DNA of 64,000 nucleotides from assembly GCA_034432595.1 (NCBI GenBank), contig DAOUBT010000033.1, positions 2,353 through 66,352 of the forward strand. The letters are read 5' to 3'. Below are positions 1 to 64,000 of the stretch, piece after piece; position 1 is the stretch's first letter, and each line of letters begins with the position of its first letter. The translations under genes were made by a program, and so were the position numbers. Origin of the DNA: Anaerolineae bacterium (GTDB lineage: Bacteria > Chloroflexota > Anaerolineae > B4-G1 > SLSP01). The notes under the pieces were generated by a model, which had not been told where the DNA came from, did not search any database, and worked only from the letters and a program-made list of their open reading frames with translations.

Positions 1-74
1 AAACCCGCACCAAAGTTGTGGAGCACTGCCTCCTCATGACCACCGACCCCGGCGACCTGGTGTTCGACCCGACG

Positions 75-1178
75 TGTGTCCGCAAAGGGACGCGGGTATG
101 GCGGATGGATGAGCCGGATAGCAGCACCTCTGCCGTCCCCCCGCGGGGAGAATACCCCCCTGTCGTTCCCCCGCTTGCGGGGGGACACAACCCTCCCTCC
201 CCGCGCGCGGGGATGGCCGGGGAGGGGACTGCCCCCTCTCAAAAGGCGGTGAGGGCCGGGGAAGGGACTGCCCCCTCTCAAAAGGCGGGGAGGGCCGGGG
301 AGGGGACTGCCTCCTCTCAAAAGGCGGGGAGGGCCGGGGAGAGGACTACTCCCTCTCAACAAGCGGGGAGGGCCGGGGAGGGGACTACACCCTCCCAGCA
401 AGCGGGGAGGGCCGGGGAGGGGCTTACGCCCGTCCCCATCGAAACCCTCCAGCCCGGGACCTGCGTGCTTGGTCACGACGGTCTGCCTCACCGTGTTCTG
501 CGTGTCATTCGACGAACCTATAACGGAACGATGGTTGGCATTCGCCATACCCTGTGTGACCAAACGTTGTGGCTCACAGCCGATCACAAGGTATTGGCCC
601 ACAAGCGGCCGCACAACCTGGGAGGCCATGCCGACTGGTCGGGCATTCCGCCGTTCCTGCGAGGGCGCAGTCGCGAACTACGCAAGAACATGACACCTCC
701 GGAGCGAAAATTGTGGGCCGTCCTGCGCCGCGACAGCACAGGTTTCACCTTCAGACGCCAACACCCCATCGGTCGGTACATCGCCGATTTCTACTGCCGT
801 GAAGCAGCCCTGGTGGTGGAAGTGGACGGCGCTATGGCCCATAGCCATCCCGCCGCCATCGAACACGACCGAGTCCGCGACGAATTCCTGCGCTCCCTGA
901 ACCTGAGGACGCTGCGTTTTCCCGCCGTAGAGGTGGAGCGCAATCTTGAAGGGGTTTTCACGGCTATTCAGGAAGCCTGCCGGGAGCAGTTTTCACCCGA
1001 ACATGCCCAATGGATCGAGGCGGAACAGCTAGAAAAGGGGGACATCGTGTTTTACGGCCCCCATCGTTCACCGGTGCGCGTCGAAGAAGTTGTGAGAATC
1101 CCTTCTGAAGAAGAAGTCTACGACCTGGAAGTCGAAGGAGTGCACTCGTTCATCACCGAAGTCTGCGCCGTGCACAAC
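75..1178 (+). mobile_element. Intein (368 aa) with an internal DUF559/Vsr-like endonuclease domain
   Basis: Starts with Cys (CVRKGTRVW), has block B LTADH and block F VYDLEVEGVHSFIT, and ends VHN followed by Cys+1. The central RKNMTPPERKLW..FRRQHPIGRYIADFYC..VVEVDG..H..RD segment is DUF559-like. Removing it restores DPT-CGS. Confidence 0.92.
137..423. repeat. GC-rich palindromes followed by ~5.3 tandem 39-bp repeats (13-aa RAGEGTAPSQKAG) inside the intein
   Basis: Unit GGGCCGGGGAGGGGACTGCCCCCTCTCAAAAGGCGGGGA repeats from ~214 to 423. Upstream palindromes include CCCCCGCTTGCGGGGG. Confidence 0.9.
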
Positions 1179-1605
1179 TGCGGCTCCGACACCACCGCCT
1201 ACGTGGCCGAGCAGTGGGGCCGGCGCTGGATCACCTGCGATACCTCGCGTGTCGCTTTAGCCATCGCTCGTCAGCGGCTGATGACCGCCGTCTTCGATTA
1301 CTACGAACTGGCGCATTCCGAAGAGGGCGTCGGCTCCAGCTTCAAGTCCAAGACCGTGCCGCACGTGACGCTCAAGTCCATCGCCAACAATCAGGAGATT
1401 GACTGCATTTACGCCCGCTGGCAGACCAAACTTGAACCGCTTCGGGAGGAGAGGAAGTCAAACGCCTGCTCACGGAGTTGGCGGTTGCGCCGCAAGCGTC
1501 AGGAGGAGATAAACGCCGCCATCGCCCGCCTCTGCGCAGCCCGCCGCTGAGCCTGACCGTCAGGCAAGTTTAATACAAAAAGAAGCCCCCTTGCAAAAGG
1601 CGAAA

Positions 1606-1633
1606 TTGAAAAATCCCCTAAAGCCATTATAAT
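1606..1633 (+). promoter_or_regulatory. Sigma70-type promoter of pstS, probably leaderless
   Basis: TTGAAA(1606-1611)-16 bp-TATAAT(1628-1633). The ATG is 7 nt downstream and there is no Shine-Dalgarno. Confidence 0.6.
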
Positions 1634-1640
1634 ATTTCCC

Positions 1641-2531
1641 ATGAGCGTCAAGAAAACGATCACAGGTTTCATCATCCTGTTCCTGCTCCTGACGGGCTGT
1701 GCGGCGCCTGTTCAGGGCACAACGCCTACCCCCGAAGCCGTCATCACCCTGCAGAACAAAGGCTCGGATACGATGGTCAACCTGGCCTTAGCCTGGGCCG
1801 AGCGCTATCAGGAAATCAATCCGCAGGTGCGTTTAGCCGTCACCGGCGGCGGATCGGGGACGGGCATTGCCGCCCTGCTTAACGGCACGGTGGACATCGC
1901 CAACGCCTCGCGTGCCATCAAGCCGGAAGAAATCGCCGAAGCTGAAAAGCAGGGCATCACGCCGGTGGAATTCGTCGTCGCTCGCGATGCTATCGCCGTC
2001 ATCGTGCACCCCGACAACCCGGTGGATCACCTCACCCTGCAGCAAATTTCAGATATCTATCAGGGCAAAATCACCAACTGGCGTGAAGTCGGTGGAGAAG
2101 ACCGCCCCATCGTGCTGCTCTCCCGCGAGACCAACTCCGGCACCCACGTCTACTTCCTGGAAGAAGTGGTGCGCCTGGGCAACGCAAAAGCCACCGACAT
2201 CCTTTTCTCACCGGAGACCCTGCTCATGCCCTCGTCCGAAGGCATCACGGCGGAAGTGCGGCAAAACCCCAATGCTATCGGCTATGATGGTTTGGGCTAT
2301 GTCACGCCTGATGTTAAGACCGTCGCCGTTGGCCTCGATCCCGCCGGTCCGTTCTACCCACCCTCGGTGGAAACCGTGAACAGCGGCCAATACCCTATCG
2401 CCCGCGACCTGTACATGTACACGGCGGGAGAGCCGACCGGAGCGCTGCAAGCTTACCTGGAGTGGATTTTGAGTCCCGAAGCGCAAGGGATTGTCAAAGA
2501 CTTGGGATTCGTTCCCATCATCAGCAAGTAA
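1641..2531 (+). CDS. pstS: Phosphate ABC transporter substrate-binding lipoprotein
   Basis: Lipobox LLTGC, motifs KGSDTM and GGGSGTGI, and position upstream of pstCAB. Confidence 0.93.
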   Translation: MSVKKTITGFIILFLLLTGCAAPVQGTTPTPEAVITLQNKGSDTMVNLALAWAERYQEINPQVRLAVTGGGSGTGIAALLNGTVDIANASRAIKPEEIAEAEKQGITPVEFVVARDAIAVIVHPDNPVDHLTLQQISDIYQGKITNWREVGGEDRPIVLLSRETNSGTHVYFLEEVVRLGNAKATDILFSPETLLMPSSEGITAEVRQNPNAIGYDGLGYVTPDVKTVAVGLDPAGPFYPPSVETVNSGQYPIARDLYMYTAGEPTGALQAYLEWILSPEAQGIVKDLGFVPIISK

Positions 2532-2540
2532 CGAGGGGCC

Positions 2541-3434
2541 ATGCAACGTAAGCGAGCTTTTGAATTCATCATCGAGCGCGGCATTCAGGCTTCCGGCATT
2601 TCCGCCATCGTCCTGGTCGCGCTCATTTTTATGTTCCTCATCCGGGAAGGCGCACCTGCGTTCTTCGAAGTACCGATCGCCAAACTCTTCTCCACGCGCT
2701 GGTATCCTATCGAAAGCCATTTCGGCCTTTTGCCGCTCATTTTGGGGTCGTTGATGGTGACCCTCGGTGCAGCGCTGGTCGCCCTTCCCACCGGGCTACT
2801 GACCGCCATCTTCATCGCCGAAATCGCCCCCGAATGGGCACGCGACCTGCTCAAACCCATGGTGGAAGTCCTGGCGGGCATTCCTTCCGTCGTCCTGGGC
2901 TTTTTCGGCATGGTCGCCATCGCGCCCTTAGTGCGGGAAACCCTGAACATCCCTACCGGCCTGACCGCTTTCACCGGCGCTTTGCTCCTGGCCTGGATGG
3001 CGCTGCCTACCATCGTCAGCGTAGCCGAGGACGCCATTGATGCTGTTCCCAACACCTACCGCGACGCGGGCCTGGCCTTAGGCCTCACCCACTGGCAAAC
3101 CATCTGGCGTATCGTCATCCCTGCGGCGCGCTCTGGCATTCTTACTGCGATGATGCTCGGCATCGGGCGCGCCATCGGCGAGACCATGACCGTGATGATG
3201 GTAACGGGCAACGCGGCGCGTATGCCGCTCACGGCGGATAGCTTCTTCCGTCCGGTGCGCACCATGACCGCCACCATCGCCGCCGAAATGGGCGAGGTCG
3301 CCAGCGGAAGCACCCATTACCATGTGCTCTTTGCCGTTGGCCTGGCCCTGTTCGTCATCACCTTTATCATCAACATGCTCGCAGCGGCGTTCGTCTTCCG
3401 GCAAGTGCGCCGTTCAGAACGCATCATGTCCTGA
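2541..3434 (+). CDS. pstC: Phosphate ABC transporter permease
   Basis: Hydrophobic; motifs LAGIPSVVLG and GIGRAIGETM. Confidence 0.93.
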   Translation: MQRKRAFEFIIERGIQASGISAIVLVALIFMFLIREGAPAFFEVPIAKLFSTRWYPIESHFGLLPLILGSLMVTLGAALVALPTGLLTAIFIAEIAPEWARDLLKPMVEVLAGIPSVVLGFFGMVAIAPLVRETLNIPTGLTAFTGALLLAWMALPTIVSVAEDAIDAVPNTYRDAGLALGLTHWQTIWRIVIPAARSGILTAMMLGIGRAIGETMTVMMVTGNAARMPLTADSFFRPVRTMTATIAAEMGEVASGSTHYHVLFAVGLALFVITFIINMLAAAFVFRQVRRSERIMS

Positions 3435-3443
3435 GGTGACGCC

Positions 3444-4289
3444 ATGAGCCGTCAAGTCCAACAACGCCTGGGTTTCTTCTTCGTCTCCCTTGTGGCCGTG
3501 CTGGTCATCGTGCCCATCTTCTTCATCGTCGGTTCAATCGCGTGGCAGGGCCTGCCCGCCATTTCCTGGTCCTTCCTCACTGACTACCCCTACCATGGGA
3601 TGAAGGAGGGGGGCATTTTGCCGGCGCTGGTCGGCACCTTCTGGCTGACGCTGGGCACGGCGATCGTCAGCGTGCCCATCGGCGTGGGGGCGGGCATCTA
3701 TCTTTCGGAATATGCCAAAGACACCCCGCTGACGCGCGCCATTCGCATCGCTATCATCAACCTGGCGGGCATCCCCTCCGTGGTGTACGGTCTGTTTGGC
3801 CTGGGCCTGTTCGTGCTGTTCCTGGGCTTTGGCACCTCGATTCTGGCCGGCTCGCTGACCCTGGGCATTATGACCCTGCCGGTCATCATCAGCACCACCG
3901 AGGAAGCGGTGCGCGCCGTACCGCAGGCCTTCCGCGCCATCAGCATCAGCTTAGGCGGCACGCGCTGGCAGACCATCTACCGCATCGTGCTACCGCAGGC
4001 CTTGCCGGGCATCATGACCGGCGTCATCCTGGGCCTGGAGCGCGCCGCGGGCGAGACCGCGCCCATTCTGTTCACCGTAGCGGCGTTTTTCCTGCCACGC
4101 CTGCCTCACTCCATCTTTGATCAAACCATGGCGCTGCCCTACCACCTTTTCGTCATCAGCACGCAGGTGCCGGGCATGCCGGTTAAAATCCAATACGGGA
4201 CGGCGTTAGTCCTGCTGGTCTTCGTGCTCTCGATGAACTTCATCGCCACGATGATCCGCCGTCGTTACCGTCGCAATCGAGCGTGGTAA
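3444..4289 (+). CDS. pstA: Phosphate ABC transporter permease
   Basis: Motifs NLAGIPSVVYGLFG and ERAAGETAP. Confidence 0.93.
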   Translation: MSRQVQQRLGFFFVSLVAVLVIVPIFFIVGSIAWQGLPAISWSFLTDYPYHGMKEGGILPALVGTFWLTLGTAIVSVPIGVGAGIYLSEYAKDTPLTRAIRIAIINLAGIPSVVYGLFGLGLFVLFLGFGTSILAGSLTLGIMTLPVIISTTEEAVRAVPQAFRAISISLGGTRWQTIYRIVLPQALPGIMTGVILGLERAAGETAPILFTVAAFFLPRLPHSIFDQTMALPYHLFVISTQVPGMPVKIQYGTALVLLVFVLSMNFIATMIRRRYRRNRAW

Positions 4290-4291
4290 GC

Positions 4292-5056
4292 ATGGAACTC
4301 CAAATCAAAATCCAGATTGAGGATTTCTCCCTGCGTTATTCGGATGGCGTCGAAAGCCTGCGCCACATTACGCTTCCCATTTACAGCAATCAAATTAACG
4401 TCCTTTTTGGGCCGGCGGGCGGCGGCAAAAGCTCCCTCTTGCGTGCTATCAATCGCTTAAATGATCTGGTGGATGTGGCCGAGCGTAGCGGGCGCATCCT
4501 GCTCGATGGGGAAGATGTCTACGCCCCCGGTTATGATGTCATCGCCTTGCGCCGAAGGGTGGGGATTGTCTTTGCGCGTCCCGTCTCCCTGCCTTTGAGC
4601 GTGTATCGCAACATCACTTACGGCCTGGAGCTGGCCGGAGTGCGCGATAAAACCGTGCTCGATGAAGCCGTCGAACGCAGCCTGCGTCAGGCAGCCTTGT
4701 GGGATGAAATGAAAGACCGCCTGCACGATCCCGCCTATGCCCTTTCGGGCGGGCAGCAGCAGCGCCTGTCCCTGGCGCGGACGCTGGCCCTCCAACCGGA
4801 AGTCATCATGCTGGATGAACCCACATCGGCCTTAGATCCCATTTCTACGGCCAAAATCGAAGATACACTGCAAGAGCTCAAGCAGACCTACACCATCATT
4901 GTCGTGCCCCACAATGTGCAGCAGGCCGCGCGGTTAGCGGATTGGGCGAGCTTTTTCCTGCAGAGCGAACTCATCGAACACGGACCGGGACGCACCTTGT
5001 TCCTCACACCCCAGGACAAACGCACCGAGGACTACGTCGCAGGCCGTTTTGGGTAA
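4292..5056 (+). CDS. pstB: Phosphate ABC transporter ATPase
   Basis: Walker A GPAGGGKS, signature LSGGQQQRL, Walker B MLDEPTSALDP, and C-terminal RTEDYVAGRFG. Confidence 0.92.
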   Translation: MELQIKIQIEDFSLRYSDGVESLRHITLPIYSNQINVLFGPAGGGKSSLLRAINRLNDLVDVAERSGRILLDGEDVYAPGYDVIALRRRVGIVFARPVSLPLSVYRNITYGLELAGVRDKTVLDEAVERSLRQAALWDEMKDRLHDPAYALSGGQQQRLSLARTLALQPEVIMLDEPTSALDPISTAKIEDTLQELKQTYTIIVVPHNVQQAARLADWASFFLQSELIEHGPGRTLFLTPQDKRTEDYVAGRFG

Positions 5057-5131
5057 GATTGAGCAACTTCGCACAGCCCATGAGAAAACAAGCTCATGCA
5101 CCTGCCGGGCCATGGCAAACGGCTGGGAAGT

Positions 5132-5261
5132 GTAACGGCTTCCATCCCCTATCGGAGCCGTGTTGAACTTGCGCTGCTGTGTTTTCAGCCAGGTACCTGA
5201 GGAGCCAAAGTGGGGCAGGCTAAAGCCATGCCTCGCCTGCCCTGAGGAGGTAAGCCGTTAC
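5132..5261. mobile_element. MITE-like element with ~13-bp terminal inverted repeats and an internal palindrome
   Basis: Left end GTAACGGCTTCC, right end GGTAAGCCGTTAC, internal hairpin GGGCAGGC...GCCTGCCC (5213-5242). A further right end GAGCCGTTAC lies at 5367-5376. Confidence 0.6.
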
Positions 5262-5527
5262 GGGAAAGGTCTTTTTTTCAATAGCATGTTCAGCCACCCA
5301 GAACCCTGGGAAAGCGGCTTGTTTTCGCCGTTTTCCTGTGACAGATCACAACGGCCCTGCTCTCACGAGCCGTTACAGAAAAGCCGTTCAGCCCGGAAAA
5401 ACAGGCCCATGCCCAATTATAAAGAAAAAATTCGCTCTTTATTCTACGCACACCTGATGTATAATTGGGCCGGTCAAGTAAGGCTTTGCGCTTATGATCC
5501 AAGCTTATTTTCAACAAGGAGGCACAC

Positions 5528-9088
<3,561 letters not shown>

Positions 9089-9105
9089 CCCCTTGCTGCA
9101 ACGCG

Positions 9106-9140
9106 CAGGCGCCGGTCATCCGACCGGCGCCTGTTTTGTT
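9106..9140 (+). terminator. Intrinsic terminator after PFOR
   Basis: CAGGCGCCGGTC-ATCC-GACCGGCGCCTG followed by TTTTGTT. Confidence 0.85.
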
Positions 9141-9231
9141 ATAAGCAGGAAACGGGTATGCGCGTTCGAGGGTACCGTGGCGTCCCCCCACCGGCGCATC
9201 CAGGCCGGGAAATAGAAAAAGCGGACCCGAT

Positions 9232-10002
9232 CTACGCCTCCAGGACCACCACGTGACGGTCGTCCACCTCGATGACCGTGATGGGTACCCCATAGGTCGC
9301 CGTGAGCCGTTCCGCCGTCAGGGCCGTGCCGTTCTCTCCCGCGGCCAACACCTGTCCATCGCGCATCAGCACCACGTAGTCGGCCACCAGCGCTGCCGCG
9401 CTAGGGTCGTGCGTGGTAAAGATCACCGTTGTCCCCTGCGCCGCCAGGGTCCGCATGAGCTGCAAAACGCGCTTTTGATTGCCCAGGTCCAGGTGCGAAG
9501 TCGGCTCATCCAGCAGCAGGATGCGGGGCTCTTGCGCCAGCGCGCGCGCTACGGTGACCAGTTGCCGCTCTCCGCCGCTGAGGGTGGTGACGGGGCGCGC
9601 GCGCAAATGGACAGCCCCCACCGTCTCCAAAGCCCGGCACGCGACCTGACGGTCAGCTTCGCGCGGCGTCTCCAGCAATTCCAGATAGGGCGCTCGCCCC
9701 AACAACACGTACTCCAGCACGGTAAAATCGAAGGGGATGTACTCATCCTGCGGCACCAGGCCCACCAGACGCCCCATCTCACGCCGTCCATAGGCCTGAC
9801 GAGGCCGACCGTCCAGCCAAATCTGCCCGCTGCGCGGCGTCAACAACCCAACCATCAGGTGCAGCAAGGTGCTCTTCCCTGCGCCATTCGGCCCCAGGAT
9901 GGCAGTCACCTTTCCCGCGGGGAAATCCAACGTGAACCCCTCCAGCACAGGCCGGGCATCATAACCAAAACATAACGCCTCTAACGTGATGATGGGTTTC
10001 AT
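9232..10002 (-). CDS. Iron-siderophore/cobalamin-class ABC transporter ATPase
   Basis: Motifs GPNGAGKST, LSGGERQ and LLDEPTSHLD. Confidence 0.9.
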   Translation of the reverse strand: MKPIITLEALCFGYDARPVLEGFTLDFPAGKVTAILGPNGAGKSTLLHLMVGLLTPRSGQIWLDGRPRQAYGRREMGRLVGLVPQDEYIPFDFTVLEYVLLGRAPYLELLETPREADRQVACRALETVGAVHLRARPVTTLSGGERQLVTVARALAQEPRILLLDEPTSHLDLGNQKRVLQLMRTLAAQGTTVIFTTHDPSAAALVADYVVLMRDGQVLAAGENGTALTAERLTATYGVPITVIEVDDRHVVVLEA

Positions 10003-10982
10003 CGCAACCGCTCCGGAGCTTTGTGCACCATCAGGCCGATAAACACCAGCGCGCCCACCAGGGAGGTGAGAATGCCCAGTGGAATCTCACCGGGAAGGAG
10101 GGTGCGGGCCAGGTCGTCGCAAATCACCACGAAAATCGCGCCCATCAACAGGGAGGCGGGGAGCGCGCGCTGCGCGTCCGCACCGAGCAACCGCCGCGCC
10201 AGATGGGGCACAATCAACCCAACCCAACCGACAATGCCCGACACCGAGACCACGGCCGCCGTAGCCGCCACCGCTGCGACCAATAAGACCGTCCGCTCGC
10301 GCGCCGGTTGCGTGCCCAGAGAGAAAACCGTCTCATCCTGCAACGCCAGGAGATTGAGCCGCCAGCGCATCAACACCAGCAGCACCAGCGCCGGCAAAGC
10401 CATGGGCACCACCATCCCCAGTTTCGTCCAGGTGATGCCGGATAGCCCGCCCAACGTCCAGAAAACGATATCCTGAAGCTGCGTCAGCGGATCGGCCATG
10501 TATTTGAGGATGCCCACCCCGGACGAGAATAACGCCGAAACAGCAATGCCGGCCAACACCAGCCGCAACACCCACCCGCCATAACGAATGCGCCGCGCCA
10601 GAAAATACGAAAGAGCCAGGCCCAGGCAGGCAAACAGCGCCGCGCTGACCTGCAACGTTCCGGCCTGCGGACCGATGACGATGATGCTGAAAGCCGCGCC
10701 AAAAGCCGCTCCCTGAGAGATGCCCAGGAAGCCCGGTTCCACCAGCGGGTTGCGGAAAATCATCTGTAACACGGTGCCGGAAGCTGCCAGCGCCATCCCC
10801 AGAAGACAGGCCGTCAGGATACGCGGCAAACGCAGCATGAGCACCAGCCGCTGCGCCGTGGCATCGTGGAACAAACGGAAGGGAGACATGCCGTAAGGCG
10901 CGGGGTACCTTCCTACCAGCAAGGAAAGCCCCAACACCACCAGCAAAACCAGCGTAAGCCCCCAGACAATGCGTCGTTTCAT
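9999..10982 (-). CDS. FecCD/BtuC-family ABC permease
   Basis: Motifs LRLPRI, IFRNPLVEP and GIVGWVGLIVPH. Confidence 0.92.
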   Translation of the reverse strand: MKRRIVWGLTLVLLVVLGLSLLVGRYPAPYGMSPFRLFHDATAQRLVLMLRLPRILTACLLGMALAASGTVLQMIFRNPLVEPGFLGISQGAAFGAAFSIIVIGPQAGTLQVSAALFACLGLALSYFLARRIRYGGWVLRLVLAGIAVSALFSSGVGILKYMADPLTQLQDIVFWTLGGLSGITWTKLGMVVPMALPALVLLVLMRWRLNLLALQDETVFSLGTQPARERTVLLVAAVAATAAVVSVSGIVGWVGLIVPHLARRLLGADAQRALPASLLMGAIFVVICDDLARTLLPGEIPLGILTSLVGALVFIGLMVHKAPERLR

Positions 10983-10997
10983 AGGCGTAAAGCCATA

Positions 10998-11024
10998 GGG
11001 GCAGGGTTAAAGCAACCCTGCCCC
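10998..11024. repeat. REP-like GC hairpin between SBP and permease genes
   Basis: GGGGCAGGGTT-AAAGC-AACCCTGCCCC, preceded by ATAG (GTAG-type REP-like). Confidence 0.6.
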
Positions 11025-11033
11025 ACCATGGAC

Positions 11034-12131
11034 TCAGGGCACCACAACATCGCCCTGCACGGACGGGATGATGTGCTGCCGAACCGCGGCTTCATCTATC
11101 CCGTAGAGTTTCCCGTAGAAGTCCACCAACTCCTGTTGCAAATCGGGCTTGAATTGATCGGGATGCAAACGCCCGGCAAGCCAGGTCAGGCCGAGGATCC
11201 AACGGGGATCCGGCTGATCCCAACTGTAAAAATCTTTGGGGAAGCCGTAGATGCGGCCCTGTTGCACGGCGGGGAGTGCCTGCCATTGCGGGTCGGCTTT
11301 CAAGCTCGCAACAACCTGATTGGGGTCGCCCTGATAGACAATCACCATAACTGCATCGGGATTCCAGGCGAGGATTTGCTCCAGGTTCACCGTAGCCCAA
11401 CCGCCGCCGGTCGCTGCCTCTTTCCACACCGGGATGCCCCCAGCCAACTCGACCATCTGCGTTTGAATCCAGGCCGCCGGTGGAACCTTCAACGCCACCG
11501 CACCATCCTTTTCCGTGTACTGACAAACGAGCACGCGCGGACGTTGGGCTTCCGGCACGCTGCTGACGGCCTGCGTCACCTGCGCAGTCTTCTCCGTGTA
11601 GAAACGGCTGAGCATCTCCGCGCGCGCCACGTCCCCGAAAAGCTGCCCCAGGGTGAGCAAATCCCGCTGATACTGCTCCGGCGTCTCCAGATCCACATAG
11701 ACCACCTTAATGCCCAACTGTTCCAGCGGTTGCCCCAGGCTTTCGGCCATGTAGCTCTTCAGCACCACAACATCGGGATTCAGCGGCGCAATCTGCTCTA
11801 CCCCGGCATCCGGCTCCAGCGTCAGCTTCTGGGCAAAATCGGCGTCCACCAGGGATAAGAAAGCCGCGCTGGCCTGTGCGCCGCGGCCCGTAGCCAGGAC
11901 CCGCTCCACCGCCTGCGGGAAGAGATAAAGCGCATCGGTCACGATAAAGACTGCCTTACCGGCCACCACAATCCGCTGCGGCGGGGTAGAAAAGGTCACC
12001 GTGCGCCCCAGGGCATCCGTCACCACCGTCTCGGCAGAGGTGGGCATGGACGTGGGGGTCGGCGTGGTCCGGCACCCGGTCAAAGCTAACACGGTCACCA
12101 ACAATAGGCTGATTACAAGCTTGAAACGCAT
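11034..12131 (-). CDS. Fe/B12-class ABC transporter substrate-binding lipoprotein
   Basis: Lipobox LALTGC; motifs VTDALGRTVT..PPQRIV, EQILAWNPD and WDQPDPR. Confidence 0.88.
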   Translation of the reverse strand: MRFKLVISLLLVTVLALTGCRTTPTPTSMPTSAETVVTDALGRTVTFSTPPQRIVVAGKAVFIVTDALYLFPQAVERVLATGRGAQASAAFLSLVDADFAQKLTLEPDAGVEQIAPLNPDVVVLKSYMAESLGQPLEQLGIKVVYVDLETPEQYQRDLLTLGQLFGDVARAEMLSRFYTEKTAQVTQAVSSVPEAQRPRVLVCQYTEKDGAVALKVPPAAWIQTQMVELAGGIPVWKEAATGGGWATVNLEQILAWNPDAVMVIVYQGDPNQVVASLKADPQWQALPAVQQGRIYGFPKDFYSWDQPDPRWILGLTWLAGRLHPDQFKPDLQQELVDFYGKLYGIDEAAVRQHIIPSVQGDVVVP

Positions 12132-12301
12132 AGACCCTCCTCAAGGAAGTGATGACATAGCGGTTTGCTCCGCGCCCCGTCAAAAAGCACAGAGCGCCAA
12201 CCCCAACCCAGGCAGGTTGAGCAGTTACCCAAGGAATGAGAATCGCTCACGATAGACTTTCAGCCGAACGGCGACCGCTATGGCGGTGAGTTCCCCATGC
12301 T

Positions 12302-12847
12302 TCAAGCGGTATAAATGGCCTCGCAAGTGTCCAGCCAGGCCAGCATCGCTTCAATCTGTCCGCTGCGGAAGCGATAAACGAGCCAGGCATAACTATCCTT
12401 GCCTTCCACCGAAGCCGCCTGCTGCCGTTGCTCGGCCAGCCACTGTTCGCACATGGCACGCTGCCGGGCGAGCAGTCGGGCCACCACCTCCGATGAAACG
12501 CGCCGCGCAAAGTACAGCTTGGCCAAAAATTCCAGGCGGAAGGCACGTCCGCGTGCCACCGGTTGTTCCACCCAGGTGCGGAAAGTCGCCGCGCCTTGAT
12601 CGGTCAAACGGAACACCTTGCGCGCCGGACGCCCTTCCTGCGCCTCCAGGGTAGAGGTCACATACCCTTCCTGCTCAAGCCGATCCAGCAGCGCGTAAAG
12701 TTGCCCTGGCTTGAGCCGCCAGACCACGCCCAGCTCCGCTGGCCGGCTGAGAAACTGATACATCTCATAGCCGTGCATAGGCCGTTCGTACAAAAAGCCC
12801 AGCAAGGCCTGCTCAACGGTTAGAGGAACCCGTGTCGTGTGGCTCAT
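12302..12847 (-). CDS. PadR-family transcriptional regulator
   Basis: LLGFL..RPMHGYE...QLYALLDRLEQEG..RPARKVFRLTDQG and a C-terminal helical dimerisation region. The start was reassigned to ATG 12847 because the longer ORF overlaps the promoter. Confidence 0.9.
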   Translation of the reverse strand: MSHTTRVPLTVEQALLGFLYERPMHGYEMYQFLSRPAELGVVWRLKPGQLYALLDRLEQEGYVTSTLEAQEGRPARKVFRLTDQGAATFRTWVEQPVARGRAFRLEFLAKLYFARRVSSEVVARLLARQRAMCEQWLAEQRQQAASVEGKDSYAWLVYRFRSGQIEAMLAWLDTCEAIYTA

Positions 12848-12877
12848 CGTATTATCGCTTTCATGTTCACGGTGTAA

Positions 12878-12934
12878 ATATTCAAAAATTGAATATGCGG
12901 GAAAAATTATACCCACCTGAGGAGGAAATGTCAA
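12878..12934 (-). promoter_or_regulatory. Consensus sigma70 promoter plus palindromic operator of padR
   Basis: Minus strand TTGACA(12934-12929)-17 bp-TATAAT(12911-12906). Perfect inverted repeat ATATTCA-N5-TGAATAT at 12878-12896. Confidence 0.8.
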
Positions 12935-12947
12935 GGGTGGTTTATCG

Positions 12948-13019
12948 GTAACGGCTTACCACGCTAAAACTAAGGGTCGCTTGGGGGGAATGGGCAAAGG
13001 CATGGCCTTCACCTGCCCA
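12948..13019. repeat. Partial copy of the GTAACGGCTTACC/palindrome element
   Basis: GTAACGGCTTACC at 12948-12960 and hairpin TGGGCAAAGGCATGGCCTTCACCTGCCCA at 12991-13019. No right end was seen. Confidence 0.6.
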
Positions 13020-13065
13020 AAACCCAACCAGAAGGAAACAGCGGGGCGCCTGAAAAGCGCTCCCC

Positions 13066-13974
13066 TTATCCCAGCCGCGCACGCGCCTCGGCCACGTCCC
13101 GTTCCATCTGTGCGCACAGCTCCGCCGCCGAAGTGAAGCGCAGTTCCGGACGCAAATAGGCTTCCAGTTCCAACGTGAGGATAGCGCCGTATAAATCGCC
13201 GGCAAAATCGAGGAGATAGGCTTCTACTGTGGGACGCGCGCTGGGATAGGTGGGACGCACGCCGATGTTCACCAGCGCCGTGTACACGCCCATCGGCGTG
13301 TGCGCGCGCGCCAGATAGACGCCATACGCGGGCAGCAGGCGCTCCGGCGGCACCTGCACATTCGCTGTCGGGAACCCCAACTGCCGGCCCCGCCCATCCC
13401 CGTGGATGACCGGGCCGCGCAAGCGATAGGCGTAGCCCAGACAGGCGTTCGCCTCTTGCAGCTTGCCCGCCAGCAGTGCGCGGCGGATGCGGCTGCTGTG
13501 AATCGGCTCCCCTTCCCACATCACCGGCGGTACTATGTTGACCTGATAGCCGTGATGGGCCGCATGCGCGCGCAAAAAAGCCACGTTGCCGCGCCGCTCG
13601 CGTCCAAAAGCGAAATCCTCACCCACCCACAGCGCACAGACCGGCACATAACGCAAGAGCTGCGCCAGGAACGCTTCCGGCTCCTGTTGCGCGAAAGCAC
13701 GGTCAAAACGCAACACCAGCGCCCCGGCGAGGCCCTGATCAGCCAAAAGCTCCAACCGCTCTGCTAACGTGGTGAGCAAGCCTTCGCCATTGCCCCCCAA
13801 CACCTGCCGTGGCAACGGATCAAAGGTGAGCGCCCAGGCCGCGCAACCCGTGCTCAGCGCGCCTTGCAGCAGGGCCTGATGACCGCGATGCACGCCGTCG
13901 AAGGCGCCGATGGCCAGCGCTACCGGCCCCCGCGCCGTAAAATCGGCAAGCGCCCGCACGACCTGAAAACTCAT
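13066..13974 (-). CDS. ribF: Bifunctional riboflavin kinase/FAD synthetase
   Basis: Motifs IGAFDGVHRGHQ, GDGRGRQLGFPTAN, NIGVRPT and LRPELRF. The start ATG overlaps the truB stop (ATGA). Confidence 0.94.
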   Translation of the reverse strand: MSFQVVRALADFTARGPVALAIGAFDGVHRGHQALLQGALSTGCAAWALTFDPLPRQVLGGNGEGLLTTLAERLELLADQGLAGALVLRFDRAFAQQEPEAFLAQLLRYVPVCALWVGEDFAFGRERRGNVAFLRAHAAHHGYQVNIVPPVMWEGEPIHSSRIRRALLAGKLQEANACLGYAYRLRGPVIHGDGRGRQLGFPTANVQVPPERLLPAYGVYLARAHTPMGVYTALVNIGVRPTYPSARPTVEAYLLDFAGDLYGAILTLELEAYLRPELRFTSAAELCAQMERDVAEARARLG

Positions 13975-14849
13975 GCCGGCTCCCACACCAGCTCCGGTTG
14001 CCACAGCCCCGTCCCGGTGGGGACGAGCAACGCCAGCCAGCGCCCATCCGGGGCGAAGGCGCGCAGGGGTGGCGCCGCTTCCACGGCGGGGAGGGCGATG
14101 CGCATCCCGTGCTGCACCGCGCGTGCCTGTTCCGCATCCAGCTCTACGCGCGGCAGATGTGCCAGCGCCTCCGCGGGTGGGATAAGCGCCTCGGATAGCG
14201 TTCCGGCCTCGGCCAGCACCTGCACGCGCTCCAGCGGCAGACACGCCTCCACGCGGAAACGCCCGGCGGCCACGCGCCGCAGCTCGCGCACGTGCCCGCC
14301 GCAGCCCAAACGCGCCCCCCAATCGCGCGCCAGACTGCGCACATAGGTCCCCGCCGAACACGTCAGCGCAATCAGGGCGTCGGGGGGCGTCCATTCCAGC
14401 AACTCCAGCGCGTGAAACACCACGCGGCGGGTGGGGATCGTGACCGTCTCCCCACGGCGCGCGCGCCGATACAGAGGCACGCCGTTCTGCTTGATGGCGG
14501 AAAAAGCGGGTGGCGTCTGCTCCTGTTCGCCCAGGAAGCCCGCCAGCGTAGCCGCGAGCGTAGCCGCGTCGCAGGTCACCGGCGCGGTGCTCAACACCTC
14601 GCCTTCGGCGTCATCGGTGGACGTGGTCACGCCGAGGCGGATGCGCGCAAGGTAACTTTTTGTATCGTGCATGAGGTAAGAAGCGAGGCGCGTAGCGCGC
14701 CCCAGCAACAAAACCAGCACCCCCGTCGCCAGCGGATCGAGCGTACCGGCATGACCGATCCGCCGCTCCCCGCTCCAGCGCCGCACGCGCGCCACCACGT
14801 CATGCGAGGTCATGCCCGCAGGCTTATCAACCAGCAACAGACCGTCCAT
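13971..14849 (-). CDS. truB: tRNA pseudouridine(55) synthase
   Basis: Motifs DKPAGMTSHD, GHAGTLDPLATG and CSAGTYVRSL. Confidence 0.96.
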   Translation of the reverse strand: MDGLLLVDKPAGMTSHDVVARVRRWSGERRIGHAGTLDPLATGVLVLLLGRATRLASYLMHDTKSYLARIRLGVTTSTDDAEGEVLSTAPVTCDAATLAATLAGFLGEQEQTPPAFSAIKQNGVPLYRRARRGETVTIPTRRVVFHALELLEWTPPDALIALTCSAGTYVRSLARDWGARLGCGGHVRELRRVAAGRFRVEACLPLERVQVLAEAGTLSEALIPPAEALAHLPRVELDAEQARAVQHGMRIALPAVEAAPPLRAFAPDGRWLALLVPTGTGLWQPELVWEPA

Positions 14850-15810
14850 CTGTCCCTTTCAAGGCGCGCAACTGTGCCACAATCTCCTGCGCCGCAGCTT
14901 CCAGCGGGCCGGGCAGAGAAAAACCTGCCGCCTGCGCGTGACCACCTCCGTGGTAACGCAGCACAATCGGCGTCAGGTCGTAACCCTGACGCGCGCGCAA
15001 GCTCACCTTGACGCTGCCGTCGCGCATCTCAATGAGCGCGGCCATGAGCTGTGCTCCGCCCGTCTGCGCCACCAGATTGCCGATCTCCAAATCCTCGTAA
15101 TCTTCCACGCCCAGGCGCAGCTTCTCCACCAGCGGGACGGTCGTCCAGGCGATGCCGTCCTCCAACTGCAGGCGGCTGAGGGCCACACCGTGCAGCCGCA
15201 TGACCACGTAGGGTTTCGAATCGAGCGCCTGCGCGGTCACCAGCGCGTAATCCCCGCCGGCGCGCATCAGCCGCGTCACCAGCGTCAGCACCTCCGGCGT
15301 CACGTTGGGGGTCCGCAGTCCGCGCGTGTCGGTGAGGATGCCGGTGAGCAGCGCCGTGGCGATAGGGCCGGCAGGCGAAACGCCCAAAGCGGCAATCACG
15401 CGCGCCATCACACAGGCGGTGGCCACAGCGGTTTCTTCGACGAGGTTCACGTCACCAAAACCGGCGTTCGTTTTGTGATGGTCAATCACCAGCAAGGGAA
15501 CGGAGCCGCGCCATGCGGGCTGATAGAGGCCGCCCATGCGCGCCGGGTCGCTCTGATCCACCGCCACCACGAGATCGGGGCGGAATGTCGGCGGGAGGGT
15601 TTGCAGGAAACTTGCCGCGCCGGGCAGAAAGGAGAAGCTTTCCGGCACGGGATCGGCGCAAGCGACGACGGGGGCTTTCCCCAACGCCATGAGCGCCAGG
15701 CGCAAAGCCAAAGCCGACCCGATGGTATCGCCATCGGGTCGGGGGTGGGCAATCAGCAGCGGATGCTCACTCTTTTGGAGCAGGCGTTTCGCTTGCGTCA
15801 GCGCTTTCAT
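14827..15810 (-). CDS. nrnA: DHH/DHHA1 oligoribonuclease / pAp phosphatase
   Basis: Motifs HPRPDGDTIGS, VIDHH and GGGHAQAAG; usual position between rbfA and truB. Start could be ATG 15810 or 15816. Confidence 0.85.
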   Translation of the reverse strand: MKALTQAKRLLQKSEHPLLIAHPRPDGDTIGSALALRLALMALGKAPVVACADPVPESFSFLPGAASFLQTLPPTFRPDLVVAVDQSDPARMGGLYQPAWRGSVPLLVIDHHKTNAGFGDVNLVEETAVATACVMARVIAALGVSPAGPIATALLTGILTDTRGLRTPNVTPEVLTLVTRLMRAGGDYALVTAQALDSKPYVVMRLHGVALSRLQLEDGIAWTTVPLVEKLRLGVEDYEDLEIGNLVAQTGGAQLMAALIEMRDGSVKVSLRARQGYDLTPIVLRYHGGGHAQAAGFSLPGPLEAAAQEIVAQLRALKGTDGRSVAG

Positions 15811-16261
15811 TCTCATCCTCAAAGAGCAACGCTGTTTCCTCGTCCAGGTCGGTCCAGTCCTCTTCTTCCTCTTCCTCGTCCGTGAGCGAAACCCCAGCAG
15901 CTTCGTCCTCCGCGGGCAGGGTGGCGCGCAGGCGTTGCAACAGCTCCTCGATGTGCGCGCCCTGCGCGAGTGAAGGGTCGTAGCGGAAGACCAGTTGCGG
16001 GATATTGCGCAGGCGCAACACGGGCACAAGGCTGTTGCGCAGCCAGCCCGCGGCTTTATCGAGCGCGCGCTGCGTCTCGACAACCTCATCCGCCGTACCA
16101 ACCAGGCTATAGTAAACCACGGCGCGGGTGGTATCGCGATTGATTTCCACGCCGGTAAGGGTAATGCGCGTCAGGCGTGGGTCGTTACTCTCTTCCAACA
16201 AAATCTGACTTAAATGACGCAGAATGAGCGCGTTCATGCGCCCCTGAAATTTCTTGCTCAT
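15767..16261 (-). CDS. rbfA: 30S ribosome-binding factor A with an acidic tail
   Basis: Motifs NDPRL and LRLRNIPQLVFRYDPS; directly follows infB. Confidence 0.9.
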   Translation of the reverse strand: MSKKFQGRMNALILRHLSQILLEESNDPRLTRITLTGVEINRDTTRAVVYYSLVGTADEVVETQRALDKAAGWLRNSLVPVLRLRNIPQLVFRYDPSLAQGAHIEELLQRLRATLPAEDEAAGVSLTDEEEEEEDWTDLDEETALLFEDENESADASETPAPKE

Positions 16262-16267
16262 GCTCCT

Positions 16268-18046
16268 TTACTCCGTCTTTTCACGTTCCATGGCGTAGAA
16301 CTCCAGGCGGTCCCCCACCTGAACTTCGTTGAAATTGTGGATGCGCACGCCACACTCGAAGTTCTCGCGCACCTCACGCATGTCCTTATCGAAGCGACGC
16401 AAGGAAGCCACCTCGCCCTGAAAGACCAGCGTATCGCCACGCAGCACACGCACTTTGGCGTTGCGGCGCACCACGCCATCGGTCACGAAACAGCCAGCCA
16501 CGCGCCCAACGCTGGGGATGTCGAAGATCTGCCGCACCTCGGCATGGCCGATGACAGCTTCGACGTAAGTGGGGGCGAGCAGGCCCTTCATCGCCTTTTC
16601 GATATCATCCACCAACTCGTAAATCACATCGTAGAGCTGAATCTGCAGATGCTCCATTTCCGCTGCGCGATGTCCAGCAGGGTCAATATCCACGCGGAAC
16701 CCGACGATAATGGCGTTTGAAGCCACGGCCAGGTTGACATCAGATTCGGTAATGTTGCCAGTGCCGGTGTGGATGATGTTCAGGCGCACTTCAGGGACTT
16801 TAAGCTGTTTGAGCGAGTCCACAATGGGTTCGATGGACCCCTGCACATCGGCTTTGAGGACCAGGGCCAGCTCGGTGGCCTGACCCTCCCGGACGCGCGC
16901 CGCCCAATCATCCAGGGACAGGACGCGCCGCTGCGCCGCCTGCGCCTGTTCACGCGCTTCTTCCTGACGCTTCTGCGTGATGGCGCGCGCGGTGCGCTCA
17001 TCGGCGACCCCCTCCAGGTGGTCACCGGGGCGGGCCACCTCGCTCAGGCCGACGATAACCACCGGCGTACCCGGTCCGGCCTCCTTGAGGCGACGTCCAT
17101 TTTCATCGTAAAGCGCGCGCACACGCCCATACGTGAGGCCCATGCAAAAATGATCGCCCACGTGCAGCGTCCCATTCTGGACCAGCACCGTAGCCACCGG
17201 TCCCATGCGCTTATCGAGCTTGCTTTCCAACACGGTGCCGTAAGCCATGCGATCCGGGTTCGCACAAACGCCCATTTCATCCGCTACGAGCAAAATGGCC
17301 TCCAGCAAGTCTTCGATGCCGATTTTCTGCTTGGCCGAAACCGGAATGAGCATGGTATTGCCGCCCCACTCGTCGGGCACCAGGCCGTTCTCGGCGAGCT
17401 GCTGTTTCACGAAATCGGGGCGCGCGTTAGGTTTGTCAATCTTGTTCAGCGCCACAATGATGGGGACGTGCGCCGCGCGCGCATGATTGAGCGCTTCAAT
17501 CGTCTGCGGCATCACGCCGTCATCCGCAGCGACGACCAGCACGGCAATATCGGTGATGTGCGCCCCGCGCGCGCGCATGGCGGTGAAGGCTTCGTGCCCC
17601 GGCGTGTCGAGGAAGGTGATGCGGCGTCCGTTGTGCACCACCTGATACGCGCCGATGTGCTGCGTAATGCCCCCCGATTCCTGCGCCACGACGTTGGTGC
17701 GGCGGATAGCGTCCAACAGCGAGGTTTTGCCGTGGTCAACGTGTCCCAAAATCGTCACCACCGGCGGACGCGGCTTGAGTTTGCTTGCATCTTCACCCTG
17801 CGTGAGAATCTGCCAGGGGGCAAGCTGCTCACTCTCGCTCACCTCCGGCTCGCTGAAGGGCAGCTGGGCCTCAAAACCAAATTCACTCGCCACAAAGGCA
17901 GCCGTGTCAAAGTCAATTTGCTGATTGATATTGGCAATAACCCCGTTCTTAATCAGGGTCTTGATGACGTTAATCGGCGTGACCCCCAACAAGTCAGCCA
18001 GGTCACGCACGGTGATAATCTCTGGTATCGTCACTTTCTTATCCAT
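16268..18046 (-). CDS. infB: Translation initiation factor IF-2 (short N-terminus)
   Basis: Motifs [28 protein letters not shown] and NKID. Confidence 0.97.
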
Positions 18047-18049
18047 ACT

Positions 18050-18379
18050 CTACACCTCCTCGGTTTGCACCGCCGGCTCTGTGTCCGACGTTTCGGGTAA
18101 TTGCTGCGCGTAAGCCTGCAACGCAGCGAGGGTTTCCGCGCTCAAGGTTGTTTTGAGCGCGCGCGCCAGGGCGCCGGTTTTGAGCGCTTTTTGCCAACAC
18201 GTGCGTTGCGGGCAAAGATAGGCCCCGCGTCCGTTCAGTTTGCCACTCGCATCCACGACAACCTGTCCTTCAGCGACGCGCACCAGCCGGATAAGCGCGC
18301 GCTTCGCATCCGTGCTGCGACAGGCTACGCAGGTGCGAATCGGCACGTGTTTTTTGCGCCCTGTTTTTGCTTGCGCCAC
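18050..18379 (-). CDS. ylxR: YlxR/RnpM-family RNA-binding protein (DUF448)
   Basis: Motifs HVPIRTCVAC and GRGAYLCP; RBS GGAGGTG before the GTG start. Confidence 0.92.
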   Translation of the reverse strand: MAQAKTGRKKHVPIRTCVACRSTDAKRALIRLVRVAEGQVVVDASGKLNGRGAYLCPQRTCWQKALKTGALARALKTTLSAETLAALQAYAQQLPETSDTEPAVQTEEV

Positions 18380-18416
18380 CTCATCACCTCCTCTCTAAGC
18401 CCCGGCCTGACCGGGC

Positions 18417-18451
18417 GAAAAAACGGACGCCAGAAGTGCTCTGGCGTCCGT
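18417..18451 (-). terminator. Intrinsic terminator between nusA and ylxR
   Basis: Minus strand ACGGACGCCAGA-GCACT-TCTGGCGTCCGT followed by a T run. Confidence 0.75.
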
Positions 18452-18555
18452 CAGTCATCACGCAATGAGGGGGAGGCAGGATTAAACCCGACGTTTCATC
18501 CCCAACGCCTCACTCCCGCACCCAGGCCAGAGCCAATAAGCTGTTCATCTTCAAA

Positions 18556-20571
18556 CTAATCCAGGAAATCCTCGTCCCAGTCCGCCTTTCCAGGACGTCG
18601 GACCACATACTTGCCATCGTCATCGTCGTAGAAGATCGGGCGTGCCTTGCGCTTACCCTTGACTTTCGGACGCGCCTTCTTGCCGCGATCGCGAGGCAGC
18701 TCTTCTTCCTCTTCATCCTCGTCAACCACTTCCACCACGGCTTCAAAGCGCCGCTTGTCGAAGAGTTCCGAAAGGTCGGAGATTTCTTCAGTCTCGGCTT
18801 CGGCAGGAGCAACCGCGGCGACTTCGGGTTCAGTCGCGCTGGCTTCCACCGGCGCGGCTTCGGCCACGACGGGTTCCACTGGCGCAGCTTCGGCCACAGC
18901 GGGTTCCACCGGCGCAGCTTCGGGAGCGGCGGTCTCTTTACGGGACGCAGGCGCCACCTCGACCCCGGTTGCGACCGCAGGCGCTTCTTCCACGGCAGGA
19001 GCTGCCACGGCTGCGGCGCCTTCGTCCAACAGAGCAAAACCGCTTGCCTTGAGAGCATCTTTGATTTCGGCCAGCACGCGGCTGCCAAAGCCATCCAGCA
19101 TGAGCAAGGATTCATCGCCCTGCGCGAGCCGTTCCAATATATCGCCCACGGTGAGCAGGCGATGGCGGAACAGGTGCGCGCGGGTCTTGCTGGAAATATC
19201 CAGGGTTTCAACCGAACGCTGATAGGCCTGCGCCGGCACGCGCGCGCGGGCGCTTTTGCGCGCCGCCTCGGCTTTGCTTTCCTCACGCGCTTGCGCAGGC
19301 TTCGCCTCCGCGGTAGCCGGAGCGCCACCGTGCTCGCGGCGGTTCCAGGCGTTGCGCACCAGTTCAATGAAAGTCTTCAAATGGTGCTTCTCTTCGTCCG
19401 TGTAGGGATAGGTTTCCTGCTGATGGGCACGGATGATGTCCTGCACGCGCTCAAGGAGCGCCTGCCGTTCGCGTCCGCCCAGCAGGGATGGGTCGGCTTC
19501 TACTTGCTGCAACGCCCAGGTGAGGGCTTCGTTCAGGCCCTGAATGTCCACGCGCCAACCGGTGAGCTTGGCCGTCAAGCGCGCATTCTGCCCGTTCTTA
19601 CCAATCGCCAGCGAAAGGTGCTCATCGAGTACCACGAGGGACGCGGTGCGCCCGCCGGGGTGCTTCTCATCGAGCACGATGCTCAAAACATACGGCACGC
19701 TCAGGGCGTTGACGATGTAACGCGCCGGGTCTTCGCTCCATTCGATAACGTCAATACGTTCGCCGTTGAGTTCGCGCGTAAGGCTCTGAATGCGCACCCC
19801 GCGCGGTCCAATGCACGCGCCAACCGGATCGAGACCGGCCTGACGCGAAGAGACGGCGACTTTGGCGCGGCTGCCAGCTTCGCGCACGATGTTGCGAATT
19901 TCCACGCTGCCATTGCGGATTTCAGGCACTTCCAGCTCCAACAGGCGCTTGAGCATGTTGGGATGGCTGCGCGAGACGATGATTTCCGGTCCGCGCCCGG
20001 AACGCCGCACTTCCAGCACGTAGACGCGCACTTTGCTGTGAATCGTGTAACGTTCACCCGGAATCTGCTCGGCGCGCGGCAGTTGGGCTTCTTCGTTGCG
20101 ATCCAGATGCAGAATGACCGCCTGCGCACTGACCGATTGCACGGTGCCGATGATGATCTCGCCGATTTGCCGGGTGAGGCGCGTGTGTTGACTTTCGCGC
20201 TCCGCTTCGCGCAGGCGCTGCGTAATCACCTGTTTGGCTGTCTGCGCAGCGATGCGTCCGAAGTTCTCAGGCGTGACATCGAGCATGACCGTTTCCCCCA
20301 GATGTACGCGCGGGTTGATACGCCGCGCTTCTTCGAGGGTGATGTCCTGATTCGGATCCTCCACCTTCTCCACCACCTGCTTGGTGACGAAGATACGCGC
20401 CACGCCGGTATCGAGATTGATGTCGGCGGTGACACTGATGCCCTGCGGCACGTTCCAATCGCGCCGATAAGCCGTCACCAACGCCGCCCGGACAGCCTCC
20501 AATACCACCTCCCGCGAGAGGCGGTATTCAGAGCAGATTTGATTGAAAGCCAGCGCAAATTCGCTTTTCAT
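18556..20571 (-). CDS. nusA: Transcription termination factor NusA with a long C-terminal extension
   Basis: Motifs FGRIAAQTAKQVI, S1/KH domains, REAGSRAKVAV and LAIGKNGQNARL; about 320 extra C-terminal residues. Confidence 0.95.
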   Translation of the reverse strand: MKSEFALAFNQICSEYRLSREVVLEAVRAALVTAYRRDWNVPQGISVTADINLDTGVARIFVTKQVVEKVEDPNQDITLEEARRINPRVHLGETVMLDVTPENFGRIAAQTAKQVITQRLREAERESQHTRLTRQIGEIIIGTVQSVSAQAVILHLDRNEEAQLPRAEQIPGERYTIHSKVRVYVLEVRRSGRGPEIIVSRSHPNMLKRLLELEVPEIRNGSVEIRNIVREAGSRAKVAVSSRQAGLDPVGACIGPRGVRIQSLTRELNGERIDVIEWSEDPARYIVNALSVPYVLSIVLDEKHPGGRTASLVVLDEHLSLAIGKNGQNARLTAKLTGWRVDIQGLNEALTWALQQVEADPSLLGGRERQALLERVQDIIRAHQQETYPYTDEEKHHLKTFIELVRNAWNRREHGGAPATAEAKPAQAREESKAEAARKSARARVPAQAYQRSVETLDISSKTRAHLFRHRLLTVGDILERLAQGDESLLMLDGFGSRVLAEIKDALKASGFALLDEGAAAVAAPAVEEAPAVATGVEVAPASRKETAAPEAAPVEPAVAEAAPVEPVVAEAAPVEASATEPEVAAVAPAEAETEEISDLSELFDKRRFEAVVEVVDEDEEEEELPRDRGKKARPKVKGKRKARPIFYDDDDGKYVVRRPGKADWDEDFLD
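18841..18930. repeat. Three tandem 30-bp repeats in the nusA linker (AEAAPVEPxV)
   Basis: GG(C/G)TTCCACYGGCGCRGCTTCGG... repeats with a 30-bp period. Confidence 0.8.
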
Positions 20572-20628
20572 GTACCTTTACTTCCTGTGTTATCCTTTTG
20601 AGAACAGCGTGTCGTAAGCGACTTACAA

Positions 20629-20657
20629 AGAAAAGTGGGGTGATGCCCCACTTTTCT
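20629..20657 (-). terminator. Leader terminator/attenuator upstream of nusA (rimP-leader-like)
   Basis: AGAAAAGTGGGG-CATCA-CCCCACTTTTCT followed by TT, lying between the promoter and the start codon. Confidence 0.7.
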
Positions 20658-20688
20658 CAACGAACCCAAACTGTATGCGACGCCCTAG

Positions 20689-20717
20689 ATTATAACACAG
20701 AGAAAAGGTTTGTGCAA
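20689..20717 (-). promoter_or_regulatory. Sigma70 promoter of the nusA operon
   Basis: TTGCAC-17 bp-TATAAT with an extended -10 TG. Confidence 0.75.
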
Positions 20718-20747
20718 GAGCCGCTCACTCGGACGGGCTACGAGCTA

Positions 20748-20775
20748 TTGACACTTTCAGGAAATGCCCTACAAT
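20748..20775 (+). promoter_or_regulatory. Divergent sigma70 promoter
   Basis: TTGACA-16 bp-TACAAT. Confidence 0.6.
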
Positions 20776-20822
20776 GAAATGTGTAGTTTATTTCCCTCTT
20801 TCTGAGATGAAAGGAGTTGCAA

Positions 20823-21158
20823 ATGACTGAAATGTCCTACACGTCGCCGGAGATTACGCCCGATGATAAGCTTTGGGCTCTGTTGAGCTGGCTGCTTTCT
20901 CCGCTCGTTCCCATCATCGTTTTGCTCCTTGAGGATAAGAAGGCCCGGCCCTTTATCAAGTACAATGCGATGCAGGCGCTGCTTTACGGAGTGGTGGGGT
21001 ACATCGTGGCCTCGGTTCTCTCCGCCGTAATCATCGGCTGCTTTGTTGGCGTTGGCTTGTTCATTTACCAGATTGTGCTCGCGCTGCAGGCCAATCAGGG
21101 TAAATGGGTGACGGTGCCTTTCCTCACCGATTTCTGTAAGAAGCAGGGCTGGATTTAA
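20823..21158 (+). CDS. Small membrane protein, DUF4870/Tic20-like
   Basis: DDKLWALLSW..PIIVLL..RPFIKYNAMQAL and a second hydrophobic hairpin; RBS AAGGAG. Confidence 0.75.
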   Translation: MTEMSYTSPEITPDDKLWALLSWLLSPLVPIIVLLLEDKKARPFIKYNAMQALLYGVVGYIVASVLSAVIIGCFVGVGLFIYQIVLALQANQGKWVTVPFLTDFCKKQGWI

Positions 21159-21172
21159 TCACTCCATGCCGG

Positions 21173-21205
21173 GTGCCCCCTCATCACGAGGGGGCGCTTT
21201 TTTTT
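21173..21205 (+). terminator. Intrinsic terminator
   Basis: GTGCCCCCTC-ATCAC-GAGGGGGCGC followed by T8. Confidence 0.9.
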
Positions 21206-21434
21206 GTAACGGCTTACCCTTGCCCATATTCCGCACTTTCAAATCCAAGACTATAGCCATGCGTTGAGTTTCCAAATATTACAGGATTCCGCCAATTTGG
21301 GGAGCGGAATGTGGGTTCAGCATCAGGACAGTGATTGAACTCGCCACGGACGCAATGCTAACCGCCCGCCTGCCGAGGGTACCCGCTGATTTCAACACGT
21401 TGTGGGTGGGCGAAGGTAAGGCCTTCGTCCACCC
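21206..21434. repeat. Copy of the dispersed element (left end plus palindrome)
   Basis: GTAACGGCTTACC at 21206-21218 and GGGTGGGCGAAGGTAAGGCCTTCGTCCACCC at 21404-21434. Confidence 0.55.
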
Positions 21435-21526
21435 CTGCCCGGCCTGCACGTTCTTTGCCCCCCGGTTCAGGGTGAATCCTGCGCCACGCTCCTGCATGGC
21501 CCCGCCGGGCCGATCAGCTACTTTTT

Positions 21527-21554
21527 TTGACGCCATCCCTCGCTGTGGTATACT
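21527..21554 (+). promoter_or_regulatory. Sigma70 promoter upstream of recJ
   Basis: TTGACG-16 bp-TATACT with an extended TG. Confidence 0.65.
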
Positions 21555-21564
21555 TCCTGTAAAA

Positions 21565-21647
21565 TTCGACGGAACAGGGTGGAACCGATGAGCGGCATAG
21601 CGTAAGGCTGTAGCCGCGTGGTCTGTTTTACCCTGCTCCCGGCTGAA
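21565..21647 (+). other. Long irregular RNA hairpin in the recJ leader (candidate structured RNA)
   Basis: GGAACAGGGTGGAAC pairs with GTTTTACCCTGCTCC; inner GCGGC/GCCGC and ATAGC/GCTGT helices. Confidence 0.45.
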
Positions 21648-21657
21648 ACGGGTGTAG

Positions 21658-23415
21658 ATGCAGGCTCAAAAACGCTGGCTGATTGCTCCTGCCGCGCCAC
21701 CGGAGTTTGTGGCGCAGCTTGCTTCTGTGCCACCTCTGGTGGCGCAAGTGTTGTTTAATCGCGGTTTTGTTCGTCCACAGGAGGCCCTGCGTTTCCTCGC
21801 CGGTGAGGAACAGGACGACAATCCCTTTCTGCTGGCCGGTTTGGAACGCGCGGTGCGTGTCCTGCGTGATGCGCTGCGTCGTCATCAACGCATCGCCGTG
21901 TATGGGGACTACGACGCGGACGGCGTCACCGCGACCGCGGTACTGGTGGACGTGTTACGCGCGCTCGGCGGCGATGTTATCCCCTACATTCCTAACCGCA
22001 ACGCTGAAGGCTATGGCCTGAACGCCGAAGCGATTGACTTTCTCGCGGCACAGGGGGTGCGCGTCCTGGTCACGGTGGATTGCGGCAGCCGCTCCCTAGC
22101 CGAAGTGGCTATGGCACAGCGGCGCGGGATGCGCGTCATCGTTACGGATCATCACCACCTGGGACCGGCGTTACCCGTGTGCGAGGCGGTTGTTGTCCCC
22201 CGCCGTGAGGATAGCGCCTATCCCTGCCGCGATCTGGCCGGGGTGGGGGTGGCCTATAAGGTGGCGCAGGCCCTGTTGCGCACCAATGCGCGCGTGCCCC
22301 TGCCGGGAACGTGCGCCGAGCTTTCCGAGCGGGATTTGTTAGACCTGGTGGCGCTGGGCACGGTGGCGGATATGGTGCCCCTGTTTGGGGAAAATCATCG
22401 CCTGGTGCGCGCGGGGCTGCTGGAATTGAATGCCGCGCGACGTCCGGGGATTAACGCCCTGCTGCAGGTGGCCGGTGTGCAGCCCGGCACGGTGAACGCG
22501 AACACTATCAGCTTTGTCCTGGCGCCACGCATCAACGCGGCGGGGCGGATTGGAAAAGCGCACACGGCCCTGGATTTGCTCCTGGCGCGGGATGTGGCCA
22601 CCGCCTTGCCACTGGCCGAGATGCTGGAGCAGATGAACCGCGAGCGGCAGGACTTAACGCTTATCGCCTATCAACAGGCGCGCGAGCTGGTGCGGGCACA
22701 GGTCGAAGCGGATGCGGCGCTGCTCTTTGCTGCCGCGCGCAATTTCCCGGCGGGCATTATCGGGCTGGCTGCGGCGCGGCTGATGGATGAGTTCTATCGC
22801 CCGGTGGTCGTGGTGGAGATGGGGGATCCGTATAGCCGCGGCTCGGCGCGTTCGATCCCCGGTTTCCACATCACGGAAGCTTTAGAGCAGGTGTCGGATG
22901 TGCTGATACAGTTTGGCGGTCACGCTGCAGCAGCGGGGTTCACCGTCGAAACAGCGCGCCTTTCGGAATTGCAGGCGCGGCTGCAGGCGATAGCCGCCTC
23001 GCAGCTACACCCTGAGGCGCTGGAGCGCGTGCTGTTGGCCGATGCGCAAATCCCTTTGAGCGCACTTTCGTGGGATGTGTACAACGCGCTCATGCAGTTG
23101 GAACCTTTTGGGTACGGAAATCCGCAGCCGGTTTTTGTCAGCCCCCATGTCAAGGTGGCGAACGCGCGCGCCGTGGGGACGCAGGGGCAACATCTCAAAC
23201 TAACCCTGGAAGATGAGACCGGTCTGTTGTGGGATGCCATCGCTTTTCGCATGGGGGATTGGATCGAGCGGATGCCGCGCTATGTGGATGTGGCTTACAT
23301 CCTGGATCGCAACGAGTGGAACGGGCGCGTCAGCCTGCAGTTGCTGGTGCAGGATTTGCGTTTCCCGGAGGCCACACCGGCAGCTTCGCGCGCGTCGCGG
23401 GCGGCTTACCGCTAA
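21658..23415 (+). CDS. recJ: Single-stranded-DNA-specific exonuclease
   Basis: Motifs YGDYDADG, TVDCG, TDHH, GTVADMV, APRINAAGR, GGHAAAAG and LEPFGYGNPQP. Confidence 0.95.
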   Translation: MQAQKRWLIAPAAPPEFVAQLASVPPLVAQVLFNRGFVRPQEALRFLAGEEQDDNPFLLAGLERAVRVLRDALRRHQRIAVYGDYDADGVTATAVLVDVLRALGGDVIPYIPNRNAEGYGLNAEAIDFLAAQGVRVLVTVDCGSRSLAEVAMAQRRGMRVIVTDHHHLGPALPVCEAVVVPRREDSAYPCRDLAGVGVAYKVAQALLRTNARVPLPGTCAELSERDLLDLVALGTVADMVPLFGENHRLVRAGLLELNAARRPGINALLQVAGVQPGTVNANTISFVLAPRINAAGRIGKAHTALDLLLARDVATALPLAEMLEQMNRERQDLTLIAYQQARELVRAQVEADAALLFAAARNFPAGIIGLAAARLMDEFYRPVVVVEMGDPYSRGSARSIPGFHITEALEQVSDVLIQFGGHAAAAGFTVETARLSELQARLQAIAASQLHPEALERVLLADAQIPLSALSWDVYNALMQLEPFGYGNPQPVFVSPHVKVANARAVGTQGQHLKLTLEDETGLLWDAIAFRMGDWIERMPRYVDVAYILDRNEWNGRVSLQLLVQDLRFPEATPAASRASRAAYR

Positions 23416-23575
23416 GGCATCCGCTTGGTTTGCACGGTCTTAATCATGGGGGCCGGCGCTTAAAACCGCGCCTGATGGGCGCTGTGCGTCGGGCGACCGC
23501 GGAGGCGGTCGCGTCTGGCTTCATCATCATCATGCAACGCGGCGACCTGCGCCGACGTGATAACAGGATTGTGGC

Positions 23576-25111
23576 ATGGAAACCATCATCATCACCGGTG
23601 AGCATTTAACGATGGAGGATGTGGCCGCGGTGGCACAGGGGGCGACGGTTGCCCTGGCCCCGCAGGCTGTGCAGGCGATGGAACGTTCCTGGCAGGGCGT
23701 GCTCAAGCTGCTGGAGCGCGGTGAAATCGCTTACGGCATCACCACTGGCTTTGGTGCCTTCAAAGGGCGCATCATCCCCCGCCACGAGGTGGAGGCGCTG
23801 CAGCGCAATCTCGTGCTCAGTCACGCGGCGGGGAGCGGGCCGCTGCTGGATGAGGCGGACGTGCGCGCGGTGATGCTTGTGCGCGCCAACACCCTGGCCA
23901 TGGGGCATTCCGGCATCCGCCCGCAGGTGGTGGAGCGTCTGATTCAGTTGCTCAACGCCGGGGTCGTGCCCTGCGTGCCGCGGTATGGCTCGGTAGGGGC
24001 CAGCGGCGATCTGGCGCCTCTGGCGCATCTGGCGCTGGTGCTTTTGGGGGAAGGGGAAGCCTGGTATCGGGGGGCGCGTCTGCCTGGCGCGGAAGCGCTC
24101 CGGCGTGCCGGTCTGGAACCCATCGCCTTGCAGGCGAAAGAGGGCCTCGCGCTCATCAACGGGACAGCGGTCATCACGGCGCACGGGACGCTGACCACCC
24201 TGCGCGCCGAAAACCTGGTGCGCGCTGTGGACATCGCCGCGGCGCTCTCGCTCGAAGCGCTGCGCGGCACCCCCGCTGCTTTTGATGCACGCATCCATCA
24301 GTTGCGCCCGCATCCCCGGCAGGTGGACGCGGCGGCCTTTATCCGCCGGCTGATCGAGGGGAGCACCTTCTTGCGTCCCCATGACCCGCGCGACATTCAG
24401 GATGCGTATAGTTTGCGCTGCATTCCTCAGGTGCACGGCGCGGTCCGGGATACGGTGGCCTATGCGCGTTGGGCCCTGGAAATCGAACTCAACGCTGTGA
24501 CCGATAACCCCCTCATCTTCTTTGAAGGCGAACAGCCGGTGGTGCTTTCCGGCGGCAATTTCCACGCCGAGCCGCTGGGCCTGGCGTTAGATTACCTCAA
24601 ACTCGGCCTCACGGATTTGGGCAATATCAGCGAACGGCGCACGGCGCGCTTGCTGGATGAGGCGCTCAATCGTGGGCTGCCGCCCTTCCTCACGCGCCAC
24701 GGCGGCCTGGAAAGCGGCTTGATGATTGCCCAATACACCGCCGCGGCCCTGGCTTCCGAGAACAAGGTGCTGGCGCACCCGGCTACGGCGGACTCCATCC
24801 CCACCTCCGCCAACACGGAGGACCACGTGAGCATGGCCGCGCACGCGGCGCAGCACGCGCGGCAGGTGCTGGAGAATGTGGAAACGATCGCGGCGATTGA
24901 GCTGCTGGCCGCAACACAGGGCATTGACTTCCGCCGCGAACAGCTCGGCGCGGCGGCACGCTTGGGACACGGTACGCAGGTGGCTTACGAGCTGGTCCGT
25001 GCGCGCGTGCCCTTCATCGAGCACGATCAGCCCCTGGCTCCTCACATCGAGGCGTTGCGTCAGCTCATCGCCAGCGGGGAGCTGGTGGCCGCGGTGGAGG
25101 AGGTGGCCTGA
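23576..25111 (+). CDS. hutH: Histidine ammonia-lyase
   Basis: MIO-forming ASG in GSVGASGDLAPL, plus YGITTGFG and QDAYSLRC; His-type LVLSH specificity residues. Confidence 0.9.
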   Translation: METIIITGEHLTMEDVAAVAQGATVALAPQAVQAMERSWQGVLKLLERGEIAYGITTGFGAFKGRIIPRHEVEALQRNLVLSHAAGSGPLLDEADVRAVMLVRANTLAMGHSGIRPQVVERLIQLLNAGVVPCVPRYGSVGASGDLAPLAHLALVLLGEGEAWYRGARLPGAEALRRAGLEPIALQAKEGLALINGTAVITAHGTLTTLRAENLVRAVDIAAALSLEALRGTPAAFDARIHQLRPHPRQVDAAAFIRRLIEGSTFLRPHDPRDIQDAYSLRCIPQVHGAVRDTVAYARWALEIELNAVTDNPLIFFEGEQPVVLSGGNFHAEPLGLALDYLKLGLTDLGNISERRTARLLDEALNRGLPPFLTRHGGLESGLMIAQYTAAALASENKVLAHPATADSIPTSANTEDHVSMAAHAAQHARQVLENVETIAAIELLAATQGIDFRREQLGAAARLGHGTQVAYELVRARVPFIEHDQPLAPHIEALRQLIASGELVAAVEEVA

Positions 25112-26091
25112 TGCGGGCACTGGTCACGGGAGCGACGGGGTGTGTTGGGGCGAACATCGTCGAAGCCCTGCTCGCGCAAGGGCACGAGGTGCGGGCCTTG
25201 CGCCGGAGCACCTCCCGCCTGGATGCGCTGGACGGTTTGCAGCCGGCCTTCGTGCTGGGCGATGTCAATGATTACGCCTCCCTGGAAGCGGCGATGCGGG
25301 GGTGCGATTGGGTCTTCCACGCTGCGGCGATTTCGCAGTACTGGCGCAACAAGCCGGAGACGATTTTCCGCGTTAACGTCGAGGGGACCAAAAATGTGTT
25401 GCGCGCTGCTCAGGCTTGCGGCGTGCGGCGCGTGGTCTTCACCAGCTCCGCGGGGGCGCTGGGCGTGCCGGCGCGCACGGGTGAGTGGATTGACGAAACC
25501 CATCCTTTCAATCAGCCGCCGGAGCGCTTCCCCTATGGCTACAGCAAGGTCCTGGCCGAACAGGAAGTGCAGGCAGCGGTGGCCTCCGGTCTGGATGTGG
25601 TGATCGTTAATCCGGTGAGCGTGATTGGACAGCGCGATGTGTACTTTGTGGGCGGCGAAATCATCCGTCAGGCGCGGCGCGGGCGCTTGCTGGCCGTGCC
25701 GCCGGGCGGGACGAGCTTTGTGTCGGCGCGCGCGGTGGGCCTGGGCCACGTCCTGGCCGCCGAGCGCGGGCTGAGCGGCGAGCGCTATCTCCTGGCCGGG
25801 GATAACGTCACCTACATGGAGCTGGCGCAGACCATCGCCGAGGTGATTGGATGCAAGCCGCCGCGTTACGTCATCCCGCCGCGCTGGATCGAACCTCTGG
25901 CGCGCGTCCTGGACGGCCTGGCGCGGGCTGGCATCCACGTGGGGATAGAGGGCAATCAGTTGCGCCTGAGCGCATTGCCTTTATACTTCGATGGCAGCAA
26001 GGCCGAACGCGAGCTGGGCTTCCCGCACGTGCCGCTGCGTGCCGCCGTCGAAGAGGCCTGGACGTGGTACCGCGCCCACGGTCTGTTGTAG
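25111..26091 (+). CDS. Extended SDR, NAD-dependent epimerase/dehydratase (dihydroflavonol-reductase-like)
   Basis: Motifs TGATGCVG, FHAAA and YGYSK (YxxSK); start overlaps the hutH stop. Confidence 0.88.
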   Translation: MRALVTGATGCVGANIVEALLAQGHEVRALRRSTSRLDALDGLQPAFVLGDVNDYASLEAAMRGCDWVFHAAAISQYWRNKPETIFRVNVEGTKNVLRAAQACGVRRVVFTSSAGALGVPARTGEWIDETHPFNQPPERFPYGYSKVLAEQEVQAAVASGLDVVIVNPVSVIGQRDVYFVGGEIIRQARRGRLLAVPPGGTSFVSARAVGLGHVLAAERGLSGERYLLAGDNVTYMELAQTIAEVIGCKPPRYVIPPRWIEPLARVLDGLARAGIHVGIEGNQLRLSALPLYFDGSKAERELGFPHVPLRAAVEEAWTWYRAHGLL

Positions 26092-26128
26092 AAGGGAGCG
26101 TCGGATGACGGTCGAGTTGTTACCAGGT

Positions 26129-26315
26129 GTAATGGCTTACCTTCAGCACCAGAACTGCGTTTGAAAGCGTCGCTGGTGCGATTTTACCCGCCAGCCTGGA
26201 TAGGGTATCCGATGATGGCAACACCCTTGGGGTGGGCGAGAAGGCATTGCTTCGCCTCTCCCTACCTCGCCTGAAGGTGCTATTGGACCGTCATCCGGAC
26301 AGGGTGAGCCGTTAC
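26129..26315. mobile_element. MITE-like element, 187 bp
   Basis: Left end GTAATGGCTTACC, right end GGTGAGCCGTTAC, subterminal ACCTTCAG/CTGAAGGT, and internal palindrome at 26230-26262. Confidence 0.68.
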
Positions 26316-26347
26316 TGTCAGTTTTGAGTTCGAATGAAGAGGAGCGT

Positions 26348-27889
26348 ATGCCCCGGCGTAGATACAGAGATGATTGGTATCGCAAATACGACGCTTATGG
26401 CTATCGTAAGCGCACATCCTGGCCGCGTGTCCTGGTCCTGTTGGTGTTGATTGCGGCGGGCCTGTATGTGCTGCGCGAGCGCTTCAAGCAGGAGGAGGCG
26501 CTGCCGCTGCCTGTGTTGACCAGCGCCGCCACGCCGCCCACCCCGACCCCTTCCGCGCTTTCCTATAGCTTGCAAGCAGAGGAAGCTACCGATCGTGGCG
26601 AACTGAGCGCGGCCATCAAGGCGTATGAGCAGCTCATCGCGCTTGAACCGGCCAACTACGACGCCTATCTCGCCCTGGCGCGGCTGTATAGCCTGACCGG
26701 TCGTCCGGAACGCGCCTACGACCTGACGCGCTACGTCTTACAAATGGACCCGAACAACGCCCACGCCTGGGGGACGCTGGCGCTGGCTTACGATTGGATG
26801 TACGTCCTGGAGGATGCCATCCGCGCCGGGCAGAAGGCCGTGGCCTTAGCGCCCGATGCTGCCAGTGCCTATGCCCATCTGGCCGAGGCTTATGCCGACA
26901 ACAAGGACTGGTACAATGCCGCGCAGGCGGCGCAAACTGCCCTCACGCTCAATCCGCAGGATGTGGATGCGCTGCGCGCCAACGCTTACGCTTTGGAGTT
27001 GCAAGGCTTCTTCAACGACGCTCTGGACGGGTACGCGCAGGCCTTGCAAATTGCTCCCTCTTTCGGGCCGCTCCTCATTGCACAGGGACGGGTCGCCACC
27101 TCCATGGGAGACTATGTGACCGCGCAGGAAAGCTATCAGAAGGCGGTGGATGCTGACCCGCTCAACGCGGAAGCGTTAGACCTGTTGGGCTGGACTTACC
27201 TGGTCAACGGGGAGTACGAGCAGGCGGAAATCTACTTCCGCCGTGCCCTGGAAGCGGTCCCCACCTACTTCCAGGCGCATGGGCACATGGGGACGCTCTA
27301 TTTCCAGCGCCGCAACTACGAGGAGGCCATCCCCGCCTATCGGCAGGCGGTGCGCTACGGCGAGGCGGAAAGCCGCCGCAAAACCGCTTACATCCTTATT
27401 ACCCTGGAAAGCGCCGATGCCATCGGTGATCAGCCGGCGGGGGAGCGCATTGCCCGCGGCGATTTTTCCCATCCGCGCAATCCCGAAGGTCCCTTGCGCG
27501 CGGCGATTTCCGGCAGCGAGGAAGCCGTGGCTACCGTGCGCGGCGCGGCAAGGCTGGACGTGATGACCGGTCTCTACAGTCTACGGCTGACGGGCCTGCC
27601 GTCCGCGCCGGCGGGTAAGGCCTACGTGGCCTGGTTCGTGCGCCTGCGCACCCCCTCGCGCGCTATCGTGCACAGCGAGCCTTTTTATCCCGATGCCGAA
27701 GGGCGCGTCACGCTGAACGGCGAGACCGGCGCCGTGCGCGGGGTTCCGATCGAATACTACTACACCCTGGCTCTGTGTCACTACTTCCTGGCACAGTGCG
27801 AGCAGGCTGACCCTTACTTGAACGTTGCTTTAGCCATTGATGCTGAAGATGCCAATGCCCTGCAAATCTGGAAGCTTTGCCACCCGTAA
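26348..27889 (+). CDS. Membrane-anchored TPR protein with an inserted beta-rich domain
   Basis: N-terminal TM VLVLLVLIAAGLYVL and ~8 TPR-like repeats (AxxxYxxAxxxxP); non-TPR insert near the C-terminus. Confidence 0.8.
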   Translation: MPRRRYRDDWYRKYDAYGYRKRTSWPRVLVLLVLIAAGLYVLRERFKQEEALPLPVLTSAATPPTPTPSALSYSLQAEEATDRGELSAAIKAYEQLIALEPANYDAYLALARLYSLTGRPERAYDLTRYVLQMDPNNAHAWGTLALAYDWMYVLEDAIRAGQKAVALAPDAASAYAHLAEAYADNKDWYNAAQAAQTALTLNPQDVDALRANAYALELQGFFNDALDGYAQALQIAPSFGPLLIAQGRVATSMGDYVTAQESYQKAVDADPLNAEALDLLGWTYLVNGEYEQAEIYFRRALEAVPTYFQAHGHMGTLYFQRRNYEEAIPAYRQAVRYGEAESRRKTAYILITLESADAIGDQPAGERIARGDFSHPRNPEGPLRAAISGSEEAVATVRGAARLDVMTGLYSLRLTGLPSAPAGKAYVAWFVRLRTPSRAIVHSEPFYPDAEGRVTLNGETGAVRGVPIEYYYTLALCHYFLAQCEQADPYLNVALAIDAEDANALQIWKLCHP

Positions 27890-28020
27890 GCGTTCATGCT
27901 GTTCATGAGACGGCTCAGCCTGATGCGTTTAACCGTCGGGATGCCTGAACGTAGCAACGGTGTGTTTCCTGCGGTTAACAGGTCAGACAGAGTCATTACC
28001 TTGCAATAAAGGGGGGATTT

Positions 28021-29826
28021 ATGGCTGGGCCATCGCGAATGTATCTGGTTCGAGGAGTAGCCGCGGCGAAAGCCGGTGACATAACCGAGGCGCGTCTCTA
28101 TCTGGAAAAACTTCTCGCGCTTGGCCCGACACCCGACGAAGAGGAAAAGGCCAAGCTCTGGCTGGCGCGTATTGAGACCGATCCGGCGAAAAAACGCGAT
28201 TGGTTTGAGACCCTGGCGGTTGAGTTTCCGTTCAATCCGGAGATCCAACGCGAGCTGGCGCTGCTCAAAGGTGAACTGAAACCCGATGAGCTGATCAATC
28301 CTGACAGCCTGGAGTCTGTTGCAGCTACAGCTCCGCGCTGCCCACGCTGCGGAAGTGAGCTGGGGGTGGAAGAAGGGGCGACGGAGCGGCGCTGTCCGTT
28401 GTGCGGCTGGTACGCCGCCCTGGTGCCGGAAGCGATTCCCGCCGCCGATGCGGAGACGCTGCTCCGTCAGGGCATGGCGGCGGCACGCGGTGGGGATAAG
28501 GAGCGCGCGCGGCAGGCATTCACCCGCATCCTGCAGGCTAAGCCGGATACGGTGCCGCAGGAGACGGTGATTCAGGCGTGGTTGTGGCTGAGCGGTTTGA
28601 CCACCTCGGTGGAAGAGCGCCGCCGTTGCCTGGAGGCGGTGCTGCGCCTTAACCCGGACCATGCGATTGCTAAGCAGGGCCTGGCGTTATTGGACGCGCA
28701 GACTCCCCCTCAGCCCACCGCTACGCCGGACGAAGCGCCCGCAGACCCGGTGGCCATGCTCAAAGCACGACGCATCACTTGTCCAAAGTGTGGAGGGAGC
28801 ATGACCGCGCGCGGAAACAATTTGGAATGCGATTACTGCGGCTATAAGCGCCCGATCCTGTATGCATTACACGAAAGTTCCGTTGCCGGGGAACAGAATT
28901 TTACGGTAGCGCTTGCTACGGCGAAAGGTCACCGTCTCCCCATTGGCATGGGGGTGCTGAAATGTCAGGCCTGTGGCGCGCAGTACCTGCTGCTGGCGAC
29001 GCAGATGTCGGTTAAATGCGCTTACTGCGGCTCGCCCCATGTGGTTGAGGCTGGGCAGATGTCCCTCATCTCACCGCACGGAGTGGTGCCCATGGAGGTG
29101 ACTGCCGGGCAGGCGGAACTGGCTCTGCGGGCCTGGCTGGAGGAGAAAAAGCTTCAGGATGCTGTGTACATCGTCTCGTTGCAGGGGGCTTTTGTGCCGG
29201 TATGGACGTTCGATGTGGGCGGTGAGGTGGCCTGGCAAGCTACGGTTGTCGTAAATGAGAGGGGTCGCAATAATAGCATGGTTCGCTATGATGTTTCGGG
29301 TGCATATCCGCTGATGGAAGATGATGTGCGCGTGCCGGCGAGCCACACGCTCCCCATGAAATTGAGCGGTGTTGTGGATACCTTTGACACAAATCAGGCC
29401 AAACCTTTTATGCCGGAATTTGTGGCAAGTTGGCCGGTGGAAATCTATAGCGTTACGGTTTCCGACGCTTCAATTGTGGCGCGTTCCAAGGCACTTTCCA
29501 ACAAGCAAAGTGCGATAGACTTTCAGATTCGTATGCAAACCCAGGGTGGGTCAGTGCACAATCTCCGTGTTAACACCGCACGTGTGGCGATTCAATCCTA
29601 CAAGCTGGTGTTGATTCCTCTGTGGGTAGCGCGTTACAAACCGGTCACCGGCGTAGAAGAGGACGCGAAGCCGGGTTACATCGTCATTCAGGGACAGACC
29701 GGCACGGTATACGAGCCACCGCGACACAGCCTGATGGGTGACCAACTCGGCACTGCTCTGGACGAGCTCCTGGACGACGTGAGTGATTTCCTGGGTGGGT
29801 TGTTCGGGCGGCGCAAGAAAAGCTGA
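28021..29826 (+). CDS. TPR-like and multi zinc-ribbon protein
   Basis: Three CxxC..CxxC pairs (CPRC/CPLC, CPKC/CDYC, CQAC/CAYC) and two similar helical modules; RBS GGGGG. Confidence 0.75.
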   Translation: MAGPSRMYLVRGVAAAKAGDITEARLYLEKLLALGPTPDEEEKAKLWLARIETDPAKKRDWFETLAVEFPFNPEIQRELALLKGELKPDELINPDSLESVAATAPRCPRCGSELGVEEGATERRCPLCGWYAALVPEAIPAADAETLLRQGMAAARGGDKERARQAFTRILQAKPDTVPQETVIQAWLWLSGLTTSVEERRRCLEAVLRLNPDHAIAKQGLALLDAQTPPQPTATPDEAPADPVAMLKARRITCPKCGGSMTARGNNLECDYCGYKRPILYALHESSVAGEQNFTVALATAKGHRLPIGMGVLKCQACGAQYLLLATQMSVKCAYCGSPHVVEAGQMSLISPHGVVPMEVTAGQAELALRAWLEEKKLQDAVYIVSLQGAFVPVWTFDVGGEVAWQATVVVNERGRNNSMVRYDVSGAYPLMEDDVRVPASHTLPMKLSGVVDTFDTNQAKPFMPEFVASWPVEIYSVTVSDASIVARSKALSNKQSAIDFQIRMQTQGGSVHNLRVNTARVAIQSYKLVLIPLWVARYKPVTGVEEDAKPGYIVIQGQTGTVYEPPRHSLMGDQLGTALDELLDDVSDFLGGLFGRRKKS

Positions 29827-29865
29827 GGGGGGATGAAAAGGGCAGGAGACTTTGTGACTGATTGA

Positions 29866-29949
29866 GGGTGGGCGAAGGCGTTTCCCTCGGCTACCCCAAA
29901 CCTACCCCCTGGGTGTTGCAATCAACGGATGCCCTATCCAGGCTGGCGG
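29866..29949. repeat. Inverted partial copy of the 26129-26315 element
   Basis: Palindrome at 29866-29896. 29911-29949 is the reverse complement of 26188-26226 (36/39 identical). Confidence 0.8.
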
Positions 29950-30194
29950 TTGAACCCGCGCCATAAGGGCCCTTTCTGTGCCCTGCGGGTATCTACGACT
30001 TACACGGTCGCGACCTGAGGACGCGCAAGTCCGCTTGCACGTCCCTAGCGGCAAGCTCAATCGCTGTTTGGGTGCTGGAGGTAAGTAGCTACCTCGAAAA
30101 AACCGGATTCGTTTTCCTTCCCACAGGTCCATTGGGGTCGCTGTGGTTATTTAAACGCGATGCATGGTGTTTATCCCCGTTCCCCGGAGGTGTT

Positions 30195-32906
30195 ATGAAA
30201 CTCTCTTTCACACTCAACGGCAATCCGATGACGCTTGAGGTGGACGAATCCCTCACCTTGCTCCGTCTATTGCGCGATCATTTGGGCCTGCTGGGCACCA
30301 AAGTTGGCTGCGAGATCGGCGTATGCGGTGCGTGTTCGGTGTTGGTGGATGACCGCCTGACGCGCGCGTGCCGCACGCCGGTCCGCGCGGTGGAGGGGCG
30401 CGCGGTGGTCACCATCGAGGGGCTGCTCGGTCCGGATGGCGAGCCTTCCGACCTGCAGCGCAATTTTCTCCGCTACAGCGCGGTGCAGTGCGGTTACTGC
30501 ACGCCGGGGATGATTATGGCCGCGGAGGCGTTGCTGCGGCGCACCCTCACCCCCACGCGCGAGGAAATCCGTCAGGCCCTGCGCGGTAACCTGTGCCGCT
30601 GCACCGGTTATCAACAAATTTTTGAAGCGATTGAGGCCACAGCACGCGAACGGCGTAGCGGTGTGGCCGCCACGCCGCCGCCGGGACCGGTGCATGTGGA
30701 TGGCGTCGCCAAGGTGACGGGGCAGGCGCGCTTTGTGGGCGACATCCGCCTGCCGGGGATGCTCTACGCGCGCGTGTTGCGCAGCCCGCTACCCCATGCG
30801 CGCATCGTGCGGTTGGATACCTCGCCGGCGTTGCAGGTGCCGGGTGTGCTGGCCGTCATCACGGCGGAGGATTTTGTGGATAAGGGACGCTTCGGCTGGC
30901 CCGTGGCGGATGCGTATGTGCTTACCCCGGATAAGGTGCGCATGGTGGGCGACCCCATCGCCGCGGTGGCAGCGACCTCGCGCGAGGCGGCGCAGGCTGG
31001 AGTCGCGGCTATCCTGGTGGAGTACGAGCCGTTGCCGGTGGTGACGGATGTGAGCGACGCGCTCAAGCCCGAAGCGCCGTGCATCCCCTCCCATCCGGAA
31101 GCCGTGGATAATCTCTGCGTGACCCACATCGTGCGTTACAATGACCCGCAGCCGTGGCTGGAGCAGGCCGATGTGACGCTGGAGGCGACTTACGAGCTGC
31201 CGCGGCAGGAGCACGCCTACATCGAGACCGAGGCGGCGCTGGCCGTGCCCGAACCCGATGGCGGGGTGACGGTGTACGCCAACTGTCAGAGTCCGTTTAT
31301 CGCGCGGGATGTGCTGGTGCGCGTGTTGGGACTGCCACCGGAGCAGGTGCGCGTGATTCAGCCTTTTGTGGGCGGGGCGTTTGGCGGCAAGGACGACGGG
31401 GTCTATCAGACGGCGGCGCAGGCGGCGCGTCTGGCTTTGGTGACGGGCAAGCCGGTCCAACTCTGGCTTTCGCGCGAGGAGTCCATGGCCGCTTCCTACA
31501 AGCGCGAGGCGATGCGCATCCACTGGCGCGCGGGGGCGACGCGCGCGGGCGAATTGTTGGGGGCCCACATCGAGGTGCTGGTGGATAACGGCGCCTATTC
31601 CGCAGCCACGCCGCTTTCCTCCTGGCGCGCCACGGTGCACGCGGCCGGTGCCTATCGCTACAAGGCGGTGCACATCAACACCCACGTCATCTACACCAAC
31701 AACGGCTATGGCGGCGCTTTCCGCGGCTTTGGCAATCCGCCGGTGACTTTCGCCGCCGAAGTGGCTATAGATGAGCTGGCCCATGCGGTGGGCATGGACC
31801 CGTTGGCGTTCCGCCTGCAAAACGCGCTGCGCGCCGGGGATCGCACCTGCGCGGGCAACGCGCTGGAATATCCCCCCGGCCTGGTGGAGTGTCTGCGTTG
31901 GGTGCGCGAGCATTCGGATTGGGAGCGCAAACGCGCGGCTTACGCACAACAGCCCGACGATGCGCCCGTGCGGCGCGGCATCGGCGTGGCGTGCTACTTC
32001 CATGGCATCGGCCTGGGCAGCGAGGGACGGGACTACGCTGCCATCACGTTGCGCATTGGCGAGGATAACAGCGTCGTTCTGCAGGCCGGTCTCACGGATT
32101 ACGGGCAGGGCAGTCGCACCGTCTTCAGTGCGTTGGCGGCGCAGGCTCTGGGCGTAAAGCTGGAGCGCGTGCAGATGCCGCGTCCCGATACGGATACGGC
32201 CCTGGAATCCGGTCCCACGGTAGCCTCACGCGCCTCCGTGGTGGGCGGCAACGCCGTGCTGGTGGCCGCGCGCAAGCTGGAAGGGATGTTGCGCCTTGCC
32301 GCGGCGGAAGCGTTCCACTGCGCACCGGAAGACGTGCAGCGCGTCGGCGAGGATTTCCTGGGGCCGGGCGAGGATTTGCTGCGCTTCGAGGAGGTGGTAC
32401 GGCACGCGCGCGCTTTGGGGCTGCAGCTCTTTGCGCAGGGACGCTGGGAGGTGCCGCACAAGCATTGGGATTTTGCCAGTGGCACGGGTGTGCCCTATTT
32501 CGCCTACACGTTCGGCGCGGAAGTGGTGGAGGTGGAAGTCGAAGGCAAGACGATTCGTCCCGTGCGCCTGTGGATGGCCCACGACGGGGGGAAAATCCTC
32601 TTCCCCATGGGCGCTTACGGGCAAATGTACGGTGGCATCGCGCAGGGATTGGGCTATGCGCTGATGGAGGACTTTTCCTACACGGACGGCGTGCCCGATA
32701 AGCTCAACTTCAACCGCTACCGTATCCCGCGCGCCGGGGACATGCCGGACATGGAGGGGGTGTTCCTGGAATTCCCGGCGAGCTTTGGCCCGCTGGGGGC
32801 GAAGAACCTGGCCGAGCCGATGTTGCTGGGCACGGCGCCCGCCCTGGCGAATGCCGTCTTTCACGCCACCGGCGTGCGCCTGCGCAAACTTCCGCTCAAA
32901 CTGTGA
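30195..32906 (+). CDS. Xanthine dehydrogenase-family protein, fused 2x[2Fe-2S] and molybdopterin-binding subunits
   Basis: Motifs CEIGVCGAC, QCGYC, CRCTGY, GGAFGGK, AFRGFG and GAKNLAEP; RBS GGAGG before ATG 30195. Confidence 0.9.
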   Translation: MKLSFTLNGNPMTLEVDESLTLLRLLRDHLGLLGTKVGCEIGVCGACSVLVDDRLTRACRTPVRAVEGRAVVTIEGLLGPDGEPSDLQRNFLRYSAVQCGYCTPGMIMAAEALLRRTLTPTREEIRQALRGNLCRCTGYQQIFEAIEATARERRSGVAATPPPGPVHVDGVAKVTGQARFVGDIRLPGMLYARVLRSPLPHARIVRLDTSPALQVPGVLAVITAEDFVDKGRFGWPVADAYVLTPDKVRMVGDPIAAVAATSREAAQAGVAAILVEYEPLPVVTDVSDALKPEAPCIPSHPEAVDNLCVTHIVRYNDPQPWLEQADVTLEATYELPRQEHAYIETEAALAVPEPDGGVTVYANCQSPFIARDVLVRVLGLPPEQVRVIQPFVGGAFGGKDDGVYQTAAQAARLALVTGKPVQLWLSREESMAASYKREAMRIHWRAGATRAGELLGAHIEVLVDNGAYSAATPLSSWRATVHAAGAYRYKAVHINTHVIYTNNGYGGAFRGFGNPPVTFAAEVAIDELAHAVGMDPLAFRLQNALRAGDRTCAGNALEYPPGLVECLRWVREHSDWERKRAAYAQQPDDAPVRRGIGVACYFHGIGLGSEGRDYAAITLRIGEDNSVVLQAGLTDYGQGSRTVFSALAAQALGVKLERVQMPRPDTDTALESGPTVASRASVVGGNAVLVAARKLEGMLRLAAAEAFHCAPEDVQRVGEDFLGPGEDLLRFEEVVRHARALGLQLFAQGRWEVPHKHWDFASGTGVPYFAYTFGAEVVEVEVEGKTIRPVRLWMAHDGGKILFPMGAYGQMYGGIAQGLGYALMEDFSYTDGVPDKLNFNRYRIPRAGDMPDMEGVFLEFPASFGPLGAKNLAEPMLLGTAPALANAVFHATGVRLRKLPLKL

Positions 32907-32982
32907 GACGACAGGGCCCTGGACGTTGCCCGGACGACCGGGTAATCCGGCGAAACTTGATTGAACCATGGGAGGCAGAAGA

Positions 32983-34716
32983 ATGGAGCGCGAAACTTTG
33001 TTGCGTGTTTTGGCCGTTGCACGCGGGGATGAACCCGCCGACCTGATCTTGCGCGGCGGGCGTGTGCTGAACGTCTTCACCGGCGAAGTGCTGGAAGCGG
33101 ATGTGGTCATCGCCGCCGGCCTGATAGCCGCCGTTGGCAAGGGCTATCGCGGCGAGGTCGAAGTGGATGTGCAGGGCCACTATCTGGTCCCCGGCCTGAT
33201 AGACGGCCACGTCCACATCGAGTCCTCGATGGTCAGTCCCTACGCTTTTGCGCGCGGCGTTGTGCCGCACGGCACCACCACGGTGATTGCCGATCCGCAT
33301 GAAATTGCCAACGTCGCCGGTGCGGAGGGGATCCGCTACATGCTGGATGCGACAGAAGCCCTGCCGCTTTCGGTGTTTGTGATGTTGCCCTCGTGTGTGC
33401 CGGCCACGTCCATGGGGACGGCGGGCGCAACCCTGGAGGCTGATGACCTGCGCGCCCTGGCCAATCATCCGCGGGTGTTGGGCCTGGGTGAGTTCATGAA
33501 TGTGCCGGGCGCGGTGTTGGGATTGCCGGGTGCGCTGGAGAAGCTGCTCGCGTTTCAAGGGCGGCTCATAGATGGCCACGCGCCGGGCGTGAGTGGCGCC
33601 TGGTTGCAGGCTTACATGGCCGCCGGGCCACGCACCGATCACGAAAGCCTTACAGCGGAGGAGGCGCTGGAAAAGGTGCGCGCGGGCATGACCATCCTGG
33701 TGCGCGAAGCGACCGCTGCCAAAAACTTGCGCGCCCTCCTGCCGGCGATAACCCCATCCAACAGCCGCCGCTTTGCCTTCGCCACGGATGACCGCCACCC
33801 GGCGGATTTGCTCGATGAGGGCCACATTGACCATCTGGTGCGTCTGGCCATACGCCACGGCCTTGACCCCATCACGGCGTTGCAGATGGCCACCTTGAAC
33901 GCCGCCGACGCTTTTGGTTTGCGCGACCGCGGCGCCCTGGCGCCGGGACGCCGCGCCGATGTGGTCGTTACGCCGTCGCTGGAAGCCTTCCGCGCCGCGC
34001 AGGTGTACGTCGCCGGTCGTCTGGTCGCGCAGGAGGGGCAGCCGGTGGGGACATGGCCTGCGCCTGCCCCCGTCCCCGACGCGGTGCGCGGCAGTGTCCA
34101 CCTCACGGCGGCGCAGTTCGACTTTCGCATCCCCGCAGTGGGCGAGCGCCTGCGCGTCATCGGCATCGTGCCGGAGCAAATCATCACCGAGGCCCTGGTC
34201 ATGGAACCCACCGTGCAGGGGGATGAGGTTGTCGCGGATGTGACGCGCGACGTGTTGAAGTTGGCGGTGCTGGAGCGTCACCATGGGACGGGGCGCGTCG
34301 GCCTGGGGTTGGTGCACGGCATCGGCTTGCGGCGCGGCGCTCTGGCCGGCAGCGTGGGCCACGATGCGCACAATATCACCGTGGTGGGGGTGGATGATGA
34401 CTCCATGCGCACGGCGGTGCGTGCCGTCGCGGAGCTGGGGGGCGGCCTGGTGGCGGCGTGCGGCACGGAGGTGCTCGCCGCGGTCCCGCTTCCCCTGGCC
34501 GGTTTGATGTCCGATCAGGCATTGGAAGTCGTGCGCGGGCAGATGGACGCGCTGCTTGGCACGGCGCGGGCGCTGGGTTCTCCGTTGCACGATCCCTTCA
34601 TGCATTTGGGCTTCCTGGCGCTGGAGGTGATCCCGGCGCTAAAACTGACCGATCAGGGCCTGGTGGATGTGACGCAATTTAAGTTTGTGCCTTTGTGGGA
34701 GTTGGCAAGTTCGTGA
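32983..34716 (+). CDS. ade: Adenine deaminase
   Basis: Motifs DGHVHIESS, ADPHEIANV, IDGHAP, ATDDRHP and SVGHDAHN. Confidence 0.93.
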   Translation: MERETLLRVLAVARGDEPADLILRGGRVLNVFTGEVLEADVVIAAGLIAAVGKGYRGEVEVDVQGHYLVPGLIDGHVHIESSMVSPYAFARGVVPHGTTTVIADPHEIANVAGAEGIRYMLDATEALPLSVFVMLPSCVPATSMGTAGATLEADDLRALANHPRVLGLGEFMNVPGAVLGLPGALEKLLAFQGRLIDGHAPGVSGAWLQAYMAAGPRTDHESLTAEEALEKVRAGMTILVREATAAKNLRALLPAITPSNSRRFAFATDDRHPADLLDEGHIDHLVRLAIRHGLDPITALQMATLNAADAFGLRDRGALAPGRRADVVVTPSLEAFRAAQVYVAGRLVAQEGQPVGTWPAPAPVPDAVRGSVHLTAAQFDFRIPAVGERLRVIGIVPEQIITEALVMEPTVQGDEVVADVTRDVLKLAVLERHHGTGRVGLGLVHGIGLRRGALAGSVGHDAHNITVVGVDDDSMRTAVRAVAELGGGLVAACGTEVLAAVPLPLAGLMSDQALEVVRGQMDALLGTARALGSPLHDPFMHLGFLALEVIPALKLTDQGLVDVTQFKFVPLWELASS

Positions 34717-34999
34717 GATGTGCTAAACTCTAACCAACAGCACGATAACTTGGGGTCATGCATAGGCGATGAGAGCGGTTGAGGCGTTGGCGTGAACAGG
34801 CGCGCTTGAAAGCGGTCGGACGTTTCCCCCATACGCCTCATGACTCTCTATCCATAACAGGCACAGGCGAACGGAGTCGGTTCGCCCTGGGCAAGAATAC
34901 GAAGCCGGCAGGTGACCTTTCGGGAGCACACGAAAAGCCGGTTGTAACACAGCGCTGTCCTTTCTGGGACGAGCAGAGGCGGTCAGGTAGGGTGTGAGC

Positions 35000-37900
35000 A
35001 TGAAGCACATCTGGGTGGTGGATCATCATACGCCATGTACAGAGACGGTGATGGCAGCTCTGGAGGGGAGCTATCGCCTGACGCGCCTGGCACGCCTGAC
35101 GGAAGCTGATGGGACGCAGGTACCGCCGCCGGACGTGGTGTTGCTGTGCGGTCTCAGCCCGGATGAGAGCGGGTTGGAGGCACTCCCCTGCCCCGTCTTG
35201 CTGGTTTACGAAGGCGCCGCGCCTCAAGTGCTTCCCCTGGGTGTAGATGGTCTGTTACCTTTCCCACGCCATCATCCCGAACTGCTGCCTGAACTGCTGG
35301 AGATGAGTCTGCACACCCTGGAAGGCTCTTACACCTTCCGCTCCGAGCGGTGGCGGCGCGGCCAGGATGTTGCGCAACAGCTTCTGCAACACCGGGATTG
35401 GACGCACGTTTTTCAGGTCATCACCGCAAAGCTGGCGCAACATTTTTCCTATGAGCACATGGGCATCTTTCTGCGGGAAGGTGATGAACTGGTGCTGGTG
35501 GCGGAAGGCGGAAAGGCCATGGATGTGCGCGTCGGCTATCGGCAGCCCCTGTCTCTGGGCCTGGTCGGGTGGGTGGCACGGGAAGGAAAGCCCCTGATCG
35601 TGCCGGATGTCCGTCAAGATCCGCGTTATTACGCTCCTGGTGACGAAGGCGATGCCGGGATGGTTGCCGCGGCGCTCTATCCCATTCGCGTTGGGGAGTT
35701 GACCGCGGGGGTGGTGGGCGCGGAAAGCGCGCGTGCGGATGCCTTCCCACCCGAAGCCTGCCTGACGCTGGAAATCCTGGCCGATCTTTTGGGCGCCGTG
35801 GTGCAACAGGTACAGGATTTCCGCTTGCAGGCAAAGCAGGTGGAGATCCTGAGCGCTCTGGTTGAGCTGGTGCCGGGATTGCTGAGCGAGGAAGCGCCGG
35901 ATGCGCTGTTGCAGCGCGTGGCGCAAATGGCCGTGGACCTCATCCCGGCGGCGCAGGCGGGCAGCGTGTTGCTGTTGGAATCCGATGGCTTTCACTTCCG
36001 CGCTGTGGCAGGCTACGACGAGGCCCTGAAAGCGCTGGTTCTGCCCCGTGACAACCACTTTGTGGCGGATTTGCTGCGTGGGCGGCTCATTCATGTTCAC
36101 CATATTGCACGCATAGACGAGGCGCTGCTTCCCCGCGACGTGACGGGAACCTTGCATGAGCTGGGCCGTACTTCGGATATCGAGGAAACTTTAGTGGCGC
36201 CTTTTCTGGTGCGCGGGGAGTTGCTGGGCTACCTCACCGTGGATAGCTTTGATAAGCGCCGCGCCTTCACCCCGGAGGATGAACTGGCGCTGGGCCTGTT
36301 CGCTTCGATGGCGGCGGTCGCCGTCCATCAGGCACGCCTGCGTCAGACAGAACGGGAATGGCAGGCCCTGGTACAGACCTTGCAAGAGTTGGGAATGCGG
36401 CTTTCGGGCACGCTCGACGAGACGGAAATTATTCAGAGCCTGGGCAAAAATCTGCAGAGCGTGATTCCCGCCCACACCATCATCATCAGCATGTTTGAGG
36501 ATGATATTTTATATCTGCGCTACAGCCACGGCCTGTTGCCGCACGTCGAGGAAGAGTTGCGGCGCGGGATGCCCTTGCGGCGCTATCCCCTGGCGATGGA
36601 AGCCTTTCAGACGCGCAGCGGGTTGCTGATTGCCGATTCGACGCAGGAGCCGCGTTGGGTGGTCATGAACGGGGCGCAGGAGCTTTCGGTGCTGATTGTG
36701 CCCTTCCGAACGCAGGACGCCGTGTTGGGTTTTCTCACCCTCACGCTGGACCACCCGTATGGCTATACGGAGCAGCATCTGAGCCTTCTGCAATCCCTGG
36801 CGGATGTGGTTGCTTCGGCGCTGGATAACGCGCGCAATTATGCCGCCTCCCGCCGGCGTGCGGAGTACCTGGACGCGCTGCGCCGTCTGGCCTTGCAGAC
36901 CGGCACGCATCTCGACCCCGATGCTATTATCGCGGCGGCGCTACAGCAGGTGATGACGCTCACCACGGCAAGTGGAGCCTTGTTCTATACCTACGATCCG
37001 CAAAATCAAGTGCTCTATCCCATCCATACTGTGGGAAAGGGCGAAGTTTTCAAGGATTTGCGCATCAAGCCGGGAGAGGGCATTGTGGGCCGTGTCTGGG
37101 AGCAGCGGCACATGATGCTGGTGGATGATTATGCGCAGTGGCCCGAACGCATCGAACATCCGGCTATGTCACGCGCCCACATGACCATTGGCCTGCCGGT
37201 GGTATGGCAGGAGCAGGCTTTAGGGGTGTTGTTGGTTTTTCAGGAGGAAATAGGGCGTAAATATTCGGCAGCGGATTTGAATGTGCTGGTCTTGTTGGCC
37301 CAGCAGTTCGCCGGTTCACTCTACGCGGCGCAGCTCTATCAGGGGTTGCGCGAACAGCGTGACCGGCTGGCCGCTCTGGCTCAGATTGACCAGAAAATTA
37401 TTGCGCAGGCGGATAATTCCACCGAAGCGATTCGCGTCATCCTGGATCAGGCGCTGGACCTGCTGCATTTGCCCCTGGGTCTGGTGGCATTGATGGAGCT
37501 TTTCACCGCGCCGGTGGTGTATGCGCAGGGTTTCGAGCACGGCGGGGATTTGATGCAGGCCGTACAGCATTGCTGGGCGGATAAGCGCCTGGTGTATTAC
37601 CGCTTGGGGCCGGATGGGTATCAGGCTTTTGACGATCTGACGCACAGCGAGTGTGAGATGGGCTTTGTGGAGGCTGAGGACGCGCGCGCGGCCCTGATTA
37701 TCCCGTTGTGGATTCGGCAACACTGTGCCGGGGCGCTTTATCTGCTGGATCGCAAGGCACATGGCTGGAGCCTGGAGGAAATCGAGCTGGCGCGCATGTT
37801 GGGACGGCAGGCCTCTATTGCCCTTGAAAAGGCGTTGCTGGTGGGAGAGTTGCAGCGGCGTCTGGCCGAAACGCAGCTCCTCAACCGCCTGGGGCAGATG

Positions 37901-39106
37901 GCTACGGCGACGCTGGAGCCGGAAACGATTATGCAGCAAACCTGCGCCGAAATTCGTCAGTTCTTGCGCGCCGATGCCGTGTTCATCGGCAAGCTGGAGT
38001 CGGATGGGGTGCGGCTGCTGGTTTCCGAACGGGCGCCGGGCGTGCCCAACACCATTGGGGATTTCCTGGGCCTCAAGGGGATGCTTTCGTTAGGGGAGGC
38101 GCTGAGCGAACGGCGGAGCTTTGTTTTTGCGGATGTGCAGGTGGAAAACCCGGCGCTGGCGAAGCTGCTGGAAAAAACGCGCACGCGCAGTCTGCTCCTG
38201 GTACCGATGATGTTGCGCGGGGAGCTACAGTGGGTGTTGATTGCGGCCTCATTGAAGCCGGGGCACTTCCGGCAGCGCGACCTGGCTTTGTTGGAGGCTG
38301 TGGCGAACACGATCGCGCCGCCGCTGGATAACGCGCGCCTGTATCAGGAGGCGCAGGAGGCGCGGCTGCGCATCGAAGAGGCGTATGCGTCTTTGCAGGA
38401 ACTCGATGCCCTTAAATCGCAGTTCATCCAGAACGTTTCGCACGAGTTACGCACGCCACTTTCGATTGTGAAGGGCTATCTGGATATTGCGCTGGATCGC
38501 TCCTCCGGTTTGGCCTTGCCGGATGATGTGGCACATGTGTTGGCGGCGATGAACACGTACACGGAGCGCCTGGTCAGCCTGGTCGAGTCCATCACGGCGA
38601 TTGAGGACATGATGGTTGGACAACTGGACTTGCGTCCGCAATCCGTGGTGGCGGTGTTGAACACCGTGGTGCAGGCGGTGAGACAGCTTGCTTTTCGCCG
38701 AAAGATCACGCTGGACTTTCAGGTGGAAGGCGAGTTGCCGCCGGTGGCTCTGGACGCGACACAGTTGGCGCGCGCGTTCGAGCATCTCCTGGATAATGCC
38801 ATCAAGTTCAACCATGAGGGCGGCCATATCTGGCTGCGCGCCTGGCGACAGGGCGAACAGGTCTGGATCGAGGTGCGCGATGATGGCATCGGCATTCCCC
38901 CTGCTGAGTTGGAGCGCATCTTCGAGCGCTTCTATCAGATAGATGGCAGTTCGACGCGGCGTTACGGCGGATTGGGTCTGGGATTAGCGGTGGCGCGCGA
39001 GGTCATTGCCCGCCACGGTGGGCGGGTCTGGGCTACGAGCGACGGTCCGCAACGCGGGGCTACCTTCACGGTGGTGCTGCCGGCGTATGGGAGTGAGCTT
39101 GCGTAA
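35000..39106 (+). CDS. Multi-GAF sensor histidine kinase with an N-terminal degenerate receiver-like domain
   Basis: About six GAF-like repeats; H-box SHELRTPL, N-box LLDNAIKF, and G boxes DDGIGIP and GLGLGL. Confidence 0.9.
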   Translation: MKHIWVVDHHTPCTETVMAALEGSYRLTRLARLTEADGTQVPPPDVVLLCGLSPDESGLEALPCPVLLVYEGAAPQVLPLGVDGLLPFPRHHPELLPELLEMSLHTLEGSYTFRSERWRRGQDVAQQLLQHRDWTHVFQVITAKLAQHFSYEHMGIFLREGDELVLVAEGGKAMDVRVGYRQPLSLGLVGWVAREGKPLIVPDVRQDPRYYAPGDEGDAGMVAAALYPIRVGELTAGVVGAESARADAFPPEACLTLEILADLLGAVVQQVQDFRLQAKQVEILSALVELVPGLLSEEAPDALLQRVAQMAVDLIPAAQAGSVLLLESDGFHFRAVAGYDEALKALVLPRDNHFVADLLRGRLIHVHHIARIDEALLPRDVTGTLHELGRTSDIEETLVAPFLVRGELLGYLTVDSFDKRRAFTPEDELALGLFASMAAVAVHQARLRQTEREWQALVQTLQELGMRLSGTLDETEIIQSLGKNLQSVIPAHTIIISMFEDDILYLRYSHGLLPHVEEELRRGMPLRRYPLAMEAFQTRSGLLIADSTQEPRWVVMNGAQELSVLIVPFRTQDAVLGFLTLTLDHPYGYTEQHLSLLQSLADVVASALDNARNYAASRRRAEYLDALRRLALQTGTHLDPDAIIAAALQQVMTLTTASGALFYTYDPQNQVLYPIHTVGKGEVFKDLRIKPGEGIVGRVWEQRHMMLVDDYAQWPERIEHPAMSRAHMTIGLPVVWQEQALGVLLVFQEEIGRKYSAADLNVLVLLAQQFAGSLYAAQLYQGLREQRDRLAALAQIDQKIIAQADNSTEAIRVILDQALDLLHLPLGLVALMELFTAPVVYAQGFEHGGDLMQAVQHCWADKRLVYYRLGPDGYQAFDDLTHSECEMGFVEAEDARAALIIPLWIRQHCAGALYLLDRKAHGWSLEEIELARMLGRQASIALEKALLVGELQRRLAETQLLNRLGQMATATLEPETIMQQTCAEIRQFLRADAVFIGKLESDGVRLLVSERAPGVPNTIGDFLGLKGMLSLGEALSERRSFVFADVQVENPALAKLLEKTRTRSLLLVPMMLRGELQWVLIAASLKPGHFRQRDLALLEAVANTIAPPLDNARLYQEAQEARLRIEEAYASLQELDALKSQFIQNVSHELRTPLSIVKGYLDIALDRSSGLALPDDVAHVLAAMNTYTERLVSLVESITAIEDMMVGQLDLRPQSVVAVLNTVVQAVRQLAFRRKITLDFQVEGELPPVALDATQLARAFEHLLDNAIKFNHEGGHIWLRAWRQGEQVWIEVRDDGIGIPPAELERIFERFYQIDGSSTRRYGGLGLGLAVAREVIARHGGRVWATSDGPQRGATFTVVLPAYGSELA

Positions 39107-39107
39107 G

Positions 39108-39767
39108 ATGACCCGGCTGCGATCCATGCTTCTGGCCTGCGTGACGGCGGCGCTGCTCATCCTGAGCGGTTGCGGTGGTGAGGTGCAACCCACACCGCAG
39201 CCCCTTACGCCGGTGCCCAACCTCATCCTCTTTGATACCTTTTCTCCCCCCGACCCGCGTTGGGCGACCTTTGACACGGCGGACGGCGCGGCTTATGCTC
39301 TGGAAGGCGAGTTTTATGTGGAGGATCGCGGCAAGGGCGTGGCGGTGTATGCTCCTCTGGTGGGCGAGTCGTTGCGCAATGTGGCGGTGGATGTGGAGCT
39401 GCGGCAGGTGGATGGCAGTTTCGATAATTGGGCGGGCGTCATCTGCCGCTTGCAGGATGAGGCGAATTATTATTTTCTGGGCATCAGCGCGGACCGCTAT
39501 TATTTGATTTTGACGGTGAAGGATGGCGTGGCGGAGGCTCTGGCCGGGCCGACGTATTCAACCTCCATCCTGCCCGCGCCCGCGACGAATCGCATTCAGG
39601 TGCGTTGTCAGGGTGGGGCGCTTTCGTTGATGATTAACAATCAGCTCCTCATCATGCGCACGGACACGAGTTTTGAGGAAGGGGAGCTGGCTTTGATGGC
39701 GGATGCGGTTGCCACGGGCGAGACGACGGCCGTCGCTTTTGATAATCTGGTGGTGTACAGACCGTAG
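39108..39767 (+). CDS. Lipoprotein with a concanavalin/DUF1080-like beta-sandwich
   Basis: Lipobox LSGC; motifs WAGVICR..NYYFLGIS, LSLMINNQ and VAFDNLVV. Confidence 0.65.
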   Translation: MTRLRSMLLACVTAALLILSGCGGEVQPTPQPLTPVPNLILFDTFSPPDPRWATFDTADGAAYALEGEFYVEDRGKGVAVYAPLVGESLRNVAVDVELRQVDGSFDNWAGVICRLQDEANYYFLGISADRYYLILTVKDGVAEALAGPTYSTSILPAPATNRIQVRCQGGALSLMINNQLLIMRTDTSFEEGELALMADAVATGETTAVAFDNLVVYRP

Positions 39768-39788
39768 CAACGCGCCGCCCACGGCGCA

Positions 39789-40715
39789 CTAATGCGGCGG
39801 GTGGGCGGCGATGAACTCCAGGATGTCCGTCAGGATGGGCGCGCGCGGGTTACGCAGGGCTTCGAAGAGGTAATCCACGTGGCCCGCTTGCGCGTAACGT
39901 TTGAAGGTGCTTGTCGCGCCTGCCTGCTGCAGGGCGGCGTGGAAGGCTTCCCCGATGGCGTAGGGGACCACATCATCCGCATCCCCGTGGATGAGGAGCA
40001 CCGGAGGCAGGTCGGCGCGCACGTATTGCTCAGGTGAGGCGTAGGCAAAGTGTTTATCCCCCTCAAAAACGCCGCGCAGGAGCCGTTCCGCCGCGCGCTG
40101 ATGCGCGAAAAAGCGATATTCCGCTTCCACGTTGTACACCCCGCTCATGCCAATCAGGCCGCACAGCTCGCGCACCTCGTGCCCGACTTCGGCCAGATAG
40201 CGCGGGTCGCAGGCGACGAGGCCGGCTAAATGTCCGCCGGCGGAGTGCCCGGCCAGGAAGACGTGCCGCGGATTGCCCCCATAGTCGGCGATGTGCTCCA
40301 GCGTCCAGGCGATGGCGGCGGCGACTTCGTGCGCCATCTGCCGATAGGTGGCGTGCGGGTAGAGCGTGTAATCCGGGATGACGGTGACGATGTTGTGCGT
40401 TTGCAGGATGAGGCCGAGGGGCGCAAACCAGGGCCTGGGATAGCTCGTCCAGCTCCCGCCGTGGATGAAGATCAGCACGGGGTGCGGGCCGGGGGTGGTG
40501 GGTTGATAGACATCCAGCCGTGGCGCAAGGCGCGCATCGAAGACGATGTCGCGGTGGATGGCAGGGTCGGTGAGGTAGCGCCGGTGGGAGGTGAGGTAGA
40601 CCCGCATCAGGTTGGCGTAGAAGCTCAGGCGTTCCCGGTAGCGCGTGTAAGCCCACAGGCCAACTCCCACTGCGCCTAAAGCACCCGTCATCAGCATCAG
40701 GTTTCGCCTTCGCAT
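39789..40715 (-). CDS. Alpha/beta hydrolase (carboxylesterase-like), N-terminal membrane anchor
   Basis: Motifs FIHGGSW, GHSAGG and HGDADDVV; RBS AAGGAGG. Confidence 0.88.
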   Translation of the reverse strand: MRRRNLMLMTGALGAVGVGLWAYTRYRERLSFYANLMRVYLTSHRRYLTDPAIHRDIVFDARLAPRLDVYQPTTPGPHPVLIFIHGGSWTSYPRPWFAPLGLILQTHNIVTVIPDYTLYPHATYRQMAHEVAAAIAWTLEHIADYGGNPRHVFLAGHSAGGHLAGLVACDPRYLAEVGHEVRELCGLIGMSGVYNVEAEYRFFAHQRAAERLLRGVFEGDKHFAYASPEQYVRADLPPVLLIHGDADDVVPYAIGEAFHAALQQAGATSTFKRYAQAGHVDYLFEALRNPRAPILTDILEFIAAHPPH

Positions 40716-40856
40716 GAGTTCCTCCTTGTTTTCCCCTGGATTGGTAACTTCTGGGTAACCGCTCTCTGGTATTATACACTCATCCCACATAGGGGGAGTC
40801 CTTTAGCCTGCCAACAGCACGGCAAACCACATTTTTTAACCACACAGGAGGTCAAG

Positions 40857-41621
40857 ATGCGTCTGAAGGATAAGGTTGCGCTCATTACCGGCGGTGCCGC
40901 GGGTATTGGTAAGGCCACGGCTCTGGTGTTCGCGCGCGAGGGCGCGAAGGTGGTCATTTGCGATGTGAACGAGGAAGCCGGGCGGGAGCTGGTCGCTCAG
41001 CTTGGTCCGGATGCCGCCTTCTACAAGGTCAACGTCACGGACCGGCAGGAGGTGCAGGCCTGGGTGGATGATGTGATTGCGCGTTACGGGCGCGTGGATG
41101 TGCTGGTCAATAATGCCGGCATCACGCGCGATGGCCTGTTCGTCAAGATGAAGGATGGTGAGCTGGTCAAGCAGATGGAGGAAGCGGCCTTCGATAGCGT
41201 GGTGGCGGTTAACTTGAAGGGGGTCTTCAATTGCGCGCAGGCGGTGACGCCTTACATGATTCGGCAGGGCGGCGGGGTCATCATCAACGTGTCCTCGGTG
41301 GTGGCGCTGTACGGGAACTTCGGTCAGACCAACTATGTGGCCACCAAGGCGGGCGTGATTGGGATGACGAAGGTGTGGGCGCGCGAGCTGGGCCGCTACG
41401 GGATTCGCGTCAACGCCGTGGCGCCGGGCTTCATCGCTACCGAGATGGTGCAGAAGATGCCCGAAAAGGTGCTGGAGGATATGAAGGCGCACACGCCGCT
41501 GGGTCGTCTGGGGCAGCCGGAGGACATCGCCAACGCTTTCCTCTGGCTGGCCAGTGATGAGGCTTCTTTCGTCCATGGGGCCACCATCAGCGTGGATGGT
41601 GGGATTGTCATCGGTTCGTAG
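40857..41621 (+). CDS. fabG: 3-oxoacyl-ACP/acetoacetyl-CoA reductase (classical SDR)
   Basis: Motifs TGGAAGIG, NNAGITRD, NFGQTNYVATKAG and VAPGFI. Confidence 0.85.
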   Translation: MRLKDKVALITGGAAGIGKATALVFAREGAKVVICDVNEEAGRELVAQLGPDAAFYKVNVTDRQEVQAWVDDVIARYGRVDVLVNNAGITRDGLFVKMKDGELVKQMEEAAFDSVVAVNLKGVFNCAQAVTPYMIRQGGGVIINVSSVVALYGNFGQTNYVATKAGVIGMTKVWARELGRYGIRVNAVAPGFIATEMVQKMPEKVLEDMKAHTPLGRLGQPEDIANAFLWLASDEASFVHGATISVDGGIVIGS

Positions 41622-41630
41622 GAGGGAAAG

Positions 41631-42635
41631 ATGAGCCGCTACGCTAAGATTATCGCCACCGGGCGTTATGTCCCGGAAATCGAAATGACCAATGCCCATT
41701 TTGCCGAGCTGATGGGCAAGGTCAATCCGAAGCTTGCAGAAGTGGTGGGCAAGTTTGAGGAGAGCAGCAACATCAAAACGCGCTGGTACGCTCCCGATGA
41801 CTGGGTCACGTCTGACCTGGCGGTGCGCGCGGCGCAGGATGCGCTGGAAGAGGCCGGGATGAAGCCGGAAGACCTCGACCTTATCATTCTGGGCACGGAT
41901 AGCCCGGATTACATCACGCCGGCAACCTCGGTGGTGGTGCAGCACAAACTGGGCGCGAAGCGCGCCGGGACGTTTGATGTGGGCTGCGCCTGCGCTTCTT
42001 TCCCCACCGGTCTGAACATTGCCGCGGGCCTGCTGGCTTCTAACCCCCACATGAAGTATGTCATGGTCATCGGCGCGTACATGATGCACAAGCTTTCCGA
42101 TTGGCAGCATGACGTGATGGCCTTCTTCTACGGTGACGGCGCGGGGGCGGCTATCCTCACCGCCGACGAGAAACCCGGTTTCGTCAGCTCGACCTTCTTT
42201 GCGGATGGCTCCTATCACAAGTATTGGGGGATTTATTCCGGCGGCACGTATGAACCGGCAACGGTGGAGAGTGTGCAGGCCGGACGGACGCAGGTGCGCT
42301 TCATCACGCCCTTCCCGCCGGAGGTGAATAACGCCGGCTGGCCGCAGCGCGTGCGCGAGCTGGCGGCGAACGGCGGTTTCGCCCTGGAGGATATTGACCT
42401 GATTATCTTCACGCAGGTGCGGTACAACAGCATTGAAATCGTGATGAACGATCTTGGGCTGCCCATGACGAAGGCGCACTGGATCATGGATAAGTGGGGC
42501 TACACCGGTTCCGCCTGCCTGCCCATGGCTTTTGATGATGCGCGCGAGCAGGGCAAGGTCAAGCCGGGTGATCTGGTGCTCTTCATCGGTTCTGGCGTGG
42601 GCTACAATCAGGCCGGCGCAGCTTTCATCATGTAG
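41631..42635 (+). CDS. KAS III (FabH-like) protein with a non-canonical active site
   Basis: FDVGCACASF (Cys121) and GDGAGA. FTQVR replaces HQAN and GYTGSA replaces GNTSAA. Confidence 0.85.
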   Translation: MSRYAKIIATGRYVPEIEMTNAHFAELMGKVNPKLAEVVGKFEESSNIKTRWYAPDDWVTSDLAVRAAQDALEEAGMKPEDLDLIILGTDSPDYITPATSVVVQHKLGAKRAGTFDVGCACASFPTGLNIAAGLLASNPHMKYVMVIGAYMMHKLSDWQHDVMAFFYGDGAGAAILTADEKPGFVSSTFFADGSYHKYWGIYSGGTYEPATVESVQAGRTQVRFITPFPPEVNNAGWPQRVRELAANGGFALEDIDLIIFTQVRYNSIEIVMNDLGLPMTKAHWIMDKWGYTGSACLPMAFDDAREQGKVKPGDLVLFIGSGVGYNQAGAAFIM

Positions 42636-42737
42636 CATGGGGCAAGGGGATAAGAGTCCGCTCGTCCTGATTCGTCACGGCGGGCGATGGGACGGGCGGC
42701 GCTTGGTCCCGCATGCGAGGCAAGGGGCGGTGAAACG

Positions 42738-44036
42738 ATGAACGTCAAATCCATGTATGCCGAAAAGTTGATTTCCATCCCCGAAGCGGTGGGGATGGTG
42801 CAATCGCATCAACGCATTGCTGCGGCGATGTGCGCCTCGGAGCCGGTGGGGTTGCTTTCCGAGCTGGAGAAGCACGCTGACCGGTTAGAGGATGTGCATG
42901 TCTTCATGTGCCTGCCGATGCGCGAGTACGGCTTCTACACGAAGCCGGAGATGAAGGGGCATTTCTTCCTGGAAAACTGGTTCTACGGCGTGGCCGATCG
43001 CAAAGCGCATTCGCTGGGGATGGTATCCTACATTCCCAACAATTTGCACCGCGCGGGCACGGATCGCATCCACGCGGGCGGGGTGAATATCTTCTGGGGG
43101 ACGGCGACCCCGCCCAACAGCCGCGGCATCATGTCGCTTTCGACCTCGCTGGTGTTCGAGCGGCAATTGCTCGATGCTGCTGACCTCGTCATCCTGGAAA
43201 TCAATCCAAATCTGCCCTGGACCCTGGGGGATACGCAAATCAGCGTGCGGGATGTGGATTACGTGGTGGAGTGCGAGACGCCGCTGGTTGAGTTGCAACC
43301 CATTGCACCGACCGACGTGGAAGCAACCATTGGACAGTACATTGCCGACCTCATCGAGGACGGCAGCACCATTCAGCTTGGCATCGGCGGTATCCCCAAC
43401 GCCATCGCGCAGAGCCTGTACGGCAAGCATGACCTGGGCGTGCATACCGAAATGTTCACCGATGGCATGGTGGATTTGTTCGAGGCGGGCGTCATCACCG
43501 GGCGCAAGAAGACGCTGTGGCCGAACAAAATGGTGGGTGCTTTTGCCCTGGGCACGCGCAAGCTCTACGACTTCATCCATAACAACGTGGCGGTGGAATT
43601 CCAGCAGGGCAAAGTGACGAACAATCCCTACATCATGGGGCAAAACGCAAAGATGGTGAGCATCAACACCGCGCTACAGGTGGATGTGTTGGGGCAGGTG
43701 TGCTCGCAAAGCATCGGCTCGATGCACTTCAGCGGCACGGGAGGGCAACTCGATACGCATCGCGGCGCGCAGATGTCCGCCGGTGGCCGCGGCATCATCG
43801 CCTTGCGCTCAACCGCGCGCAACGGCACGGTCTCCACGATTGTGCCGCAGCTCACGCCCGGCGCCGAGGTCACCGTGCCGAGTCAGGACGTGGATACGGT
43901 TGTCACCGAGTTTGGCGTGGCGGAGCTGCGTGGGCGCTGCCTCAAGGACCGCGTGGCGGCGCTCATCAACATTGCGCATCCCGATTTCAGGCCCTGGCTG
44001 TGGGAAGAAGTAAAGCGGCTGGGGATTATCGCTTAA
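42738..44036 (+). CDS. Acetyl-CoA hydrolase/4-hydroxybutyrate CoA-transferase family
   Basis: Motifs TIQLGIGGIPNA, LGVHTEMF, SGTGGQLD and DTVVTEFGVA. Confidence 0.9.
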   Translation: MNVKSMYAEKLISIPEAVGMVQSHQRIAAAMCASEPVGLLSELEKHADRLEDVHVFMCLPMREYGFYTKPEMKGHFFLENWFYGVADRKAHSLGMVSYIPNNLHRAGTDRIHAGGVNIFWGTATPPNSRGIMSLSTSLVFERQLLDAADLVILEINPNLPWTLGDTQISVRDVDYVVECETPLVELQPIAPTDVEATIGQYIADLIEDGSTIQLGIGGIPNAIAQSLYGKHDLGVHTEMFTDGMVDLFEAGVITGRKKTLWPNKMVGAFALGTRKLYDFIHNNVAVEFQQGKVTNNPYIMGQNAKMVSINTALQVDVLGQVCSQSIGSMHFSGTGGQLDTHRGAQMSAGGRGIIALRSTARNGTVSTIVPQLTPGAEVTVPSQDVDTVVTEFGVAELRGRCLKDRVAALINIAHPDFRPWLWEEVKRLGIIA

Positions 44037-44059
44037 GTCTTTACGTTCAGGAGGTGGAT

Positions 44060-44371
44060 ATGTCCGAGCTTCTGGGAAAATGGGAACAGCCGGAGGGGCA
44101 ACCCTATCCGGGTTTGTGGTTTGAATTCCGCCCGGATGGGACGTTCCGCGCCGAATTGCCTTCCATGGGGATTACGTCCGGCGGGACCTATCGCGCCGCG
44201 CAGGGCGAGATTGACATCGAGCAGACTGAACACACCTTTGGCATTGTCGGCACGTTCCTGGGGCGCTATCAGGTCGAGGGCGATACGCTCGTGATGACTC
44301 TGGGGGACCCCGGCGCGCCGCGTCCGGAGTTGGAGCATCGCAACAAGCGCCTTTACAAAAAAGTGAGGTAG
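44060..44371 (+). CDS. Small hypothetical beta-barrel-like protein (103 aa)
   Basis: Strong RBS GGAGGTG; LLGKW..FEFRPDGTF..GTY..G.Y.VEGDTL pattern typical of lipocalin-like barrels. Confidence 0.7.
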   Translation: MSELLGKWEQPEGQPYPGLWFEFRPDGTFRAELPSMGITSGGTYRAAQGEIDIEQTEHTFGIVGTFLGRYQVEGDTLVMTLGDPGAPRPELEHRNKRLYKKVR

Positions 44372-44374
44372 GGC

Positions 44375-45544
44375 GTGTTGAGGCTGTTCCGGCGTGCTCA
44401 ACCGACCCCCAAATCGCTTGCGCCGTTGCGCATCGGCGTGGTGGCGGCGCGCAGCGGGATGTGGGCCGTCTATGGGGAAGCGGCTGTGCGCGGCCTTGAG
44501 CTGGGTCTGGATTATGCCACCGCCGGCACGTACAGCGTGGCCGGGCGCGCCTTGCGCCTCCTCATCGAGGATGATGGTGGCAAAGAGCAGAAAGCGCAGG
44601 AGCTGGCAACGCGCCTGTTGAAGGATGAGGGCTGCGAGCTGCTGGTGGGATGCACCATCAGTCAGACGAGTTTGCAGTTGGTGCGCGTGGCGCAGTCCCT
44701 GGAGCGCCTGGTGCTCATCAGTGTGGCGGCGACGGACGTGCTCACGGCGGAGTGGTTCACGCCCTACATGTTCCGCACCGCCGCCACAACCGCTCAGGAT
44801 GCAGCCGCGGGCGGGCGTTATGCGGCGCAGCACCTGGGTCGGCGGGTGGCCTTCATTTCGCCCGATTCGCTGTGGGGGCAGCAGAGCCGCGCGGCGTGGT
44901 GGAAAGTGCTCGCGCAACAGGGCGCCGACATTGTCGGAGATGTGCTTGTCCCCCCACAAACCACGGATTTCCGTCCCTTTTTGCACGACATCCTGTCCCA
45001 ACGCCCGGATGTGCTCATCGCCTTTTGGGCGGGCAGCCTGACGCGCTATCTGCTGACGCAGATGCGCGAGGTGGGCCTCTTTGAAGCGATGCACGTCGCC
45101 GGAAATCTGGTGGATCGAGAGACGCTGCACGCGGTCGGCCTGGCTCCGGCAGGGATGGTGTGCGCGGCGAAATACCGCTACTCGTTCCCGCAGAACCCCA
45201 TCAATAGCTGGTTGGTGCTGCGTCATCAGGAACGGTACGGCGAACCGCCCGACCTGTTCAGCGAAAGTGGTTTCACGGCGGGTGTGGCACTGGTCGAGGC
45301 GCTCAAGCGCAGCAATGGCGACGCGCGCGCCGACGTGCTGATTCCGGTGCTCGAAGGGCTGACCTTCGAGGGTCCCAAAGGTCAGTACACCTTGCGCGCA
45401 CAGGATCATCAGGCGCTGCAGCCCATGTACGTGGCGGAGTTGCGGCCTGCACTGGAGGGCACTGTGTGCGAACCCTACCTGCTGACCGAAATCAGCGCGG
45501 AACAGGCCGCTCCGCCGGTGGCGGTGGAATCTCGTCATTCATAG
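44375..45544 (+). CDS. Liv/AmiC-class substrate-binding-fold protein lacking a signal peptide
   Basis: Similar to 49255..50622 (PPDLF, LEGLxFEGPKG, DH..QP). No hydrophobic leader, and an in-frame stop lies just upstream. Confidence 0.8.
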   Translation: MLRLFRRAQPTPKSLAPLRIGVVAARSGMWAVYGEAAVRGLELGLDYATAGTYSVAGRALRLLIEDDGGKEQKAQELATRLLKDEGCELLVGCTISQTSLQLVRVAQSLERLVLISVAATDVLTAEWFTPYMFRTAATTAQDAAAGGRYAAQHLGRRVAFISPDSLWGQQSRAAWWKVLAQQGADIVGDVLVPPQTTDFRPFLHDILSQRPDVLIAFWAGSLTRYLLTQMREVGLFEAMHVAGNLVDRETLHAVGLAPAGMVCAAKYRYSFPQNPINSWLVLRHQERYGEPPDLFSESGFTAGVALVEALKRSNGDARADVLIPVLEGLTFEGPKGQYTLRAQDHQALQPMYVAELRPALEGTVCEPYLLTEISAEQAAPPVAVESRHS

Positions 45545-45558
45545 AAAGGAGTTAACTC

Positions 45559-46605
45559 ATGGAAAAGCCTCAACCTTTACCCGGTGTGACCACGGCGCTG
45601 GTGAGTACGCCGCGCCTGACGCAGCACGTTTACTTCACCGGCCCGGATGATGGCATTCCCGTGATTTTCCTGCACGGCAATTTTTCCGCGGCGCTCTATT
45701 GGGAAGAGACAATGCTGGCGCTGCCCGCAGGCTTTCGCGGTATCGCTCCCGATTTGCGCGGCTACGGTTGGACGGAGGATAAACTGATTGACGCCACGCG
45801 CGGGCTGCGCGACTGGAGCGATGATGTGCTGGCTCTGATGGACGTGCTGGGCCTGGAACGCGCGCACGTGGTGGGGTGGTCCATGGGGGGCGGCATCGTC
45901 TATCAGCTCCTCACGGATGCGCCGCAGCGGTTTTTGAGCGCTGTGCTCATTGCGCCGGTTTCGCCTTACGGCTTCGGCGGGACTAAGGACGTGGCCGGGA
46001 CGCCCTGTTACGAGGATTTCGCCGGGTCCGGGGGCGGGGTGGTCAATCCGGTTTTCGTGCAGCGCATTCAGATGCAGGATCGCGGCACGGATGACCCCAA
46101 CTCGCCGCGGAACGTCATCAACGCCTTCTACTACAAGCCGCCTTTCCGCGCCGCCCGCGAGGAGGATTTCCTCACCGCCTCTTTAGCGGAAAAGACTGGC
46201 CCTCAGCAATATCCGGGCGACTCCGTGCCCTCGCCGAACTGGCCCCATGTGGCGCCGGGGGTGTGGGGACCGGTCAATGCCTGGTCGCCCAGGTACGTGG
46301 CGGCGGACGTGGCGCGCTTCATCGCTGCCGAACCCAAGGTGCCCATCCTGTGGATTCGCGGCGATAGTGACATGATTGTGAGCGATATGTCCATGTTCGA
46401 TTTTGGCGCTTTGGGCAAACTGGGGTTTGTGCCCGGCTGGCCTGGGGATGAGGTCTATCCGCCGCAGCCGATGATCGCGCAGACGCGCGCCGTGCTGGAG
46501 CAATATGGGCCTTTTGAGGAGCGCGTCCTGGCCGACTGCGCCCACAGTCCGCACATCGAGAAGCCCGAAGCGTTCAACGCGCTTTTCCATGCTTTTTTGA
46601 AGTAG
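45559..46605 (+). CDS. Alpha/beta hydrolase, PhaZ-like (GWSMG lipase box)
   Basis: Motifs FLHGN, DLRGYG, VGWSMGG and CAHSPH. Confidence 0.8.
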   Translation: MEKPQPLPGVTTALVSTPRLTQHVYFTGPDDGIPVIFLHGNFSAALYWEETMLALPAGFRGIAPDLRGYGWTEDKLIDATRGLRDWSDDVLALMDVLGLERAHVVGWSMGGGIVYQLLTDAPQRFLSAVLIAPVSPYGFGGTKDVAGTPCYEDFAGSGGGVVNPVFVQRIQMQDRGTDDPNSPRNVINAFYYKPPFRAAREEDFLTASLAEKTGPQQYPGDSVPSPNWPHVAPGVWGPVNAWSPRYVAADVARFIAAEPKVPILWIRGDSDMIVSDMSMFDFGALGKLGFVPGWPGDEVYPPQPMIAQTRAVLEQYGPFEERVLADCAHSPHIEKPEAFNALFHAFLK

Positions 46606-46611
46606 GCCGCC

Positions 46612-47409
46612 ATGCCGCAGATTGAAGTCAATGGGACTCGTTTGTACTACGAATGGCACGGCCCGGAGGGCGCGCCTGTGGTGGTGCTCATCAACGGGGT
46701 GCTGATGAGCACGGGAAGTTGGGCTTTCCAGACACCGGTGCTGGCGCAGCGCTACCGCGTCCTGCTTTACGATTGCCGGGGACAGGGGCAATCCGCGCAT
46801 CCGAACGGGCCGTACTCCATGGCCCAGCATGGCGAGGACCTGGCCGCCCTGTTGGAGGCGCTGGGTGTCCCCGCCGCACATCTGGCGGGCATTTCCTATG
46901 GCGGCGAAATTGCGCAGTGGATGGGAATCCACATCCCTGAAAAAGTGCGTTCTTTGTTCCTTTCCTCGACGGTCAGTGAAGTGCGCCCGCTGCTACGGGC
47001 CAGGGTTGAAGCCTGGATGGCGGCAGCGCAACGCCGCGACGGGGAGTTGCTCTTCCGCGCGTCGGTGGCGGATAACTTCAGCGAGCCGTGGTTGCGCGCG
47101 CATCCCGATTGGGCCGCGTTGTCCATTCCGCGCTATCAGCAGTTGGATTTCGACGCGGTTATGGCGCTGTGTGAGGCGTTTTTGGCGATAGACTGGACGG
47201 CGGAGCTGCGCGCCATCAAAGCGCCGACGCTGGTGGTGGTCGGCGAGCTGGACACGCTCAAGCCACTTACGCCTTACGCGCGCCTGCTGGTGGAGCACAT
47301 TCCGGGCGCGGAGCTGATGGTGCTGGGCGGAGCCGGTCATGCCTGCTGCATCGAGACGCCGCGCGCCTGGAATGCCGCCCTGCTGGGCTGGCTGGCTTTG
47401 CAAGCTTGA
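46612..47409 (+). CDS. Alpha/beta hydrolase (enol-lactonase-like)
   Basis: Motifs YDCRGQG, GISYGG and GAGHA. Confidence 0.85.
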   Translation: MPQIEVNGTRLYYEWHGPEGAPVVVLINGVLMSTGSWAFQTPVLAQRYRVLLYDCRGQGQSAHPNGPYSMAQHGEDLAALLEALGVPAAHLAGISYGGEIAQWMGIHIPEKVRSLFLSSTVSEVRPLLRARVEAWMAAAQRRDGELLFRASVADNFSEPWLRAHPDWAALSIPRYQQLDFDAVMALCEAFLAIDWTAELRAIKAPTLVVVGELDTLKPLTPYARLLVEHIPGAELMVLGGAGHACCIETPRAWNAALLGWLALQA

Positions 47410-47490
47410 GAAAACGGCCACGCGCAGGCCGTTGTGGCTAAACAAGCGGCAAGTAGGTACAACTAAACTTTTTACTTGAAGGAGGACACG

Positions 47491-48747
47491 ATGCGTCACA
47501 AACGACCCGGTGTGGCGATTGTCGGTGCGGGGATGACGAAGTTCGGCGCTTTCCCCGGTCTGGCATCGCGCGACCTGTTTGTTGAGGCCTATCAAGAGAT
47601 GCTGGCCTCGGTGGATAAGGGCTTCGATCCACAGGAGATTGAAGCGATTTACGTGGGGAACTTCAGCAACGAGTTGCTGGAGGGACAGGGGCACCTGGCG
47701 CCGCTCATGGCGGACTGGGTGGGCCTGACCCCGCGCCCGGCGACGCGCGTCGAGGATGCGTGCGCGAGTGGCAGCGCTGCCCTGCGGCAGGGCATCCTGG
47801 CTATCGCCTCCGGCCTCTACGATGTGGTGCTGGTGGGAGGTGTGGAGAAGATGACCGACCTGCCCACCGCGCGCGTGACGGATACGTTAGCCACAGCGGC
47901 GGACGTGACCTATGAGGTGAGCGCCGGTTTTACTTTCCCCGGCCTGTACGCCGCGTTGGCTACCGCGTACATGCACGCTTACGGCGCGACGCCGGACGTG
48001 TTCTTGCAGGTGGGCATCAAGAATCACAACAACGGTGCCCTCAATCCCAAGGCGCAATTCGGACAGCGCATCACCGACATTATGGAAGCGCGCAAAGCGG
48101 CGGCCATCAAGAAGGGTAAGCCCGCGCCAACCTGGGCGAGCGAGTGGGACTTCCTCACCGACGACCGTGCCAATCCCATGATTGCCTGGCCTTTGCGCCT
48201 GTACGACTGCTCGCCCATCTCCGACGGTGCGGCCACGGTGCTGTTGGTGCGTGAGGACCTGGCCTCGCGCTTCACCGACAAGCCGATTCACATCATCGGC
48301 AGTGGGCAGGCAAGCGATACGGCCACGCATGACCGTCCGACGCTCACCGGTCTGCCTGCTGCGCGCAAGGCGGCGGAGCTGGCTTATGCTATGGCCGGTG
48401 TTACCCCTGCTGACATTCAGTTGGCCGAAGTGCACGATTGCTTTACTATCGCTGAGATCATCGCTTCAGAGGATTTGGGCTTCTTTGCGCCGGGTGAGGG
48501 CTGGCGCGCAGCGCAGGAAGGGCGCACAGCACGCAATGGCGATCATCCCATCAACACCTCCGGCGGCCTCAAATCCAAGGGCCATCCCGTTGGCGCGACG
48601 GGCATCGGACAGGTCATCGAAATCTGGAAGCAGTTGCGCGGTGAAGCGGGCGAGCGACAATTGCCGGGCGAACCGCACCTGGGCCTGACGCACAACGTCG
48701 GGGGCACGGGACAGACCTGCATTGTGCACATTTTCGAGCGGAGGTAA
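47491..48747 (+). CDS. Thiolase, SCP2/archaeal type
   Basis: Motifs VEDACASG, AEVHDCF, GHPVGATG and HNVGG. Confidence 0.9.
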   Translation: MRHKRPGVAIVGAGMTKFGAFPGLASRDLFVEAYQEMLASVDKGFDPQEIEAIYVGNFSNELLEGQGHLAPLMADWVGLTPRPATRVEDACASGSAALRQGILAIASGLYDVVLVGGVEKMTDLPTARVTDTLATAADVTYEVSAGFTFPGLYAALATAYMHAYGATPDVFLQVGIKNHNNGALNPKAQFGQRITDIMEARKAAAIKKGKPAPTWASEWDFLTDDRANPMIAWPLRLYDCSPISDGAATVLLVREDLASRFTDKPIHIIGSGQASDTATHDRPTLTGLPAARKAAELAYAMAGVTPADIQLAEVHDCFTIAEIIASEDLGFFAPGEGWRAAQEGRTARNGDHPINTSGGLKSKGHPVGATGIGQVIEIWKQLRGEAGERQLPGEPHLGLTHNVGGTGQTCIVHIFERR

Positions 48748-48749
48748 GC

Positions 48750-49178
48750 ATGAACACGGCACCTTTTACGGCGACGAGTTTTTACACGTTTTTGCAGGAG
48801 CATAAACTCATGGCCGCGCGCTGCACGCGCTGTGGTGCGCTTTACCTGCCGCCGCGCCCCCTGTGCCCGCATTGTGTGGATGCGCCCATGGAGTGGGTGG
48901 AACTCTCCGGCAAGGGCGAGGTGGTGGCTTACAGCGTCATCGCCATTGGGTTAACCATGATGCTGGAAGCGGGCTATAGCCGCGAGAATCCCTACGTCTC
49001 GGCTATGGTGCGCTTAGCCGAAGGACCGGTCATCAGCGCGCAGCTTGTTGGGGTGGACGTGCAGCACCCCGAAAGCATCAAGATCGGAATGCCGGTGCGC
49101 ATGACATTTGTCGAGCGCGGTCCGCAGGAGGCGCGCAAGGTGTATCTGGCGTTTGAGCCTTGGGAAGGAGGTGAGTAG
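48750..49178 (+). CDS. DUF35 Zn-ribbon/OB-fold protein
   Basis: CTRC..PRPLCPHC, then LSGKGEVVAYS and IGMPV. Confidence 0.92.
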   Translation: MNTAPFTATSFYTFLQEHKLMAARCTRCGALYLPPRPLCPHCVDAPMEWVELSGKGEVVAYSVIAIGLTMMLEAGYSRENPYVSAMVRLAEGPVISAQLVGVDVQHPESIKIGMPVRMTFVERGPQEARKVYLAFEPWEGGE

Positions 49179-49254
49179 TCTCTCTGGCTCAAGGATGAAT
49201 CCCGACGTACCCTTAAGTCCATTGGTTTAACCATTTCAGAACAGGAGGAAACCC

Positions 49255-50622
49255 ATGAAACAGTTGTCACGTTTGTTCCTTTTGGTGATGGTGGCCGCGC
49301 TGGTCTTGAGCGGCTGCGTCCAGAAAGCGACGCCCACCGCAACCCCGACCCCCACAGAGGCTCCGACGGAGAAGCCGACGGAGCCGCCGACCGAGCAGCC
49401 GACGGCGGAACCGACTCAGGAGACGTATGGCCCCGTTCTCAAAATCGGCATGATCTCGATGCAGTCGGGGGTGATGGCCCTCTACGGTCAGCAGCAGTAT
49501 CGCGGCTTCATGTTGGGCCTGGAATACATGTCCGGCGGCAAGACGGACGATCAGGGACGCTACATCATTGCCGGGCGTCCGGTGGAAGTGCTGCTGCGCG
49601 ACGATGAAGGCAATCCCGAAAAGGGCGTGGCCCTGGCGCGGGAGCTGATTGAAAAGGACGGCGTCGAGCTGCTGCAGGGGCCGGTTAGCTCCGCGGTGGC
49701 GGTGGCGCTGACCACGGTGGCGCAGGAAAACAAGATCATCCTCATGATTGACCCGGCGGCTTCGGCGTTCCCGACCGGCCCGAACTTCAATCCTTACGTC
49801 TTCCGCACCAGCCGCACCAACTACGATGATGTGCTGGTCATTGCCAAGTATCTGGTGGAAAACGTGGGCAAGAAGTTCGCGCATATCGGCATTGACAACG
49901 CCTTTGGGCGTGGTAGTGGCGCTGCTCTGGCTTACGCCGTGGGCAAGTACGGTGGTGAGGTGGTCGCCGACATCTACGCGCCTTTCGACACCACCGATTT
50001 CACCCCCTACATTCAGCAGGCGATGGATTCCGGCGCTGACTGCCTGTTCCTGACCTGGGCGGGCACGGGCTACGTCACTCTCTTCCAGCAGCTCGGCGAC
50101 CTGGGCGCGTTGGAGAAGATGCGCGTGGCGACGGGGTACGGCGATAACGCCTCCTTCGCTGCAGTTTACGGCACGGCGCTGGGGCAGATTGGTCTCAACG
50201 TCTATCACTACACCGTCCCCAAGAACCCCATCAACGATTGGCTGACGCAGCGCCACCTGGAGCTGTACAAGGAGCCGCCGGATCTCTTCACCGCGGGCGG
50301 TATGGCTTCGGCGATTGCCCTGGCTACGGCGCTGGAGAAGACGGGTGGCGACACGAACGCCGACAAGATGATTGCCGCGCTCGAAGGCCTCAAGTTTGAG
50401 GGTCCCAAGGGCACTTACTACATCCGCCCGGAGGATCACGTCTGCGAGCAGCCGATGAACATCCTCAAGCTGGTGAACCTCGATCCTGACCTGGATGACG
50501 ACGGCATTCCGGAGTACAAGTTCTTTGAGACCGTGTACGTGAGCGAGTACAACGAGTTGGGCGTGCCCTGCACTCTGACCGGCGAGTACGCTGCACGCTG
50601 CGGCAACCTGCCCAAGCCGTAA
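49255..50622 (+). CDS. Liv-class ABC transporter substrate-binding lipoprotein
   Basis: Lipobox LSGC, Pro/Thr/Glu linker, and Liv SBP fold. Confidence 0.9.
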   Translation: MKQLSRLFLLVMVAALVLSGCVQKATPTATPTPTEAPTEKPTEPPTEQPTAEPTQETYGPVLKIGMISMQSGVMALYGQQQYRGFMLGLEYMSGGKTDDQGRYIIAGRPVEVLLRDDEGNPEKGVALARELIEKDGVELLQGPVSSAVAVALTTVAQENKIILMIDPAASAFPTGPNFNPYVFRTSRTNYDDVLVIAKYLVENVGKKFAHIGIDNAFGRGSGAALAYAVGKYGGEVVADIYAPFDTTDFTPYIQQAMDSGADCLFLTWAGTGYVTLFQQLGDLGALEKMRVATGYGDNASFAAVYGTALGQIGLNVYHYTVPKNPINDWLTQRHLELYKEPPDLFTAGGMASAIALATALEKTGGDTNADKMIAALEGLKFEGPKGTYYIRPEDHVCEQPMNILKLVNLDPDLDDDGIPEYKFFETVYVSEYNELGVPCTLTGEYAARCGNLPKP

Positions 50623-50635
50623 GGGCAAGACACGG

Positions 50636-50665
50636 GGGAGACAGGCCCACGCAGGCCTGTCTCCC
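50636..50665 (+). terminator. Stable hairpin after the SBP gene (terminator or mRNA stabiliser)
   Basis: GGGAGACAGGCC-CACGCA-GGCCTGTCTCCC; weak U tract. Confidence 0.6.
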
Positions 50666-51029
50666 TTCATCCACGGATGCCTCAACGCGAATTTTCAGGC
50701 CTTGACGGGTTAACATGGATGGCTTTACGCAAGCAGTGGAAACCCGTCCAACCTGAGTTAATCCGCGTCCTGAACATCCAGGGCTGAACGTATACGGTAA
50801 GAGAAACAGGACCGGTTCGGTCCGCTTTTACTTGTGATAAAGCATCAACGCAGGCAGGACCTGGGCTTTTTAACCGTCAGGGATGGGTACGTGGACAGCC
50901 TGGAGGGGTAGCCCGGCTGTGGCTGGACCGCTGCGCTTTCTACTTTCCGGGCGTTTTTCCTGTGCAAGCTCAATTCCGGCGATGCATGGGCGCAAAGAAG
51001 CCGTTACGATTTTTGCTTTCGGAGAAGCT

Positions 51030-51821
51030 ATGACGACAGAGACAAAGCCCGACATTATTTTAGAAGGCCGCCATCTGACCAAGGTTTTTGGGGGGCTGGT
51101 GGCCGTGGATCAGGTGAGTTGTCAAATCCGTGCCGGTACCCTCCATGCTATTATCGGTCCCAATGGCGCGGGTAAGACGACGCTGTTTAATCTGTTGAGC
51201 CGAACGTTTCCGCCCACGTCGGGGCAGGTGTTTTTCCGTGGGCGCGATATTACCCACCTCCCCACGCATCGCGTGGCGCATCTGGGATTGGGACGCTCGT
51301 TTCAGATTACCAATATCTTCCCCAATTTGACCGTGCTGGAGAATATTCGCCTTGCTGCGCAGGCGCGGGGTGGGGATAACTTCAAGTTCTGGCGGCCTTA
51401 TACGCATTTTCAGACCTACATCGAAAAAGCCCTTGCTATTGCGGCGCTGGTTGGCCTGCAGGGACGCGAAGGGGCCTTAGCGCGCAATCTGGCGCACGGC
51501 GAGAAGCGCAAATTAGAGCTGGGCATCATGCTGGCGAGCGATCCCGAAGTCCTGCTGCTGGACGAGCCGACCGCTGGCATGTCTTCGGAGCAGGTCCCGG
51601 AGCTGATTGAGGTCATCCGCGCCATTATGGCGCAGGGGGGGAAGACCGTCGTGCTCGTTGAACACCGCATGGACGTGGTGATGAACGTCTCCGATGTCAT
51701 CACGGTGATGCATCAGGGGCGCGTGCTGGCCGAAGGTACGCCACAGGAGGTGGCGCGCAATGAGCTGGTGCAGAAGGCCTATTTGGGCGCGCTGTACGGC
51801 GACTTTGGCGCTTCGGCATAG
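51030..51821 (+). CDS. Liv-class ABC ATPase (LivG-like)
   Basis: Motifs GPNGAGKTT, SFQITNIF and LLDEPTAG. Confidence 0.9.
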   Translation: MTTETKPDIILEGRHLTKVFGGLVAVDQVSCQIRAGTLHAIIGPNGAGKTTLFNLLSRTFPPTSGQVFFRGRDITHLPTHRVAHLGLGRSFQITNIFPNLTVLENIRLAAQARGGDNFKFWRPYTHFQTYIEKALAIAALVGLQGREGALARNLAHGEKRKLELGIMLASDPEVLLLDEPTAGMSSEQVPELIEVIRAIMAQGGKTVVLVEHRMDVVMNVSDVITVMHQGRVLAEGTPQEVARNELVQKAYLGALYGDFGASA

Positions 51822-51830
51822 GGAGGGGAT

Positions 51831-52577
51831 ATGGCACAACCGGATTCCAATGACATCATCCTGTCCGTGGAGGGCATTCACACCTACATCGGACAGTTTC
51901 ACATTCTGGAGGGGATTTCGCTTCAGGTGCGGCGAGGCAGTATCACGGTTTTGCTGGGACGCAATGGCGCGGGCAAGACCACCACGCTCAAATCCATTTT
52001 GGGCCTCACCCCGCCGCGTTCAGGGCGCGTGCTACTGGATGGAGCTGAGATTCAGGGCAAACACGCTTATGACATCGCGGCCATGGGTATCGGGTATGTT
52101 CCGGAGCACCGCGCCATTTTCCGCAATCTGAGCGTGGGCGAGAACCTGCGCATTGCCGAGCGCAAAAAGGGCGACCTGGAGCGCAAAGCCGATTTCATCT
52201 TTCGCCTGTTCCCCGACCTCAAGCGTCTCTACAAATTGAGCGGCTATCAACTTTCGGGTGGGCAGCAGCAGATGCTGGCTATTGCCCGCGCCATGGTGGC
52301 GGATAACAAACTGCTCTTGATTGACGAGCCTAGCGAGGGCCTGGCGCCGGTCATCATTGAGCAGATGATGGACGCGATCCGCGAGCTGAGTGCTACTACT
52401 ACCGTGCTTCTGGTGGAACAAAATTTTCTCATGGCCAGCCGTTTAGGCCAGGATTACTACATCATTGACGACGGCAAAACCGTGCATCAAGGGCGCATGG
52501 AGGACCTGGTGCATGATGAGGCCCTCATCCACCAATATCTGGGCGCAAGCGTCCGCCGGGCAGGAGGTGCAGCATGA
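51831..52577 (+). CDS. Liv-class ABC ATPase (LivF-like)
   Basis: Motifs GRNGAGKTT, LSGGQQQMLAIARA and IDEPSEGLAP. Confidence 0.9.
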   Translation: MAQPDSNDIILSVEGIHTYIGQFHILEGISLQVRRGSITVLLGRNGAGKTTTLKSILGLTPPRSGRVLLDGAEIQGKHAYDIAAMGIGYVPEHRAIFRNLSVGENLRIAERKKGDLERKADFIFRLFPDLKRLYKLSGYQLSGGQQQMLAIARAMVADNKLLLIDEPSEGLAPVIIEQMMDAIRELSATTTVLLVEQNFLMASRLGQDYYIIDDGKTVHQGRMEDLVHDEALIHQYLGASVRRAGGAA

Positions 52578-54067
52578 GAAAATCGTCCGTATGGCGGGAG
52601 TATCAGGCGTTGTGGATAGGGTTGGGCCTGGTCCTTGTGCTGATTGGCCTGGCCTGGCGCGTCATCGGCACGCAGGCTTTCATCCGCACCACGCTTTCGG
52701 GCCTGACGCTGAGTGCGCTTTTCTTCATGGTGGCAGCGGGTCTGACCCTGGTGTTTGGCCTGATGGATGTCCTGAACTTCGCGCAGGGTTCCATGTTTAT
52801 GGTGGGCGCTTACATAGGCTGGCAGTTTTACACCAACCCCACCTTCCTTTTTGGCCTGGCGCCGCTGGCGCTGGTGTTCATCGCGGGTTTGACGGGCATG
52901 GCGCTTTTCTATCCCGTGGTGCACACGCTGCGCCTCACGCCGGAGCAGCAAAAAGGGCTGCGTGCGGCCCTCATCACCCTGGCCTTGGCCCTGGTAGTGG
53001 CGGGGCTGTGGGGCTACGACGTGCGTGACCTGGCCAAAACGGCGATGGTCTCTTCCATGGTGGCCTCCAATCTCCTGGCTGAAGCTTCGCCGCAGGAACC
53101 TCTGGCGCGCTTCTGGCTGCGTCCCCTGTTGGTTTTTCTGGGCGGATTGGCGTTCGCCGTGGCGCAGGCCCGTCCTGGGGATGAGACACACGTGGTGTCG
53201 CGCAGCGCGACACGACGCAGCGCCCTCATCTTGCCCGGCCTGCTGCTGCTCACGGCGCTGAGCGTGCTCGTGCGCGAATCCGGGCCGATTGCCGTGCTGC
53301 TGTTGAACGGGAACGTGCGCTTTGTCCTGGCGCTGCTCACGAGTTTGTTGGTCGGGTTTGGACTGGGGGTGCTCATCGAAAATCTTTTCATCAGCCCCCT
53401 TTACACCCGTCCCCTGTATCAGATTATCATCACCATGGGCCTGGCGTATGTCATCGGCGAGCTGGTGCAGTTGCTCTGGGATCCGCTCCCTTACGCCATG
53501 GACCGTCCGCCGCTGTTCGCGCAGCCGGGCAAGGCCGCCAACGTGGCCGAGTGGCTGCAGAAGGGTAGCTCGACGCTGGATATTTTCGGCGTGACCTTCC
53601 CCACCTATCGCCTGTTCATTATTGTCCTGGGCGTGCTGATGTTCCTGGCCCTCACGGCGGTGATGAAGTACACGCGCCTGGGCATGATTATCCGCGCGGG
53701 CGTGCAGGATCGCGAGATGGTGGAGGCGCTGGGCATCAACGTCAAGCGCGTTTTCACCTTTGTGTTCGCTTTGGGGACTGCGCTGGCCGCGTTGGGTGGC
53801 ATCGGTGCGGCGCCGTTTATGCCGGTGGAGCCGGTGATGGGTGACCGTTTCCTCATGCAGGGCTTCATCACGGTGGTCATCGGCGGCATGGGCAGCACGA
53901 GCGGCGCGGCCATTGGTGCCCTGCTGTTGGGCCTGGCGCGCGCCTTTGGTGACTATCTCGCGCTCAAATACGGCCTCACCCCCTCCATTTCCGAGGCTTC
54001 GACCGTGGTGATCATGGCAATTGTGTTGCTGGCGCGCCCAACCGGGCTGCTGGGCAAGAAGGAGTAG
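52574..54067 (+). CDS. Liv-class permease (LivH-like) with a large internal insertion
   Basis: Motifs GLTLVFGLMDVLNFAQG, TRLGMIIRA and VVIGGMGS; 497 aa. Confidence 0.88.
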   Translation: MRKSSVWREYQALWIGLGLVLVLIGLAWRVIGTQAFIRTTLSGLTLSALFFMVAAGLTLVFGLMDVLNFAQGSMFMVGAYIGWQFYTNPTFLFGLAPLALVFIAGLTGMALFYPVVHTLRLTPEQQKGLRAALITLALALVVAGLWGYDVRDLAKTAMVSSMVASNLLAEASPQEPLARFWLRPLLVFLGGLAFAVAQARPGDETHVVSRSATRRSALILPGLLLLTALSVLVRESGPIAVLLLNGNVRFVLALLTSLLVGFGLGVLIENLFISPLYTRPLYQIIITMGLAYVIGELVQLLWDPLPYAMDRPPLFAQPGKAANVAEWLQKGSSTLDIFGVTFPTYRLFIIVLGVLMFLALTAVMKYTRLGMIIRAGVQDREMVEALGINVKRVFTFVFALGTALAALGGIGAAPFMPVEPVMGDRFLMQGFITVVIGGMGSTSGAAIGALLLGLARAFGDYLALKYGLTPSISEASTVVIMAIVLLARPTGLLGKKE

Positions 54068-54071
54068 GCGT

Positions 54072-55163
54072 ATGCGGACCTCATTCAAGCATGTGTGGGA
54101 AAAGCTCTCAACCTGGGCCGGGCAGCAAAAGGTGCCGCTGCTGGTGCTGGCCGGTTTCATTCTCTTCCCCTACCTGTTTGCTCTGTTTACCGGTACCCCA
54201 CCGGCGGAAGGGGCCAACAAGTTCTGGCAGGGGCATTTCATCTCCATGTTTATCCTGGCTGTTTATGCCATGAGCTATGATTTGCTGCTGGGCTACACGG
54301 GGATTTTGACCTTCGGTCATGCGGCGTTCTTCGGCAGCGGGGCCTACGCCATGGCGTTATTCCTCAAGCACGTGGCGCCGCAGTTCAGCGCGAATTACCA
54401 GATTGTGCTGGGACCGTGGAACATCACGGACGGGATGTTGCTGTTGGTGGGCTTTTTGCTGGCGATGCTGGTGGCCTCTTTGATAGGGGTGCTCTTCAGC
54501 GTGGTGTCGGCGCGCGTGCACGGCGCTTATTTCGCCATGATTACCCTGGCCATGGCGCAGGCCTTGCACATCCTTTCCAAGAGTGCGGATTTTGTGAAGT
54601 GGACCGGCGCGGATGAGGGTCTGCACGGGGTGCCCGTGCCCGCTTTCCTCAATCCCACGCAATATCGTTTGCGCTTCTACTTTGTCGCTTTGGCCTTTGC
54701 GCTGGTGATGTACGTCATCACGCAGCGATTGGTCAACTCGCCCACGGGGCGCGTCTTTGTGGCGCTGCGCGAAAACGAAAGCCGCGTGCTGATGATTGGC
54801 TACAATCCGCGCACCTATCGCCGCATCGCTTTCACCGCCGCGGCGCTCCTTGCTGGCATGGCGGGCGCGCTCTACGCGGTGTGGACGATGAGCGCCACGC
54901 CCACCATGACCGGCATGGGCATGACGGTGAACGCGCTCATTATGACCATTCTCGGTGGCATTGGCACGCTCTACGGGCCGATGTTGGGCGCTGCTCTGAT
55001 GGAATTCCTGGGGCACTACTTCTATCAGTGGTTTGGCGCGCGCTGGCCTCTGGTGTTTGGTGTGCTCTTTATCCTGCTGGTGCTCTTCCTGCCCTACGGC
55101 ATCGTGGGCACGTGGCGTCTGCGCATGGCGGAATGGAAGCTTAAACGTAAGGCGAGGATGTGA
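54072..55163 (+). CDS. Liv-class permease (LivM-like)
   Basis: Motifs LLGYTGILTFGHAAFFG, SPTGRVFVALRENE and ILGGIGT. Confidence 0.9.
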   Translation: MRTSFKHVWEKLSTWAGQQKVPLLVLAGFILFPYLFALFTGTPPAEGANKFWQGHFISMFILAVYAMSYDLLLGYTGILTFGHAAFFGSGAYAMALFLKHVAPQFSANYQIVLGPWNITDGMLLLVGFLLAMLVASLIGVLFSVVSARVHGAYFAMITLAMAQALHILSKSADFVKWTGADEGLHGVPVPAFLNPTQYRLRFYFVALAFALVMYVITQRLVNSPTGRVFVALRENESRVLMIGYNPRTYRRIAFTAAALLAGMAGALYAVWTMSATPTMTGMGMTVNALIMTILGGIGTLYGPMLGAALMEFLGHYFYQWFGARWPLVFGVLFILLVLFLPYGIVGTWRLRMAEWKLKRKARM

Positions 55164-55173
55164 GCTTTTTTCT

Positions 55174-55282
55174 GGGTTGGCGAGGGCATTGCCTTCGCCT
55201 ACCGCCAGCCTTGAGCTGACCAAAGGCCGGTGGTACAGAGGGTTTCAAAAAGGGTGGGCGATGGCATTGCCGTCGCCCACCC
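55174..55282. repeat. Two copies of the GGGTGGGCGA..TCGCCCACCC palindrome between convergent genes (BIME-like)
   Basis: Copies at 55174-55203 and 55252-55282; the linker begins CCGCCAGCCT, as in 26188. Confidence 0.8.
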
Positions 55283-55313
55283 CTTAGTTTAACTGCTCAT
55301 GGGGACGTGCTTT

Positions 55314-58300
55314 CTACCCGACATTGCACCGCCTGAACAGGGCCTGCGTGTCCGGCGAGGGGGCGACTTGCAGCTCGCTCTGCAAGCGCTCCACGCAGCG
55401 CTGATAGACACGCAAGGCCTGTGCGCGCAGGCCTTGCGCCAGATAAGCCTGCATCTGCAACTGATAGGCGCGCTCCCAACAGGGGTCGCGCTCCAACATC
55501 GCCTCGCTTAGCGTGAGCACTTCATCCCAGCGGGCTGCACGCGATAGCAGCAGGGCCGTGCGTTCCGCGCTGCGCAGGTAGAGCGTGCGCAGCCGTTCTC
55601 GTTCCTCCATGCACCAGGGGGCATAAGGGTTATCCTGAAGAAAATCTCCGCTGTAAAGGGCCAGCGCCTGCTGATACGCACTCAGGCTTTCTTGGGGGTC
55701 GCGAGCGTAGCGCGCGTTGGCTTCGCGGATGAAGCGCTCAAATTCGGCCACGTCCAATTCGATATCCGCGTTGGAACGCAGGCCGTAGAGCGTGCCCTCG
55801 CGAACAATGTAGGCCGAAGGGGCATTCGGCGCGCGGCGCGGCTCTAAAGCCTTGAAGAGCGTGCTCAAGGCCACCTTGAAGTCGCGCGCCCCCGTTTCCG
55901 GGTCCTGTTCCGGCCATAACATTTCGATGATTTGTTCCCGCTCAAGGCGCTGCTCGCGGTAGGTGATGAGCACCTGCAAGAGCTGACGCGCGCTCTCACG
56001 CCGCCACTCCGCGGGTGCAATCTCCTCCTTCCCACGCCAGACGCGAAAAGCGCCGAACGTCTGAACGCGCAACTGATAACCGGGATGCGCCTCCACCGTG
56101 CGCAGGCCCAGGTTCCCCAGCAGCGCCTCAGCGAAGGCGCGCTGCCCGGCTTCATCGCGTGCCCACAGCAACAGCGGCACCAGGCGACGCACATCCGGCG
56201 GTCCCAGGAACGTGCGGCGGGTGAAGAGATACCCGTACCCGTGCGTCGTCACCAGGTGCTGCAAGGCCGCAAAATCCCGCTTCAGGCGCAACACATCCCC
56301 ACTTTCCCACCACGTCAGGCACAACCAGAGCCGGGCCAGGGTCTCTCCGTAGCGGTCGCTGCAGTTATGGAAAGCAGCTAACGCCTCGTTGAGGATACTG
56401 CTCGCGTGGGTGGAGCGCCCGGCGAGTGTGTAGCTTGCGCCCAGGGAAAGCTGAATGAGCGCGCCGACCCAGATATCCCCAGCTTGTTGGGTGAGGGCCA
56501 GGCCCTGTTCCGCGGCGCGTTCCGCGGCTTCCAACGCGCCATGGAAGCCGTGCGCGCGGCACAGGCCCCAATAGGCTTCCGCTTTGAGCCGTGGCACAGC
56601 CAACGTATCGCTAATTTTGATGGTCTCGCGGTAGCACTGACAGGCGCGTTCATACGCCTCCGGCATATCCTTCAGCAGCCAGGCGTGACCCTGTCGCATC
56701 AGCCCCACGCCGGTGATGAAGGGCGAGTTGAGCATCTGTCCGCGTTCTGTGCCGGCGACGGCACAGCGATAAGCTGCCTCGGCGTCACCTTCAAAGGCGT
56801 GGATCAGGGCCAGCAGGAGCAGGGTCTCCCGGTGAGCGCGTGGGCGCAGCACCGGCATCTCTTGTTCGAGAGCAGCGCGCGCCTCCAGAATGCGGCGCGC
56901 CTGTTCTAACTGACCGGTGCGTAAAAGCACCCGCACCGGCAGTTCCTCTTCGTTCGGACCTTCTTCGCGCAAGGCCTGTGCCTGTGCGCGCAGCGTTTCC
57001 GCTTCTTCCGGGCGGCCCAGATTGAGCCGGTTCTCGGCGAGCATCTCCAGCAAGGTGGCTCGTGCCTGCCGGTCGGCCAGCCCGTCCGTGATACGGAGAG
57101 CTTCCTCCAGCAGGGCCTCAGCCTGCGCCGGGTTGACCGTGTCCAGGTAGACGCGCGCCTGTCCGCGCAGTGCCTGCGCCACCGCCTCCACCTGTCCCAA
57201 CCGTTGCGCGTGATGTTGCGCTTGCTGATACCAGCTCAGGGCCTCCTCGAACTGACTGCGCAAACGGCGCACATCGCCAAGGTAGGATAACAGCCGGGGA
57301 TGGGAAGCCAGCAGGTCCGGCGGGAATTGATGTAGCCAGCGCTCCAGCCGGTCCAGTTGACCGTTGCGTACCAGCGCTGCGCCCAGCTCTTCCAGTAGAT
57401 GGGCGGCAGCTTCGTGGTCACCCGCGCGGAAGAGATGCTCCAGCGCCATCTCACGCTCGCCGCGCTGCTGTAAGCAGGCCGCTGCCTGCCGATGAGCGGC
57501 GCGCTCCTCTTCCGGCGTGAGGCTGTTCAGGAGAAACTTGCGGAAGAGGGGCTGGTAGTGCATGCGCCCCCGTCCCATTTCGCTGATAAACAACCCGTGG
57601 TTGATGAGGTCGCGCAGGATGTCGGCGCTGTTCTGAACCCCCAGCAGGGCATCGCACAGGGCCGCGTCAAATTCGCGCAGCACAGCCGTGCGTTTGAGAA
57701 AATGTTGCCAGGCTACGGGCAATTGCTCCATGACTTCTTGCGCCAGATAAGTAAAAAATTGCGCGTCGGGGGCGGGAAGCCGCTCCAGCGCCTGTGCGAC
57801 GCTCTCCACGGCGCGGCTGCGCACCATCTGCCAGACCAGTTGCAGCGCGATGACCCAGCCTTCGGTCTGTTGCGTCAGGCGCTCGACCTGTTCCGGGGTC
57901 AGGGGTAAGCCGTAGATGTCGGCAAACAGGGCGTCCACCTCCTCTGCGGTGAAAGCCAGCTCGTGTTGCGCGATTTCGAGCACCTCACCCCGCACACGCC
58001 AGGTGACCAGGGAAGGCAGGGGGAGGGTGCGCCGCGTGGCGAGTATCACGTGCAGCCAGGCCGGGCGGTGGGTGATGAAGCGTTCCAACAGGTTCAGGAC
58101 CGCCGGGGCCTGATCGAGATGATGGGCGTCGTTGAGCACGAGAAACGCAGGCTGCGGAGTCGGGCTGGCGCTGAGGGCGTTGAGGAGCAGGGTAAGGAAG
58201 CTCTGCCAGCGATCCACATCGCGGCTGCTCACGTCCTCCAGCACGCTGGTCAATGCCTCCGGCAGGGTGGGGACAATGCGGTGCAGGCTGGCGAACAGGT

Positions 58301-58538
58301 GTAGTAGGAAGACCGTGGCATCGGCATCTTCCCGTTCCAGGGTGTACCAGGCCACGAGGTGACGGGTGAGTTGCAGCGCGGCTAAGGCGGTGCTCTTGCC
58401 GTATCCCGTCCCGGCCTGCACAAGGGTAAGCGGATAGTCCAGCGCCTCCAGCAGGCGCTGTGTCACGCGCGGACGGAGCAGCGTCCGCGCCGTCAGGGGT
58501 GGCGGGGTCAGTTTGGTGTGCAAAATCAGGGCGGACAT
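55314..58538 (-). CDS. MalT-like STAND ATPase-TPR regulator with a C-terminal SARP (wHTH+BTAD) output
   Basis: LHTKLTPP, AGTGYGKST, TEGWVIAL, TPRs, then LRVQTFGAF..LWPE..ALALYSGDFL..ERERLR. Confidence 0.88.
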   Translation of the reverse strand: MSALILHTKLTPPPLTARTLLRPRVTQRLLEALDYPLTLVQAGTGYGKSTALAALQLTRHLVAWYTLEREDADATVFLLHLFASLHRIVPTLPEALTSVLEDVSSRDVDRWQSFLTLLLNALSASPTPQPAFLVLNDAHHLDQAPAVLNLLERFITHRPAWLHVILATRRTLPLPSLVTWRVRGEVLEIAQHELAFTAEEVDALFADIYGLPLTPEQVERLTQQTEGWVIALQLVWQMVRSRAVESVAQALERLPAPDAQFFTYLAQEVMEQLPVAWQHFLKRTAVLREFDAALCDALLGVQNSADILRDLINHGLFISEMGRGRMHYQPLFRKFLLNSLTPEEERAAHRQAAACLQQRGEREMALEHLFRAGDHEAAAHLLEELGAALVRNGQLDRLERWLHQFPPDLLASHPRLLSYLGDVRRLRSQFEEALSWYQQAQHHAQRLGQVEAVAQALRGQARVYLDTVNPAQAEALLEEALRITDGLADRQARATLLEMLAENRLNLGRPEEAETLRAQAQALREEGPNEEELPVRVLLRTGQLEQARRILEARAALEQEMPVLRPRAHRETLLLLALIHAFEGDAEAAYRCAVAGTERGQMLNSPFITGVGLMRQGHAWLLKDMPEAYERACQCYRETIKISDTLAVPRLKAEAYWGLCRAHGFHGALEAAERAAEQGLALTQQAGDIWVGALIQLSLGASYTLAGRSTHASSILNEALAAFHNCSDRYGETLARLWLCLTWWESGDVLRLKRDFAALQHLVTTHGYGYLFTRRTFLGPPDVRRLVPLLLWARDEAGQRAFAEALLGNLGLRTVEAHPGYQLRVQTFGAFRVWRGKEEIAPAEWRRESARQLLQVLITYREQRLEREQIIEMLWPEQDPETGARDFKVALSTLFKALEPRRAPNAPSAYIVREGTLYGLRSNADIELDVAEFERFIREANARYARDPQESLSAYQQALALYSGDFLQDNPYAPWCMEERERLRTLYLRSAERTALLLSRAARWDEVLTLSEAMLERDPCWERAYQLQMQAYLAQGLRAQALRVYQRCVERLQSELQVAPSPDTQALFRRCNVG

Positions 58539-58585
58539 AGCTTCAACGGGTTACTGATTCCTCAATGCCGGAAGCTGGAAACTGG

Positions 58586-60043
58586 TCACGGCAGGCTCAC
58601 CGGCACATAAATCTGGAACGGCAGCACGTCAAAGCGGTAGGTGCGGTTGAGATAGTCACCGTTCCAGCCGCCGACGGCATAGAGCGAGGCGCCGAGCGCG
58701 CTGACGCCGGCATGTCGCCATTCACCCACCAGGGGCGTTTCCACCACTTGCCAGCGCTGCGTCTGTACATCGTAGCGCTCGTTGAACCCCAGGTAGTGTT
58801 GCCAGCCTCCCCCAATGGCATAGAGATGGGCACCGGCTTGAACCAGATTCAGGCCGCCGCGCGGTTGCAGCAAGCGCGGACAGGTATCCCAACGGTCTTG
58901 CGCAGGCGTGTACACTTCGCAGGTGGCCAGCTCGCGCTCCCCATCGTAACCGCCGACGTAGTAAACGCTCTCGCCATACGCTGCCGCCCCGCCAAACCCG
59001 CGCGCCGTGGGAGCGGGGGCAAGGGTTTCCCAAAGATCACGGGCCGGGTCGTACCGATAAGCTGCGGTTGTGTAGCGCGTCCCATCCCAGCCGCCGAAGA
59101 GGTACACCTGCTCCCCCGCCGTCGTTAAGGTGTAGCCGCACAGGGCTTGCGGGAGTGAGGCCACCGCGCGCCAGGTATCCGTGCGCGGATCGTAAAGGTG
59201 CACGTCGGCGTAGGGCCGGCCCTGCGCGTCACAGCCGCCGGGGACGAGGATGCCGCCCTTCAGGCTTGCGGCACTGAGGTTCGCCAGGGCGAGCGGACGC
59301 GGCGTGACACTTGTCCAGCGGTCGCGCTCCGGGTCGTAGCGCTCGGTGAGCGCCGTGACGCCTTCCGCCGTGAGGCCGCCCATGGCGTAAAGCTGGCCTC
59401 CCCAGGCGGCCAGGCCCAGGCGCGCGCGGCGCACGCTCATCGGTGCGCGTTCCTCCCAGCGCGGCACCGTCTCGGTGGCAACGGCACCGGGAATGGAGGG
59501 GGCATCAATCAGGCCCGGCAGGCTTGAGGCGGCGCTGCGGCCCTTGCGCGGCGCGGGCAGAAAGAGAATGAGCAGCATCGCCGCCAATCCCAGCCCCAGC
59601 GCTAACCAGCGGTGACGCGGCCAGGGCGTTGCTGCGCTGGCTTCAGCCTGGGGGAATGCGGCCGGTTGCGCTTCGAGCGGCACGGCTGCGACGGCTTCCG
59701 GCGCAGCGCTGCCTTCCGGCTCTGGGAGCATCGTTGCGGCGGCGCGGTCCGTCCCTGCCGGTGCCGGCGATGCGGGCGCTTCTGTCTGCGGCGCAGCGGT
59801 GGCGAGAGCGGCTTTTTCCTCCTCAGAAGAAATAACCACCCAGCCGGCGCGCACGGCCATCATGGTGAGTTCGGTGCGCGAGGTGACGCCGGTTTTGGTG
59901 AAAATGTTGCGTAGATGGACCTTGACCGTGTTCGGGCTGACGTAAAGCTGCGTGGCGATTTCCTTATTGGAAAGGCCCGCGGCAACTAAACGCACCACCT
60001 CGATTTCGCGTTCGCTCAGGGCTTCACCCGGCTCCGCCGGCAT
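58586..60043 (-). CDS. LuxR-HTH, TM helix and Kelch beta-propeller protein
   Basis: LSEREIEVV..GLSNKEIA..VSPNTVKVHLRNIF, Ala/Pro linker, TM LALGLGLAAMLLILFL, and six Kelch-like GG..Y..W repeats. The start was reassigned to ATG 60043. Confidence 0.85.
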   Translation of the reverse strand: MPAEPGEALSEREIEVVRLVAAGLSNKEIATQLYVSPNTVKVHLRNIFTKTGVTSRTELTMMAVRAGWVVISSEEEKAALATAAPQTEAPASPAPAGTDRAAATMLPEPEGSAAPEAVAAVPLEAQPAAFPQAEASAATPWPRHRWLALGLGLAAMLLILFLPAPRKGRSAASSLPGLIDAPSIPGAVATETVPRWEERAPMSVRRARLGLAAWGGQLYAMGGLTAEGVTALTERYDPERDRWTSVTPRPLALANLSAASLKGGILVPGGCDAQGRPYADVHLYDPRTDTWRAVASLPQALCGYTLTTAGEQVYLFGGWDGTRYTTAAYRYDPARDLWETLAPAPTARGFGGAAAYGESVYYVGGYDGERELATCEVYTPAQDRWDTCPRLLQPRGGLNLVQAGAHLYAIGGGWQHYLGFNERYDVQTQRWQVVETPLVGEWRHAGVSALGASLYAVGGWNGDYLNRTYRFDVLPFQIYVPVSLP

Positions 60044-60695
60044 CGCTCTCCTCCACGTGGGGGAATTCAACCACGTCCTTGCCCGCCAGTTTATCCAGCA
60101 CGCGCTCGGCGATAATTTCCATATGCTGCGGATAGCGCACAAAGTTGAGCTGATCACCCGGCACGGTGAGCACAGGGCACAGATCGAATGTGGCAATCCA
60201 TTCCTGATAGAAGCGGTCGAGCAGGGTCAGGTAATCCGCCGAGATACTGCGTTCGATGTCGCGTCCGCGCTGCGCGATGTGTTGCAGCAGGGTGGGGACG
60301 CCGGCGCGGATGTAGATGAGCAGGTCGGGCCGGGGCAGGCCGCTCACGATCTGGTCGTACAGGCGGCGATAGGAACGGTAATCGCGTTCGGTCATGTTGT
60401 GCATCTCGTACAGCGCGCGCGCAAAAATGTGCGCGTCCTCGTAGATGCTGCGGTCAATGATGGCCGAAATGGGCAGTTCGGCCATTTTACGGTGCTGTTC
60501 TGCGCGATGTCCCAGGAAAAAAATTTGCAGGTGAAAACTCCAGGTGCGCATATCGGCGTAGAAGTCGGCCAGGTAGGGGTTATCGTCCACCGACTCGTAG
60601 GCGATATGCCAGCCCAGGCGTGTGGCCAGGCGCTCCGCTAAGGATGTCTTCCCCGCGCCGATGTTGCCGGCGACTAAGATGAGATGTTTGGCCAT
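60024..60695 (-). CDS. Deoxynucleoside kinase (Dck/Dgk family)
   Basis: Motifs GNIGAGKT, DRSIYED and RGRDIE. Confidence 0.92.
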   Translation of the reverse strand: MAKHLILVAGNIGAGKTSLAERLATRLGWHIAYESVDDNPYLADFYADMRTWSFHLQIFFLGHRAEQHRKMAELPISAIIDRSIYEDAHIFARALYEMHNMTERDYRSYRRLYDQIVSGLPRPDLLIYIRAGVPTLLQHIAQRGRDIERSISADYLTLLDRFYQEWIATFDLCPVLTVPGDQLNFVRYPQHMEIIAERVLDKLAGKDVVEFPHVEESDAGGAG

Positions 60696-62179
60696 GAGCG
60701 CTCCTCCGCTGTTGGATGGTACAGGCTACATTTTACCACAGCGCGCGTGGAAGGGGTGACGCGCGCGCGCTCACTCAGGCGCACGCCGACGACCCAGAGG
60801 ATGGTATCGCCACTGCACAAGAGCGGGATAGCGTCACGCCAGGGGGCGGGCACCTTATGGCGCACGAAGAAATCGCCCAGATTGACCTCCGCCCCCAGGT
60901 TAAGCGGCGCGAAGCGGTCGCCCGCGCGCCGTGTGCGCACGAACAGCGGGGGTTGCAGCGCATCGGCATCCAGGTAGGCGGTCAGGGGGTCGGGGTTGTT
61001 GATGATGGCCGTCAGCTCCCAGGAGTCCAACCGTTCCAGGGTGAGGAGCCAGCCCTGCGGCAGTGGATAAGGACCCGCGCCGCCGAGCGGTATGACATCC
61101 CCGGCGGTCAGCCAGGGACGGTCGGGAGGGAGGAGCAGCGCGTCGGCGTGGGCGAGGGTCAGGCGGTCATAGCCCACCACGAGCTTGAGGTTGCGCGGCA
61201 GGGTGGCCTGCTGTCCGGTGACGCCTTCCACGGCGACGCGCACCGCCGCTTCAACGTGGACGAAGTCCACGTCGCGCAGGGTGGGGCGCAGCGCGTAGGC
61301 GGCGCGGCGGATGAGGGCGCGTTGCAAGCTCAGCGGCAGGGCGCGAAAGCCCACCCGGTCGAAGCTTATCGCGTTTTCGTGCTGTTCCAGCAGCAGCGTA
61401 TCCCAGCTCTGTTGCGTCAGTTCCTCCAGCAGCGCGTAATCCGCGCGCACCACTTCGGCCAGGGCGCACAGGCGCTCCCGAATGCGCGGATTGAGGCGGG
61501 CCAGGTAAGGAATCACCTCGTGGCGCAGGCGGTTACGGAAGAAGGTGGTATCGGCGTTGGAGCTATCGTAGCGCGTGGGGAGGTCCCAGGCGGCGCAGTA
61601 GGCTTCGATGGCGGCGCGCGGGGTAAAAAGCAGCGGGCGGATGAGGAGCAGGTCCCGGCGCGCTTCCGGCGGTAGCGGCAGCACCCGATAAGCGCTCAAG
61701 GGCGTGGCGGGCGCCATGCCGCGCAGGCCAGCCGGGCCGCTGCCGCGCAGCAAGTGCATCAGCACCGTTTCGGCCTGATCGTCGGCGTGATGGGCGACGG
61801 CGATGGTTGTGGCGCCCTGTTGCAGCGCGACGCGCGCCAGAAAGGCGTAGCGGTGACGGCGTGCTGCCTCTTCCAGGGCCAGGTGTTCCTGCCGCGCCAG
61901 GGTGGGCACGTCGAGGCGTTCGATGGTGCAGGGCACGTCCCAGCGCGCGCATAGCTCGGCGACGAACGCCGCATCCGCGTCGGCCTCGGCGCCGCGGATG
62001 CCGTGGTGCAGGTGGGCGGCGTGCAGGGTGAGCTGCCAATCGGCGCGCAGGCGCGTGAAAAGATGCAGCAAGGCCACGGAATCTGGCCCGCCGGAAATGC
62101 CAATGATCACGCGGCTGCCCGGCCTCAGGAGTCTGTAGCGGCGCAAGGTCTCCTGAAACGCTTGCAGCATAGCGCTCAT
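60674..62179 (-). CDS. tilS: tRNA(Ile)-lysidine synthetase
   Basis: Motifs SGGPDSVAL, AHHADDQAET, IRPLL, RNRLRH and RRAGDRF. Confidence 0.95.
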   Translation of the reverse strand: MSAMLQAFQETLRRYRLLRPGSRVIIGISGGPDSVALLHLFTRLRADWQLTLHAAHLHHGIRGAEADADAAFVAELCARWDVPCTIERLDVPTLARQEHLALEEAARRHRYAFLARVALQQGATTIAVAHHADDQAETVLMHLLRGSGPAGLRGMAPATPLSAYRVLPLPPEARRDLLLIRPLLFTPRAAIEAYCAAWDLPTRYDSSNADTTFFRNRLRHEVIPYLARLNPRIRERLCALAEVVRADYALLEELTQQSWDTLLLEQHENAISFDRVGFRALPLSLQRALIRRAAYALRPTLRDVDFVHVEAAVRVAVEGVTGQQATLPRNLKLVVGYDRLTLAHADALLLPPDRPWLTAGDVIPLGGAGPYPLPQGWLLTLERLDSWELTAIINNPDPLTAYLDADALQPPLFVRTRRAGDRFAPLNLGAEVNLGDFFVRHKVPAPWRDAIPLLCSGDTILWVVGVRLSERARVTPSTRAVVKCSLYHPTAEERSWPNISS

Positions 62180-63318
62180 GAACGTCTTGGCAGAGGGACG
62201 ACGGTGCCGCAGTATTCGCAGGTGACCTGCGTCATGCCCTTATAGACGGGCGGGAGCTGTCCCTTACAGCGCGGACACTCGGTGGGCGCGTTCTCGTAGG
62301 CGATGTCGTCCGCTGCGCTCGGCGCGGCGCTTTCGCTGACGTAGGCTTCAATCTGGCCCAGGCGTACCATCTCGATGCGCTGCGCCCAATCCTCGTTGCG
62401 TGCGCCGCCTTCCAGCTTAAGCGTGATGGTGGGCGGGATGTCGCGGTATTCGGCCCGCAGGATGAGCCATTCCTGGTGCGAGAGGAAGGCGGATTTATCC
62501 TGCGTGGTGACTTCGCGCAGCGCGCCGATGGGGAACTGCCACAGCAGTTTCTTCACTTCTTCACTGGCGGTGGTGACGAAGAGCACCTTTTTGGTCGCGA
62601 CCTTTTCCCGCTGCTCGAAGGCTAAACGTGCGTTGGTGAGGAAAAGCAAGCCGCGCGGACCCTCGTCTTTTTGCGTGAGCCAGCGCGCCTCCACGGCAGC
62701 GATAGGCGCCTCATCCGGCAGGGCGGGGAAGCTGGCGGCGGCAAAGGCCTCCAGGACAAAAGCGGCGTCCTTTAGCTCCCGCTCCAGCGCGCTCAGGTCG
62801 CGTTCCAGGTTTTGCGTCAGGTCACGGATGGCTGTTTCCGCCTGAAGAATCATGTTCTCGAAGGTATTGAGGTCATTATCCACGGCGGGAAGGGCGCTGG
62901 CGGACGTGGCGCGTCCCAGCAGTTGCGTGACCTGATCGCCAAACCGGCGCAGTAGCTGACGCTGGTCGTTGATGCGGGTAAGCACGACGGAGCGCTGCGT
63001 ATCCCAGGTTTGTTTGAGGGCCGTGTAGCGTGCAGGCCAGGCTTTGCCGTAGCGATAGCCGCGTTTGTTGAGGTCGTCAATCTGCGTGGGGATAGCCTGC
63101 AGGCGGTTTGTGAGTTTTTCTGCTTCGGCGAGGATGCCATCCAGGGTGGCGCGGGACGTCAGGGATTGCAGGCGGCTGCGGCGGTTGCTGAGTTCGCTTT
63201 GCAGGTCGAGTGGCGCTGCGCCGGGGGTGGGAGCTGGGGTGGGGCGGGTGGCGCCGACGCGCGAGGTCAGCTCGCGCCGATCTTCTTCGGGAAGGGGCTT
63301 TTTCTTCATGTCCGGCAT
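62176..63318 (-). CDS. Hypothetical protein: helical/coiled-coil region, PH/GRAM-like segment, C-terminal Zn ribbon
   Basis: RBS GGAGG; GLLFLTNARLAF; CPRC..CEYC at the C-terminus; stop overlaps the tilS start. Confidence 0.7.
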   Translation of the reverse strand: MPDMKKKPLPEEDRRELTSRVGATRPTPAPTPGAAPLDLQSELSNRRSRLQSLTSRATLDGILAEAEKLTNRLQAIPTQIDDLNKRGYRYGKAWPARYTALKQTWDTQRSVVLTRINDQRQLLRRFGDQVTQLLGRATSASALPAVDNDLNTFENMILQAETAIRDLTQNLERDLSALERELKDAAFVLEAFAAASFPALPDEAPIAAVEARWLTQKDEGPRGLLFLTNARLAFEQREKVATKKVLFVTTASEEVKKLLWQFPIGALREVTTQDKSAFLSHQEWLILRAEYRDIPPTITLKLEGGARNEDWAQRIEMVRLGQIEAYVSESAAPSAADDIAYENAPTECPRCKGQLPPVYKGMTQVTCEYCGTVVPLPRRS

Positions 63319-63399
63319 AGGATAACCTCCTTGGGTTGAATGGAGGATGAGCGTATCACGGTTTGGAGTCGCGGTTGTATCGTGCGACTTCCCTGGGGC

Positions 63400-63422
63400 G
63401 GCGCAGGGGCCACCCCTGCGCC
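63400..63422 (-). terminator. GC hairpin downstream of prfB
   Basis: GGCGCAGGGG-CCA-CCCCTGCGCC; no clear U tract. Confidence 0.4.
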
Positions 63423-63473
63423 GTTCCCTGATTCATGGTGTTAAACTGTCACTGCACCCCAGAGATAGGGACG

Positions 63474-64000
63474 TCAGGCCTGGGCTTGAATCGAGGCGCG
63501 CAGGTAGGCTTCGATGAAGGCGTCTATCTCGCCATCCAGGACAGCCTGCGTGTTGCCCGTTTCGTAATCGGTGCGGTGGTCCTTGACCATCTGGTAGGGA
63601 TGGAGGACGTAGGAACGAATCTGATTGCCCCAGGCGGCGTCGCGGTGTTCGCCTTTAAGCGCGGCGACCTGTTCGCGGCGCTTTTCCTCTTCTATTTCGT
63701 AAAGGCGTGCTTTGAGCACGCGCAGCGCGTTCTCTTTGTTCTGCGTGAGCGAACGCTCATTCTGGCACGAGACGATCAGGCCGCTGGGGATGTGGTGGAT
63801 GCGCACCGCCGTCTCGTTCTTCTGCACGTGCTGCCCACCCGCGGAGGAGGCGCGGAAGGTTTCGATTTCCAGGTCCTCCGGGCGGATGTCTATTTCGATT
63901 TCATCCCCGATGTCAGGCCACACCTCAACCAGGGCAAAGGAGGTGTGTCGCCGATGGGCCGCATCGAAGGGCGAGAGGCGCACCAGGCGATGGACGCCGC
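63474..64000 (-). CDS. prfB: Peptide chain release factor 2, 3' part (5' end outside the window)
   Basis: [11 protein letters not shown] (SPF motif), GGQ, and [13 protein letters not shown]. Confidence 0.95.

What the first reader, a model, noticed from the sequence alone, without database searches (positions are those of the whole stretch)
41631..42635. KAS III homologue with Cys-Thr-Tyr in place of the Cys-His-Asn triad
Seen: Cys121 is retained in a CxC context, Thr261 sits in FTQVR and Tyr291 in GYTGSA, with the same 30-residue spacing as FabH His244/Asn274. Known: His/Asn drive malonyl decarboxylation, and KAS III variants such as CerJ and DpsC act as acyltransferases. Inference: a non-decarboxylative acyltransferase, ester-forming enzyme or thiolase-like enzyme with new chemistry.
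Basis: partly seen in the sequence, partly recalled or inferred. Interest (0 to 1): 0.6.

Follow-up and report, generated by a model that had tools for sequence, protein, structure and literature searches.

The report
FabH-like enzyme with rebuilt active site
A gene that databases label as the fatty-acid starter enzyme FabH belongs to a widespread, unstudied sister group that keeps the reactive cysteine, has replaced the other catalytic residues, and sits in a nutrient uptake-and-breakdown operon, so the label is probably wrong and its reaction is still unknown.

Summary
The ORF at 41631-42635 (+) encodes a 334-aa protein with a KAS III fold (AlphaFold2 pLDDT 96.5; TM about 0.9 to FabH). It has Cys121, with Thr261 under the FabH His and Tyr291 under the FabH Asn. 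This is a clade signature. C, T and Y are fixed in 199-200 of 200 close homologues, and the group is monophyletic against Cys-His-Asn FabHs.

Other pocket positions are also changed. The most notable is an invariant Asp90, which aligns with the catalytic Glu of HMG-CoA synthase.

The protein is not a housekeeping FabH:
- It scores below all curated FabH cut-offs.
- It lies far from fabD-fabG, acpP and plsX-fabF.
- It co-exists with true FabH in Acidobacteriota.
- It occurs in relatives with no detectable FabF.

Its conserved partners are an NAD(H)-type FabG-like SDR, alpha/beta hydrolases (one natural fusion), a CoA transferase or ligase, an SCP-x thiolase with DUF35, and importers.

Best reading: a non-decarboxylating acyl-Cys enzyme acting on polar short acyl-CoAs in a catabolic operon. 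The exact reaction is unknown.

The scan has flagged this family on other DNA before. I class it as a new variant of a known kind, interest about 0.55.

The parts
41631..42635 (+). KAS III-fold protein (334 aa) of the Asp-Cys-Thr-Tyr clade; this is the finding
   Evidence: Pfam ACP_syn_III plus ACP_syn_III_C. Below every NCBIfam FabH cut-off. AF2 pLDDT 96.5. Foldseek TM about 0.9 to FabH.
41898..41900 (+). Asp90 codon: clade-specific acid at the position of the HMG-CoA synthase catalytic Glu
   Evidence: D in 17/17 representatives and 200/200 close homologues. Never acidic in 63 Cys-His-Asn representatives. Aligns with E86 of the genome's own HMGCS.
41991..41993 (+). Cys121 codon: retained acyl-accepting nucleophile
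42411..42413 (+). Thr261 codon, in place of the FabH His
42501..42503 (+). Tyr291 codon, in place of the FabH Asn
40857..41621 (+). FabG-like SDR of NAD(H) type (Asp36 after beta-2), 9 nt upstream of the KAS gene
   Evidence: Pfam and NCBIfam. 329 bits to PDB 4NBW and 293 to 4NBU. Present in 75 of 80 related loci.
42687..44036 (+). CoA transferase of the 4-hydroxybutyrate / butyryl-CoA:acetate family; the true start is probably the ATG at 42738
   Evidence: Present in 35 of 80 loci; Acidobacteriota carry an AMP-ligase instead.
44060..44371 (+). Small 103-aa protein with no Pfam family
   Evidence: Homologues in 22 of 80 loci.
44375..45544 (+). Liv/urea-type solute-binding protein paralogue without an obvious signal peptide
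45559..46605 (+). Alpha/beta hydrolase, 348 aa; its N-terminal part is most like intracellular PHB depolymerases and esterases
   Evidence: Present in 19 of 80 loci.
46612..47409 (+). Alpha/beta hydrolase, 265 aa, PcaD/esterase-like; this type is fused to a clade KAS in P0274
   Evidence: Present in 60 of 80 loci.
47476..48747 (+). SCP-x/archaeal-type thiolase with Cys96, HDCF and His370 intact
   Evidence: Present in 56 of 80 loci.
48750..49178 (+). DUF35 protein (zinc ribbon plus OB fold), the usual thiolase partner
   Evidence: Present in 30 of 80 loci.
49255..55163 (+). Lipoprotein-type solute-binding protein, two ABC ATPases and two permeases (Liv-type importer)
55314..58538 (-). BTAD/TPR (MalT/SARP-like) regulator, convergent here and upstream of the operon in relatives
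   Evidence: Homologues in 21 of 80 loci.

Best explanation
The gene encodes a catalytically active member of an uncharacterised, monophyletic KAS III-fold clade. It is not FabH. Its active site has been rebuilt from Cys-His-Asn into Asp90-Cys121-Thr261-Tyr291, and further pocket positions have become polar (Ser/Thr96, Asn233, Cys296, Ser321). It works on CoA thioesters, not ACP. It belongs to a conserved operon that imports an organic acid or ester, frees the acid with alpha/beta hydrolases, attaches CoA with a transferase or ligase, and interconverts 3-hydroxy and 3-oxo-acyl-CoA with an NAD(H)-dependent FabG-like SDR. Proposed mechanism (inferred, not shown): a short, oxygenated acyl group is loaded on Cys121. 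Asp90 shuttles the alpha-proton, as Glu does in HMG-CoA synthase. Tyr291 and Thr261 act as acid/base and hydrogen-bond donors to the beta-oxygen or carbonyl. The result is a non-decarboxylative C-C bond cleavage or formation (retro-aldol or retro-Claisen type). CoA then releases the acyl group. I put the general claim (an active, non-decarboxylating, CoA-dependent enzyme in a catabolic operon) at about 0.7. I put the specific C-C/enolate mechanism at about 0.3.
For: Shown:
- KAS III fold with Cys121 and the Gly-rich loops intact.
- The His-to-Thr and Asn-to-Tyr changes are fixed across a clade that spans 33-100% identity.
- Asp90 is invariant in the clade, absent from 63 Cys-His-Asn representatives, and aligns with E86 of the genome's own HMGCS. 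In the same alignment C121 matches C118, T261 matches H241 and Y291 matches N273. Glu/Cys/His is the HMGCS triad (PMC11522927; PMC6392133).
- Other pocket columns change to polar residues.
- The SDR partner is found in 75/80 loci, has Asp36 (the NAD(H) type), and scores 329 bits to 4NBW.
- A CoA transferase in Anaerolineae is replaced by an AMP-ligase in Acidobacteriota. This points to acid activation as the conserved step.
- A PcaD-like hydrolase is co-located in 60/80 loci and fused in frame to a clade KAS in P0274.
- An importer is always nearby, either a Liv-type ABC system or a TonB-dependent receptor.
- No ACP, malonyl transferase or fab gene lies in the operon.
Precedent: thiolase-fold aldolases (Ltp2, Sal) use Tyr as the catalytic base (PMC12329534).
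Against: No member of the clade has been assayed, and no paper on it was found. I had no model coordinates, so the proximity of Asp90, Thr261, Tyr291 and Asn233 to Cys121 rests on alignment to FabH and HMGCS alone. The operon already contains a competent thiolase, so a second C-C cleaving enzyme is not obviously needed. The substrate is unknown. Thr and Tyr hydroxyls could in principle still form an oxyanion hole for a thioester enolate, so condensation is not excluded. Distant clade members sit in reduced contexts that constrain the pathway only weakly.
Confidence: 0.4

Rival explanations
1. CoA-dependent ester cleavage (or the reverse O-acyl transfer). Cys121 attacks the ester bond of an imported hydroxy-acid oligomer, such as (R)-3-hydroxybutyrate dimers or trimers derived from PHB. 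Tyr291 protonates the leaving alcohol, and CoA takes over the acyl group. The ester bond energy is thereby conserved as a thioester, which would benefit energy-limited anaerobes.
For: The operon holds 2-3 esterase-type hydrolases, and one is most like PHB depolymerases. The FabG-type (R)-specific, NAD(H)-dependent SDR, the CoA transferase or ligase, and an acetoacetyl-type thiolase together make a full 3-hydroxybutyrate route in which the KAS is otherwise surplus. The pocket is polar. A hydrolase-KAS fusion exists. TonB receptors in Acidobacteriota suit oligomer uptake. From my own knowledge, FabH His/Asn mutants keep transacylase activity.
Against: There is no precedent for a KAS III enzyme running ester to thioester, and the reaction is uphill by roughly 10 kJ/mol. 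Known KAS III O-acyltransferases keep the His. The Asp at the HMGCS base position is not explained as well. No PHB-specific gene is conserved: the secreted esterase at 39789-40790 has no homologue in any of the 80 loci.
Confidence: 0.2
2. It is still a condensing enzyme. Thr261 and Tyr291 hydroxyls form an alternative oxyanion hole, and the protein carries out Claisen condensation, either decarboxylative with malonyl-CoA or head-to-head as in OleA, in a biosynthetic pathway.
For: The Acidobacteriota clusters have an OleABCD-like family content: KAS, AMP-ligase, alpha/beta hydrolase and SDR. The adjacent SDR is FabG-like. BTAD/SARP-type regulators lie nearby.
Against: A CoA transferase, which cannot act as a beta-lactone synthetase, replaces the ligase in Anaerolineae at the same operon position. 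Importers are always attached. No ACP, malonyl-CoA or carboxylase genes are present. OleA keeps Cys-His-Asn (own knowledge) and matches only weakly, with E about 1e-17 over the N-terminal part. The SDR is a classical 254-aa SDR, not the OleD type.
Confidence: 0.08
3. It substitutes for FabH. In this reading it is an acyl-CoA:ACP transacylase that primes FabF in Anaerolineae, which lack a canonical FabH.
For: No canonical FabH was found in the window's genome, in 18 relatives of its family, in Bellilinea caldifistulae or in one complete Chloroflexota chromosome. In G000 and these other Anaerolineae genomes, the clade protein is the only FabH-like hit found. The neighbouring SDR scores at the FabG cut-off.
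Against: Ten of the 19 FabH-less genomes of the family lack the clade protein. Six of the 9 genomes that have it show no FabF. Acidobacteriota and an Oxalobacteraceae genome have both a true FabH and the clade protein. The housekeeping fabD-fabG, acpP and plsX-fabF genes lie on other contigs. The columns of the FabH ACP-docking Arg249 and Lys214 are not basic or not conserved (the residue roles are from my own knowledge).
Confidence: 0.05
4. It is a non-catalytic structural subunit, like PhlA or PqsB, that scaffolds the thiolase/DUF35 pair or the SDR.
For: KAS III-fold subunits without activity exist in thiolase/DUF35 complexes (PhlA; PMC6392133). A thiolase plus DUF35 pair lies in the same operon.
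Against: Cys121 and a set of polar pocket residues are invariant over 200 homologues, which is unlike PhlA, where the Cys is lost. The thiolase is missing from many loci that keep the KAS. The protein is FabH-type, not HMGCS-type.
Confidence: 0.05

Closest known systems
FabH / KAS III (beta-ketoacyl-ACP synthase III; e.g. PDB 4dfe, 6x7r, 4ryb, 1hn9)
   Same: Same fold (TM about 0.9, 27-31% identity) and both Pfam domains. The Cys nucleophile sits at the helix N-terminus, and the GDGAGA and C-terminal Gly loops are present.
   Different: His becomes Thr and Asn becomes Tyr. Asp90, Ser/Thr96, Asn233, Cys296 and Ser321 replace apolar or small residues. Scores are below the curated cut-offs (195 against 249; 170 against 292). 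There are no fab neighbours, and occurrence is independent of FabF and FabH.
HMG-CoA synthase (Glu-Cys-His; archaeal type encoded on contig C23 of the same genome)
   Same: KAS III-type fold. An acidic residue lies about 31-32 residues before the Cys, in a T/S-[DE]-S-P motif. It is associated with an archaeal-type thiolase plus DUF35.
   Different: The acid is Asp, not Glu, and the His is replaced by Thr. Overall the sequence is FabH-like: the HMGCS NCBIfam models score 38-64 bits against cut-offs of 244-353.
KAS III-like enzymes with degenerate triads (PqsBC, CerJ, DpsC)
   Same: KAS III fold used for non-FabH acyl transfer or condensation. PqsC appears among the PDB matches at E about 1e-11.
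   Different: From my own knowledge, those enzymes retain a His (Cys-His, Cys-His-Asp, Ser-His-Asp) and work in secondary-metabolite biosynthesis. Here no His is present, and the context is uptake and breakdown.
Thiolase-fold aldolases Ltp2 and Sal
   Same: Members of the thiolase superfamily in which canonical catalytic residues were exchanged for Tyr acting as acid/base. They are catabolic and associated with DUF35 (PMC12329534).
   Different: They belong to the SCP-x thiolase branch, not KAS III, and Ltp2 has no catalytic Cys. There is no detectable specific sequence relationship.
OleABCD olefin / beta-lactone pathway
   Same: Same family content in the Acidobacteriota versions of the operon: KAS III-like, AMP-ligase, alpha/beta hydrolase and SDR.
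   Different: OleA keeps Cys-His-Asn plus a trans Glu (own knowledge). The ligase is interchangeable with a CoA transferase, importers are attached, and the SDR is of a different type.

Membership tests
FabH / KAS III (NF006829, TIGR00747) | KAS III fold with ACP_syn_III and ACP_syn_III_C domains | tested here: met
   Pfam 66 and 80 bits. Foldseek TM about 0.9 to FabH structures.
FabH / KAS III (NF006829, TIGR00747) | Score at or above the curated family cut-off | tested here: not met
   NF006829 scores 195 against a cut-off of 249, and TIGR00747 scores 170 against 292. All other FabH equivalogs are further below.
FabH / KAS III (NF006829, TIGR00747) | Cys-His-Asn catalytic triad | tested here: not met
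   Cys121 is kept, His is replaced by Thr261 and Asn by Tyr291.
FabH / KAS III (NF006829, TIGR00747) | Basic ACP-docking residues (E. coli Arg249, Lys214; roles from own knowledge) | tested here: inconclusive
   The column five residues after Thr261 is N/P/S/G/K. The Lys214 region aligns to Pro/Glu/Asn. This was judged by alignment only, without coordinates.
FabH / KAS III (NF006829, TIGR00747) | Linkage to, or co-occurrence with, type II FAS genes | tested here: not met
   fabD-fabG, acpP and plsX-fabF lie on other contigs. Six of the 9 related genomes that have the protein show no FabF.
HMG-CoA synthase | Glu-Cys-His triad | tested here: not met
   An acid (Asp90) and Cys121 align with E86 and C118 of the genome's own HMGCS, but His241 aligns with Thr261. 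The HMGCS models score far below their cut-offs.
OleA (head-to-head condensing thiolase) | Cys-His-Asn plus Glu from the partner subunit; ole gene set | tested here: not met
   His and Asn are absent. The position of the trans residue is Ser/Thr96. OleA structures match only at E about 1e-17 over residues 48-148. The ligase is replaced by a CoA transferase in Anaerolineae.
KAS III-like acyltransferases (CerJ, DpsC type) | Nucleophile plus a retained His as base; biosynthetic cluster with a sugar or ACP acceptor | tested here: not met
   There is no His at the triad position. The context is an importer plus catabolic enzymes. I had no CerJ or DpsC sequences to align directly.
Thiolase / DUF35 / KAS III-fold complexes (archaeal HMGCS complex, PhlACB) | Co-encoded SCP-x/archaeal-type thiolase and DUF35 protein | tested here: met
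   Thiolase at 47476-48747 (NF004720, 462 bits, above its cut-off). DUF35 at 48750-49178 (PF01796, PF12172). The pair is present in only 30-56 of 80 related loci.
Thiolase / DUF35 / KAS III-fold complexes (archaeal HMGCS complex, PhlACB) | Physical complex of the KAS III-fold subunit with thiolase and DUF35 | not testable with these tools
   This needs co-purification or a structure. See Tried and rejected for the one modelling attempt.

The most novel reading that the evidence does not exclude
The clade is a new catalytic type within the thiolase superfamily: an Asp-Cys-Thr-Tyr enzyme. It would perform either covalent retro-aldol or retro-Claisen cleavage of beta-oxygenated acyl groups, or CoA-dependent thiolysis of hydroxy-acid ester bonds. 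The second reaction would be an energy-conserving depolymerisation of PHB-type oligomers, analogous to phosphorolysis. Either way it would define a previously unrecognised, widespread catabolic pathway in Anaerolineae and Acidobacteriota.
Probability: 0.3. Interest if true: 0.8.

Novelty: new variant of a known kind. Interest (0 to 1): 0.55.

Why it matters
At least 598 genomes in a collection holding one genome per species carry this protein, among them cultured Bellilinea. In public databases the homologues that carry a source name are labelled ketoacyl-ACP synthase III or 3-oxoacyl-ACP synthase; most carry no name. On the evidence here that label is wrong, and it distorts lipid-metabolism reconstructions for Anaerolineae and Acidobacteriota, two abundant groups in sludge, sediment and soil. 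The rebuilt Asp-Cys-Thr-Tyr site is a natural experiment in how the thiolase and KAS fold acquires new chemistry. The conserved operon marks an unidentified nutrient, probably a hydroxy-acid or its ester, that these organisms import and break down. A cultured host, a compact operon and clear point mutants make the question directly testable.

Tried and rejected
1. Complex modelling. I submitted the KAS (as partner) against thiolase plus DUF35, each as an alignment. The result was 'no answer', with scores of 0.00 and no controls run. I do not use this for or against binding.

2. Fusions. P0273 and P0275 appear as SDR-KAS 'fusions', but both contain out-of-frame junk linkers. I rejected them as frameshift artefacts. 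Only P0274 (hydrolase-KAS) looks genuine.

3. Ole-like biosynthesis. I considered this because of the family content in Acidobacteriota. I rejected it mainly because a CoA transferase takes the ligase's place in Anaerolineae and importers are always attached.

4. FabH replacement. I considered this because the genome and its family lack a canonical FabH. I rejected it on distribution.

5. PhlA analogy. PhlA is HMGCS-derived and has lost its Cys (PMC6392133), so it is a poor model for this protein.

6. Phloroglucinol or triacetate catabolism. The enzyme logic fits, but no specific evidence supports it: the SDR is FabG-like and no cyclohydrolase is present.

7. Substrate hints from the binding proteins. 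The best PDB relatives (3nnd, 3n0x) carry no ligand annotation in the hit table.

8. Literature. Four searches found no paper on this clade.

9. Coordinates.

10. Short contigs. Several distant representatives sit on contigs too short to give context.
Full report
**Observation**

The ORF at 41631-42635 (+) is open and encodes 334 residues. It has a strong Shine-Dalgarno sequence and starts 9 nt after the stop codon of the upstream SDR gene. Counting confirms Cys121 (G-C-A-C121-A-S), Thr261 (F-T-Q-V-R) and Tyr291 (G-Y-T-G-S-A).

Pfam finds both KAS III domains. All NCBIfam FabH models score well below their curated cut-offs: NF006829 gives 195 bits against 249, and TIGR00747 gives 170 against 292. 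HMMER alignments to solved FabHs put Thr261 under the His of 'HQAN' and Tyr291 under the Asn of 'GNTSAA'. An AlphaFold2 model built from 115 sequences is confident (pLDDT 96.5). Its best structural matches are FabHs, at TM about 0.9 and 27-31% identity.

**A clade, not an accident**

A search of 1.84 billion cluster representatives, followed by MAFFT alignment, separates the hits cleanly.
- Every full-length representative above about 36% identity, and one at 33%, carries xTQ(V/I)(N/R), GYTGSA and SGxG.
- Nearly all of the remaining hits carry HQAN, GNTSAA and FGxG; a few have other variants.

On a maximum-likelihood tree the Cys-Thr-Tyr rows form one clade (SH-aLRT 95), apart from 67 other rows, nearly all Cys-His-Asn. 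Among 200 close homologues (59-100% identity), Cys121 and Tyr291 are invariant and Thr261 is present in 199 of 200.

The best 80 come from Anaerolineae, including cultured Bellilinea caldifistulae, from several classes of Acidobacteriota, and from one Oxalobacteraceae genome.

**More than the triad has changed**

I compared 17 clade representatives with 63 Cys-His-Asn representatives and with the genome's own archaeal-type HMG-CoA synthase. These positions differ:

| Position | Clade | Cys-His-Asn group |
|---|---|---|
| Asp90 | invariant | S/V/I/A/L, never acidic |
| Ser/Thr96 | S or T | mostly F/M/Q/L/I |
| Asn233 | invariant | mostly Ala |
| Trp237 | near-invariant (16/17, one Tyr) | M/L/F/I/V |
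| Cys296 | near-invariant (16/17, one Ser) | Ser or Thr |
| Ser321 | invariant | mostly Phe |

In that alignment the four key residues match the genome's own HMGCS as follows:
- Asp90 aligns with Glu86.
- Cys121 aligns with Cys118.
- Thr261 aligns with His241.
- Tyr291 aligns with Asn273.

Glu/Cys/His is the catalytic triad of HMG-CoA synthases (PMC11522927; PMC6392133). From my own knowledge, position 96 corresponds to FabH Phe87' and OleA Glu117-beta, a residue that reaches into the partner subunit's active site.

The pocket has therefore become markedly polar and has gained a candidate general base.

**Not a housekeeping FabH**

The window's genome (2.76 Mb, 92% complete) has fabD-fabG on contig C71, acpP on C53 and plsX-fabF on C69. 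Its only other KAS III-like gene is the HMGCS of a mevalonate cluster.

None of the 19 genomes of its taxonomic family has a canonical FabH, whereas all 12 genomes of the two sister families do. Bellilinea and one complete Chloroflexota chromosome also lack it.

The clade protein does not fill this gap.
- Only 9 of the 19 family genomes have it.
- Six of those nine show no FabF.
- Two Acidobacteriota genomes and an Oxalobacteraceae genome have both a true FabH and the clade protein.
- By alignment, the columns of the FabH ACP-docking residues are not conserved as basic.

**Context**

All of the following window genes are on the + strand, and most gaps are 2-76 nt:
- SDR
- KAS
- 4-hydroxybutyrate-type CoA transferase
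- a 103-aa protein with no family
- a solute-binding protein paralogue
- two alpha/beta hydrolases
- an SCP-x/archaeal-type thiolase and a DUF35 protein
- a second solute-binding protein
- two ABC ATPases and two permeases

A BTAD/TPR regulator is convergent at the far end.

I searched the 80 related loci with tblastn:

| Partner | Loci out of 80 |
|---|---|
| SDR, mostly directly upstream, 54-83% identical | 75 |
| PcaD-like hydrolase | 60 |
| Thiolase | 56 |
| CoA transferase | 35 |
| DUF35 protein | 30 |
| ABC importer | 28 |

Acidobacteriota show TonB receptor, SDR, KAS, hydrolase, AMP-ligase, hydrolase, thiolase, hydrolase. Distant members at 37-48% identity still sit next to an SDR, hydrolases, a ligase or CoA transferase, and a Liv-type importer.

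Two points follow.
- A CoA transferase and an AMP-ligase displace one another at the same place in the operon. The conserved step is therefore activation of a free acid to its CoA ester, not beta-lactone synthesis as in Ole pathways.
- P0274 is an in-frame fusion of a PcaD-like hydrolase (34% identical to the window's 265-aa hydrolase) with a clade KAS. There is no stop codon and no plausible internal start between the two parts. The hydrolase and the KAS therefore work together.

**The SDR partner**

The SDR has Asp36 after beta-2, the mark of NAD(H) preference. It matches PDB 4NBW at 329 bits and 4NBU at 293 bits. From my own knowledge, these entries are NADH-dependent FabG-type acetoacetyl-CoA reductases. 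The genome's true FabG is elsewhere. The partner enzyme thus interconverts 3-oxoacyl and (R)-3-hydroxyacyl thioesters with NAD(H).

**Interpretation**

Shown: the protein is a conserved KAS III-fold enzyme. It has a retained nucleophile and a rebuilt polar pocket. It is unlinked to FAS II and embedded in an operon for import, hydrolysis, CoA activation and 3-hydroxy/3-oxo interconversion.

Inferred: it forms an acyl-Cys121 intermediate from a short, oxygenated acyl-CoA and performs a non-decarboxylative step. Two mechanisms fit best.
- (a) HMGCS-like enolate chemistry run as C-C cleavage or formation. Asp90 acts at the alpha-carbon, and Tyr291/Thr261 act at the beta-oxygen. Thiolase-fold aldolases that use Tyr as base are a precedent (PMC12329534).
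- (b) CoA-dependent cleavage of an ester bond in a hydroxy-acid oligomer. This would explain the many esterases and why the KAS is otherwise surplus in a complete 3-hydroxybutyrate route.

I give (a) about 0.3 and (b) about 0.2. I consider continued condensation, FAS priming and a pure scaffold role each unlikely.

**Comparison and novelty**

The protein fails the FabH, HMGCS, OleA and CerJ/DpsC membership tests on catalytic residues. It is best described as a new variant within the KAS III fold.

Four literature searches found no study of the clade. Earlier notes of this scan on other genomes reached the same general reading. This report adds:
- the Asp90/HMGCS correspondence;
- the wider polar remodelling of the pocket;
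- the NAD(H) type of the SDR;
- the hydrolase-KAS fusion;
- the lack of association with FabF.

Noticed in passing
Whole genome G000 and relatives (G001-G018, G031, G032): No canonical FabH was found in any of the 19 genomes of the window's family, in Bellilinea caldifistulae or in a complete 4.9-Mb Chloroflexota chromosome. All 12 genomes of the two sister families have one. Nine of the 18 family relatives also show no FabF. How these Anaerolineae start or obtain fatty acids is unexplained.
   Followed up: partly
G000 contig C23, locus L002:212-3255 (minus strand): A mevalonate-pathway cluster: archaeal-type HMG-CoA synthase (353 aa), an SCP-x/archaeal-type thiolase (385 aa) and the end of an HMG-CoA reductase-like gene. 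A second thiolase of this type lies in the window's operon.
   Followed up: partly
L100:9001-10875: A 624-aa in-frame fusion of a PcaD-like alpha/beta hydrolase with a Cys-Thr-Tyr KAS (P0274), directly downstream of an AMP-ligase. It was seen once only.
   Followed up: partly
L093:327-2319: Two Cys-Thr-Tyr KAS paralogues in tandem (330 and 329 aa, 10-nt gap). This suggests heterodimers in some lineages.
   Followed up: partly
window 34994-39106 (+): A 1370-aa histidine kinase with five or six GAF domains lies just upstream of the operon region. It has no homologue in any of the 80 related loci.
   Followed up: no
window 39789-40790 (-): A divergently transcribed esterase (BD-FAE / hormone-sensitive-lipase type) with a weak match to a Tat-signal profile (PF10399, below its cut-off). 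It has no homologue in any of the 80 related loci, so it is probably not part of the conserved operon.
   Followed up: partly
window 58586-60196 (-): A 536-aa protein combining a LuxR/GerE DNA-binding domain with Kelch repeats, an unusual regulator architecture.
   Followed up: no
window 44375-45544 (+): A solute-binding-protein paralogue inside the operon has no hydrophobic signal or lipobox at its N-terminus, unlike the second copy at 49255-50622. It may be cytoplasmic, acting as a sensor or carrier.
   Followed up: no
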